The translations under genes were made by a program, and so were the position numbers. From Neodothiora populina (Eukaryota), in NCBI RefSeq assembly GCF_041146345.1, contig NW_027191406.1, positions 248,001 through 312,000 of the forward strand: a stretch of DNA of 64,000 bases, given 5' to 3'. Under the pieces are notes generated by a model. The model searched no databases, was not told where the DNA came from, and saw nothing but the letters and a program-made list of their open reading frames with translations. Below are positions 1-64,000 of the stretch, one piece after another. Positions within the stretch are counted from its first letter, which is position 1, and each line of letters begins with the position of its first letter.

Positions 1-1953
1 CAGCTTGTCAATCTTACGCTGTCTGTCTTCGCGCGATGATTGAGCATCTTCAGACAGCTTGGACAGAACGGTGATGAACTCTCCTTGTCGAAGCAGCGTC
101 TTCCGTCGCGCTTGGCCCTCTGCCGTCTTCTCGAGTTCTTGCATGAAGTCATAGGACACACGTGCGTACAGCTTGCGATAGGCTACAGCCTGCGGGTCGA
201 GACTCGAGCGGTCGTCGAGCTCAACCATCAGATACCAGTGCAGGTAGTTACCGAGCAAGATATTGGCTGCAGAGCGCGAGATCAGGAAGGCAGCGAGAGA
301 AGAGTCCGAGTACTCGGGATTGTCGGACGTGGCATCTGGCTCGAACTTGAGTGCTTGGACGAGTTGCAGCAAGTACAACATCAGCTCCTGTTTTGTTGTC
401 AGTAAGGTTTATAGAGAGCCAAAGAAAGAAACCGACCTCGTCATCAGCCTTGCGTAGCCGGTCAACAGCATATGCACGAACATCAGGATTAGTAAAGTTG
501 GGAGCAAGCAACTCCAAAGCGTCGTCGGTGTCAATCTCCTCCCACTTAGGAAGCAGTTGTATGACCTGTTTGACTTCATTGGGGTCGGTCCACGACGTCG
601 ATTTGATCAGTTTCGTCAGAGCACGCTTGTCTCTGGTGAGGTAATGCCTGAATTTGAATATCTTGTCCTTCTCCTCGGCACTGAGCTCGGCGGTGGGACC
701 ATAAGACATGATTGCGTTCAGCTGATCTCTGGTCTTTGGATTTGGCTTGAGATGTCTGTCGAGCATGCCGATGCGTTGATTCCTCACAAGACTTCTGTGC
801 TTGGTTTCTGCGGGGTTGTCGCTGAAGCCAACCTCGGGGTCGTATATGCGGATCAGGTGCGTGCCGTTGGGGTCACCATAGCCGGGAGTGTTGGTATCAA
901 TGCCGGCAGCGAAATGCACTTCGGGAGGAGGTTTCAGCCTCACGTCAGACGTCGGAGTGTTTCGTACTCTGATGTTAGAAAGTGGAGGCGGCGGGTATTC
1001 ATGGTCGGTGAACACAACAGGATGATCGAAACGGGGGAGATCAATATAGAGATAGAAGATGGCATTCCGGTCATCATCATCATCATCGTCGTCGTCGTCG
1101 TCGTCGTCAGGCGTCTGGCCATCAATACCCAGACCGGTGGCAGTATCGTCGTCAGCATTTGCAGCTTGCCCGAGCCGAGCTGGTTCCAGAGTGGAGGCGT
1201 GCCTCAGGTTTGTCCGCTCCATGCGTTCGATCTGCCTGAAGAGCATCTGGTCGAGCCACTTGTTGTCTGGAATCTCGCCCATCTCGTGTTTTTTGAGTAG
1301 TTCGCTCAGTCTTTCCAGCTCAGCCGCTCTCCGGCCATGTTTGTCATTCGCGTAGACGTGTTTCTCCTCCTGTCCGCGTCTCGGCTTCTTGGGAGCCCAA
1401 GGAGTGGTCGAGTCGCTGAAGCCGTCTGCAGGCTTATGTCTCCACAATCTACACTTCTGCCTGCCCTTTCTCAACGTGCCATCGTCGTCGAAAAGAGAGA
1501 TGGTCGTGCCCCCAAAGGGGATGTGGTGTCCTCGAGCGCCTTCATTTCCGACGGGCGACAGGTCCCAGACGGTCAGGGCCAGTTGGGCGTTGAGCGGAAC
1601 AAGCGAATAATTCACGGGCAGCTCGAGCCACTCATTCCACACTCGCGAGTTCTTGAATGTCCTGTATCGAGTCTGGGCGTGGACTGCTAGCGGTTTGCTG
1701 TCGGCGAATATCTGGGCAGTGACATAGACCTCGGATGTCGGACTCAGGTTGGATCCTCGATGGCGGAGTTCCGGCTTTCGCAGTAGCGTCGAATAAGGCA
1801 GTGGCTTCTCGTAGCCTTCCAGTCGTCCTCTATATCGTTGTCTCGAGTCAGCTCTGGAGTTGTCCATGTGGTGGTGATCGGAAATACAACCCACACCTTG
1901 ACGTTGACCCGCGTCTTGAGATCCGACGAACTGGCGAATGTGAAGCTGTCCAT
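1..1953 (-). CDS. VPS34: Class III phosphatidylinositol 3-kinase Vps34; 5' part only (C2 and helical PIK domains), runs off the window start
   Basis: Starts MDSFTFASSSDL. C2 domain WNEWLELPV...ALTVWDL...PFGGTT...LRKGRQK. Helical domain FRHYL...ALTK...ALELL...VRAYAVDRLRKADDE, then after an intron (~388-436) ELMLYLLQLVQALKFE. First intron ~1830-1896. Confidence 0.95.
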
Positions 1954-2548
1954 TTCTGCTTCTCTACCAAGTGGCCAGATACATGTCTAGTGGAGAGTCA
2001 CTTGTGTTTCCTACCGGACTCTGGAGTTGTGATGGGACGGTTATATCATATCATTCATGCATACGGTATAGGTATATGTGGCCCCTGCTTCGGAGATCGG
2101 AGTTGTGATAAGGCCTATCCTTATCGCTGGCTGCCTCGGCCCGTAGAAAACACACCAACCTTAAGCTATCTCAATCATTGGCAACATAGCTCGCTACCAA
2201 TCACCTAATTCAATACAATTCTTGCCAGAGCGCAAATCTCACTTTGTTCTCCTAGACGCGACTGAGTCAGTAGAGGATTTATCTACCTTTACGGTAGATA
2301 ATCCCATCAATCTCGAGGTAACACGCGTGAAAGTCGAAGCGCGTGACGCGCCCCGTGTTGGGGAAGTGACCTCATTGGCCAGGCAGACACCAGTAATTGC
2401 CTGTTTGTTACATTCACACTATTAGCAATTTTATCGTGCTCATCCATTAGTTGAGTGTGCCACTGTATGACCAATGAATAGGACATGAGCAGTCAAGGCC
2501 GTAACATCATCCCGAGTGCAAAAGTGAACGACCTGTTTCTCGTCAAAA

Positions 2549-4656
2549 ATGGCCGACTCATCTGCATATCATCGTCCTGACGAAGAAGAAGACGAAGAAG
2601 AGGTAGATGAGACCGTAAGCTGTTCACAATCTGTATCACAAATATTCAGACAAAGATGCTTACCGTCCATGCAAGGGCTACAAAACCGTCAAAGATGCCG
2701 TGCTCTTTGCCATCGATGTCAGCAAGACTATGCTCACAAAACCTCCCGAATCCAACTCTAAGAAGGCTGATCGGGAGACTCCCACCGTTGCCGCATTGAA
2801 ATGCGCGTATGCCTTGATGCAACAGCGCATCATTTCCAATCCCAACGACATGATGGGCATCCTCCTCTTTGGCACTGCCAAGTCTCGTTTCCAGGATGAA
2901 GACGAAAACAGTCGTGGCCTGTCCTATCCGCATTGCTATCTTCTGACCCCCTTGGAAGTACCGTCGGCTGCAGATGTCAAGCAACTCAGAAGTCTTGTCG
3001 AAGACGAAGAGGAAGCTCAAGACCTCCTACAGCCTTCGGACGAGGAAGTCTCCATGGCGAACTTGCTCTTCTGTGCCAATCAGATCTTCACTACCAAGGC
3101 TCCCAACTTCTCCTCGAGACGACTGTTCCTTGTTACAGATAATGACTCGCCACACACCGACGACAAATCGCTGAGATCGGCAGCGGCCGTCAGAGCAAAG
3201 GATCTGTATGATCTGGGTGTCGTGATAGAATTGTTCCCAATCTCCAGACCTGATCACGCTTTTGACCGATCCATCTTCTATAATGTTCGTGCTCCTCTGT
3301 TCGAATCAGGTCATTAATTGCTAACTCTGCCAGGATATCATATACAGTGCTACACCATCTGACCCCGAAGCACCCGCCCCGATCACCAAGGCCGCCAAGG
3401 CAGCTGCGAGTGGTGATGGCTTTACTCTCTTACAGTCTCTATTGTCAAACATCAACTCGAGAGCAGCGCCTCGACGAGCCTTGTTTTCCAATCTACCTTT
3501 CGAGATCGGTCCCGGTCTCAAAATCACAGTCAAAGGCTACATAATCTTCAAACGTCAACAACCGGCTCGAAGTTCATACATCTACCTGGAAGGTGAAAAG
3601 CCGCAAATCGCAGTCGGCTCATCTCTTTTCCAAGCAGAGGACACGGCGCGCACAGTGGAGAAAGCCGAGATTCGAAAAGCGTACAAATTTGGTGGCGAAA
3701 CCGTGACCTTCACTCCCGAAGAAATGCTGGAGATCCGCAACTTCGGTGACCCGGTCCTGCGAATCATCGGATTCAAGCCGATCGCTTCATTGCCGATATG
3801 GGCAAACTTCCGTCCGTCGACATTCATCTACCCCTCCGAGGAGGATGTAGTTGGAAGCACGAGAGTCTTCTCTGCTCTCTATCAAAAGTTGTTGAAAGAC
3901 GAGAAGATGGGACTTGCATGGTACATACCACGCAAGAATGCCACACCCACATTAGCAGCAATAATCCCGTCATCCGAAAGGCAAGACTCGGATGACGTCC
4001 AGGTCCTGCCTCCAGGTCTATGGATCCACCCGCTTCCATTCGCAGACGACGTACGCTCAATACCAGAACAATCAGTGATCCACGCGCCAGACGAACTGAT
4101 CGATCGAATGCGCATCATAATCCAACAACTCCAGTTACCCCATGGAGTGTACGACCCCCACAAATACCCGAACCCTTCCCTCCAATGGTTCTATCGCATC
4201 CTGCAAGCACTAGCGCTAGACGAAGATCTACCAGAACAAAAAGAAGACAAGACGATACCCAAATGGCGCCAGATCGACAAGCGAGCGGGCGAGTTCATCC
4301 TCGACTGGGGCCAGGATCTAGAGGACTGGTACAAAGTATGGCAGAAAGAAAATGCCGGACGACAAATCGCCACGAAACGAGGATCTGCCTCGAATAACAC
4401 CTTGACATCTAAAGCCGCAGCAACAGCAACACCCGCCGCGACAAAGAAACCGAAAATGGAGGGTAGTGGGGACAGCGGCGTCTCGGACGAGGAGATGCGT
4501 AAACGCTTCGAGCAAGACACGCTCGGCAAACTGACTGTTGCCATGCTCAAGTCTTTCTGCACGAGTAAGAAGATCAAGCTGCCGCCTGGAGCTAAGAAGG
4601 ATTTTATCGTCGAGGAGGTCACTGGGTGGTTTGAGAACAAGATGAATCTGGACTGA
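2549..4656 (+). CDS. KU70: Ku70 DNA end-binding subunit (vWA, Ku core, SAP); 3 exons
   Basis: [12 protein letters not shown]...[10 protein letters not shown] (vWA); [48 protein letters not shown]-terminal [15 protein letters not shown]. Introns ~2615-2675 and ~3285-3333. Confidence 0.96.
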
Positions 4657-5109
4657 GTTCAGGAAACATTGTCTCGACCGATTAGGGTTTCATGCACGGT
4701 TCTCTTCTTGCTTCCTTCATTGTATTTTATTAACAGACGAAGCGTGTGTTGTTCGCAGAAAGGCATCATGCATTTGTACTATGGTCTGATCACATCGGCG
4801 TTCCTGGCGAGGCGAAAAGGAGGAACAGGAGCTACTGTAGTTGTATGAGCGGTGTGCAGAGAGTGTCATGTCTCCGCGCCAGAGATACTGTATTCATCAC
4901 GAGACCGAAGGGTTACCCCAGTCATAAGTGCTCATCACGGGATCCTGGCGCCATGACAACAAGTTTGATAAATGTAGAGGCTGGTAGAAATTACTGAACA
5001 CCTCTTGGCAAGAAGAAAACCTCTTACCCCCCTCCACTTCTTCATCACAACGTTTCAACCACAGCCTCACGCCCCTTTCCTACTCAAGAATCAAACCACA
5101 GCGTCAAAA

Positions 5110-6738
5110 TCAAGACCACAACTGCGGCTTACTCGCACTACCGTATTTCGCCTGCCAAGCGAAGAAATACATCAACGCCGCCAACGGCTGGCCGACGAGA
5201 CAGAAAGAAACCCAGAAGATCAGATTTCCGATCAATTTGCCGTTGATGCCTTTCATCTTGGCCAGGGGGTCTGTTAGGAAGATCAGGGGGAGCTGGAACA
5301 TCATGCCTAGAAATGCGACTCCTGGAAAGAATGGAATACATTAGTAAAAGACGTGGGACCTGAGAAGATAGTACTTGTACGTACCGAGGATGTTATGCGT
5401 AGGCATACCGACGAGCAACTCGTGCAACACGCCAGAAAACAAAAAAGTGGTTATCTGCGCGACCAGGGGCGGCACGCCCCTGCCTACCATCGGTGAGTAT
5501 ATGTGTCGCTTCATGAAGTGGAAGACGGGCTTGTTCCAGCTCGACCAGTAGCCCCTGACGCCCGTCGTGTTCCACCAGTCGCCGTAGAACTCTCTGTCCG
5601 CGAACCGCATGACCTCCGACAGGCCGTTGAGGAAAGACTGGAATAGTGCGAAGAAGCCTGCGAGCCAGCAGAAGAGGGAGATGGTCGATAGCTTCATCAG
5701 ACGCTCGAGGATGTCGGGGATGTTGAGCGAGGAGATGCCTCCGAGAGAGTTCCGGAGCAGTGGAGCGGCGTATTGTGCGCTGGCGACCCAGATGACGATG
5801 CTGAGACCGAGGACCTCGAGACAGCGCTTGAACACAAAGTCCCAGCGGATGCGCTCGGTCCTTGGGTAGACGGGCTGGTAGACCAGTGTTGGTGCCCACC
5901 AGAAGTAAGTAAGATTGCGCAGAGTGATGTTCTTCGGGTAAGGGCAAGAGTTATATAACTCGGGCAGAGGCGCAGAGGCGTAGGGGTAGAGAAGCGCATG
6001 TCGTAGGTCTCGGTTCGTGAAGGCATATGAGCAAGTCTTGAGCCAGACGATGATGGCGTGCAGCTCGCAGAGCGTGCCAATGCCTGGATGGTGGATGTGA
6101 TAGTAGACTACATACGTCGCAATCACGAGGTTCAGTGTTGCATTAATACCGTGGGCGAAAGCGATGAGGTGCCAAGCTGCTCTGAAGGCGCGAAGCTCTT
6201 TGTATCTTTGGGTTGGGTCGTTCTCTGGTATGTCCTTCTTTTTCGTGCGCGACAAGGCGCCTTTGGCTTGTTGTGCGGCAACAAGCTCAATGATATATGC
6301 AACGAGAAGGTGACAGGGAACGAGGAAATAAAGAATACTGCCGTACACAACATCTTGCCTTCGATAATCGTGACAGCGAATACAGATCAACACGCCATAT
6401 TTCTTATAGTTTTCTATCATCAAGCGGAGGTTCGACACAACTGCATATCGATTGTGGTTAGTGGCGTTGAACACACTACGATAGGAAGAAAGATACTGAC
6501 TGATAACCAGAGCTCCCAAGTTTCTGAACCCGAGGAAACTGGGACTCGCCTTTGATTCGTGGCTCAAACATGATGTTTTAGAGACCGCATGCACGGCAAA
6601 CGTATGTCTGTATTTCTTGGGTGCTGTGTATGTAGGAGACGCCGCCGTCTTGCTTTCTTCTGTTGTTATTGATCCACGAGGAGCCATTGCAGGCAACTCG
6701 TGGCTCGTCACAGAAGCAATCTTCATTGACGATGCCAT
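5110..6738 (-). CDS. MBOAT acyltransferase, DGAT1 / sterol O-acyltransferase family
   Basis: YFWWAPTLVYQPVYPRT, the FYGDWWN (FYxDWWN) motif, catalytic His in SGVLHELL, and C-terminal GNLIFWVSFCLVGQPL. Introns near 6443-6501 and 5307-5382. Confidence 0.92.
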
Positions 6739-7481
6739 ACTAATAGCAGAAATGATTTTCTACTAATGCAGATTATTGCTCCCGTAGTAGTCGCAATGGT
6801 GCAGCAGATACCCCCTACCTCTCGGATTTAAGTAAATTAGATGTCCGTTGCAGTGAGACACGCACGAGCTGTGCAATGGCAAGTTCTTACAACTGTACAG
6901 TCTCGCAGAGAAATCGATGAATGGACCAAGAGCTCTAGTCCAACATGTTGAATTTGAACTTCCACAAGTGAGTGCTGTCGATGTCACTCAATGCTCTCGT
7001 GTATTCCTGCGGTTGAGCTCCCCACTTCCCCCAATGCTCCAACTTGCACAAAACGGTTCGGTTGTTGCATCCTGCCGGCGTTTTTCTTGGCCAAATCGGC
7101 CACTCGTCTTTCCCGACGCCCACTTCTTTCTCGCGAAACGGATCTCACGTATAGCGAGCGCCTTACAGTACATTGCTGTTATAGTAATGTATCGAAGTCA
7201 CTAAATCGCACGTCAACATTCGGCTATAATAATACTAATCTTGTGAACCGGGCATCGCACCAGTACGCGTACACGCGTCATTCTGAGCTGGGAGGAAGTG
7301 TCTTACAACACTTTTCAACCTATCCTGTTTTATATCTCTTCTGGCGCGAATCAATACAATCATTCCCTGGCTTATTGTCTTACTCACGGACAGACCAAAG
7401 GAAAGACGGGGCATCATAAGCTCCCTTGATTGGCGTGAACCAGTCCTGCTCTGTCCCTCATAGTCGGCGAGCACGCGAAAT

Positions 7482-9559
7482 ATGGATGGCCAATTCCAGA
7501 CAGATCATGGCCAGAACCATGAAGGTTTCAGAGCGAGAACGAGGATGTCGCGAAGTATGTGTAATTCTATATCTCAGTCTTACGAGTCGCTACTGGATAG
7601 CAACCTGTGTTATTGTGCATCATTAACATACTACAGGACCGGCTACGGATTACAGTTCAGCAATGGCTCAATGGGTCTTGAACAGGCGGCCTCAGAGCTG
7701 TGTCTACAATGGCTACGAGGCTGAAAGACCGAGTCCGAGCTACGTGATTGATGTATGTCAAATTTCTTTGTCTATGCGCGGTCATGTTGGCTCACCTGAC
7801 ATCCCACTCTTCGAGAATGTTACTAATAAACACCACTTAGATGCCTCCGCCTCCAGCTCGAAAGGCGAATGCAGTCGATTCGCTACCAGCGAAGCATCTC
7901 CACTCATCTCTCAACAAAATGCGACATCCAGTGAATATGGTCAAGTGGACACCCGAAGGACGACGCCTGCTTACTGGGTCCACCAGTGGCGAATTCACAT
8001 TGTGGAATGGAACTGCCTTTAACTTTGAGACCATCATGCAAGCTCACGACAGTGCCGTCCGAGCAGTGGCATACTCACATAGTAACGATTGGCTCATATC
8101 AGCCGAACAGGCTGGCATAGTCAAGTACTGGCAGCCAAACTTCAACAACGTCAAATCGATACAGGCTCATACCGATCCGGTCAGAGATTTGGCTTTTGCT
8201 CCCACAGACTCCAAATTCGTGACTGCTGCAGATGATGCAACTCTCAAGATCTTCGACTTCGCAGGCGGTGTCGAAGAATCTGTGCTTACTGGCCATCAGT
8301 GGGATGCCAAGTGTGTGGACTGGCACCCGACCAAAGGTCTGCTGGTCTCTGGTTCGAAAGATCATCAAGTCAAGCTCTGGGATCCGAGAACAGGTAGATG
8401 TCTGACGACCTTGCATGGTCACAAGAACACCGTGAGCAAAACACTGTTCGAGCCACAGCACGGTGTCCTACTAGCTTCGTGCGCTCGCGACTCTACGGCG
8501 AGAGTGTTTGATATACGCATGATGCGAGACGTCTTCTTACTGCGCGGACATGAAAAGGAAATCAGTACCTTGGCCTGGCACCCGATCCACTCCTCCATGT
8601 TGACCACCGGCGGTGCAGACGGTTCAATGAATCACTATTTACTTGACGAGCAGAATCTTCCAGCCGACGCTGCTCCTACACTATCGCCTTACGATGCACC
8701 GGACAGCATCGACGCTGCAGCTCAAACAATATATCCCGCACACAAAGTCTCATTCGCACATGATTTCGCCATTTGGAGCCTTGACTGGCATCCGCTTGGT
8801 CACATTCTAGCTTCTGGATCCAATGACCGTGCAACGCGGTTCTGGTCACGTCCCAAGCCTGGCGATAGCACATACAAGGACGATAGATGGCACATTGGTC
8901 AATCGGCGGCAGAAGCACAAGGCACCTGGAAACGCAGTGGAGACAGGAATGCACAGAATGAAGATGACGAAGCGGAAGACGAGGCAGAAGGCCTCGAAGA
9001 TCAGAAGATGCCATCGCGACAATCAATGTTGCCTGGACTGCCTGGTATTGGTGCAGCGCTGCCATCCTTCCCGGACGGTACCAGCACGGGCGGTGCGCAG
9101 CCATTATCACTACCAGGTCCCGGGGACTACGGCATGCCCGTACATCAGCACATGCCACCAAATCTACCTTTCCATGTCCCTCAGGGTGGCGGGCCTCCAG
9201 CACATCCTCCGGGTGTAGATTTGGAGAAGCTCAAGCAGATGTTCGGGGGCCAGCTTCCCGTCCCGCCGCCCATTCCGCCACAGGGTCAGAATGGGCCATC
9301 ATTCCCTCCGCCACCACTACCAGGTTTCTCCGGCGCACCGCCTCCACTACCAGGCATGATGCCTCCGGGTTTCGCACCGCCTCCAGGGTTCCCGATACCG
9401 CCTCCACCGGGCGGCCTTCCAGGCATGACACCAGGCATGACTCCCCAACAACAGCAACAGTTCATTCAGCAACAAAATCGGAGGAGGGCTCCGCTACCGA
9501 GCCAACAGGAAAGTCTACAGGAAGAAATGAAGAGGGGAAAATATACGAAGCCACGATGA
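7482..9559 (+). CDS. PFS2: Polyadenylation factor subunit Pfs2 / WDR33 (WD40 repeats, Pro/Gly/Gln-rich tail)
   Basis: Spliced N-terminus ...[63 protein letters not shown]. Two 5' introns (~7556-7636, ~7753-7840). Confidence 0.93.
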
Positions 9560-10333
9560 GCTAGCTGGCCGACGGATCCTCACTCGGATGGCAGGTGCAT
9601 AGTCGCGTAAGAGATCAATGTTTTGATACCCACTTTAGTGTTATGAGACGGAAATAATGAACAGAGGGTTTGACCCATTTCATTTGTCGCCAGTGGCTTT
9701 GAAACTAAGATGTCGTATTTGTTGAAATCATTGGGCCATGACGAGGAGCATAGTACCTTACCTCATTAAAGACGAGAATGATGCGATGGAACGCGGGGGC
9801 GGCCTGCAGAAGCCATGATTGGTGCGTGTTTTTTCTATAGTTGTTTGCCCTGCTTAGCTGCGAGATCCGCGACGACCAAGCAAGGGCGTAGGATTGTTTA
9901 TTTATTGCACAGTTCCTCGTGCAGCTATACAAGATTTTCCAATACCTTCCTCCTCCTCTTCATCTCTCATCTCTCTGTCCATATGAGTGTAGTGGGAACA
10001 CCTGTCATGGAGGAATTAATGCTCCATGCTCAGAAAGAACGGAGCAATTTTGCTCCGCACCGACTCGTTATCTGGAAAACCCTCGGCAAATCAGATATCC
10101 GGCGAACAATGGTTGCCCGTGTCTATTAGTTGTGTATTGACGCTTTTTGTCGAGGAAGCTGCCACCTATTACCCTACTCAAGCTACGGCATCTGTGTATA
10201 TAACAACATTACAAATCACCTTTTCGGTCCACCCAGTCCAATTGTCAAATCTTCCCAACTCAAACTGCTCCTATACTTCTTGTTCATCCGTATACACCAG
10301 AACCAGAAACAGAAGTCTATATACTACATCACA

Positions 10334-10913
10334 ATGGCCACTTTCACCGTCCAGCCCGAGTACGGGTAAGTCACGTCACCATCTATTCCATCTCCTCTAA
10401 CCATCCTCCTCTCTACCCTCCCAATCCCTCAGATCAAACTCCCCGGTTTCTAACCACCACCATAAAAACAGCTACGTCCTGCTCGCCGCGACCTCAACCT
10501 TCTTCATCGGCTTCTGGCACGGCGGCCGCTGCGGCTTCTTCCGCAAGGCCTGCATGCCCCTATCCAACTACCCAGCGCCCTACGCCGACAGCGCAATGCT
10601 GGCCTCTGCGTCCGAAGACGCGACTCTCAAGAAGAACCTGTACCTGTGGAACTGCGCGCAGCGCGCACACGGAAACTATAACGAGAACCAACCGTCCGTC
10701 GTCGCGGCCATGTTGATCGCGGGCCTCAAGTACCCTGTTGCATCGGCTGTTTGTGGTGCCGCGTGGGGATTGGGCAGGATCGCGTATGCGGTTGGTTATA
10801 CGAGGGCGGATAAGGAGGGTGGTAGGGGCCGGTTGATCGCTATGCCTATGTGGTTGTTCCAGATGGTGCTGTTTGGTATGAGCGGTGCTGTTGGCGTTGG
10901 TCTGCTCATGTAA
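10334..10913 (+). CDS. MAPEG family microsomal glutathione S-transferase 3-like protein
   Basis: MATFTVQPEYG, intron (gtaagt ~10367-10471), then YVLLAA...YPAPYA...NCAQRAHGNYNEN...GRIAYAVGY, which is the MGST3 signature. Confidence 0.9.
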
Positions 10914-11850
10914 GAGATGGAATGGGGGGAGAGAGGGATAGAGAGAGGGATAGAGATGTAGAAAAGTACAATTCATGCATGTCATTATCCGTATGATACG
11001 TTCTGGGCTTGCGATAGGATATGTGACAACCCCTGACTTGCTCAGACATGCACCGAGACAGCAAAGCTGCATCTGACAGCATTGCCTCATCACACCAGTA
11101 CCACGATGGCTCTCAGTCATCCAATCCTCGCACATCACTTCACCATTCTCACGATACAATCAAGAATTTGCCGGAATAAACTTTCCATTATATAGATGTA
11201 TCTACACACTCAAAGAAGGAACCATCCACCCGCGACACCAGTCATCGACCACACCCAAGTTCGACAGCCTCTACCAGAAAAGCGCAAGGTAGATCCAATA
11301 GAAGGAGTGGAGTGTCAACAGTCGCCCCCTGAACGTTAAAAATTTCTTGCTTGCTCTGCACAGTCAGGTCTGGCCAGCGACCCTGGAACTGCAATGGATT
11401 CTCTTGCTGTGGTATGTCTTGAAGATAGATTATGCTTTCCGATGTCCTCCAACGAATGACCGTCGTGCCGAAGAAACCCCAAACCCCCCGCTCTCGGATA
11501 GTTGTGGCTGCGCTTTGCCATGCCTACGCCGGCGCCGGCGCCTCCAACGCTGGACTTTGATGTTCTTTTGTGGAAAGAGCGATGGAAAGAAATGTTGACA
11601 GATATGGAAACAACATGAATGTCTGTGTGGTTTGGGGCTTGGTTCCTCGTTGCGCGGCCCTTTTTCTTTCTGTCGAGCCTTTTTCTTTCGACGCCCGCCC
11701 GCATGCACATGTATTCCTTTGGATTCGAAAAAGAAAGAAAATAGGTAAAGAACGCCGTGTTCATTTCTCATATAGACTCTTCATATGATCGACCGTATTG
11801 GCGCTGGGGTTTACCACACTAAGACTGCTTTTGATTTTGAGTCTGCAGCA

Positions 11851-14800
11851 TCAAGATCCTTCTCCTGATCCCGAGTCCTTGAGAGACAAGGAGATAGACC
11901 CGATGCTCACAGCCTTCTGAGGCACACCACCGCCATCCTTACTCTTGAGACTGCCTCTTCTCCTAAGTGTTGGTGTCTGCTCTTTCGTGTCTTTGGGACT
12001 GCCAACATCCTTATCGAGATCTGCCGCAGATAGTTCGCTTCGCACACTGCTTGCTGAGTTGCGACGCTTCACGCCACTTCCGGCGAGCTTTTCTAGGTCG
12101 TCTTCGTCGTCTTCGTCTCTACGACGTTTTTCGTGTAAGCGGTCCGGCGGCGAGGCTCCAGATGCTGTTGTGCGAGGCGAACCGCTCTCCACTGCGTTGG
12201 GAGACTTGTTTTCCTGGATAGCGGACGGTCCGCTGGGCGAAGCAGCCAGCACGTCCATAGTCTCGTCGTCATCGTCAGGGTATGCAACAAGTGGTGCCCT
12301 TGCCGGAGTTCCGCCATTCGAAAGAGCTTTTCCAACAGTTGTAGTCGGAAGAGACGTCTCATCCTCGTCTTCGCCGTCGGATGTGTTGAAGTATGCCTCC
12401 TCTTCCGCATCGGCATCCCTGAGACCTTGCCACCTTTGACCTCCATTGATTAGACCTTTGTTCGGCGTATCGGCACCTTGAGTAGAGAAGCTCGCCTCGT
12501 CTCCTTCTATGCCGTTCTGAATCTGATCGTATTTGTCCACCAGACTTTCGAAGATATTCACGTATGTGATGCCAAGAAGCTTCTCTCTATAATTTTCCAC
12601 CAACGGTACGATTAATTGCTTCAGATGCTCTTTTCTTATGTATTCGAAGAACTCCAGACTCGCAGAGTTCAGCAAGTTGTCCCGGGGCATTGTCTCGTAG
12701 ACAAGACCAAGCAATGGTTCAAAAAGGTGGTTCGCAATGATCTGCCGGTTGTGGTACTCGTCTTTGAGTCCTATGCAGATGCGGAACCACTTTAATGCAG
12801 TGAGTTTCAGGTGTTTCTGACCACACGACAAAAGCTGAGCAATGCGACAGTGGAGATTCTCGGTCAAGATGTAGTATTTGCTGCGGTATTGATGTTGTCG
12901 GACGAAGAAACTGAGTATTTCGACCAGATGAGTATAGAGGGAAGCCTCATTGACGGAAATGTGCTGCACTGTAGAGTTCGAGTTAGCCATATGCTGGATA
13001 GAAGCTGCATTACGTCAAGACCCACGTGATTCTCGATGTTCAAGATCCTTTAGCGGTTTGAACAGTCGCTGGGCGGCATCATCGTAGAAGTTATCAACGA
13101 AGCTTTCCATCTGAGCTCCAATGTTAGGATTGCCTCGCATCTTCGCCATGAAGTCACCGTTAGTTCTCCCTAGCATGTCCATCGAGGCTGAGCTGGCATT
13201 AGGGTCCAATAGAACTTTGATCGCATCCGCCATCTGTGCCTTGACGCCAAGATCAACCTCCACCAATAGCAGCTCGATTAAGGTGTCTGTGAGCGGCTTT
13301 GTCTTTTCATTTATGGCCTTGAAGATATATGTTCTCATCATGATTGGATCATGGTCAATCAGGGCGACAAGGACATCGCTACCAGCGACTCGGACAGCTG
13401 GATCATGATGACGAAGTGCAAAGGTCAATACGTCCAAAAGTCCTCCCTGGATGAGATTGTGGTACAGCTGGGCGCGCGATTGAGCCTGGATGTTCTTGGC
13501 TATGGCAGAGCAATTCGAGATAAACAGGACTGCATCCTTTTTCCTCTGCTCGTCGGTTTGCTGTGGAGCAAAAATCTGGAACAGGTCGGTCAAGAAGGCG
13601 GCATTAGATTGAATATGATTAACAATGTCGACTTGGTGGAAGAAGATCATCGAATTGAGAACGGAGAATGTAGGGTCATCGAGGATGCGAGCCAATACAA
13701 CGTCCTTGAGATATTGCAGACGATAGATGTAATGTATCTTACGTTTGATCTCAGGGTTTTCGATCTTGACAACCTCTCTAAATTTCGATTCGTCAGCGAG
13801 GAATTGTCGGTGGTTTGCCTTGTGGCTTGGGAAATCGGGATCGTCTGCGTTATAGGGTCAGCGGGGGCGAGGCAAGACTGTAAGGACGTTTGATCACACT
13901 CACATTCCAAAGCACCAACAACACCAAGTATGGCTTGATCTGTGACGACGAATTCTATGATTGAGGCGTCGTTCAAAAGAATAAGAGTTTTCATGATATT
14001 GCACAGCTTGTGGAGATCGTCAATATCCTCGAGGTCTTCGGCCATCTCGACAAGGGGCAACAGTTTCGGTATGTATAACGACTCGCCGGCCATTATAAAT
14101 TTGGCTAAAGCATCTCGGCCAGGGGCGGTTGAGCTGGCAGAGCGCATGATGTTTTCGATTTCCATAAGGTTTCCAAGCTCTGGATTTGGAAGGAGGATAG
14201 GATTGGAGTTGTCTATCATGTCGTCTGAAAGGCCATCATCTGTCAGAATGTGAGCGCCGAGGGATTTTGCGATTGGACCACACGTACCTGGATGCATTGC
14301 AACAAGACGCTGCTGCGCTTCGCTAACAAATTCCCTGTAGAGGAGCGTAAGTATATGCAACTTGGGCGGCTAAGGCAAACGCCAATACTGACCAAATTTG
14401 CGAGCAACCATCGGCTTCCTGGAAACTCAATGCCATGTCCACACCGGTAGATTCGGTCCATACGATCAAGGTATCTGGTAAGGCGTCAATTGCGCTCTTA
14501 ATCTGCCAGTCGTGACTGACTATCCGCCAAGAATGTCATCGTACCCTGCTGTTTCTGATAGCCATCATCCCGGGAGATCTTGGTCTCTAGTAGAGTCCTC
14601 GACGGCTCATCCTCTGACTGCACAACCACTCGAGCTTCATCTCCAGCCTGCTAAAAGTCCGAGTTAGTCAATTCATTCGATATCTGGACAATATGTTGAC
14701 CGCCATCATCACTAGGTAGGGCTGGTTGAAGGTGGTACTGGCAATAGATGCTGCGGTTCTACCAGGCTATGCGAAGAGGACATGCAAAGGAACGCATGAG

Positions 14801-14959
14801 ATGGTCTCATATTGCATAGTGATGATTGCGGAGGGGAATACTTACGCCAACAAGCTGACCGGCGCAGAAGCCTGTACCTCGGTCGTACCAGTCATTGTTC
14901 TTCAATTCATAGACTTTGACTCGCTTTCTGTCATTGGATGGCGCGGTAGCAAGTGCCAT
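11851..14959 (-). CDS. PSY2: Protein phosphatase 4 regulatory subunit 3 (Psy2/SMEK; EVH1 plus DUF625/ARM), multi-exon
   Basis: N-terminal RKRVKVYELKNNDWYDRGTGFC; ETKISRDDGYQKQQ; LIVWT...DMALSFQEA; LARILDDPTFSVLNSMIFF; PRDNLLNSASLEFFEYI; acidic disordered tail. Confidence 0.94.
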
Positions 14960-17900
14960 CATCAGATGAAGTGCGCACTGCTGAGCTCTGGGACTCGCTC
15001 AGTACAAAGGATTGGCGCCGCTATCAATGCGCCTAAACCGAGTGACGTTGTCTCCACCTTCACACCCTCACTGTGAGGAGTGTTGTGGACCAACCCTGAT
15101 ACCAAGTCTCACAAGCGAGTTGTATTCCCCTCCGTCTCCTTGATTATCGCAAATCCGTTCTGGTAACTGGGATCTTGTATCCGATGGATAACGGAATAAG
15201 CGCACGTGGTTCTTCTCCTGCTTCCTGGGTCGCGATTGCCGTCGCAGACGTCACGCGCTTCGAAGAGAAGGTACGGCGTAGCGGACGTGTAGGGAACTTT
15301 GGTTCTAGTCGCAGCTTGAGATCCAGACGTTGCTTACAAAAACACGATTAATGATTAGATGAGAAATGCGCGCGTGGAATAAGGATTCCGGCCGAGGGAC
15401 GTTTGCTAAATTTCGAGGTGATGGTTCTGCTTGCTGCAATCGAATTATTGTCGAATGACGAGATAGCCAGTGGCGCGCTCGTTCGCTCGGCACTTCGCGT
15501 GTCTGCGCCCGACGGAAAGCAATGCGACCGGGTAATGTCCAACGCGTACTTCGTCTCACACTGTTGCCTTCTCGATAACTCCGCTTATCGGCATGTGTTA
15601 TGTCGAACGAGCAGAGGGCTAAATTGATGGAACAGTCGTAGTACGTTTGGTGCAAGGGAACAACAGTGTCAGAGGTCCTGTGATGCTTCGCTCGTGCTCT
15701 CCTCCAGATTTCCACTGTTCAAGGTTGGCATAGTTGGTCTGTGCATATCCTTATGTCCCCAACGCGCCTGTCAACCTACAGTACTGCACTGCACCTTACC
15801 TCACTTACCACCACCTTATCGACTTATAGCCTTCGAAGACTTGTATATTCTGGCTTATGATTTCACGCTTACCATCAAGTAGGATGAGTCTGGAGCCTTA
15901 GCAGCCGATGCAGTTCTTTGCGACAGACAGCTGAATTCAGAATGAAGCTATTCGAACTGATCTCGAGTGCACCAGCACGTACAACATAAGTACAAAGATA
16001 CCTTACCTTACTAGACACAGCAGAAGTATCGCGAGAGCACCTTACGATGCTTGGCTCTGGCAGGCACCATTTGCATGTTAGACACACGGCATTGCGTCAT
16101 CTTGGACCCTGAAATGGAAGACGAACAACTCTTGTCACGTGTGGTGCCTGTTGCACTTCCCTGCTATTGATGATCTCTGGGGAAATAATGTTAGTCGATC
16201 TGCAAAGCACTGTGACGATCCTGCGATCCATAATTCTTCGTTTGACACCGTCGAACACCCAAGATTCCCAGCCTGCTATGCGATTTTAGGGCTTTCTACT
16301 GTTTCAGGCTGCTTCTGGGGATCAATCCCGTCCCGTGTGATCCATCAACGGGCTTCAAGCTCTTACTTGATCATCTCCAATATCTCGAAGCTATCAAGGA
16401 TAGGAGTGTATTATTTTGACTCGACCATGGTGCTCATGCTTTGTCAATGTACTAAGGGCTCTGCGCTCGTTCTCCACTTGGATCTGAACACCAGGTGGTG
16501 ACTTTCTGAGGTTCTATATCGTGTGTACACATCGGATGGTAGCCGGCAATCGAAAGGTCAACGGTCAGACACCTTGTGATCGGTCGGAAGTTCTATGATA
16601 GTTCAATATACATATAGGGTGTCGATATTACTATCTGCCTTGTCAGCATTCAGACTGCTGGGTATTCATATCGGCTTCGTCCATTGCTGTCGGCACTGTA
16701 GAAGTGCGATACCTGACTCAGCATATAGTGAGCCTACACAAGTAGTTGAGGCCGAAACTTAGTCTTTCCCACTCTATTCAAGCCTCGGTGTACTTACAGG
16801 TATATAGCACCGCGGAGGATAATGTGAGACACGTACGCAGTGGTGCATCTCAAGCCCCACGCCATGTGGATGTGACTATGTCACAGCTGCTTCTGATGTA
16901 CTGGCTGCCGTAAATCTGAGCTTGGTGGCTCGGTGATAGAGCCGTGAGCCTCCGATACCCGGGGTCTCCGCAGCCGTCATTGTCATTCACCCACAGATCT
17001 TCCCGTGAGGCATAAAGCTTTCGCAAACATGCGTGATACACAGTACAACCAGAACCTGTCAGCCTGTCTCTTCACGATTGACCAGACTTGCAGATAATTC
17101 ACTTCATTGGCGTGCTCATCGTCAGTTGACTAGACACGATTCACGACACTTGCGCACGAACAGCTGAAAGGTTGCGCCGAGCTGAAACGCACATCGAGCA
17201 CCTGTAAGTGGAGTCTGGGCCTGAGGTCCTCAATCGTGCAATATCTTCTTCTATCGTACTATGGCAGTGAGCTGTTGTGACGATACGCAAAGACGGCACC
17301 AGTCTCAGCCAGACCATGGCTTTTGAAATTTGCGTGGTCAGACGTTCAGCTGGCGGCGTGCCTGACGCTAGTGGTCTTGGCTGGAGCCCGCTAGCTGAAT
17401 TCTGTTCACGGGAATGCATCAACCTTGGTGCCATGTGAAGACGACAAGGTACATTACCCGATCTAGCATCTTAGCTTGCCCGCAATAAGGAACCGCTCTA
17501 CAAACGAGGACATATTGACAAGGGTAGACCTTCGACAGCTTCCAACATCACCCATGTTGCACGCTATCACCCGGATCTGCACCATATTGCCATCCTTGCC
17601 GCTTTCCTGCCGTCTTATGGTGATGGGAACTTTCTCGGTATAAGTAGTGTAGATTCGTATCGAGTAAGCATTTCCCTACCAACGCTCTTCCGGTATGTCT
17701 TGATTTGTGAAGTATCATAGCAACTAAGTGTCGGGAGCAGGCTGGATTACGTCTACTTACTCGTCTGACTTGTCTCCCGTTCTGATACATGACGAGAGTT
17801 TAGGGGGGACATTGTAGATAGAGAAACCCTATGTGAGCTTTGACATGCGAGTTCTCACGGTTGTGGCTGACGTGCAGGAATCCTCACGCTTCGCTATGAA

Positions 17901-18206
17901 TGTCAAATCCCGAAAGTGCTTTCGCGCTAGATTCACCATGGTGAGCTTCGTGGTTAGATCCCGCTGGGGTTGCCGTTTACGAACGAGACAAAAGGCGTCC
18001 ATTCCCTCGTTTCTCTCTGGGGTTCTTCGTTTAACTAGATCTCTTGTATCGCATTCACTACCCATACTTACGATCCGCGTGTGTCTTCGCCTAACGGTTC
18101 TGAGACACTCATAGAGGAGCATTGTGATCTATAACAGCAGCAACCTCGATCAACGTCAACTATCTATTCACTTGTATAGACCCGTAATCTCGGGAGAGTT
18201 TCCAAA

Positions 18207-19092
18207 ATGTCGATTCTTTCTAAGATCAAGGGGGAGAAGAAAGACTCGGAGCAGAACACAAATCAACCACAGGAGCAGAAACGTCCCGATGCAATAACGA
18301 GACGTAGTTGGACAGCCGGAGATATGCGACAACTTCAGAGGACGGCCATGCCACCCATCAGTAGGACGAACAGTGAACTGTCCATGCGCTCTTCAAAATC
18401 GTCAAAATCTTCAAAGTATCGCTTGGGTCGACCGTCCAGCAGTCTCGGTCGCAATGTCAGCTTCCAAGGCTTAGCAAAGGTCTTGGAAGACCACGACGAT
18501 GGTGAGGATGGTGTACCACCAGTTCCTGCAATGCCACTCAGATACTCCTCGGCCTCTTCCTCGAGACCGTCCTCTTCTCGCGGCCCTTACTCGGCCAAAA
18601 GCACGCCAGGCAAGAGCCCATTGTCAAGTGCTGGTAAGTGTCATGAAGTCAAGCTTTATGTAGACAAATGCTAATGTCATTCCAGAATCAACACCTCCAG
18701 ATAGTGAGGATAGCTCCAATGCCTCGAGTAAATCGGAAGACGTCCTCGAAATGCGTTCACACCCTTTCAGTAGTCCTGAACAGTTCGTTTTCCGTAAGAG
18801 CCGCGATTTTGAGGACCACGTCAGCAAAGACTGGAAGGGTAAAGCACCAATGTACGGTTCAAACACCATGATGGCTGAACGAGCCACAATGTCACAGCAC
18901 TCCCCTGAGGCAGAAAGGGATCAGCAGCCTGATCGAAGATACTTTACACATGCAAGCCCAACTGGTCCTTCAACCTCACAGATGACCGTAAAGCCTGCAC
19001 CCGCTTCATCCAAGGACACGGCGACGAGACCAACGAAGAAGAACAAGTTCAGCTTCTTCAAGAAAGAAGGTAGCTCGGTTGCCGCTCATTAA
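18207..19092 (+). CDS. Hypothetical Ser/Arg-rich disordered protein; 2 exons
   Basis: ATG in caaaATG context. Intron 18634-18685 (gtaagt...ctaat...cag) joins the 18207 ORF in frame to the 18751-19092 ORF. No recognisable domain. Confidence 0.7.
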
Positions 19093-20679
19093 ATCTTGCC
19101 ATGATGCTGCCAAATGCTGTGCGGGCTCAACATGTCTCTGTGGAGAGTTACTACGAATATTGTGGTTCGCATTTCCGCCTTACTATGACGGACTTGTCAG
19201 TTTACAATGTCTGAAGGGGAATCTTAACGAATTTCATGGTTATCTTGTTTATGAAGCGACTGATATTATCGAAGCGCCGCAAATGTCGGTTGGAAGGGAT
19301 TTTTGTTATTATTAGATCTTTGCGTCTGAGCGGATGGATTACCTGCCGTTTGCGAACGGCACCACGAATTACATGGACATTAATGGGACATTAAGTGCAA
19401 AAACAAGCATTGCAGCCTGAGCGTGATTGGTGCTTCCCTTATCTTGATGAACTATGTGGCACCTCAAGACCAAGGTTCTGTTCATCATGCATTGTACCAC
19501 GATGGAATAATGTCTCCTGCTTGTGTCGGATGTTATTTCGATATGTGGGGCCCTCTACGCTGGCAATCGTTCTATTGAAATGTTAAAAAAAGCTCCCGCT
19601 ATCCGCGACCCAACAAGGCCTCAAGAAGCCTAAAATTGCCGATTTGTGAGGTAACCCTAGATTTACTGTACAGATGCATCCCATATGCACTTATGAACTT
19701 AATCCTCGACTTTCAATTGTCCGGTCCTATCACATCGGCCTGGCCGAGGACTACCGTACCAGGTGATTGCATTTGTGTCAACACGTGCTGCCAGCACAGC
19801 ACATTGGAGTAGTGCCTATGCCTCTCGGAAATACCATGCCTCCCAGGATGATCTAAGATATGCAAGCGAAGGATGGAAACATTGGGCTTGCAGGAAAGCT
19901 AGATCGCGTTGTGTCTCTAGCAACAATCCAAGGTTTTGCGATCCTTGTCCTTGTATTGACAGGCTGGCCCGCCTATGCGCGTCGTTTTCCTCGAAGCCTT
20001 GTTGTTTAGACGTCTTTGTCTTCATACATAGGGACATGCGCAACCACGTCCTCGCGTGGTGTTAATATGCGAGCAGCTTCTGCAGATCACTTGGGCTAGA
20101 CCCTTGACAAATGGGAAATGTGTCAGTCTCACGAGCATGCACGGGTCAAGGAGGGTAGGTATACGAGAAGCAATATCTGCTCGTGAAGGATGGCAAGGAT
20201 ACTGTACTACTCAGAAGTTTTGCGGCAATAGACGACTTCCCATTTCGCAATTTCAACAAAATGTTACTGTCCAGCATGTTCGTACAATAAAACTTCGAAA
20301 GAGCTGTCAAAACGGGTGGAGATGAGAAGATGTGGGGAAATCTATGGGCCGCCAGATAGCTCTGGCGTAGTTAAAAAAAAAAAAGTTGTTGAATCGACGG
20401 GAGACGCACAGATGGGGGCGAGATGATTAGCCAACAGTATGATACAGAGTACAAGTACTGTCCACTATTTCCTGCGTGGTGACTTGTGTACATTTTTCTG
20501 CTGTATAAGCTTTTCAACTCGTCTTACTTCCAGTTGCGAGGTGTGAGCTTTATGCGAACGCCACCTTCACCTATATAGAGATTGGCGAAATCTCAGATCA
20601 GCGACCCTCTCATACAGGAAAGTTCACGACGTAGATATTCGGGATCTTTTCAACCTTGGTGACGGGAAGAGAAGCAGCC

Positions 20680-21951
20680 ATGACATCTGGAAATGGTCAG
20701 CAGGCCGAGCCTACCGAGAACGAGATCAACGAAGCGTTTGCTCCGGTGGAGCGAGTCAGTGTGAAGCCAAAGGGGACCAATACGACTCCCGAACCATCGA
20801 CTCCAACATCTTCGATCAGGGGTCGAATTCACGGTGCTCCTGAGGTCATCGGTATAACTGAAAACGACGAGAATCCACACACTGTGCACGAATACGAGGA
20901 AACAGCACAGAGGAAAAAGGGCAGATTTGCATATCTCAAAACTAGAGATTTCTGGATTGTGCTCTGCCTTACGCAGATCATTGCCCTCGCTCAGACCGGC
21001 ACTAATACCTTCACAACTCTAATCGCCAACAAGGGCACAAACATCCCAGCTTTCCAAACGTTCTTCAACTACGTGCTGCTGAACATCGTCTACACTTCAC
21101 TGACGCTTTACAAATATGGCTTCAAGAAGTGGGGTCAAATCGTCCTGAAAGACGGCTGGCGATATTTCATCCTGGCATTTCTGGACGTCGAGGGAAACTA
21201 CTTCATCGTCCTAGCCTATGAATACACCAACCTGCTGTCTGCTCAGCTGTTCAGTTTCTGGACTGTCATTTGCGTTGTGGTCATCTCCTTGATTTTCCTC
21301 AAGGTCCGCTACCATCTGGCACAGTACGGCGGAATCGTCCTCGCATGCGGCGGCTTTGCCATATTGATCGCTAGTGATTTCATCACGCGGTCCAACAACT
21401 ACGCTCCAGCAAATGCGTTGAAGGGCGATCTCTTCTGTCTGCTGGCTCAGACTCTGTATGCCTTCTCCAACACATTCGAGGAGTTCCTGGTTTCCAAACG
21501 GCCCATGTACGAGGTCATTGGTCAGCTTGCCTTCTGGGGCATGTGTATCAACGGCGTCCAAGCAGCCATCTTCGATAGGCACTCGATCCAGCATGCGAAC
21601 TGGGATAGCGCCATCGGTGGCTATCTGACAGGCTACACCCTGTTGCTCTTCGTCTTCTACAGTCTTGCGCCCATCGTTTTCCGCATGTCCAGTGCCGCCT
21701 TCTTCAACATAGGTCTGCTAACCGGAACCTTCTGGGGCGTGATTGTCGGCGTCAAAGTCTTCGATTACCATATCCATTACCTCTACCCTATTGCATTTGT
21801 CCTCATCTTACTGGGCCACTTTGTCTATTATGGTACCGAGGGAGTTTTAGGAGAGGCGAAGAAGCCGTGGCTGGGCGAAGACCAAGAAGGAGGCGAAAGT
21901 GGACTGGGAACTGCCAGGCGAAGAGCAGAGAACCCGGACAGTATTATTTGA
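20680..21951 (+). CDS. SLC35F / DUF914 family multi-pass transporter (DMT superfamily), intronless
   Basis: IPAFQTFFNYVLL, YFILAFLDVEGNYFIVLAYEYTNLLSAQL, KGDLF...LYAFSNTFEEFLV, SSAAFFNIGLLT; about 10 hydrophobic segments. Confidence 0.9.
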   Translation: MTSGNGQQAEPTENEINEAFAPVERVSVKPKGTNTTPEPSTPTSSIRGRIHGAPEVIGITENDENPHTVHEYEETAQRKKGRFAYLKTRDFWIVLCLTQIIALAQTGTNTFTTLIANKGTNIPAFQTFFNYVLLNIVYTSLTLYKYGFKKWGQIVLKDGWRYFILAFLDVEGNYFIVLAYEYTNLLSAQLFSFWTVICVVVISLIFLKVRYHLAQYGGIVLACGGFAILIASDFITRSNNYAPANALKGDLFCLLAQTLYAFSNTFEEFLVSKRPMYEVIGQLAFWGMCINGVQAAIFDRHSIQHANWDSAIGGYLTGYTLLLFVFYSLAPIVFRMSSAAFFNIGLLTGTFWGVIVGVKVFDYHIHYLYPIAFVLILLGHFVYYGTEGVLGEAKKPWLGEDQEGGESGLGTARRRAENPDSII

Positions 21952-22847
21952 TAACGAACTAGTGCACTATCGACCACGAGACATTTGCTTACTTACAGCC
22001 TGGCCCGAACATCGATGATGTTGGATGACTTCAACGGCTCACTTTTATACTCACTGCATACGGACACCACTCATTCATGTGGAAACAAGGCGTACATATT
22101 TTGCATTTGATTTCTCGAAAATCATATACGATGACTCGGGCAGCATATGTGCTGAGTCGTATCATACTTCACGTTTCTTGTACAAAGATTGAATGATCAA
22201 AGTAATAGTCCAGACCCTAGCACGCTGATTCTCGCAAAATTGCATTCCAATGATCTGGACCCCTGTTACAGCACTTCGGCGATCCGATCGTCTACTTGTA
22301 ACGGCAGCAATTCAGTACTACTACGCAACAACGGTGAAAACCCCCACAATACGCCATTTCCGCGTATGTGTATAGCTGAACATACACGCCGCGTCTAGTA
22401 TAACTGTGGGTAGGGGAACCCTGTCTATGGAGTCCTGTTTCAATCGATGCTTAGATACCTTGAGTCTGTTGATACGAGCACGTCGAGGATTTGGTTTTCA
22501 ATTACCTTTATATGCGATATTGTATGCATATTAGCCAGCGGGCGTGCTGTATCGGGGTGTCGACTCGCAGTGATAGAGTACCCAGTGAAAGCGACCCCAA
22601 AATCGATTGATCGTCAAGCCAACTAGCGAATATAAAGCATTTTTTGTAGAATGATAGATGATGTTCGGAAGACGGATATATTATACTGGATATGTGATCA
22701 TCTGGATTCTCTCGACATAGATCATTTAGGGGCCTTTGATCGGCTTGTCGAGGTTTACTATCTTGTCATCGGGCTCAAGTCTCCTCGAGGACAACATCTA
22801 CTTACCAAGCACAAGTCTCTACAGCACCTCTGAGTGGTAGCTCGACT

Positions 22848-24281
22848 TCAGATATGCTTGGAGGTAGAGCTCGACTGCTGAGCTTTCCCGTCTCTTTCTG
22901 GCTCTACTGAAGAAGTTGATTCTTGTACAAGCTCCACCAATCCATCCTCTGGTTGTTCGTCGACAGCACGGTCGTCATCCGATGTCACGATTACTTCATC
23001 GTTTCCGTCCACGGGTTGTGTCAGAGCTGCTCTTCTGGCATCGACTCTTTTCCTCCATGGTTTGTAGCATACGACGCCCAACAGGCCAAACACGACGAAT
23101 GAGCCGCACACGGCGCCACCTGATTGAGGTCAGTGGGGGCTTCACGGGCTGGCTGATCTTGTTGCACTCACCGATGATATCGTAGTGGTCACTTGCAACT
23201 ATGACGCCATCCCAAAATCCTCCTTCTAGTTCTGCTGCTCCTTGTAGCATACCTAGAAATTGAATCGTTCCAATGACGATAGCAACCAAGACGGTGACTC
23301 CTGTTAGAATAGCCTGGTAATAAAGCACAGCAATAGTATCTGATGCGAGTCTTGCGGATGTGTACAGAGACATCATAAGTGCGCCATCTATCGTGTCCAA
23401 TAGACACATGCCCGATGTGAAGAGGACAGGGAAAAGTAATATCAACCATATGGATGTACCCTGTGAAGCAGAAATGGCACTGATACCCAATAGAGCGATT
23501 TCCGATGATGTATCAAATCCTAGGCCGAACATGACGCCCAGCGGATACATTTTCCATGGCCTTCGTAGGTTTGGTCAGTCATTTGCTTCACTATAACAGA
23601 GAAGTTGGGTATCGAGACGAACCGATCGACAATCTTGAACATCTTCTTCAGAACGTGAAAGAGGCAACCACCGCCTTCAATCTTGAAGTCGGGCTCTTCA
23701 GCGTTCGCGGGCGTCTTCATGACTTTTTGTAATTGCTTCAGTAATTTGTACAGGATCCAGACGTTCATGCCACCAAGCACGATGAGAAAGACAGCAGAAA
23801 CGGTACTGCCTATGATGCCTCCGACACGCGAGAAACCATCGAAACGCTTCTCCACAGCAGCTGCAGTAGACGCTACGACGATGGATGTGATGATGACAAT
23901 GGTACTATGTCCTAATGAGAAGAATGTTCCAACGGTGACGGGTCTCTGGCCTGACGCAATCAAGCGCCTGGTCATGAGATCTATGGCGGAGATGTGGTCC
24001 GCATCGAAAGCATGCCGTAACCCGAGGGTCCACGAGAGCACTGCGGTGGAAACAAGAGAAGGATGGTAGCTCAAGACTATGCCGACAGCAATCCATACAG
24101 CGATATTCACCGTGACTAAGAGAGAGATGATAGCAACTGCCGGTAATGGCAGACGCTTTAGGAAGGGTATCCGCTGATGGTAGTATTGACCTTTGAGATG
24201 CAGATGATGGACTTGCCTGCTGAAGCCTGACTCTGGGTCCTGTAACAAGGGCATACCGCCGCCCACCACCGGAGCTGCCAT
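22848..24281 (-). CDS. NIC1: High-affinity nickel/cobalt permease (NiCoT family); 3 exons
   Basis: Signature LGLRHAFDADHISAID, FFSLGHSTIV, MYPLGVMFGLGFDTSSE, GMCLLDTIDG. Introns near 23562-23622 and 23119-23170. Confidence 0.94.
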
Positions 24282-24652
24282 CACGCAAGCAAGCTCTCCG
24301 AAAATTCAGAGGTCTGAAGATAATTTGTTCTTAGTGTTTTTACCTTACAATATAAATTTACTTCGCGGGCGAATGAGTAGGTAAGCAATGATAGTGGGGC
24401 ATTCGGCTCGGCGCTGGCTTGGTGCGGGGCAAGATCTCCATTACGGGGGCCTCCGACTACTCCAATTCGCAATGATATCAAGATGCGCGAATGGCTGTGT
24501 AATGGACACAGCTCCGTTGCGGAGATCTGCATCTGTACACTGCTAGGGTGTGTTCTTGGTCATGTAGAAAGAGTCTATCTAATGGCGGCCGGGCGAGTTG
24601 AACTACGGCGGACGTGAACGTAGAACAATCAGCAAAATAGCTTTAATACTCA

Positions 24653-26340
24653 TCATTTTAGATATCTAGCAAAGCATATGCTCGCATTGGTACCACCGAA
24701 GCCAAAGCTGTTTGACAAGGCAACATTAACCTTATGTTGTTGTGCTGTTTTCGGTACGTAGTTGCAGTTGAATTCGATCGACGACTCATCGGGTGCTTCA
24801 AGATTGAGCGTGGGTGGTATAACATTCTGTGATTTGTCAATCCTGAGTACAACCAAACTGATCCCTGTACGCCTTACCTCTTGCATTGCAAGAATGGTGA
24901 AGATAGCTTCCACAGCACCTGCGGCTCCAAGCAAGTGCCCTACAGCGCCCTTTGTACTGCTGACGTTGATTTGACTGGCGTGCTGCAAGCCTTCGTCGCC
25001 TAAGAGCAGTGATTTGATAGCACAATTCTCTGCGGCATCCCCCAACTTTGTGGATGTAGCGTGAGCATTCACATAACCGACTTCCGAAGGCTTGATCGCA
25101 GCATTCTTCAATGCGCGTTTCATGGCAAGGTAGGGCCCATTGCCATCGGCACGTGGCGCTGTCATGTGATGAGCATCAGAAGAGAGTCCATACCCTTTCA
25201 CTTCTGCGTATATGTGTGCCTTACGAGCCTTGGCGTGTTCAAGTTCCTGTAGCTAGGTCAGCCGCGAGTTCTGTTCTGCCAGGGAGGCACATGCATCTCC
25301 TCACCTCGAGAACAACAACACCAGCGCCCTCGGCAATAACAAAGCCAGCTCTGTCCTTGTCGAATGGTCTCGATGCCTTCTTAGGAGCGTCATTCCAGTC
25401 AGTAGCCAGGCTTCGGGCACGTGAAAATCCAGCTACTGCGAGTGGATGTATACACGATTCTGCCCCACCAGCGACCATCACATCAGCGTCTCCGTACGCG
25501 ACCATACGCGCGGCATCGCCTATAGCATGCACGCCGGTGGTGCAGGCAGTGGTGGCGGCATGATTGGGTCCCTTTTGCTCGTCAATATGTGGATAAGTTC
25601 AAACTTGATTGCATGAGCGCCAATGCAACATACCATGAAGCCATATTTCATCGAGATGTGTCCAGCTGCGAGATTGATAAGTAGTCTCGGGACGAACAAC
25701 GGTGAAACCTTCTTGTATCCCTGTAGTCGCATTAAGTGGGTGTGGTTGTCAGAAGGATAGATGGCTGTACATACACCAGCATCGTAATTGACCGAGGTCT
25801 TATATACATCGTCCAGACTCCCAATACCTGAGCCAATATACACACCCTAGTCTACATTAGCTTAAAAGTAATCATCACTCACACCAGTATATATACCGTA
25901 TTCTCGAGGTCCTCTTGGGATGTCGGCTTCCATCCAGCATCTGTCAGTGCTTCTTCCGCACATGCCATGGCGTATTGTGCAAACATCGCCATTTTCCGGT
26001 CATCCTACGCTCGTAGTGTTAGCGTCCAGGATCATACCACTTTTGCCAGGAGATATCAGGATCAGACTTACGCCAGGCTGCAACCACTCATTAGGATCCC
26101 AACCACCATCTCGACGGCTGCCTGGAGGAACAATACCAGCTACTTGCGATGGTAGTGCTGCAAATTCTTTGCTTCTCTCCTTGATGGATATAATGCCAGA
26201 TTGACCATCAATCAATCGTCTCCATGTCGGACGCACACCTGCAGAGCGTGAGTAATTTATATAGTGGTTCACAGAAATTCTACCTTACCTACTGCTAAGG
26301 GTGTTATGGCCCCCAGACCTGTGATAACTACCCTTCGCAT
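24653..26340 (-). CDS. CEM1: Mitochondrial 3-oxoacyl-ACP synthase (KAS II type), multi-exon
   Basis: [15 protein letters not shown]; active-site Cys in [67 protein letters not shown]. Confidence 0.93.
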
Positions 26341-26836
26341 TGCATTTTGCATGTTTTCATGGAATGCTAATAGTAATAATGGTTTGTTATAAAGCGGCTT
26401 TGGCTGATGCTTGAGCGCAAGCAGTGCACAGACCAAGCTTTGACTATCACTTTCAGTAGGTAATCTTACCTTAGGCAAGAAGATGGACCTAAACTAACTG
26501 TAAGTTGGTCTACAATTGATAGATGTCCTAGTTTACTCCATATATCCGCTCGATGTGATGAAGGGAAGACCTATGGCACGTACAACAAAGCACTTGTAGA
26601 TAGAAGAGCTATAACATACATCCTTGATAGTAGTTTATCATTTACTACTGAGAACTGACCGAAAGTACCCCAATACCATGCAAAGATCGAACCTTGACCA
26701 TTTCCTTTTTCCCAATCCCATTTCTATTCCCATGCCTATCCCTGTGTTCATTATATCATCTAAATGAGCTTTTTCCTTTCAAAATTCAATTGCAATGATT
26801 TCATATCGTAACTTCCGATGCAAAACCATAGGCGGG

Positions 26837-27939
26837 TCATTCATAACAATCACTCATGTTCTTGGAGCCTGGAGATAGTGGTGGTTCGAGCAAAACTCGA
26901 GGTGGCGCTTGCATCGCCTTGTGAGAGAAAAGTTGCTTTAGGCTGCCATTGGGTACAGATGAGCCTGGAGAGAAAAGCACTTTCTGGTAATTCATGTCTT
27001 TATCGGTGCTTCGGAATGCGGTGTCGGTGCTAGCTGTGCTCCCGACCGATGCGGCTCGACAATGCAGATTGGCGGGGCCGACTGGAACATCCATGTTGAT
27101 CACAGGCGTGATCAGATCGACGGAGAAAGAACTGAACGACGCACTAAAAGGATCTCCACGACGAGGCAAGGGTCTATATGATCCCGAAGTGCTGACAACA
27201 GATGTTGGAGTATGCGACAACGAGGGCGCAGTACTATTCGAAGTGGAGGGACGACCAAGGCCACGTCGATTATGCTCAGCATCATGCTCAAACTGCGCAA
27301 AATGCGATAGGTAATTTGCGACGTCACTATCGTGTCGAGCATATGAGGACCTACGATCGTACAGAGATGACGAGTCTGAACTGTCCGAGAATGCCAAAGA
27401 GGGTGGGCGAACAGCAGTAGGCGAGCGCATAGCTAAGTCGTATGACACATCTTCTCCCATGTACGAGGCCCGGCGTGATGAGATCTGAGGCGACATCTCG
27501 GGAGGTAAAATTGACTCCTCAAGCGGTTTATTGTGGTCCTTCTTTCGGCAGCTTCAGACATGTTAGGCTTGTTCAAGAGTGTAGCAAATTTGGATATGCT
27601 TACTTCTCTGAGCAATAAAGTATTGACACATCGGGAGTCACAATTTGTTTTTCGCATGTCGCACTGTACCACTTGATGAGCAAGATCACAGGCTTGACAG
27701 AATGTAGCAAGCACTTACCAGAATTGTGGCAGGCCAGCCATGTCATCGTCGTCAGGATTTACCTCGGCCTCACGTTTGGCTGCACTCTTGCTGCTACCAG
27801 GACTGGACTTGCATATCGGACTCTTCTTGGGTGGAAGGCAAGTATTACTCTTCCTGGTCACCAGTGGAGCTGGCCGTGCGGGCTTTGTGTGGACAGGTAG
27901 TGCTCGCCGAGGAGGACGGGTGTTTTGTGGAGGACTCAT
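26837..27939 (-). CDS. Ecl1-family (life-span regulatory factor) Cys4 zinc-motif protein with disordered Ser-rich C-terminus; 3 exons
   Basis: Removing introns 27664-27718 and 27552-27603 gives ...LPQFCATCEKQIVTPDVSILYCSENCRKKD..., the Ecl1 CxxC...YCSxxC motif, in frame with ORF 26837-27496. Confidence 0.82.
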
Positions 27940-30046
27940 TGCGGATTGTTTCTACCTCAAAGACTGTGTCAAGGTAGAACAACGCGGTATGGTTGTATCT
28001 AGGAAAAAGGTGGTGGCAGTACTGAACCGGTACTAATAGCTTGGAGGCTTTTGTCAGTGATGATTCAGGTGCTGGATCAGAGCGGTCCTTTGCATGGAGT
28101 GAGCGCCTTTTGACTGTGGACCAGATGCAATGGAGACAAAGAAAACCAAGGACAGCATGGTATCTCAAAATGCAAATGCCCCATGATCAAGACATGGAGT
28201 ACTTGAAAGGTGATGTGATGGATAAATGACCTAGACAAAGCATACCTGCTGTGTAGAGGATAGCGGTGTGACCCGTCTATCAGAACAAATGGACTACTGT
28301 AGGTATACAGGCTGATTGTGACCCTTTTCGAGATAAGAAACCGCCAATAGCGCCCACTTCGTTACTTCGTTACACCAATGATGGCAAGCAGAGTGATGGG
28401 ATACAGTCCGAAGTGATCCAGGGGTTTGTTTTGTGATTACACCGTCTACCGTGGCGCTATACTTGTTATTCTTTGTCCTTGGGACGGTATATTAATAAAG
28501 AAGCTTGCCAGGCAAGGGCAACATGCTACGATTGGCATCTACGCCGCCGTTTAGCTCGACTCGTGCTACTACTGTCACCTAACCCCTGTACCGAGGACGT
28601 ATGGGCTGTGGAGCGACTGATTAGTGTGAGAACGCATAATCACGGGTCTACTAAACAACCCAAGTGGACACCCAGGTCACAGACTTAAAAGCCTAACTAT
28701 GGCTAGTAAATAATCAGGTACCCGCGCGCGAGGAAACAAAGACGAAGAGGCACCATTGGGAGGACGAGCTTCAACACGCCATCAGGGATCTGCAGCGTTT
28801 CTCTCCAAATTTGCGGGCATCCCACCCTCAAGCCCACTTCGTGCGCTTTTCATTATCGATAGCCTTTGCTCTCCACACCTCTCTCCTGCCTCACTCGAGC
28901 CCAGCACAACTCAGGCAGTCTAAGTCTAACGCTCAGCTGCAAGTCTTCACATGTGATTTAACATGATGGGAAGAAAATTTACGATCTCAGATACAAGGTG
29001 TCATTACCGGACTCAAGGTTTTTGGCAAGGCCGAACCTACAGTATTTCGTGATTGCTCCCGAATATTTGCTCATGCATCCGAGTCATCCAGGCCATATGA
29101 CGCACTACAGTTGTGTACGGAATGCCCGGTGCAATTCAAGATCCGGAATAATCAGGACAGCCCTTCATTACGGGCGTCTAAGTGGAAACACTAAACAATG
29201 CAAGACTCCCGCTGACGTTAGCAGTGTCAATTACGAAGGTTTTTTGCTGTGCGTGCTGTGTTGCGCCTACTTGTGTGTCTGTAACGTCCGTTGTGGATCA
29301 ACCCCACAAGACAAGGTTGAAATCGTTACAGCTGCTGCTTTTGCGTGTAGATCTGTGCCTGTCGATTACAGACTCTCTATTTTCAGCAACACCGCAAGTC
29401 TGGACGTTCATAGGGGTGTGCGGTGAGGTACGTGTACGTAAGGTACTCTTGACAGACGTTTTTCGAAATTCGAAAATTCGCAACGCGTGGCTCCCCAGGT
29501 CACTGCTACGCAGCTATTGTACATTCGGCTTTTGCTGGATGTTTCGAGGGTTATTGTTCCCGCCCACTACCGTCCTCTTACCCTCTTCCGAGCAGTGGGT
29601 CATGCTAAACTATTTTGGATGATTTGGAGAATGACACAGCGCGACAGGTGTTTGGTGGTCAGTGTTAACGCAATCTTGTCAAGGACAACAACAGCATCAT
29701 CACCTACGAATGGTCTAGATTTAAGGTACGATAGATGCTGACAGCATGGTGGCTGAGTCGCGCCATGATGCGTTGGCCATGGCGCGACTTTGAGTTGTCA
29801 GGTACTGGTAACCTTGAGGTGAGGGAGGTAACCTGGCTCGCTCGTACGTGGACAGTAGTTTGCTGTTCTTAATGCACACAAATGAACATGCTAAAAACGA
29901 CATTTCTAGAGCACGCTGTCTTAGCATTGTCTTAACATAAAAGTGCCGCACCAGCTTCAGCAGTGGCCCTATATCCTTTCATGTCGAAATGGCCGGTGGT
30001 CCTATGTCAGGATGCAAAAGGACAGTGAACTAGTTATAGTAGGAAT

Positions 30047-30129
30047 AGCCGAAGGCGGGGCTCGAACCCGCGACCTTGAGGTTGTCTCTTCATAAGAGCC
30101 ACACGCTCTACCGATTGAGCTACCCCGGC
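30047..30129 (-). tRNA. tRNA-Lys(CTT) with a 10-nt intron
   Basis: Reverse complement reads GCCGGGG TA GCTC AATCGGTA GAGC G TGTGG CT CTT A [TGAAGAGACA] A CCTCA AGGTC GCGGG TTCGAGC CCCGC CTTCGGC T. Cloverleaf, 73 nt after intron removal. Confidence 0.95.
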
Positions 30130-30755
30130 AGGTCAGTTGATCAAGTCCTCTGAGAGGACTGGCTTGTTCACTGTACCAGAATCTCGACCTGTTGAGTAAT
30201 ATATAGGTTGACAGAAGCTTCCTGTAGCATTACCTCAAGCACGGCAGCCCGCCCCCTTTGGCAAGCAACGGCTCTGTGCAACAACCGTACTTGCAATCGA
30301 TAGACGAGGATGTTCCTGCGATGTGAGCAGCCGCTCGCGCCACATCTTGGGCTGCATGTACCACAAGACAGTAATGGTTCGCAGATACTGAGCTGCCACA
30401 CGCCACAAGACGTGAGGTATGTGTAGGATAGAGAGTCGTCGAGTTGATCACAATCGAGAAGGGGGGATGGACACATACAAAGTGCGGGGAAGTTGGTCCA
30501 AAACCGGCAATCGCCGCTTGCGCAATGTCCTACAGTAAGCCTTTCGATTAGATATGCGGTAATATCTATTTAAGGTATGCAGCGCTGCGAATACTGTACT
30601 GTACCATACCTTACTCTACTCAGTATACTCATAATTTACACAAGTTACACAGTCGCGGTCACACGTGCGTCTCGAGACGTATCGAAATCAGATTCGCCTC
30701 GCATGTACAAGGAGAATTACTGATACTAGCTTGTATTGTTCCTCACTCTTTAGCG

Positions 30756-32002
30756 ATGGCGCTCCTGCAGCTCTCAGATGTAGCGCACCAGCTGCCTCGT
30801 GGAGATGCAGACTTCCTGCGCTCGCGTGTCGCGGATCTCCTTGAGCGCAGGAACATGAGCTTTCCTGGAGCGCAACCTGTGAGCTTTGCACGCAAGCATT
30901 TCCAGGATCTTCTCATGACAGAGTATACGCGTCCAAAACCTGATGTCTATGACGATCCACAGCTGACCAGTGTCACAGTTACTTTGTATGCGAAAAAACG
31001 GATGGCATACGATGCCTTCTCTTTCTCACATTCTACATCGAGGAGGGCAACAAAGTCGAAGCCAAAATATTGATTGACCGGAAAAATGATTACTACAACA
31101 TCGATAATATGCACTTTCATCTACCACTACCCGACGCGCCGGATGCAAGCTTCCACACTGAGACGCTACTCGACGGAGAACTTGTCCTTGACAAGTTACC
31201 AAATGGAGATGAGAGGAAGACGTACCTGGTCTTTGACTGCCTAGCGCTAGAGAACAAATCACTCCTCCAGCGGACCTTGGACAAAAGATTGGCCTACTTT
31301 ATGGAATCGGTGCTGAAGCCATACCAATCTCTCCTCGAGCGATATCCCGAGGAAGTTCCGGAGCAACCGTTCCTCGTCATGCCAAAGAAAATGGAGAAAG
31401 CGTACGGGATCGAGATGATGTTCAAAGATGTCCTACCAAAGCTGCCGCACGGAAACGATGGTCTCATCTTCACCTGTCGGACTTCGCCATATGTCACCGG
31501 TACAGACCAGCACATTATCAAGTGGAAACCTCCACATGAAAACACCATCGATTTTCGCCTACAACTGGGAGATTTTCCGATGGTCGAGGAAGGCGGAGAG
31601 AGGTTCCAGGACTTCGATGCTTGTCCCAGCTTTGAGCTCCTTGTGTATCATGGAAACAACAGAAACGAATACTTTGCTCCGCTGTATCTCACCGAGTCGG
31701 AGTGGGAAAGTATGAAAGGCATGGGCCAGATGCTGGACGGTCGGATCATTGAATGCGCCAAGGACGATAAAGGCCGATGGAGGATGAAGCGCGAAGCTGA
31801 TGGCACGCCTCGATTCAGAGATGACAAGACGGAAGCAAATCACATCAAGACGGTAGAGAGTGTGTTGGAAAGCATCGAGGACGCGGTCACGGAAACGGAC
31901 CTGTTGAACAACGTCAAGCCGATCTATATTCAATGGAAGAGACGAGCAGCGGAGGCAACTGAGAAAGCCAAACAGGCATCTGCCCCGACTAATGGGCGAT
32001 GA
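30756..32002 (+). CDS. CEG1: mRNA capping enzyme, guanylyltransferase subunit
   Basis: SFPGAQPVSF; after an intron (~30923-30978) YFVCEKTDGIR (catalytic KxDG); TLLDGELV; YLVFD; HGNDGLIF; KWKPPHENTIDF; RFRDDKTEAN. Start codon uncertain. Confidence 0.93.
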
Positions 32003-33026
32003 GGGAAAGGCAGAACGAAGAAGCATTTGCATAGCGCGGGTCAGGACAGGCGTTTGTGTGGAGTTGAAGTTGGAGTTGGATTAGTTTCCTTGAGATACCC
32101 CTTCCAAGACATGGAGTTGAAAGGAAGGTCATTGACCGAATATTAATACTGCGAAGGACTATTGCTTGCCTTGTATTCGTGATGATAGTCATTTAATGTT
32201 GTAAGCCTGTTACTATGTACGAACACTGTAATGTGGGGAGACGCAGGCCAGAAGTACTTTTGACCGTAACGGATCATCGACTCCGCCTTTCCATGAGCTT
32301 AAAGCATTGATGCTGTGACGCCGCTGCAGTCCTCTGCGTCAAGTTGTGTTCAACTTTTGTGTTTTATCATCAATAACGCCATCCGGCATCACCGCGAAGT
32401 TTGAGGTCCGGAAATTTCTATCACCTCGACCCTAGTGACAACTGAGGATTCCTTATCCAGTGACTGCCACACAACTCGAACGTACCTGTAGCTGCTCTCT
32501 GAAACCCACTAGGACTGCCACCCCCGCCCGCCTTCCGTGCACTTTCATACAGGACACTCAATAAGGCACTTTGCTGTCGGATATATATCCTCTGCGACTC
32601 TAGTTCGCATAAATTGTGACTCCAGGAATCAGGGTGTCCCAGAAGCCTTGTACATCTTCCCTACTCAACTGCGAACGCAATCTCCTAACTTGCGACAATT
32701 CTATAAGACATACAGGCCATCATCCCAGCTTATCACTTCATCGCCTCATCCATATCGTGACAGGTTGAGACGACAACATCCTTTGGAAATATCCAACCAT
32801 ACAGGCAGCTAGACTAAGAGCAAACATATCGTTCGGGCGCCTCTTGCGCCTTCTGGAGCTGAGGTGGGGGGGCCGTGGAGAAGAGGCCGGCGTGGGCAAG
32901 ATCTGTTTCTGGCAGAGCAGAGAGCGTCAAGAGAACCCATCTTGCGCACTTCTCCAGTAGAGCGCGACACGGGATCGATCAGCTCGAGTGGGCCTTATCA
33001 CAAAAAGCGGATGTGGGCCTTTGGCG

Positions 33027-34952
33027 ATGGACCCGCAAAGTGTTGCCTTCGTCCCACACAACGACTCCTGGCGTCTGCAGAACGAGCTTCTGCGCGTGCA
33101 GCAGATCCAGGCCGATCATACTGACAGACTTATTCGATTGGAGCGTCGACAAGAAGACGACGCCAGAATGAAGTCTGTCTGGGGTGGTGCCTCGCCATTT
33201 CCCAGTGTCCTCAGCGGCACGCCTCAGCAAGGTAGCATTACCCTGACGAATTCTCCGCCAGACTGGCGTACTACGATTACTGACTGTGTCGTAGCTGCAC
33301 TTCATCACCCTCCGAGTGATCATTTCAAGGATTTCGATGATGAGGCTAACCTAATAGGCAGTCTACATTTGGATGCTGACGATGAACCCAGACGTATGGG
33401 TGCCACATCACGAGCCAACAGTGTGCGTTTCGACGAGTCCGCCAACCAAGGTCACTGGTCTCACGCCTCCCGCTCTTCAATGGACTTTCTTCCTCGAAGC
33501 ACCAGTAGCCTGGGTGGCATTGCCATGAATGAGCGTACCTCTTCTCACAAGTCCGACGGCCGTGCAAGTTCTGTACATTCCGTTCGATCGGCCGCCTCAG
33601 GTCGTGCTAGCAGTTTGAACCTAGATACCGCTTATGCGCTCCCCGATACCTTGCGTTCATCTCCCCTAGATACTCCCGGTCTTGCCCCGGGTCTCCTGCT
33701 CCTCGGATCCGTACCAGCCATTATTAGGTGCTGGATGAATACTGACTTCAAACACAATGCACTACTATACGCGGCCATCTGCTCTGCATCACACAAGTCT
33801 CATGTAGATCTGCGATTACTGCGGAAGCTGGGCTTTGAAGACCGCATCGTGGACACTTCTTCTGGAGGCCGGACCATAGATCTTCCTGTCTACTTCCCAG
33901 AGGCTGTACCGCATCCAACATCGTCAAGACCGAGCAGTCCGGCGCCCCAAGTGCCAACGCTTACAGTAGAGTTCAACGTTGTCGATGGCGGCACAAATGA
34001 AAAAGAAGCTCGATCAATACAGGTCTTCATAGGCAGCGATACTCTTCGCTTGCACAACGCGGACGTCATGTTCTCTACAAACAGTGTCTGCCTCTACGAC
34101 GATGAGCAATGCAGGCTTTCCATTCCGCTTGTTCGTCCAGAAGATGAGACAGTGTTCAACTCTCTGCAAACCACAGGCAGAGGACTACAATCCGCGTCAA
34201 ATGCTGGTAGAAGTGAGCAAGCAGCCGAGCAGGAGTATACATCGCTAAATGGTTTGAGGCAAAAGCAGGCGTATAACAGCGAACCGACAAGCGTGGACAC
34301 GCCGCTGTCCGCAAAGTATCGCGCACCTGGCGTGATCGCTGCGGAGAGCAGGACTTCCAGCTCACGCGACTCACATGGCAATGCTCCTCCACCCGAGGAC
34401 GAAACCTCGGCGGGAGCCACGGGAGGGAGACAGAACTCACTTGGCTCAAACAACACTCTGACAGAGAACAAAGAGAACGCTGCAGAGACAGGGTCGCCAA
34501 ATGTAACAGCAGCACAGGGCGCGCCAGCCACGTGGGGCAGTTGGCGGCGAGACACTCCAAGCCAGATCACACAGTCGGAATGGTCTGGGTCAAACAAGAA
34601 CCAAGACAGTGGCTATCAGCGCCGAGACACTGGAATCAAGGTGCTAAAACCAATGAAAACCTCGAGCAGAACGATATCGACATCGGCATCCTCGCCGTCC
34701 ACATCAGAGGGGAAGTCAAGGTTCTTTGACGAGGGCAAGAGGCGGGGAGCGCTGGAGAGCATGCAGTCAGCCGGGATGGAGAGGCGTACATCAGCAGCAC
34801 CGCCTTCGCTCAGCCGCAAGTCGTCTTCGAGCGCAAGGGAGAACCAAGCCCCCGCAGGGGTTGGTATAGAGACAGTGACCAAGACCAGGACTAATCCTGT
34901 GGGCGGAGCATCGGCGTTTTCGTGGTTAAACTCGGGCGGCAGCAAGTCATGA
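33027..34952 (+). CDS. Conserved fungal hypothetical protein: N-terminal coiled coil, central degenerate retropepsin-like domain, disordered C-terminus
   Basis: Long ORF starting MDPQSVAF. Probable in-frame 63-nt intron 33232-33294 (gtagca...ctgac...tag). Globular segment PAIIRCW...LLYAAICSAS...IQVFIGSDTLR...LSIPLVRPED. Confidence 0.8.
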   Translation: MDPQSVAFVPHNDSWRLQNELLRVQQIQADHTDRLIRLERRQEDDARMKSVWGGASPFPSVLSGTPQQGSITLTNSPPDWRTTITDCVVAALHHPPSDHFKDFDDEANLIGSLHLDADDEPRRMGATSRANSVRFDESANQGHWSHASRSSMDFLPRSTSSLGGIAMNERTSSHKSDGRASSVHSVRSAASGRASSLNLDTAYALPDTLRSSPLDTPGLAPGLLLLGSVPAIIRCWMNTDFKHNALLYAAICSASHKSHVDLRLLRKLGFEDRIVDTSSGGRTIDLPVYFPEAVPHPTSSRPSSPAPQVPTLTVEFNVVDGGTNEKEARSIQVFIGSDTLRLHNADVMFSTNSVCLYDDEQCRLSIPLVRPEDETVFNSLQTTGRGLQSASNAGRSEQAAEQEYTSLNGLRQKQAYNSEPTSVDTPLSAKYRAPGVIAAESRTSSSRDSHGNAPPPEDETSAGATGGRQNSLGSNNTLTENKENAAETGSPNVTAAQGAPATWGSWRRDTPSQITQSEWSGSNKNQDSGYQRRDTGIKVLKPMKTSSRTISTSASSPSTSEGKSRFFDEGKRRGALESMQSAGMERRTSAAPPSLSRKSSSSARENQAPAGVGIETVTKTRTNPVGGASAFSWLNSGGSKS

Positions 34953-35627
34953 TCAAGGTAGCTTGGTATGATTCTTATGCATGCATGCATTATATAGCAG
35001 AGCAGGGACGGTCCAAGCGAAGTTCACGGATCTGGGCTCTAAATTTAGACGGTGTTCTGTGGCGCATGCATTATGACGACGAAATATGATCAAATATGAT
35101 CGAGCATGAGGTCCTTTGTCAATTGTACCCCTGATTCCAAGGGGGCACAGCTCATGCGTAAAATGCAAGATGTAAATGGTAATCGCATGGCACTGCACCT
35201 TCCCTCAATGTGCTGATCGTAACAGGTAAGGTACTTTACCTTCCAAGGTTAAGGTACCTTAGCGATAGAGACGAAGCTCAGACCCTACTGTATGTTCCCA
35301 ATTTACAGCACGCCAGATGCAGATGAAATAGCACAATATTTATGTGCGTGCCCTCATCTGGCTTATTCGGAAAGTAAGAAGTGATATCAATGGGACAATA
35401 CAAGTAGATAATATCATGTGGACACGGCCTCTATACAAGCAATAGGAACAGTAGTCATTCAGGACCATTGTTCAGCAAGGCAGACACCTGTACATGTACT
35501 TTACACCTCCTGAGCCAAGTGCCTTCTCTGTACTTCCTTTATCGGTGACACCGGCTTTATACACTTGCCTGTATTCTCCTCTTGTTGTACTTACTGCAAC
35601 TCAGCTTCGTAATACTTTCAATTTGTC

Positions 35628-35735
35628 TTCTCTGCTCTGCTCTGCTCTGCTCTGCTCTGCTCGTAATCTGTCCGAGATAAGCAAACACCCGGCAGAAACT
35701 CCTTGACAGCACAAGATCAGATCCCATCACGGCTT

Positions 35736-35767
<32 letters not shown>

Positions 35768-36100
35768 TGCATGTGCTGATGCTTGTACAGTGGTGCAGGA
35801 ACCAGAAGAAGACGGTAAGACAAGGGCACGAGGGCAATATGGTACAGTAGTCCCTGTGAACCAACCCAACCTCAGACTACTGTGCACTAGACGTCAGATC
35901 TTGTCAGTTGCAAACTGTATTCAGATGCGATTTTCCCCCCTTCCCCGGCTTTCTTCACTCAGGTCCGTCTGTCATTTTTATTGTCAGCATCAATAAAAAA
36001 TTGAAACAACACCCGCATCAGCTACGAATCCCCGGCTATTCTTTGAACATCGCGAAGCAGCAGAGCAGCACCAGCACCAGCACCAGCACCAGCACCAGCA
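35628..36100. repeat. Microsatellite cluster upstream of UBP12: (CTGCT)n ~35630-35661, (GGCACA)n ~35735-35766, (CAGCAC)n ~36066-36098
   Basis: Read directly from the sequence. Confidence 0.9.
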
Positions 36101-36355
36101 GGGCCGAGACTGATTTTCTCACACACGCTCTTTTTGCTTTTGTGCAGCTCACACTACATCATCGCGACAGCTGTCGAACAGCGTCCCATCGAGTCGGCAC
36201 ATTTTCGTGGATTAACACGCACGTGTGGTACAGTCGGTGCCTGTGCAGAGCCCGGGAAACATAGACATAAAAGCGAACAAAACACCAATCCACGGGACAG
36301 GACCCCGGCTGATCAGGGCTGCCACCACACCGGCAGCTCACCCATTCCTGCCATC

Positions 36356-39300
36356 ACGGCTTCTCCAAAGAGGCGCAAGATCTCTCCGCCTGCCGAAGAA
36401 GGTGTAGAGCACGACCACAGTGCACTGTTTGCTCCTCAATTGCATGGTCACGACCGACGACACAACGACAGCGATCAACGTCACTCCTCTCCATCATCTT
36501 CCACCTGCTCTTCCTCTCCTGATCCGCCACCTTCACGTCGCGGCCACCTGGATCCGCCGTCTTCACCATTGCGCTACATCCCTCCTCATCTTCAGAGTCA
36601 AGTGTCCGACCGTCCCCCGTCCGCCTCTGCCGCAAGCTCGCCGAGTGACGCCTACGCCGCTCTGAACCTAAGCGCAAGCAGTTTCTCCGATACCATGTCA
36701 GATGATCGAAATGTTCAGGATGGGGCAGCTGCGAGCCGTCAGAGATCGCTTTCTCCGACCAAGAGGTCTGCGGCACTGATGGAGGGTGCCGGAGAAGAAT
36801 CAGAGATGCACACCGCTCCTTCCATTCCTTCAGATACGGCCATGCCTGACGACACGCAGTCGGACAAGAAAGAGCAAGATGACGACGCCGAAGACTTGCC
36901 CCCACACACGTCCATGGACACGGCGCCTGTCGCCCCGACTGCTGGTGTCGCAGCTGCGACCATTGACGAACAGGTGCAGCAGATCATGGAACTCCTCAAG
37001 GAGCCTCTCACAGAGGGACAGAAGGGCTTCGTCGTGGCACACCGATGGCTAGGGAGAGTGCTGGCGAGAGCGAGCTCATTACCCATGACTGCTCCCCAGG
37101 GCTTTGACAAGGACGCTACAGAGGGCGAGGTTGGCCCAGTCGACAACTCCGACATTCTTCCTCATGGTTCCCAACATACCCTTTCGCCGTTCGAATCGAG
37201 CGAAGATCCTTACGTCCCGCTGTTGCCTGGTCTCACAGTGGGTCAAGAGTTCGAGATTGTCCCCCAGGGTGCCTGGGATCGCATCGTCTCGTGGTATGGA
37301 GTGGCAGAGGGCCAGTTACCGCTTGTCCGCTATGCACACAACACTGCGCCATCTGGCTCGGCAGCGAACATCATCTTCGAGACGTACCCTCCAATCTATA
37401 CCATTCGGAAAATGATCCCGGGGGCGACCCGTCTGTCCATTCCTCCAACTCCGCCCGCCACTTCCAACCCCAGTCAGACGAGCACCGGCAACACGACGCC
37501 AGAGAAGTCTTCCGACCAGGCTTCTGTCAAGATTGTCGCTTCGCGCACTGAGCGTTTCCAGACCTTCCTCGCCAGGAGCAAGAAGGCCGCGGGCATCCCC
37601 CTCGCTCACAAAGTCAAGATTTGGAGACAACTCAACACAGACCATATCAGCAACGAGAATGCACCCTCGACCGAGCCTGGCATGCTCACGCCCGCCACTT
37701 CTCGCAGCACGTCGCCGTCAACTGCACCTGCTGCAGATAGGTCATCGTCGTCTTCGCAGAGCCTTGTTATGGACGCCTCCGTCTTCTCCAAGTGGGAGGA
37801 GGACATCGACTACGAGAAAGTGGATGCAAAGGATGAGACTGCCAACGACAAATACAATGGCAAGGCGACACTGGGCACCCTCGAGCTTGGCCAAGACCAG
37901 GTCTTTGTCCTTGAAGAGCAAGTACGCGGCCCTGCCGGTGGAGAGTATGCATCCGATGCCCGTCGCAAAGCTACAGCCAAGTCGCAAGACGGTGCCGCGA
38001 GCGGAGGTGCAAGCACGCCTTCATCGACTGGCCCCGTCACGAGAGGCCGCACCAAACGCGATGGAAGACCGCGCGGTACCGTTGGACTGACCAACCTCGG
38101 AAACACCTGCTACATGAACTCGGCGCTGCAGTGTATCAGTCGCGTCGAGGAACTTGCTTTGTATTTCCTACACTCCAATTTCAAAAAGGACATCAACCCA
38201 AGCAATCCTCTAGGCTACGGCGGTAGAATGGCCAAAGCCTACGCTGATCTCCTCACCGGCCTGTATGCTCCAGGTGCTACTTCTGCATTCCGTCCCAACC
38301 AGTTCAAGTCTGCTCTAGCTTCTGCTCAACCCATGTTTTCCGGATATGGTCAGCAAGACTCTCAGGAGTTTTTGAGTTTCCTCGTTGATGCATTGCACGA
38401 AGACCTCAATCGCATCCAGAAGAAGCCTTACATAGAGAACCCCGACTCCGATGACAGCACCGTTCACGATCCAGAAGCTATCAAAGCCCTTGGTCAGACT
38501 TATCAGGACAACCACCGCCTCCGCAACGACTCCGTCGCAATGGATCTTTTCAATGGGTTTTATAAGAACACCATGATTTGTCCCGCGTGCGACAAAGTCA
38601 GTGTCACCTTTGACCCCTACTCACTCTTGACCCTGCAGTTACCCATCGAAAACACGTGGCGTGGTCGAATTTACTTTGTCCCTCACCTTGGCAAACCGGT
38701 CACCTACGAGGTCGATATCGACAAGAACTCTACCTGGAAAACCGTGAAGCAGTACATTGCGAGCAAAACCGATAGGCTCACCTACGATCGACTCATGTTC
38801 GCCGAGATCTTCAGCCATAAGATCTACAAAGTGTTCAGTGATAACGAAACCATTTCGGAAAGTGGTGTCCAGTCCAACGATGTCCTATGCATGTACGAGC
38901 TACCGGAGTCTCCAACAAACACCAATCATTCCGTCAAGAAGAACACATACCGGAGCCTTTACTCAAGTCCTGAACCTCCGTTACCCGGCATGGACTCACC
39001 ACTGGCCGACCGCATGGCTATACCCGTCATGCATTCCCTGGGTGCGTCACGGGGGAGTTTGCCCAATGTAGTCTTGAACCCCACCTTCATCCTAGTCACT
39101 AGAGACGAAGCCAGGAACTACGACGCAATATTACGCAAGCTACTTGCTGCAGTCGCGCCAATGACAACGACAGACTTCTTGCATGAATTCAGTCAGGATC
39201 GGCCATTGCCCTCCACCAAAACGACAGAAGGCGATGCAGTTGCGCCTGCAGAGGACAACTCTAGTGCTTCGGCAGACGCGGAAGGTCAGATTACCGACAA

Positions 39301-41313
39301 TTCCGTCCCATCTGAAGATGGATATGTGGATGTTTCGGTGAGAGACGAGTCGGGAGGACCCAAGGCGCAGAGCGCCGAAGGAGTTTTGGAGCCGTCAAAC
39401 TTCCTTCCTGCCGCATTTCGAAATCTCTTCGAGATAAAATACGTCGAGGGCACCTCTGGAGACATGTTCTGCACCGGCACGGGAAGCATTGGTGTCGGAA
39501 AGCTCATGCAAGATCGAGTCCAGCAACACAGCCAGAGACGTGACTCGACCGCATCCCTTCAGTCGACAGCTTCGGAGAGGAGTCAAAAGTCGAGCACGAG
39601 CGCCTTAGCCCGTAGTCCTCCCTCCAGCGACGAAGACGCTCCTGATGTCATCCTCGGCGGGCAGGGCAACGACTTCTCCGGCGACGTACAAAGTGATGAT
39701 GATCTTGCCCAGTCGTCCGTTACCGTTGCGTCGAAGCAGTCTCGACGTCGCGACTTTCATAACAAGCACAAGAACCGAAAGAACAACAAGACTTACTCGA
39801 AGCACGCTCGGCGCAACAGCAAGCAGTCCGCCCGGTCGAACACTTCCCGCGCATCCACTGCACAGCCGACGCCCGAGTCAGACGAGTACTACATTCGTCT
39901 TGGAGAAGGCATTGTTCTGGACTGGCATGAGGAAACTTACGACGCCCTTTTCGCTGGCGATCGGTCAGGCGACGACATGCGCGGCACATTCACATTCGAC
40001 CCCAAAAACATGCCTGTCGCAGAGGACTTGGCTCTTCGGGAAAGACTGACCAAGCGCAAGAAGCGTGCCCAAGACGGCATCACACTAGAAGACTGCTTTG
40101 CGGAGACTGGCAAGACAGAGATATTGTCGGAAGAGAATGCATGGTACTGCAATCGATGCAAAGAGTTGCGACGTGCAAGTAAGACACTGGAAATTTGGAC
40201 CGTGCCGGACATTTTGGTGGTGCATCTGAAGCGTTTCAGCGGAGAGCGATACAGACGTGACAAGGTGGATGTACTGGTTGACTTCCCTCTCGAGGGATTA
40301 GACTTGACGAAGAGAGTCGGATGCAAGGAGGATGGCAAAGATTACGTCTACGATCTTTTCGCCGTCGACAACCATTATGGCGGTCTCGGTGGCGGTCACT
40401 ACACTGCCTATGCGAAGAACTTTTTCGACGGCAAGTGGTATGACTTTAATGGTAAGTTTGTTGACATGATATCCACCGAACTGTACTGACATTGTTGCTT
40501 CTAGACTCGTCGGTGTCGCAGCAAAACCCTAACAAGGTCGCCTCGACGGCGGCGTACTTGCTGTTCTATCGTCGCCGGTCAGACCAGCCATTGGGACCAC
40601 CTGCGCTGCAGGAACTGATCAACAAGGTCAAGAATCCCGACGTCGACGACGCCTCGGATGCCGAATATGACTCTTCGGGGGAAGGGGCGCGTCTCGGCGA
40701 CAGATCCTCAGCTTCCTCTCGCCTGCTGCCTGGGTCGTCGAGCGCTGGAACAGCCGCAGCAGGAGCTGCCAACGAGACGCTTCCACCAAAGGGGGGCGCA
40801 AGTGGCCTTGGCAACGCAGCGAACCAGGTAGCGAGACTGAGGGAGATGAGTGAAGACGACGAAGGGTATTCGTCTGGACCCGTGACGAACCTGACTTCCG
40901 GCTGGGGCTTTGGTGGCCTCGGCGATGAGAACTTGCACAGTCTCAGTGGTGGCAGTGGTGGTGCTGGCAGCGCCAACACCCCCGCAGGAGACGACGACGA
41001 CGACGACGACGCAGCTTCAGATCGACCAGAAATAGGCTCGGATTACGCAGGCTCGAGCGGCGGCGATCGACTGATCAATGATTCCAATGACTTTGACGAT
41101 GATGTCCCTGGACACGGAGGCGATTGGTCTTCCGGCATCAATCAAGACGATGACGACATGTTCATGGATGCCCCCGACGACTCGCTTTATATGGACGCAG
41201 ATGAGAACCAGCCCGAGCAGCAAGAATACGAGATGGAAGCAGGAGGAAAGGTAGTCACATCGTCATTGTCGTCGACCAATGAGCAGCACGGCAACAGCAT
41301 GAATGGAGAATAG
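36356..41313 (+). CDS. UBP12: Ubiquitin C-terminal hydrolase, Ubp12/USP4-USP15 type (DUSP plus USP). First in-frame ATG is 36695; proposed ACG start at 36356
   Basis: DUSP (FVVAHRWL...GPVDNSDI...FEIVPQGAWDRIVSWYG); Cys box GLTNLGNTCYMNSALQC; QQDSQEFLSFLVDALHEDLN; His box YDLFAVDNHYGGLGGGHYTAYAKN. Intron ~40452-40503, then DSSVS...AAYLLFYRRR. Confidence 0.93.
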
Positions 41314-42611
41314 GAATACATTCAGCACGTTGCCATCATGGCCGCGATGAGAGAAGAGGGCTTGGTCATAGAAGAAGAAGAGCAGGAGGACGAAAAAGAC
41401 GCAGCAGACGTGGAAACGCAAGGATGAATGGTTTTGCAGCAGCATTATTGTACATTTCATCTTTTCCTTTCCCTTTCTCTTGTCCGTCTGAATTTCAGTC
41501 TCTATTGTTAATTGATAATCGATAATAAAATAGAGATTATAGTGGTCCTCATCCGTTGTTCCTAGACCATCATTCCCAACCCATCATCCTCACAACCCAT
41601 CTAACGTCTCCCAACCTCCATACTTCGATCTCGTGACACAGCAAGCCTTCCCTTCAAGACCACGCACCGGCCCCTTTTCCTCCGTCTACTCCATGAGAAG
41701 GATCCAGCTACAGGGTAGACTGCCCACGTACAGTAATTAGATAGCATCATCCCCTTTTCTTCCAGAAGCATGCTTACTTGCACTTTTTCAACGAGACATG
41801 GCACGTGACATGTGGGAGATATATCTGGTATGAAACCTCACGTTCGATATGTACATGTTATAGAAGATTGTCTGCCTTACCCTGCGCCGAACCACTGTAG
41901 ATTCTGCTTTTCGGGTCGTTTAGGGGTGGGGTGGTCATCTACAAAGCAGGGCGACCCTGTCTTCTCTGCTTACGGTTTCAAATTCTTGTTTCGTTTTGAT
42001 CTTCACTCTTTTTCTTTCTCGTGTTGTCCTGATAGATTATATATCATCTGCGATCACGCCCCTTCCGTGCCCATATGCAATGACTTGGTGACAGAATGAG
42101 ATGCGAAGGGGGAAAAAGTCTTGTACATGAGCTGTACTTCATGCTGGCAGCTGTAATAGAGAACGCCGTAAGTCATAAATACGTGCATGCTGGCAGAAAT
42201 GGCCATGTCGAGCCTTTTACACTTGGAAAGAGAGGAGAGAAGAGAGTAGAGATGTTTATTGATTCCCTATTTGGTGACGATATCAATGAGAAGCCCAAAC
42301 GTCCAATGCATCGATGCGTTATTTCATCTTCGTTTCGCATCAGCAGCAATTTCAACAGCGGCGATACTTGATACCGGCATGGAAACCATAACGTTCCCGT
42401 CCACCTCGCCCAGCGTTACAAGATCATGGGAATAAAAATTACTCAGGAGAATGGTAGGTGACAAAGGAAATAAATGCAAGAGGATACAAATCGGTCGACG
42501 AATGCTCCGCACGAGCGCTGGCGAGCAAACCGTTACCGAACAAAAACGCATAATGATGATGGAGCGAGAAGGAAAATGGTATATGTAGTGAAAAAGAAAA
42601 ATAGGTCACAG

Positions 42612-44253
42612 TCATGGGATGAAGCTGCGGACCTTTGTTGCAGAGTCGCGTCCGGCAATAGCGTAGAATGCCCCCACGACAGCGACGGCAACAGCGATAC
42701 CCCTGTTTGAAAGTCAGCTCGTGTCCGTATGAAGACAAATCTACCAACAGAACTTACAGAGATCCGGCGCGATCGCTACAGAGCTTACTGAGCCAGTTCC
42801 ATAGGCCAACCTGCTTCGCGTCGCTGTCCTTACTTTCAGGTGCAGGATCGGAGACCGATTCCGACTCCGATGGAGGCGCTACATTATTAGTGGCACTGTC
42901 TTCATGTGCTTGACTGAACTTGGGAGTGGTTGGACGTGGGGCCTTTTGAGGTGCATCGCTTTCATCGTGATTATTCACTTTCGACTGCACCTCACGTGTA
43001 GGAGTCATTGGTGGCGTAGGCGGTCCGCGGTGCACAGGCTCGTGAGCTGATAGCGTGAGCTTGGTCACAGGTTCCTTTTGGTCGGTCATATATTCGGCAG
43101 CACCAGAAGTGACTTCTTGAGCCGAGCCTGGCATAACCGTCGTCTCCTCCAGTTCAGGAATTACTTCCTCGGCCAGATCCTCATCAATTGCATCAAGGTG
43201 GTCACTCGAACCCTTGGACAAAGACGGCGAGGTGGCAGCACTGAAGCTGATAGCAGATGAGAGAGTCGGAGATGGAATTATCGCGTCGAGCGCTGAGCCA
43301 TCATCTGAGGTTCGGGAGCTGACGCGGTGTAGATGCTTGATTATATCATCTCTTGCGGTCGGGAACTTCTCCAGAGTTGGATCGCTGAGGTCTTCGTCCT
43401 CGAATGGATCAGACCTGTGCGAGTTGAAAGAACCGGATCTAGCGGAGCCGCTTGACAGACGAGGACGGGCGCCGGTAGGTGACATACTTTCGTGGCGGAA
43501 GAGAGGTGGAACGTCGTCATCGTTGGCAGGATTTGTGTGTATCCGCGAAAGAGACTCATGTCTGAAAAGTGGGGAGGAGAGGGGCTCCTCGTCATCCTCG
43601 TTATCCTGGTCAGCCTCATCGTTACCAGCATTCGCGTGTATTCGAGAAAGAGACTCATGTCTGAAGAGGGGCGAGAAAGGCTCAATGTCGTCCTCGTCCT
43701 CATCTTCGAGACTAAAGTCAGTATGATGAGGGGTAGGAAGAACACTGTTCTGCGGTTCGTGAGCTGACAAGCCATCCTGTCCTGGATGATGGCCATTGAG
43801 GTCGCTAGTGGCGGACTCTGGCTCCTGAACTGCAGCCGTGGCGTCATCATGTACATGCGTCTGCACTGCATTCTCATGTTCATGGGTCTGCTTAGGTGCA
43901 GAGGTCTGTTGTGCTTTGACCACGAGAAGATTGTTGCGGTTACCAGCACCATCGTCAACTGAACAAGAGGTCAGCTGGTTGTTGCGTCAAGGAGAAGCGA
44001 ATGCAGCAATGAACGTACCAATATCATGTGTTTCGTCAAGAACCCACCAGTCTCCCGGACCTAAGCGGAATTTGTACTGATATTCACCTTCCTCGAGATC
44101 AAACTCCTTCCAAAAGTTCAGCTCTCCACTGTAGTCATCACGCTTGCAGTCCATCTCGATGGGACGCCATGGCTCATCCCCCAGTGACCCTGCTATGAAC
44201 ACAGGAGGCTGTAGGCCGGGGGAGCTGTATGAGATTTTGACCTTTTGTGTCAT
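42612..44253 (-). CDS. CBM48/AMPK-beta-type glycogen-binding domain protein with acidic linker and C-terminal transmembrane anchor; 3 exons (alternative upstream ATG at 44439)
   Basis: VKISYSSPGLQPPVFIAGS...W...GEYQYKFRLGPGDWWVLDE...DDGAGNRNNLLVV (CBM48-like). Introns 43959-44018 and 42703-42757. Last exon LGIAVAVAVVGAFYAIAGRDSATKVRSFIP*. Confidence 0.82.
43480..43710 (-). repeat. Intragenic ~99-bp tandem duplication plus a third partial copy, encoding PLFRHES(L/M)S three times
   Basis: gtgtatccgcgaaagagactcatgtctgaa at ~43537 recurs as gtgtattcgagaaagagactcatgtctgaa at ~43636. Confidence 0.85.
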
Positions 44254-46574
44254 GATGGGACTACCGGAAGCTTTGGAAAGTGATTGCTTGACTGGTCCGA
44301 CCCAAAAAGGTGTTTTTGGTTGAACTGCAAGAGATGCACTCTTCACTTCAGAAGTTCGGTTAGAAGCGGGTAGAGCTTCGTGGGCAGAAGACACAAGAGA
44401 CGGGTCGCTGCGCCGGGCGAAGTCAGTAACTGAAGTCATGATAGCAGCGAAAGTTGGATCTTCAGTGTCGTTCTTTCTTTCTATGTCTTTGTTTCCTGTT
44501 ACTGCGGAAGAAGGAGAAATGGTAGTGCAATAAGAGAATGAAGAAGTGCAGGTTGTCAGGTGATGGATTGATCAATACAAAGGTACAAGGTGAACAAGAA
44601 GCATCTGCAGGTGGGGTCATGTTGCTGAGTGAGATGAAACGTACCTGCTGTATGACGGATATGTGGTGTCAGAAGCTGTGCCGTCTTCTGCTGTACAGGA
44701 AATGGCAGGAACAGCGAGGGTTTTGTTTCAATTTTTTTCTGTCAGAGTGACGACAGCGCAGCAGCAGTCCAGAAAGGTATAGATACTTGGATGGGATTAT
44801 ACAGTGAACAAGGCACAAGGCGGGGCTTTTGGAACGTGGGGAACCAACAAACGGTGAGCGAGACAAGTTTGAGGATTAGTATTTAAAAGCACGAGGCGAG
44901 GAACGATGAAGTTGCAATGAGGATAACAAGGACAAAAACGATCTGCACCTGCGAAGCAACTATACCTCCGTAGAAAAGAATGGAAAGCAAGCTTAGCGTG
45001 ACAGGAAACTGGAATGCAAGAGATGGGAGGGACTGGAATTGGTTGGGCGGAGCTCTGCAGGCTATGATATAGCCTGGCGTGATACCTGCTCTGCCTGGTT
45101 GATACTTTTATACCCCAGCGATTACTTTGTCTCCAGATTGACACTGTATACACCAATGCGCTGGCCGATGAGGAGTTTGCTCATCTCCACAAAGTTCGCT
45201 GTCGTCCCTCACTCCCACCGTTACCGGATTCCTGATGGCACAAGGTAGTTGTGTAAGCTCGATTGCGCTTTGAAGTTTACTTGTGCTCCAGCTTCGCTCA
45301 ATGCTTGCCAGTGACGACAGAAAGCCAAGTCTGGTGGGGATCGAGTTCGCGCCCCGCAGTCTTCCCCGGATGTCAACACAACGGGTAAGGGCAAAGCAAG
45401 GCCGACTCGGCAGGTACCACGAGTATAAACTTTCGACTTCGACCAAGTCCAGACTAGCACTTGTCCCCAACAAGGCTGCACTTGCACAGCAGCAGAACTC
45501 CGCACGAATAGTCGTTGTATCTTGATGGACAAGAAGCACATCGCTTGGGCGACAACACTACGGAGCGGACGGCTCGCTCAACGCTCTTAAACAAAACGCT
45601 GGACGACTGATCGCACGACTTACGATCGATGTGTAGGACACGAAATCGTGTCTCACGAGCCGTCAGACAAGAACATAACACAGTAGAAGCAGACAAAGCA
45701 TTTGATGTAGATCACCCGTGACGACAGGACAACCTGACGATCATGACTTGCCCTGCATGAGGCCTCGAACTCTCGGGACAGAGAGACAAATACCCAGTAC
45801 GCAGGTATCGACGTAGACGGTCATGTCCAGAAAGTATCTCGAGGTATTCCGGCGACAGACCCGAGGAGGAGGTACTGTACCGTGACTTGCCCCGCCTGTT
45901 AGACCCAGACATAAATACCTTTGTGGCTAAGCGGATCTTAGGGAGACGCATAGATTCTTTGCAAAAGTTACAGTTCGTCTATTTGCAAGCTGGCGAGTCG
46001 TAGCGCTACCGTGTGTGCATGCAACATGTTCGCCGTTCACAGAGTCGACCAGTAGAGCGTTGACGGTAACAAAATTAGAGGACCACCGGGTTCTGTCTCA
46101 ACGCTGGATGCAGAACAGGCATTATAGATTCTTCTAAAATGAGGCTCACGATCGCAAGCGAAGAGAGCGCGGGAGCCAACGGATGGCGAACATAAATTGC
46201 GTTCGACAGGTTGTCGCACTGATGGCTGACAATGATCATAATTCGCCAGCGTCTTCTGTTGTCCTCTCGCATTGTAGCAGCAGACATAAGGCTTCGTCTC
46301 CACAGGTTTCGAGGGAATGTAGGCTCATAGGGTACCGTAGCGGTACAGAGGGAAATCTTGGTATACCAACCAGCGCGATTGACTCGTGGCGGAGTGAGAC
46401 GAAGTGTACGGAGGTAGAGATAAGAGGTAGAGAAATATGAATAAGGCGTCCAAATAGTGATGTCTCCTATAAGCACGCCTCTCTGGAGTTGCTCAAGGCA
46501 AGACCCCCAGGATTTCGCCACCCCCCCCCAGAGAATAACCCCATATATACCCCCTCCAATCCCCGTACATTCAA

Positions 46575-46868
46575 TCAGGCGCCACTACCCACCGGCTTAG
46601 TCGGTGGAGTGGCCAGTCGCCAGCCTGAAAAAAATCAGTCCTGTACGGAGCATGAGAGGTCCCTGGTTCGAGCCACCGTCGCGTGATAGCCCTTCGACAA
46701 ACCAGAGTTAGACTTACGCTTCCTTCCTCATGTGCCATTTCCCCTACGTTGTGAAGGGGCGTAGTGCAAACTACGCGAACTTCTACACTTGGGAAAATGG
46801 TTGAATACAGCTGGTTTCTTGCCCCCCTCCGTGGGGGGAAAGTTTTGCTCGGATTTGGAGTAACAATG
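46575..46868 (+). ncRNA. Unclassified structured RNA candidate with Pol III A-box/B-box-like elements
   Basis: Multiple nested helices with G-U pairs on the + strand; GCAA tetraloop hairpin; CGGCTTAGTCGG (46593-46604) and GGTTCGAGCC (46665-46674); upstream ATATATA; no credible ORF. Confidence 0.55.
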
Positions 46869-46950
46869 ATGGAGGCTTTAGTATCTAAGTTTATTCGATG
46901 ACGCTCTTCAGAAGTGGTCCGTCGAGAAGAGGAAGAAGCATTATCAAAAA

Positions 46951-46982
46951 TTGGATAAAAGTTGGATAAAAATTGGATAAAA
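46951..46982. repeat. Tandem repeat TTGGATAAAA(R) x3
   Basis: ttggataaaa g ttggataaaa a ttggataaaa, read directly. Confidence 0.9.
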
Positions 46983-47331
46983 GAACTAACACTTGCCCGC
47001 GCTCAGCCTCTTCTTCCTCCACGTGGCAAGACTACGAGCTGGCCTTCTTCTTTTGCGTTGTTTTCATGCCATGTACCTCCATGAGAAATTCATGATGGAC
47101 ACGCCGACTGGACAGGAAATCCCCTTTAGGCAGTTCCAGTCAATCGAGAGAAAGATGACATGTATACAGCTCGGTTCGTTACCACGCCCTACCCATCGTC
47201 TTTTGTTCCGCTAGCCTTGATGCGTATGAGACCGACTGATCGAGCCATAAGACATTAGCGGGGGTTAGCGGGGGTCCGTCGTCCAGATCTATGGAGCGAA
47301 AGTATGATCCAGAGTGGGTGGGCACAACAGC

Positions 47332-48331
47332 CTAGGTTCGTGAGGGAGGCGGCGGCGGCGGCGGCCGAGGAGGAGGACAAGCTGATCCATTGCCAAAGTA
47401 TCCGACTGGCGCCGTCGTCGACAATTGCGGCGGTGCATGATGGAATGGTCTGACTTGAATGTCGTAGTAGACACCGGCTGTCATTTCGGTCAATTGGGAT
47501 GGTGGTCGGTAGAGTGTAGGGTAGCCAGAACAACGCGGACGCTCTGAGGTGGTCGCGACATAAGCCTGTCCCGCGTCTGTCGACAACGACTGATTCGTCA
47601 CACCAGAAGACCGCGCTGGTATTGTAGCCTGCGGAGAAGCGGCAGGTTGACTGGACCGCGACGCGTCATGGTAAAATTGCGTCATGGAATAGTCGCCAAA
47701 CTGTATCCACCACCAGAGAGTCAGCCACTGGCCGCGCTCGCAAAGGGCAGATAAGGCCCCTGAGTGGCAGACTGAGATAGCAACAAGGAAAAGCAGCACC
47801 TCGTGTTATATGACAGAGTAGATAGCACAATAGATCCAGGATACTTCAATCATACGCGCATGACAGCGCCAATGGCTCATACCGTTGGCTGCGAGGGGCT
47901 TCCATTCTGTTGCTCCAGCTGCTGCTGCTGTCGTTGCTTGTCCTCAATTTCCTCGTCTTCGTCCTCGTTATCGTGATGGCTGTTGTTGTAGTTACTGCTG
48001 TTACTGTTGCCGATGGCCTGCTTGCTCTCCTCGTCGTCATCGAGCTCCATCCTCTTGGCTAGTTGATCGAGCAGAAAGGCGCGCTCGAGACGCATCTTCA
48101 TGATGGCGCGGTTGAGACGAAGCTTGCGCAGACGGGCCGAGTCATTGGCTTCTTCGACTTCGTTCAGGCGGCGTTTGAGCTCGATGCATTTGCGATAATA
48201 TGCCTTTTCGACGGATGGCGCCAGAGGCGTGTCTTGGGTTGCGCTGGCTGTGTTTATCGTCAGTCGCAAGGTCCCTCATAAACAAGGCTGCTGTGAAGTC
48301 ACGAATCCAACTCACCTCCAGGTGAAGGCAT
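47332..48331 (-). CDS. INO80 subunit F / Nhp10 N-terminal-like coiled-coil protein; 3 exons, last exon tentative
   Basis: MPSPG, intron 48248-48315, then APSVEKAYYRKCIELKRRLNEVEEAND...IMKMRLERAFLLDQL. Intron 47701-47882 leads in frame to a Pro-rich exon. Confidence 0.65.
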
Positions 48332-48921
48332 GATAACTGCTTTATGATGTTGTCGTTATCTAAGTTCTGGAGTGACAGAGTCTATGAAGAAGAATGATGC
48401 GCGATGGATTAATGAGCAAGAAGATGGAATGTCGCACTGTCACAAATGATATGCGGAGAGGCAGTCACAGTGAAGCTCGGGGAAGTCAGGTCTTGGCAAT
48501 GGTATACTGCAGATCCGCAAGACATTGCTCTGTTTGGCACGTTCTAACCACCTTATGTCCAGTATCTTCCTCTCGCTCATTAGTTTCTTCTCTTTCAGTG
48601 TACATTACTGCAAGATTCTCAAGTTACTTAACGATATGCCATGCCGGACTACACTATTTCCGTCCCATGTGTTCACAGAACAAGCTTGGGTTGCCCTCAT
48701 CTACAGAAGCCCACCGCGCTATGCAATGTATATGTAGCAGAGTATAGATAGGAACGAATGAAGTTTGGACACAAGCAAAACGGGAAAAGCAGATCAAAAA
48801 CAAAATTCAAGGCTTGCCAAATTTTCTAGCTGTGCCATACGCTGTACTGGTCGTTTTCATATCATGTCGTATCCGTGTTGTGATAAACCCACTGTGCGTT
48901 CATTGTCTTTCCCATCTCTTC

Positions 48922-51822
48922 TTATGATCCGTTCCTCTCTTTCTCCTCAAGCTCTTTGACGTAGCGCACGAATCCTTTCTTGTGCACCAAGCCCACGAAT
49001 CTCCCCTGCTTGAGCACACAGATATATCGCAGTCCGAGTTTCGAAAAGCATTCGTATACCAATTCCATCGGGCTGCAGATGTCCAATGCCAGCGGCGAGG
49101 GGTCGATATATGCTGAGAAATCAAGTGGAGCATTCGATCCGGTGGAAGCGCCTTCTTCTTCATCGTCTTCATCATTATCCGAGGCAGCCGACTCAAAGGC
49201 CATCCTGGCCCCTCGCGGTCGAGAGTGAGTGCTGGTCATTTGACACAACGCATCATCCTCTTCCGACCCCAGACGGTCAAGAGCAAACTCGAGGTCCGGT
49301 CCAGGGATTATGCCCACCAGGGTACCGTCTTTCACGATGGGTAGACCTCCGTCGAGTTCACCAGCCATGTGCATGTGATCTAGTTGACTGCGCAACTGAC
49401 TGGCGGCGACAATCGGCGAGCTAGAGACGTCAATGATACGGGAGGGATTGACCGCGGGTGTGATGTCACCGAGATCTTCTGTGAATGGTGGGTGAGATTT
49501 GGCGTCCAAATACGGGTAGGAATTCATGTCTGTGAGAAGGTCGTAAATGCTGAGCGGCTCCAGTGCATCAGCCGTCCATTTCGACACAAGCACTCCGATC
49601 GAGAATGGGAGGACATGCTCAAGTGACCCAGTCAATTCGAAGAGAATGACTGCAAGCGTGACGGAAAGGCGTGTGACGCCGCACATGGTAGCCCCAGCCG
49701 CCACCAGATCGTACACTCCTGGCGTCACACATGATTCCGGATTCCCATCCATTGCGCACTCGCGGAATATGCCCCAGTGAGGATAAGCGAGTGTGATATA
49801 TTGGACAACGTGACCGACTATGCGGCCGAGGAGGCCGCCAACAACCATGGAAGGTACGTAGATCCCTGCAGGGATCTTGACTCCGAATGTTACCACGGTG
49901 AGCAGAGATTTAACAATAAAAGCAACTGCAAGATACCAGATGACCTGTGGGATATTGTCCTCTGTGGGGCACAATCCGTAGCCTGATGGTGTGAACGTAG
50001 AGCATGGACTTGCGAGCTCATAAAGCAATTCTGCAACCGGCATGCGAGTGTACTTGTTCCAGTAGCTGACCAGACCAGTAATGAATGCCACGAGGCAGAC
50101 CTCAAAGAGAGGGTGACCCTTGATCATGGGAATACGCCTGAAGGTGCGAGCCCATATGCGCGAGGCTTTGATGAATAGAGCGCCGAGAAGCCCACCCAAA
50201 ACGCCGAGCAATATGAAGATTACCATCTCAAAACTTCTCCAGTCGGTGAGATATCGAACTTCGAAAAGAACGATTTTGTTTGTGCCATATGGATTCAGGA
50301 ACTTCAGAGACAGAGCCGCAGCCTAGAGATTACGATTAGCGATCATGGGAGTGGATTGGATGGAGCTAATTCGAACAACTTACTATGCAACAGAAAAAGG
50401 TCCGGAACAGAGTCTTTGGCGGAAAGTAGTAGCTGACTTCCTCCAGTGAAAACAATACGCCTCCAATGGGACTGCCAAACGCAACTGCCACACCTGCCGC
50501 GGCACTGGCGCTCAAGATTTCACGTCTTTTTGCGTCATTGGAGCTATACTTTTCGAACATTCGGCATGCCACATTACCTATACAAGATGCAATGTGGACG
50601 AGCGGGCCTTCTTTTCCGATGCTGAGACCAGAGGCAACGGCAAGGATGAGACCTATGGTCTTGAAGACAAGTGTTCTCAGACCCAGAAAGCCTCTGATGA
50701 TAAAGCCACTCAGTATAACCTTGACCTCTGCCACACCGCTGCCAGCCGCCGGGAAATAGACCATCGGAGGTCGCTGAGTGGCCTGGACAAACCTGCGGGT
50801 GGGGCTGTCGAGGCTGTCTTTCCCGGCATCGGGGGCCGGTAGGGTGTTGCGGCGTTCTGCACCGAGATCCTCATCCAAGGTGGAAAGAGAAATGGCAGAA
50901 CTGATGACTGTCCTTGTCCGCAAGGTGACCAGGCATCCCAGACAGGCAAGCAGCATAACCCAAAAGACGAAGACGGCAAAGTCCAGGAACTCGTTCTCCT
51001 TTCGTCCTGGAGTCAAGCGGGTAGACCAGCGCATCCAGTTGTCGCAGACACTGCCGCCCTCACAGCAGCGTTTCTTGCTCTGGTACCAGCCAGAGCTGCA
51101 GTATCCTTCCTTCCAATCGAAAATTGCAGCCTCGGAAGTGTCGATCAGATAGGCTACGCCCGCAGTAAGGCAACCGATGATGGCCACGAGTATCCAGCCT
51201 TCTGCGGCATCGAAGAGTGCCTGGACTCTTGCCTTGAACCCCTTTTTACTGCGTAGTTGCTTCAGGCGGAAGGCATCGGCTATGCTGTCTTGCACCCAAT
51301 CGGTGGAAGTGAACTGATCGTACCAAACGCGGTCATCGACGTAGATGGATGCGGTCGATTTGGCGAGCGGGTCGGTATCTATAGGAGATGTCCGGTCAGT
51401 TTGTACTTGATGCTGTAGTGAACCACAGGGAACAAACCATCTGCTTCATTGCGCTCTGCTCCCAGGGCTTTTGCGACACGGAAGCCCAAGGAACCGTGTC
51501 GACTGTGATTCCGTCGTAGACTGTTTGTATGGCTCTGCTGTCGCTTGAAGAGCAGTCGAGGGGAGGCGGGCACACTCCGATAAGACGGCCGACCATCAGG
51601 GCTGTCAAGGAGACTCGAGTGCTCGTCGAGCAGAAGGCGAGAGGGCAGTCTACTCCGAAGATCCTGGTCCGACTGTCGCGTTACCGGCCTTCTCGTCGCT
51701 CTCGGTGAGGATGGGTAACTCCCTCCCCTGGACGCACTTGCTTGCTCATCCTCGTTTTGGATTTGGTTATCATCCTCTCCGTTTCGATTGTAGCTGTAGT
51801 AGGATGCCACTGATCTAGGCAT
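48922..51822 (-). CDS. CLC-family chloride channel / Cl-/H+ exchanger with CBS domains (Gef1-related), multi-exon
   Basis: YDQFTSTDWVQD; GSGVAEVK; GKEGP; AFGSPIGGVLFSLEEVS; PAGIYVP; SIYD; C-terminal CBS pair. Confidence 0.94.
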
Positions 51823-52966
51823 GGTGATGTCGCTTTCGTCGAGGCCCGACTAGCTGGGTTTGTGGTCGTGCTGCATGAACAAAACGGCAGGAGGGTCACG
51901 GCGAGGTGACGATAACAGGAAGTGGCGGTACTCGTATATACAGAGGGGCTATAAGATCATGGGAATGTGAAACGAGACCCGACGACGACGACGACGACGA
52001 CGACCAAGGCTACAGCTTCTTTTGGGAGTCAGTCAGCCAGGATGGGACTTGATGTTCGCCAGATGGTCAGAGATATGTCACGCGAGTCGGCACTGGACCC
52101 CATGATAAGATAGCCCACACCATTGTTCCGCTTCAACGACAATATGACATGGCCTGGTAGTGCCGTAGTCCTATTGTTTGCGCATCTGACCTTTGGGATC
52201 GTCACACGAACCCAATAGACTTCGTTACATCCACAGAACTAAGGGGGGGCCCTGCGTCGACGGACTCTTGCCGAAAGGCTCTCGCTACCTCGACCTCACC
52301 TTGCTGCGCGCTGCGATACGGTATCACTGGTTGGTTCTAATTTCAGAGGAAGATTGCGAATCGTCCGCCAAGGCAGAGCGGTCAACCGCATGCGCAACAT
52401 CTCGGATGTGCATATGACTCGTTAGTCAAGCGGCGGCAATCGTGTGAGATATATCGCATCTCACTCGGACTTGACTTGCCCACACCGTATATAACACGCG
52501 ATGACTCCATGCACTTCGATGTCATGGCGATCTCTCTTCACATATCGCAGGGACAGGCCACACTGTGAAGCGAGAGAGACATTGTGTCATGATCGAAGGT
52601 GCGGCGAGAGTCACACGTGGCAGAAGCATACAAGTCTTCTGACTGGCAGAAACAATACTCTATCGACGCGGGTATTTGCTGTACAAGTACCTCAAGTTTA
52701 CGGTTGGTACTAGTACAAGTGCAGTGTGTTTCGCAATAGGAGCATCGACAAGGGATGGGGTACCGGAGAAAACCCCTACCGGCCCGCAATTCTTCCGCTT
52801 TACGGAGAGTTATGCCCATCTGTACCTACAGTACCTTAACCGATCGGAATATGCCTGTTCAATCATACTCGATCGCTTGCCAAACACATACCGAGTATCT
52901 CCAACGTGAAAGCGGTAAGAATTGACCGACTCTTCTCGTCTGCGCTCTCTCTTCTTCCAAGTCGAG

Positions 52967-53947
52967 ATGGAACAATTCTTGTTGTTTGGTGATTCCATCA
53001 CCCAGCATGGCTGCTCTCAAATGAAGGGCTTCGCGCTCGTGCCAGCGATACAAGAATGTTGGTGAAGGACTATTTCGACTACCAGTACTATACATTTTCT
53101 TATATCTTGTGGTAGCATACATCCGTAGGCTAGATGTCATCAACAGAGGCTTCAGGTACCTATCGTCATAAGACCCACCCCGCCTGTTTATATTGAGCTC
53201 ACCAAACCAAGTGGGTACAACACGGAGCAGGCATTGAAGATACTCCCCAAGTTCTTCCCGGCACCTGCACAATCGCGGGTGCGGCTACTTGTGAGACAAA
53301 GCCATACCGGGATACTATGGCTGCACAGATACTGATGCCGAATGTAGACAATCTTCTTCGGTGCAAACGACGCACGACTCCCAGATACTCCGGGCTACCC
53401 CCAGACAGTTCTTCTGGAGCAATTCAGGAAGAACATTGCAAGTATCGCGACTCAAGCATGTGTGCAGGCACATAACCCACAGATAATTGTGATCACACCT
53501 CCTCCGGTAGACGAACGGCTCTGTCTACAGAATGACCAGCAGAACGGTATCAATGTCCAACGACGGACGGCGGCGAACACTGCAGCATATGCCGAGGCAG
53601 TACGTGAAGTAGGCAGTCAATTGAACCTGCCCGTCCTTGACATTTGGGACGCATTTATGCACGAGGCTGGATGGCAACAAGGCCAGGCGCTGCCCGGGTC
53701 TAGTGACATTCCTCAGAATGAGGTGCTCGTAAGACTTCTATACGATGGTGAGATTCAGTGAGAGCTGCTATGTTCACAGCAGTGTGGTATACTGAACACT
53801 GCGTTAGGACTCCATCTCAGCCCCGAAGGATATCGCGTCATGCACAGAGAACTGATGGGGCTCATTGCACGACAAGTGCCCGACCACTCGCCGGAGCGAA
53901 TACCTTGGGTATTTCCTGCATGGGACGACGCAGGAGCTTGGTCGTAG
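52967..53947 (+). CDS. IAH1: SGNH/GDSL hydrolase, isoamyl acetate-hydrolysing esterase-like; about 5 exons
   Basis: MEQFLLFGDSITQ (block I); DVINRGFSGYNT (block II); IFFGANDA (block III); DGLH (block V, split by an intron); ends VFPAWDDAGAWS*. Confidence 0.88.
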
Positions 53948-54451
53948 AGATTCAAGTCAGTCTGAAGTACAGATGCGATGTGGATAGAAGTGAAGAATTA
54001 TATACGACACGACATGGTCCCTTCTTGCTCACTGCACTGCGATGATAGAAGCTGACATTGTTCACTGTGAATTATGGCCGTATGTGTTGTATTGTGTTTG
54101 ATCAAAATCTTGGTTGACATCACGGTATTGCTTTTCCAAGACGTCATCGTGATCGACGGAAATGCGGAGGTTCTGCAGGTGCCCGGTCTTGTCTTTCAGT
54201 TTCTCACATCAAGTCTAGCGCTGTGGCATTACAAAGTATTACTTGACAGTGAACAATACAACTGCACGGTTGTCTGTCGTGTAACACACACCCACCTCTG
54301 ACACTTGTACCATAGATTGTTTTCTCTCGGTATCGGTGACAGGTGCATCGACTTTATATCTTTTTCGTCGGAAGAAAACTCATTCGCTCTTCACTAAAAT
54401 ACATACTTAATTTCCCCGTCTAGGGACAGTTCCCTCGACTCGATCTCCATC

Positions 54452-56159
54452 ATGGCTTCGCAAGAATCAGCAGAAACCTCTGAAAACACACCTCTCATCC
54501 CATCCACGAACGGATCATCTCGAGGTGGACCGCTCGGTAAGATGAGTAGAAGTGTCACCTTTAACCCCACAATTGCGAGCAGCAGTCCTCCACCCAACAG
54601 AGGACCCTTGTCAGCCTCAAGTTCCAGGACGCCAGGTCAGGTCTCGACTCTCCACAACCCTCCCAGAGATGGCTCTCAACCCATGTTGTCGGCGCTCAAC
54701 AGCAAGTTGAGACGGAGGAATAGTCAGGGTGCTCCCTTGATGCTGCCACTTTTTCCGGGCTCCAAGATTGGACCACAGAGGACAACCAGGACCGCACAGA
54801 AACTGAAGTTGCTTCCCAATCCGGAATTTGGAGATGACCCGGATGAAGAGAGTGGGCGCGAAGTGTATTCGCAATTCACACGCATCAAGGATCCCACCGC
54901 ACGAAGAGATGCTGCCAGGCTGGGCAAGGACGACAGAGACAAACTCCCCCGAGTGACGGCATATTGCACAGCTAGCTCCTATCGCATGGACGATCTTATG
55001 CGCTACTTGAAAGGAAAGACGAAACTCAGGAAAGCTTTACCCAAGCAGTTTGATGAGTGCATCTATTCTCCCTATGCATATTCCAAGACCGAGAGGAAGA
55101 CCGAGACAAGTACAGAAGTTCGGTCGTCGGCGCAGAGGAGGTTCTCGGACAGCGCAATTGAGGTCGAGGGAAATGCGGAGCGCAGACGGGAGGATCTCAT
55201 GGATTTCCATACAGATGCTGGCGACATTGTATCTGACGCCCAGAACGCCGCTACTGCCAACGAGATTGCACACCACGAGCTGGAGCACAACGATGCGGCC
55301 ATTGCACAGAACCCAGAAGCCACCAACACACCTGACTTTGACACGACAGTACACATCCCCGAGGTCTTTCTCTTTGAATATGGAGTCGTGGTGCTTTGGG
55401 GAATGTCTGTGGGACAAGAGCAGCGCTTCCTCAAGGAGATTGCCAAATTCGAGACGGAGAAGCTGAGCAAGGACAACATACAGGTGGAGAATTTCAATTT
55501 TTATTACACGAAAGAGTATCAAGCAAGAATATACAACGACTTCATCAGCTTGCGGGAGAAGAAGAATTACATGACCAAACTGGCCATCAGCCACGCGCTG
55601 GCTCAGAGCACCAAGGTATGTCGTTGCAGAAGTCTGGAACGAATTGCATCTGCTGATACTCGAGACAGACATCGTTATACGAAGATTTGGTGGACAACAC
55701 GATCGACACGACCAAAGAGATCCCCGCACAGATCGCCATGACTGGGAAAGTGAACCTGTCTCGACGTGAGATCAATATGCAGATCGGCGAGCTGTTCATC
55801 CTCCGAATCAACATTCACTTGCAAGGGTCTGTGTTGGATGCACCAGAATTGATGTGGGCGGAACCACAGTTGGACCCAATCTACCAGGCAGTGCGAAGCT
55901 ACCTCGAAATGGACCAGCGTGTGTCACTTCTGACGGAGCGACTCGATGTCATTGCCGATCTCCTTGCGGTGCTCAAGGACCAACTGACACACACTCACGG
56001 TAAGTCTTTGTTGTGTACCCGAGAGATTGAGTTGGCGGAGTGATTTTCTGACACTGAACAGGGGAATATCTCGAGTGGATCGTCATTGTTCTCATCGCAG
56101 CAGAGATATTAGTGGCTGCCATCAACATTGTGGTTGACTTGTACGCTGGAGTGGACTAG
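54452..56159 (+). CDS. RMD1: Rmd1/Sif2 family (DUF155) protein; 3 exons
   Basis: LPRVTAYCTASSY; EVFLFEYGVVVLWG; KLAISHALAQSTK; GELFILRINIHL; YLEMDQRV; LEWIVIVLIAAE. Confidence 0.9.
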
Positions 56160-56814
56160 AGGATGAGTGAAGGACACAGAGGGGGAGAGTAAGTGAGCGC
56201 TGTATATGTATATTCTGTGAATGCAAGATTCAGCGATGGAAGGTTTGTGCTTTCAAGTTTTTGCATGGCGTCTGCAGGGGATGGAATAGAGTGGTTTGCT
56301 GGATAACCGATGCTTCCATGAGATTTTTCGTTTCGCGCCATGTCCTTTTTGGTTTGCAAGGTACCTGCTGTTTGTAGAAAGCAACGCGAAAGGATAACCT
56401 CACCTTTCATTGTCACCGGAAGCCACACTATAGAAGCAAATAAAAGGGACAAACAAGCTGTCAGAGCTTCCAAGCAGCGAGCGGAGGAATTGCCTGCGAG
56501 TCAAGAGTTGAAGCTCTGGAGCAAGGTATGAGTAAGTGCAAGGTGGACGACACCTATACTCCACAATCACAAGGCGAGTCGCTTGTGGATTGCCCGTACA
56601 TGTATGATTGTCAACTTCGAATCGTATTCCAAAAAAAGGGGAAAGAATAACAATCCAACAATAGAGGAACAGACAAAAACAGAGAAGAAATATACGCGAC
56701 AGACAAGAAAAAGAAGTCATGATCTGAATGCTTCTGTTTCTGCCCCTCCTCCTCCTCCTCCTCCTCCTCGGCCTCCCCTTCTTCGATGCGCTGCCGTTCA
56801 CATAAACCATCCCC

Positions 56815-59800
56815 ATGAGTTGGAACTTGCTCGAGCGTTTCATCGAGTCGGAACACTTCAACAGAGACCCCTCGCTCACGGTCGCCTATCTCGCGCGATA
56901 TGCGGACCATGTCGGCATCCACTATGTCCTGTGTTCCAAGCTGCGCCAGTTCAGCTACGAGGAGATCGACTTCTTCCTGCCGCAGCTGTGTCACCTGGTC
57001 ATCTCCATCGACAATGACTCGATGGCCCTCGAGGAGTTTGTGATAGACTTGTGTGAGGAGTCGGTCAACGGAGCCCTGCTTGTATGACCACCTTACTCCA
57101 TACAATTGCTGCAATAGTCCCTTCCAAAGAGCGCATCGCTGAACTTCCACCCGCTGCAGACTTTCTGGCTCTTCCAGACCTACCTCCGGGATCTCACCCC
57201 GAATCCCTCGTCGAATGCCTTCAGGACCTGCCGCCGCGTGTACAACAAGGTGCAGCGCATTGTCTTTGGAGTCTCGGAGCCCGTGCGGAAAGAGAAGATC
57301 AAGGAAAACATCCTGCCCGTCACCGTCTTGTCGAGCATCGTCCTGGCCTCCATCGCCGCTCCCTTTTTGCCCGCCCACGTCGGGCCTCTAGCCATTGCAC
57401 AGGCCCGGAAGCCTCGCCCCGTCGAGGAGACCATCTCGGAGAATGTCCAGACTCAGAAGCTGGGCAGGAGTCACACTGTGTCGGGAGGGACAACTCGCGC
57501 GAGGAGGCCACGACCCTCACCAAGCACTCCGGGAGACGCACCCAAGAGAATGACACGCACCGTCTCGAGGACGACCATAGACGAGTCCAGCGCTGTCGAG
57601 TCTCCAGCCTCGTACTCTCCCACGCCGCGACGCGTCGCCAGTGGCCAACACCTTCCGTCGCATCGTCAGTCGTTGCTCGTCACCCGCAACCACGAGGGCT
57701 ATACGAGTACAGCCTCGTTGCCCGATATTAGATCCTCACCAGACTTCCTCCCTGGAGCGCCGAGTCCACCAAAGCTGTCGCGCAGGCCTACAGAGATACC
57801 CACTTCGCCTCGTCGCCATTCCCATACAGCCAAGCCTCTCAGCGTCACTTCGTTGACTCCCAGTCAACGCACGCGCATCCTCAGGTCAAACTATTTCCGC
57901 AACCAGACGCAGTTCCTGACCGCGCTCGAAGACATTTCCAATCGTCTGGTAGCCGTGCCGAAACCCGCTCGGTTGAGCGCCCTTCGTGCCGAACTCGCCT
58001 TGATTGCTCAGGATTTACCCGCCGAGGTGGATATCCCACTGATATGTCCAGCCACGCTGGAAGGAGGCATGGCCTCGCGCAGCCGACACCATCGCATAGT
58101 CCGCCTCAATCCTGCCGAGGCCACCAGTCTCAACAGTGCAGAGAGGGTCCCCTATCTGCTCATGGTCGAGGTCTTGAGGGAAGACTTCGACTTCAATCCC
58201 GATGCCGAGCAGAATCTGAACTACATTGCTAGACTCATGGCGGAGAAAGGCAAGTCGAAACGTCGTCTCTTCGACATCACAGACGAGGCCAGGGAGAAGG
58301 TACGCTATGCGGAAGCTCAAGCCGAGTCGGACATTCCACCCGAGCCTGCCACAGGCGACCTGGCGAGTGCAGCTCTGCTTCGTCACTCTGAAGAGTCCGA
58401 CAAGCCGCTGGCCCTGGCGAGGGCTCAGACCACAATGATGAACAGCGTGAAGGACCTCCCGCAATTATCCAGCGGCATCGGCTCGCAATCGTTGACGAGT
58501 CTCGTGCCTCCTCGGTCCTCTGATCTGTCGACGAGCAGGTCAGCCAGTCCTGATCCACGCAGATCCACTCCGCATCAAGGGAGGTACCAAGCTACCGACC
58601 ATACCGACTTCTCCGCTCTCGCAACCCACATGCGAACAGCTTCGCAAATGCTTGCACAGCTGGACCTCAGTAGTTCTAAACGGCCGAGGAACGAAGTCGC
58701 CGCCATCAAGGCCAAAATCATCGCGAGCATGCAGTCGTTGGAGGAACAGAGCTTCCTGACCGAAGACGCCACCCAAGTGTCTAATTTCGACACCCTCATG
58801 GCCAATGCCAACGATGTCAGCGACCACGCCGACCCGGCCGACCTCGACGATCCCGCCCTCGAACCAAACGAGGCAGATCCAAATCTTAGTTCCAATGCGG
58901 GTGCTGCACGTATGGAGAACGACATCAAGACCGGTGGCGTGCAGCGCAAAGGCGATCGAGACGACCCTTCAGCCGCCACTTTTGGCGAAGCCTGGGAGTT
59001 GAAAAAGGAGCGCATCCGTCGCAGCAGTCCCTACGGCTGGATGAAGAACTGGGATCTGCTGTCCGTCATCGTCAAGACCGGAGCCGACCTGCGCCAGGAG
59101 GCGTTTGCGTGCCAGCTCATCGCCGTCTGCGCCAAGATCTGGGACGAAGCGAGAATCGACGTCTGGGTGAAACAGATGCGCATCCTGGTGACGGGAGAAT
59201 CATCCGGTCTCATCGAAACAATCACCAATGGTGTCTCGCTCCACTCACTCAAGAGATCACTCACGCTGGCCTCCATCGCCGCCGGCACGAACCCCAAGAA
59301 ACGCATCGCCACGCTCCGGGACCACTTCATCAAAACCTTCGGCGCGCCCGAGTCCCGCGCCTACGCCACAGCGGTGGGCCACTTTGCGAAAAGCCTCGCG
59401 GCATACAGTGTGATAAGCTACGTACTGCAGCTCAAAGACCGACACAACGGCAACATCCTGATCGACAGCGTCGGCCACATCATTCACATTGACTTCGGGT
59501 TTATGCTATCCAACACGCCCGGATCAATGGGCTTCGAAGCCGCGCCGTTCAAGCTGACGCAGGAATACGTCGACGTACTCGGAGGCGTCGAGAGCCCGCC
59601 GTTCAGAGTGTTCAGAGAGGCCATGAAGGAGGCCTTCCAAGCACTGCGCAGAGACGCAGAGAGAATCGTGACCCTTGTCGAGCTCATGGGCAAGGAGAGC
59701 CGAATGCCATGTTACAGCGGAGGCGTGGTCAGCGTCGTGGCCGCGCTGAGGTCGCGGTTTGTGTTGGAGAAGAGTAAAGAGGAGGCCGCGCTGTGGGTCG

Positions 59801-59964
59801 AGGAGTTGATCGCGAAAAGCGTGGGGAGTTATTATACCAGATTGTGAGTACAATTCCCATCTCCTACGATATCCTGCCTGGTCGGGCATGTAACAGCTAC
59901 TAACGATGACGTCTTGTTCCACAGATACGATACTTTCCAATACCGTACACAGGGAATCTACTAG
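56815..59964 (+). CDS. PIK1: Phosphatidylinositol 4-kinase Pik1 (PI4KIII-beta); 3 exons
   Basis: IDFFLPQLCHL; LNSAERVPYLL; VIVKTGADLRQE; QLKDRHNGNIL; IHIDFGF; FEAAPFKLT; ends YDTFQYRTQGIY*. Introns ~57082-57160 and ~59843-59923. Confidence 0.96.
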
Positions 59965-60347
59965 ATGGGACATCTCTGCTTGAGCATTTGAGATCGGGGA
60001 AGGAGCAGAGGAGTAATGTTTGTCTCACCACACTTTCATATACACACACGAAACTCGTGAACTACACACCACCATACGCCATGACTATCCATGAGGGTGA
60101 GATTGTGTGAGTGAGAACGTGAATGCTAGAGAGCGAGAGCTATACTTACGCTTTGCAACCAATCTATCGAATTGCAGAGAGGAGGAATGAAGCATTCGAA
60201 ACTTCACTCATTGATGTCTTCACGTCCTTCCTTCTTGCTCTTTTTCGCCGTATGTGATATTGATTCACAGGAAGCCATAACAGACGAACGGAAACCCGGG
60301 TATAGTACTCCTACTAGTCCTTGTTAAAACCGCATTCCCATCCTCCT

Positions 60348-61300
60348 CTACCTCACAGCCGCCTTGACAATATTCTCCATGCGATCCTGCATATCCGCAA
60401 AGATATTAACCGCATCAACAAGCTTCTTCTCGTCAGCACCGTTTTTGCTCCTACTATGCGCCATACGCCACGCCGCCTCGTCGTCGACCAAAGTCTCATA
60501 GAACTCATAGTCCGCAACCGTGTTCTTCAGCTGATCTTCCTCACTGCTCTCGCACCAGCCCCACAACGCCGGGTCCATCACCGAAGAATCAGTAGCAGCC
60601 AACTCAGCGAGCAGCGGCGGAGAAACAGTGATATGTGCCACACCAGCCAACTGCATGACCTCGGCAACACTAGTCAACGAAGCAGGCAGAACCATCGTCT
60701 GTTTGCCTCTCGCGACAAAACCCCGCTGCGCAGATCTGCACACCTCAAAGCCCTTATCTGCGTCTATGTATCCAGGCACGAAATGCACTTTGAGCTCGTT
60801 GACGTACGGCGCGATGTACGTGCAATTCGCGCGGGCGGCGGTGGCGGCCTGGAGGGGCGAGAAGAGGGTCGTGGCCAAGGTGTGGATTCTGGAGGGCAGA
60901 GCCTCGAGGATGGAGCACGCGCGCAGGCCTTCGTATGTGCTTGGGATTTTGATGCAGATACGGGAGCGGGGGAGGGTGGGGGTTAGTTTTGAGAAGAGGG
61001 TCATGATCCCTTTTTTTTCGGTCTGCTTAGCGTGGGGGATTGGGGGGGTGGTTGCGCCCAGGGAAAAGGGGGAGGGGTGGGTATGGCGAGAAACTCACGT
61101 TTCGCATTCGCTACTGTTCGCTCCGTCGAGTATGCGTGGTAGGGATTCGTTTGGACGTGCACGAAGCCTGTCAGGTACGCTGCCATTCTCGAGGATAGCT
61201 TGATCATCTGTTACGTCTCAGGTGATAAGTGTCAGACTGGCCCTTTTGTCTCGAATCTAGTGGGATAGACTAGTTATGTGCGTGAAAAACAGGGTCGGAG

Positions 61301-61337
<37 letters not shown>

Positions 61338-61862
61338 TCAAAACTCACCATAATCTCAGTCGCCAGCTGTTCGAACGTCACCTCCCCTGTGGCAGCGTAC
61401 TCATGGATCCAGCTCTTCGCTGCATCAATGGCCTCTGTGACTAGGGATGCATTCTCCGGTTTCGATAGCTCGCCATAGGCGATCGCCTACGTTACGTTTC
61501 CAGGTTCAAGTCAGTCGGTGTTTCCTGTCTTGACTAACATCCAGCCCTTTTGTGTCCCTCTCTCCCCTTCTGCATTGCTCCACTTGTGGTCTTGGAAGTT
61601 TGGAACCGATACGGAAAAGTGTACTCGACAACCAGAAACGAGAAACAAAATGTACCTGGTTCGAAGTGCAGTCTACGAAAGGGCCCAGAATCCGCGCGAC
61701 TACACATGGCAAAGACACGGACAGATCAGCCTTCTTGATCTCAATCTCTGCTCTAAGGCCCCATTCTGTAGCCAATTTTATCTTACCTTCAGGATCCAGC
61801 GTGTCACAGTCTACTTGACTCTTCGAGCGCAGAACATCGAGCAGGGTCTTGGCAGTCGACAT
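60348..61862 (-). CDS. Divergent transaldolase-family protein, multi-exon
   Basis: LLDVLRSKSQVDCDTLD; FVDCTSNQ; VHVQTNP; Schiff-base Lys in RICIKIPSTYEG; TLATTLFS; YIAPYVN; LPASL; ITVSPPLLAEL. Confidence 0.85.
61301..61336. repeat. (CAT)12 microsatellite in a transaldolase-like gene intron
   Basis: catcatcat run, read directly. Confidence 0.9.
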
Positions 61863-62505
61863 TGCCATTGATATATTGGACAGTGGTGGGTGGCAATCGA
61901 ATGTACGAGGCACAAGTTGGCGTGTCACTTGGTCACAATCTACCCGTATGGTCGCTGAATACACATACATATATCGAGCTGACGATCTTATGTAAGATGC
62001 CTAGCACGAGAAGGTGACTGTTAACCTCGTGCTGTAGTACCTTTCGTCGGGGTACCTTCCCCAAGCTCGGCTAAAGCACTTAAGCTCTCGCTTGAGCCTC
62101 ATTGGGACGGGGTACTGGGGAAAGTCGAGCGAGCGTGAACACTATGGTACTTGCTTGCGTTGAAAGTTTGTCCTAGCGCAGATGTATCTAGATTTTGTCC
62201 GTGGCAATCCTGCAGTCTGCATACCGCATCAGAGCACTCTTACTCAGGTGTTGGAGACATTGTATTTCTCGGCCAAATTGCAAATTGCATAGGATCTATC
62301 CAATTGCCTCGCCAGGCCTTGTTTGTTGTGCATCACCTTCCCAAGAAGCTCATTTGAAAATGCTGCTTAATTAACCAAACCAGTGCCATGTCAAGCAAAG
62401 AGCATGCTCGCTCAGTCGATGATGTGGTGACAGCCGGACACATGTTACGCAAAATAAGAATGGCGAAACCTAGCGAATACGCATCGAGCTTGTCACCGGA
62501 CTGTC

Positions 62506-64000
62506 CTACGGCCTGTAGATCCGCACTTTTTGTTTGATCCGTTTCCGACAAGCTGGGCAATTCGCGGGCATGCGAGGTCGCGTCCGGTCATGTTGCATAA
62601 CCGGACTGTGTTGCTCGCTGCACCAAGAGCACATGACTAGATGGCCACAAGGTAGGCATGCTATGTCGGCAGTTTGTGTATAACAGATTTTGCAGTCCAG
62701 CTTGACAGTCATGTCCTCGTCGTCTTGTGGCTCGGGACGTCCCGAGTCCTCTGTGTCGAGACCCAGAGTGAGTGGCTCCTCGTCGTCTTCTGCTTCATCC
62801 GGCCCAGCGTAATCAAATGGCGGTGACGAGGAATTGGCAGAACCAAGACGTCGGTAGAAATCGATGATACTACGTGGTGCACTTCCCTCCAGGACTTGTG
62901 CTGTCCCGTTCTCTCGCATTCTAGCAATGATTGCTGTGCGTTCTGGCTCGGGGGTAGTACGGAGGAGATGCTCCAGGTGGTTCGGTGGCCGCGGTATGTC
63001 CAGCGAGTCGGTTGTCTCTATTCTGTTTGCGTCTTCAGCAGCCCCAGCGGGTGAGGCAGGCTGCGTCCAGTCCTGTAGACGAAGCATGGTGAAATATTCG
63101 TTCAAGTGGTCTTCATATGTCGAATTCGCCCCTGGTACGAGCTCTCCATTGATTGAAGTAAGCTGCTCCTGATCCTGCGTGGGTACAAGGTTACGCTCTT
63201 CACGTCTGACTTCCTCGGCCACTCTGAATCGATCCCATGCTCTAGAGAACATGCCTGCGATCGGACTAACATATTCGGAACCCTGGTTCTCCATGTCATC
63301 ACGAGCGCCAAACACGCGGCGATAATTCTCCGCCGTGCGCTGCTCGCGACGAAGCTGGGAGACTTGAGCTCGATGATCAGCCAGATCTAGATCAGCAACG
63401 TTCAGTAAATCCGAAGCCTCGTCTCGGTTGTGGCGAGCCTCGTTGTAAGCGTGCTGCGCAGTGACAAACTCCTCGGACACCTGGTCTCGATAGCGCTGAG
63501 CCTGTTCCAGGTGGGTCTGTGCCACATCGAGCCGTTGTTGTGCGTCTGTCAAAAATCGATCCCGATATACGCCACCAACAGGAGGCGCAGGAGTGTCTCG
63601 GACGGCTACATCTCCTTCGGAAGGCTCGGCGCCTTCCATATCGTCTAGTGTTCTGCCCAAGCTAACCAGCCTTCCTGTAGCCTCGGTCGGATCAGGCACA
63701 AGCTCGCCCAGGTCCCTCAACCCAGAAATAACACGCTCGATTCCATTGCGCATGCGATGCAGCTCTCTGCGTAAAGCTGTGATACGGCGATTCTGGTATT
63801 CTCTGTTGCGGGAACCCGTGAATTGCATGGCCTGTCCTGCGATCCTCATAGCTTGGGCTCTGGACGGTGGAGCTATGAGCGACCTTGAGGTGTCCGGCGA
63901 CGACGAGACCTCCTCTGCGGCGGCATCCTCAAACATTTGGTCTAGTTCAGCATCTAGTGATGGACCAGTCTCTGCGGCGACGCTCGGTAGATCTATGTGT
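62506..64000 (-). CDS. C-terminal RING-HC (zf-C3HC4_3 type) protein with coiled coils; 5' end outside the window
   Basis: CKICYTQTADIACLPCGHLVMCSWC...CPACRKRIKQKVRIY; the ORF is open to the window edge. Confidence 0.85.
   Translation of the reverse strand, partial: HIDLPSVAAETGPSLDAELDQMFEDAAAEEVSSSPDTSRSLIAPPSRAQAMRIAGQAMQFTGSRNREYQNRRITALRRELHRMRNGIERVISGLRDLGELVPDPTEATGRLVSLGRTLDDMEGAEPSEGDVAVRDTPAPPVGGVYRDRFLTDAQQRLDVAQTHLEQAQRYRDQVSEEFVTAQHAYNEARHNRDEASDLLNVADLDLADHRAQVSQLRREQRTAENYRRVFGARDDMENQGSEYVSPIAGMFSRAWDRFRVAEEVRREERNLVPTQDQEQLTSINGELVPGANSTYEDHLNEYFTMLRLQDWTQPASPAGAAEDANRIETTDSLDIPRPPNHLEHLLRTTPEPERTAIIARMRENGTAQVLEGSAPRSIIDFYRRLGSANSSSPPFDYAGPDEAEDDEEPLTLGLDTEDSGRPEPQDDEDMTVKLDCKICYTQTADIACLPCGHLVMCSWCSEQHSPVMQHDRTRPRMPANCPACRKRIKQKVRIYRP

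What the first reader, a model, noticed from the sequence alone, without database searches (positions are those of the whole stretch)
46540..46870. Unannotated ~290-nt highly structured element with Pol III-type internal promoter motifs: candidate novel fungal ncRNA
Seen in sequence: almost every segment pairs on the + strand. Hairpin 1 is TCAGGC(46575)/GCCTGA(46628), enclosing GCCACT/AGTGGC and CCACCGGC-tta-GTCGGTGG. After an A7 linker, a multibranch domain is closed by CAG..CTGTA(46636-46645)/TACAG-CTG(46806-46813). Its arm A is GCATGAG 46650/CTCATGT 46733 enclosing CTGGTT-CGA/TCG-AACCAG and a mini hairpin GAG-TTAGA-CTT. Its arm B is CCATTTCCC 46735/GGGAAAATGG 46800, capped by GCGTAGT-GCAA-ACTACGC with a GNRA tetraloop. 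A C6/G6 hairpin, TTTT (46843-46846) and a TTGCTC/GAGTAA hairpin followed by ACA-atg come last. G-U pairs and the GNRA loop favour the + strand. An A-box-like CGGCTTAGTCGG (46593), a B-box GGTTCGAGCC (46665) and ATATATA about 30 nt upstream match the established layout of Pol III type-2 genes. It does not fold as a tRNA, and I could not find the hallmark motifs of U1-U6, SRP helix 8, RNase P/MRP P4, U3, or snR30 m1/m2. Inference: a stable ncRNA of unknown class. Alternatives are an atypical H/ACA RNA or a tRNA-derived SINE.
Basis: partly seen in the sequence, partly recalled or inferred. Interest (0 to 1): 0.8.

Follow-up and report, generated by a model that had tools for sequence, protein, structure and literature searches.

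The report
tRNA-type promoter cassette without a tRNA
An intergenic stretch of a filamentous fungus carries the promoter signals of a transfer-RNA gene but no transfer RNA, so it is probably a worn-down tRNA-derived unit or a chance look-alike, and its claimed rich RNA folding is no stronger than elsewhere in the same region.

Summary
The case for a "highly structured" RNA is weak. The 301-nt stretch folds with z -3.49 on + and -3.09 on -. Fixed-grid windows inside coding sequence of the same window reach z -4.48 and -4.04. Arm A, which holds the B box, folds no better than shuffles (z +0.70). Six other loci hold a 60-nt hairpin as stable as hairpin 1.

The promoter layout holds up better. A TATA, A-box and B-box composite picks out only this element and the window's real tRNA-Ile. 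It appeared in 0 of 400 simulated windows. A real tRNA gene in a related fungal contig has the same TATA-to-A-box spacing.

There is no Rfam match, no cloverleaf, no copy in the window and no target-site duplication. No genome is held and the metagenome relatives are not syntenic, so copy number, conservation and covariation stayed untested.

Best reading (0.38): a decayed tRNA-derived, Pol III-type unit. Rivals: a chance constellation (0.33), a unique new Pol III RNA gene (0.17), part of a Pol II transcript or promoter (0.12).

The parts
46544..46549 (.). TATATA (palindromic). It lies 44-49 nt upstream of the A-box-like motif and about 26-31 nt upstream of the putative start at 46575.
   Evidence: one of 18 TATATA sites in the window, against 4.46 expected. 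The spacing matches the real tRNA gene in L008, where it is 43-48 nt.
46575..46628 (+). Hairpin 1, an imperfect 54-nt palindrome. Its apical stem overlaps the A-box-like / D-arm-like stretch.
   Evidence: -30.5 kcal/mol and z -5.0 on +; -27.4 and z -3.05 on -. It is one of 7 loci of that stability in the window.
46593..46604 (+). A-box-like motif. It matches 11 of 12 positions of TRGCNNAGTNGG; the first T is a C. It lies within a D-arm-like stretch, 46595-46609, that is 12/15 identical to the window's tRNA-Ile.
   Evidence: The D-arm score ranks in the top 2-5% of 6,338 segments of 81 nt.
46629..46635 (.). A7 on the + strand, which is T7 on the - strand. On the minus strand it would serve as a strong oligo-T stop or as the pyrimidine tract of a candidate intron.
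   Evidence: read from the sequence.
46657..46678 (+). T-arm-like stretch including the B-box-like motif at 46665-46675 (10 of 11 to GGTTCGANNCC). It is 19 of 22 identical, with one gap, to the variable-loop/T-arm region of the window's tRNA-Ile. The T stem itself is not self-complementary.
   Evidence: It has the top local-alignment score in the window, tied with one locus inside a coding ORF near 63600-63950.
46636..46734 (+). 5' strand of the closing stem plus arm A. This part is no better folded than shuffled sequence.
   Evidence: z +0.70 on + and -0.47 on -.
46735..46813 (.). Arm B hairpin (46735-46800, with a 7-bp stem and GCAA loop at 46759-46776) plus the 3' strand of the closing stem (46806-46813).
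   Evidence: z -3.07 on + and -4.38 on -.
46818..46846 (+). C6/G6 hairpin followed directly by the first T4 run on the + strand (46843-46846), which is the putative Pol III stop.
   Evidence: The window's real tRNA-Ile also has only a T4 run as its first T run, 27 nt after the gene.
46845..46868 (+). Small 6-bp hairpin with a 7-nt loop, then ACA and ATG. It is too small for an H/ACA pseudouridylation pocket.
46946..46982 (.). An 11-bp A-rich tandem repeat, 3.4 copies. On the minus strand it reads as three CCAAT/CCAAC boxes one helical turn apart. It may be a promoter element, or the A-rich tail of a SINE-type unit.

Best explanation
The stretch is a tRNA-gene-type RNA polymerase III promoter cassette with no tRNA in it. 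I read it as a decayed descendant of an intron-containing tRNA gene or of a tRNA-related, SINE-type repeat.

Layout:
- TATATA lies 44-49 nt upstream of an A-box-like remnant of a D arm.
- A B-box-like remnant of a T arm follows 72 nt further on.
- The first run of four T lies about 268 nt after the putative start.

Mechanism, if it is still active: TFIIIC would bind the two boxes, TFIIIB the TATA, and Pol III would start near 46575 and stop at 46843-46846. That would give an RNA of about 270 nt ending in UUUU behind a G/C hairpin.

Shown here: the motif constellation, its geometry, its rarity, and the lack of a cloverleaf. Inferred: the descent from a tRNA and any transcription.

The body of the putative RNA has two stable hairpins and one arm at chance level. 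It is no more folded than other parts of the window. Nothing points to a new class of structured RNA.
For: 1. Composite scan. The pattern was: A box with up to 1 mismatch, B box with up to 1 mismatch, 30-100 nt apart, and TATAWA 35-65 nt upstream of the A box.
- In the real window the A+B pair finds exactly two places, the genuine tRNA-Ile and this element. With the TATA requirement only this element remains.
- In 400 first-order Markov windows the mean was 0.28 A+B pairs per 64 kb, and 0 of 400 windows had the full composite.
- In 268,884 bases of real fungal DNA (16 loci) the A+B pair finds two places. One is a genuine tRNA gene in L008, with TATA. The other is a false positive inside the CLC gene of L015, without TATA.

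2. Geometry.
- The L008 tRNA gene has TATATA 43-48 nt before its A box and an A-to-B distance of 93.
- This element has 44-49 nt and 72.
- The window's tRNA-Ile has an A-to-B distance of 54.

3. Similarity to the window's own tRNA-Ile.
- The T-arm region is 19 of 22 identical. This is the best score in the window, reached by 8 of 2,530 window-strands, which are 2 loci.
- The D-arm region is 12 of 15 identical and all three differences are transitions. It ranks in the top 2-5% of 6,338 segments.

4. Terminator. T4 is the only T run behind the window's real tRNA-Ile, so T4 cannot be dismissed as a stop in this fungus.

5. Literature.
- Fission-yeast tDNAs use a TATA centred at -30 (PMC2040200, passages).
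- The tRNA-related SINEs of Aspergillus fumigatus are 140-493 bp and low-copy. Their A and B boxes are degenerate and none has a head that folds as a cloverleaf (PMC5063351, abstract and section 16).
Against: - No tRNA-model match, even when only 161 nt were searched. The only hit was a chance miRNA match of 12.1 bits.
- No cloverleaf at ARAGORN thresholds down to 60%. The two overlapping calls there need introns of 1,380 and 391 nt.
- The T stem and the acceptor stem are not complementary (read from the sequence).
- No second copy in the window by the repeat finder, nhmmer or lax blastn.
- No target-site duplication. The best flanking direct repeat is an 8/9 match 569 nt apart, which is expected by chance.
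- Each motif alone is at chance frequency.
- An A+B pair alone is expected in about 1 window in 5.
My estimate of about 1% chance per window is therefore rough.
- TATATA is four-fold enriched in this window and is also found in 3' regions.
- The window's own tRNA-Ile has its TATATA at -76, not -30 to -45.
- A SINE copy would not bring its own upstream TATA.
- In budding yeast tDNA terminators are T>=5 without exception (PMC3141230, passages).
- Copy number in the genome, conservation and transcription are all untested.
Confidence: 0.38

Rival explanations
1. Chance constellation. This is ordinary intergenic DNA in which a few stable palindromic hairpins, a promoter-type or poly(A)-type TATATA and two tRNA-box look-alikes happen to lie together. 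No dedicated RNA is made from it.
For: - The fold is within the window's own background. z is -3.49 here, against -4.48 and -4.04 in coding windows.
- Seven loci have hairpins as stable as hairpin 1.
- Arm A is at chance level and the two strands fold equally well.
- The single motifs are at chance frequency.
- A+B pairs occur by chance 0.28 times per window, and once in 269 kb of real fungal DNA.
- There is no Rfam, tRNA or protein signal.
Against: - The full TATA + A + B composite occurred in 0 of 400 simulated windows. In real DNA it marked only a true tRNA gene and this element.
- The TATA-to-A-box spacing equals that of a real tRNA gene.
- The D-arm-like and T-arm-like similarities lie in the right order on one strand.
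Confidence: 0.33
2. A unique, single-copy Pol III-transcribed ncRNA gene of an undescribed class. It would be made from about 46575 to the U run at 46843-46846, with hairpin 1, arm B and the 3' G/C hairpin as its functional structure.
For: - An upstream TATA at the position seen at a real tRNA gene is expected for a resident gene but not for a retroposed copy.
- There is no earlier T4 run in the 268 nt, and a hairpin sits directly before the U run.
- The predicted transcript has z -3.36, with 0 of 200 shuffles folding as well.
- It lies in a 2.9-kb gap without coding signal.
- No known family matches.
Against: - The structure is not beyond background and has no strand preference.
- The part that carries the B box is unstructured.
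- No homologue could be found or even sought properly, so there is no conservation or covariation evidence.
- From general knowledge, fungal Pol III transcriptomes hold very few non-tRNA genes, so the prior is low.
Confidence: 0.17
3. Pol II-related DNA. Three forms are possible:
- The core promoter and leader of an unannotated + strand non-coding transcript, with TATATA, a C/T-rich block and a start near 46575. It would run antisense into the 3' end of the INO80F gene.
- Part of a minus-strand transcript, either a long INO80F 3' UTR or a spliced non-coding RNA.
- Promoter DNA served by the triple CCAAT repeat.
For: - TATATA is four-fold enriched in the window and sits near gene starts and ends.
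- A C/T-rich block follows the TATA.
- Three CCAAT-type boxes lie 11 bp apart at 46946-46982.
- A candidate 90-nt minus-strand intron runs from 46715 to 46626, with GTAAGT, a CTRAY-like branch site and T7-CAG (read from the sequence).
- The INO80F stop is at 47332-47334, only about 460 nt away.
Against: - No ORF with coding signal follows on either strand.
- The + strand has three upstream ATGs before the ATG at 46866, and the ORF there is 11 codons long.
- All the signals are short and were read by eye.
- There are no expression data.
Confidence: 0.12

Closest known systems
tRNA-related SINEs of filamentous fungi (AfuSINE2 families of Aspergillus fumigatus; PMC5063351, abstract and section 16 read)
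   Same: - Size class: 140-493 bp there; about 270-410 bp here.
- Degenerate A and B boxes.
- A 5' region that does not fold into a cloverleaf.
- A tRNA-unrelated body.
- Location in gene-rich DNA.
- Low copy number is compatible with finding no second copy in 64 kb.
   Different: - No target-site duplication.
- No demonstrated second copy.
- No LINE-like or simple-repeat tail directly at the end; the A-rich 11-bp repeat lies 100 nt beyond the T4 run.
- The well-placed upstream TATA is not expected for a retroposed copy.
Decayed nuclear tRNA genes (tRNA pseudogenes), compared here with the window's tRNA-Ile(UAU) at 30047-30129 and the tRNA gene at L008:15096-15217
   Same: - TATATA at the same distance from the A box as in the L008 gene.
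- D-arm-like 12/15 and T-arm-like 19/22 similarity to tRNA-Ile, in the right order.
- An A-to-B distance of 72, which lies between the 54 and 93 of the two real genes.
   Different: - No acceptor, anticodon or T stem.
- No tRNA covariance-model score.
- No T run within 170 nt after the T-arm-like part, whereas both real genes have one within 30 nt.
Non-tRNA Pol III genes with tRNA-type internal promoters and an upstream TATA: rodent 4.5SH/4.5SI (PMC10137851, abstract in a search listing only); yeast SCR1 and the RPR1 leader (recalled, from no call)
   Same: Boxes A and B plus a TATA-like box about 30 nt upstream drive a small stable RNA that is not a tRNA.
   Different: Those RNAs are shown to be expressed and are conserved or multi-copy. 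Here there is no evidence of a transcript and no homologue. SRP and RNase P/MRP models did not match.

Membership tests
Pol III type-2 (tRNA-type) transcription unit | Internal A box | tested here: met
   46593-46604 matches TRGCNNAGTNGG in 11 of 12 positions. It is a weak match to the shorter consensus used.
Pol III type-2 (tRNA-type) transcription unit | Internal B box, 30-100 nt downstream of the A box | tested here: met
   46665-46675 matches GGTTCGANNCC in 10 of 11 positions. The A-to-B distance is 72 nt. The real genes have 54 and 93.
Pol III type-2 (tRNA-type) transcription unit | Oligo-T terminator | tested here: inconclusive
   There is only a T4 run, at 46843-46846. T4 is also the first T run after the window's real tRNA-Ile. 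The L008 tRNA gene has T4 plus T6, and budding yeast uses T>=5 (PMC3141230).
Pol III type-2 (tRNA-type) transcription unit | TFIIIC/Pol III occupancy and a Pol III-dependent transcript | not testable with these tools
   No expression or ChIP data are on hand.
tRNA gene | Cloverleaf recognised by tRNA models | tested here: not met
   - ARAGORN at default and at thresholds down to 60%.
- The Rfam tRNA model on 64 kb, on 1.4 kb and on 161 nt.
tRNA-related SINE | tRNA-related 5' head | tested here: inconclusive
   19/22 T-arm-like and 12/15 D-arm-like similarity to one tRNA, but no covariance-model score.
tRNA-related SINE | Several dispersed copies in the genome | not testable with these tools
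   - No genome is held.
- None in the 64-kb window.
- None in the 16 metagenome loci.
- No look-alike in the scan's index.
tRNA-related SINE | Flanking target-site duplication | tested here: not met
   The repeat finder on 46300-47150 gives only chance-level short repeats.
tRNA-related SINE | A-rich, simple-repeat or LINE-related 3' tail | tested here: inconclusive
   An A-rich 11-bp tandem repeat lies at 46946-46982, 100 nt past the T4 run. Similarity to a LINE was not tested.
Known Rfam families (SRP, RNase P/MRP, U snRNAs, U3, snoRNAs, others) | Covariance-model match at or near the gathering score | tested here: not met
   - Only tRNA-Ile at 30047-30129 reached a gathering score in the window.
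- The best match near the element was 17.2 bits against a gathering score of 75.
- The best match on the 161-nt search was 12.1 bits against 95.
H/ACA snoRNA | Two long hairpins with internal pockets, an H box in the hinge, and ACA 3 nt from the end | tested here: not met
   The hairpin before ACA (46845-46863) has 6 pairs and a 7-nt loop, so there is no pocket. No H/ACA family matched in Rfam.
Structured ncRNA (generic) | Folding beyond the genomic background, with a strand preference | tested here: not met
Structured ncRNA (generic) | Conservation with compensatory base changes | not testable with these tools
   No homologous sequence could be obtained.

The most novel reading that the evidence does not exclude
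A single-copy gene for a ~270-nt RNA of an undescribed class, transcribed by RNA polymerase III in a filamentous ascomycete. It would be driven by an upstream TATA plus tRNA-type A and B boxes, and would end in a G/C hairpin and a U run. It would add to the very short list of fungal Pol III transcripts that are not tRNA, 5S, U6, SRP or RNase P RNA.
Probability: 0.15. Interest if true: 0.65.

Novelty: new member of a known kind. Interest (0 to 1): 0.3.

Why it matters
If the cassette is active, it is one more tRNA-derived Pol III unit in a fungal genome. Such units are poorly catalogued in Pezizomycotina. They can act as small-RNA sources, as TFIIIC-bound chromatin landmarks, or as seeds of new RNA genes.

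If it turned out to be single-copy, conserved and expressed, it would be a new fungal Pol III RNA. That would be of real interest.

As things stand, the finding is mainly a caution. Dense hand-drawn pairing in a 300-nt stretch is matched by coding sequence in the same window. Only the promoter geometry carries information.

Tried and rejected
- **Known RNA families.** Rfam was run at gathering score on the window and at E<=10 on 1.4 kb and on 161 nt. It gave nothing but chance miRNA and CRISPR-repeat level hits.
- **tRNA or tRNA pseudogene by model.** ARAGORN with thresholds lowered to 60% gave 196 calls in 64 kb. None was a credible one at the element.
- **Own genome.** None is held, so copy number could not be counted.
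- **Relatives by synteny.**
  - A metagenome scan with the neighbouring CLC channel exon gave 16 loci at 38-81% amino-acid identity.
  - Only the CLC gene aligns in them. The INO80F gene, the downstream gene and the element are not there, by blastn, tblastn or nhmmer.
  - The records behind these loci cannot be searched.
- **Indirect route through spurious ORF calls.** The 143-codon minus-strand frame across the element found no relative in either protein collection. The first search had 19 candidates and none significant. The second had 0 hits among 1.84 billion representatives.
- **Protein-coding reading.**
  - 39 gap ORFs of at least 40 aa, plus P0001, P0002 and four more ORFs in or beside the gap, were scanned against Pfam. 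None reached a cut-off, except the INO80F exon outside the element.
  - Codon log-odds of the gap ORFs range from -0.17 to +0.13, against +0.09 to +0.25 for the training ORFs. The one positive frame (46441-46686, +0.13) has no Met.
- **Telomerase RNA in the 2.9-kb gap.** By eye I found no telomere-template-like run. This was not tested further.
- **SRP and RNase P/MRP.** Only loose resemblances by eye, and no model match. Rejected.
- **The scan's earlier notes.** Nothing was recorded near the place, by sequence, or in relatives.
Full report
**Setting.** The window is from a filamentous ascomycete. Earlier notes on the same genome say so, and the gene content fits: a CLC chloride channel on the minus strand at 48922-51445 and a ubiquitin hydrolase at 36047-40489.

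The finding lies in a gap of about 2.9 kb with no convincing coding signal.
- On one side is the INO80F-domain gene. It is on the minus strand, with its exon at 47877-48275 and its stop at 47332-47334.
- On the other side is the next minus-strand gene, whose ATG I read at about 44440.
- 39 gap ORFs of at least 40 codons were scanned against Pfam, and the six longest frames in or beside the gap were scanned earlier. None reaches a Pfam cut-off.
- Codon log-odds of the gap ORFs run from -0.17 to +0.13, against +0.09 to +0.25 for 14 long training ORFs. The one positive frame has no methionine.

**Is it more than chance?** Against dinucleotide shuffles the stretch has z -3.49 on the + strand and -3.09 on the - strand, with 0 of 100 shuffles reaching it on either. 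The putative transcript 46575-46846 has z -3.36, with 0 of 200.

The window itself is the better yardstick.
- I regressed MFE on GC for 638 fixed-grid 300-nt windows per strand. The grid windows over the element rank 26th to 82nd on the + strand.
That is my arithmetic's coefficients, and it places the frame among the best few.
- I tested three other grid windows, chosen as the most negative residuals. They have z -4.48 (6501-6800 +), -4.04 (3701-4000 -) and -3.30 (12601-12900 +). All lie in or antisense to long ORFs.

Piece by piece:

| Piece | z on + | z on - |
|---|---|---|
| Hairpin 1 | -5.0 | -3.05 |
| Arm A (carries the B box) | +0.70 | -0.47 |
| Arm B | -3.07 | -4.38 |
| 3' hairpins | -2.43 | -1.65 |

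- For arm A, 150 of 200 shuffles fold at least as well.
- A scan of 12,789 60-nt windows per strand finds 7 loci as stable as hairpin 1. Several lie in coding exons.
- The pairing is therefore real, but it is not unusual for this DNA. The two stable hairpins disagree about the strand.

**The promoter motifs.** Taken singly they are at chance frequency.
- B box with up to 1 mismatch: 14 matches against 12.8 expected.
- Short A-box consensus with up to 2 mismatches: 306 against 285 expected.

Taken together they are not. The composite was: an A box (either D-loop length, up to 1 mismatch), a B box (up to 1 mismatch), 30-100 nt apart.
- In the real window this finds exactly two places, the genuine tRNA-Ile(UAU) at 30047-30129 and this element.
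- Requiring TATAWA 35-65 nt upstream of the A box leaves only the element.
- 400 simulated windows gave 0.28 A+B pairs per window and no full composite.
- In 268,884 bases of real fungal DNA from 16 metagenome loci, A+B finds one genuine tRNA gene (L008:15096-15217, with TATA) and one false positive inside a CLC gene (without TATA).
- The L008 gene has TATATA 43-48 nt before its A box. The element has it 44-49 nt before.

From the real density of TATAWA (52 sites in the window), I estimate the full composite arises by chance in roughly 0.3-1% of windows. I would widen that to 1-3% because I set the ranges after seeing the element. One point counts against the TATA: the window's own tRNA-Ile has its TATATA at -76.

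**tRNA likeness.** Against tRNA-Ile:
- The element's 46657-46678 is 19 of 22 identical across the variable-loop/T-arm region. This is the best local score in the window, shared with one coding locus.
- 46595-46609 is 12 of 15 identical to the D arm, in the top 2-5% of 6,338 segments.
- All three D-arm differences are transitions, and by my reading of the sequence the D stem stays pairable through G-U pairs.

Against tRNA likeness:
- No stem of a cloverleaf survives.
- ARAGORN finds nothing credible even at 60% thresholds.
- The Rfam tRNA model gives no score on 161 nt.

**Terminator.** The first T4 run on the + strand is at 46843-46846, right after the C6/G6 hairpin. T4 is also all that follows the real tRNA-Ile within 60 nt. 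The L008 gene has T4 plus T6. Budding yeast uses T>=5 (PMC3141230, passages).

**Relatives.**
- No genome is held.
It returned 16 loci at 38-81% identity.
- None has the INO80F gene, the downstream gene or the element next to CLC.
- There is no second copy in the window, and there is no target-site duplication.
- The long minus-strand frame across the element has no relative in either protein collection.
- Conservation, covariation and copy number, which are the decisive tests, could therefore not be run.

**Leads from earlier notes (AI notes, not evidence).** In the same genome two similar first-reader claims were followed up. One, described as having a "leader hairpin and three-way junction", was judged a small family of diverged repeats. 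The other was judged a decayed tRNA-like relic. I could not compare sequences with them. The index found no look-alike of this element.

**Reading.** I weigh four things: the rarity of the composite, the ordinary level of folding, the lack of any tRNA-model score, and rough priors for each kind of object per 64-kb window.

| Reading | Weight |
|---|---|
| Decayed tRNA-derived Pol III-type unit (an in-situ tRNA-gene relic more likely than a SINE copy, because of the TATA) | 0.38 |
| Chance constellation | 0.33 |
| Unique new Pol III RNA gene | 0.17 |
| Part of a Pol II transcript or promoter | 0.12 |

The closest described objects are the low-copy tRNA-related AfuSINE2 elements. Their boxes are degenerate and their heads do not fold as cloverleaves (PMC5063351, abstract and section 16). 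Fission-yeast tDNAs, with their TATA at -30, are also close (PMC2040200, passages).

The 1.1-kb WEIRD RNA of Magnaporthe (PMC2104539, passages) is a different kind of thing. I could not compare sequences with it.

Noticed in passing
window 46946-46982 (flanked by 46929-46938 / 47010-47019): An 11-bp tandem repeat, 3.4 copies. On the minus strand it reads as three CCAAT/CCAAC boxes exactly one helical turn apart. It sits inside a perfect 10-bp inverted repeat. It looks like a binding array for the CCAAT-binding complex, but which transcript it serves is unknown.
   Followed up: partly
window 46715-46626, minus strand: A candidate 90-nt intron with a perfect GTAAGT donor, a CTRAY-like branch site and T7-CAG at the acceptor. 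It was read by eye only. If real, a spliced minus-strand transcript crosses the element.
   Followed up: no
window 44440-47332: A 2.9-kb gap with no coding signal, between the 3' end of the INO80F-domain gene and the start of the next minus-strand gene. This is long for a compact fungal genome, and room for unannotated non-coding transcripts remains.
   Followed up: partly
window 6501-6800 (+) and 3701-4000 (-): Two 300-nt stretches inside or antisense to long ORFs fold with z -4.48 and -4.04, more strongly than the element under study. They served only as controls.
   Followed up: no
window 30047-30129 (-) and flanks: An intron-containing tRNA-Ile(UAU) gene. Its only nearby TATATA is at about -76, and only a T4 run follows it, 27 nt after the gene. 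This suggests that short T runs may suffice as Pol III stops in this fungus.
   Followed up: partly
whole window: TATATA occurs 18 times against 4.5 expected (0 of 100 shuffles reach 18). From their positions relative to the long ORFs, the sites lie both upstream of genes and in convergent 3' regions.
   Followed up: no
window 47255-47275: A perfect 10-bp tandem repeat (2.1 copies, G-rich), within about 80 nt after the INO80F stop codon on the minus strand.
   Followed up: no
window 43517-43576 and 43616-43675: A 60-nt direct repeat, 83% identical and 99 nt apart, inside the long minus-strand ORF 42754-43986. It is probably an internal protein repeat. The ORF has no Pfam match.
   Followed up: no
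L008 15055-15235: In a related fungal metagenome contig, an intron-containing tRNA gene has TATATA 43-48 nt before its A box, an A-to-B distance of 93, and T4 plus T6 directly after the gene. It is useful as a reference for Pol III gene geometry in this group.
   Followed up: partly
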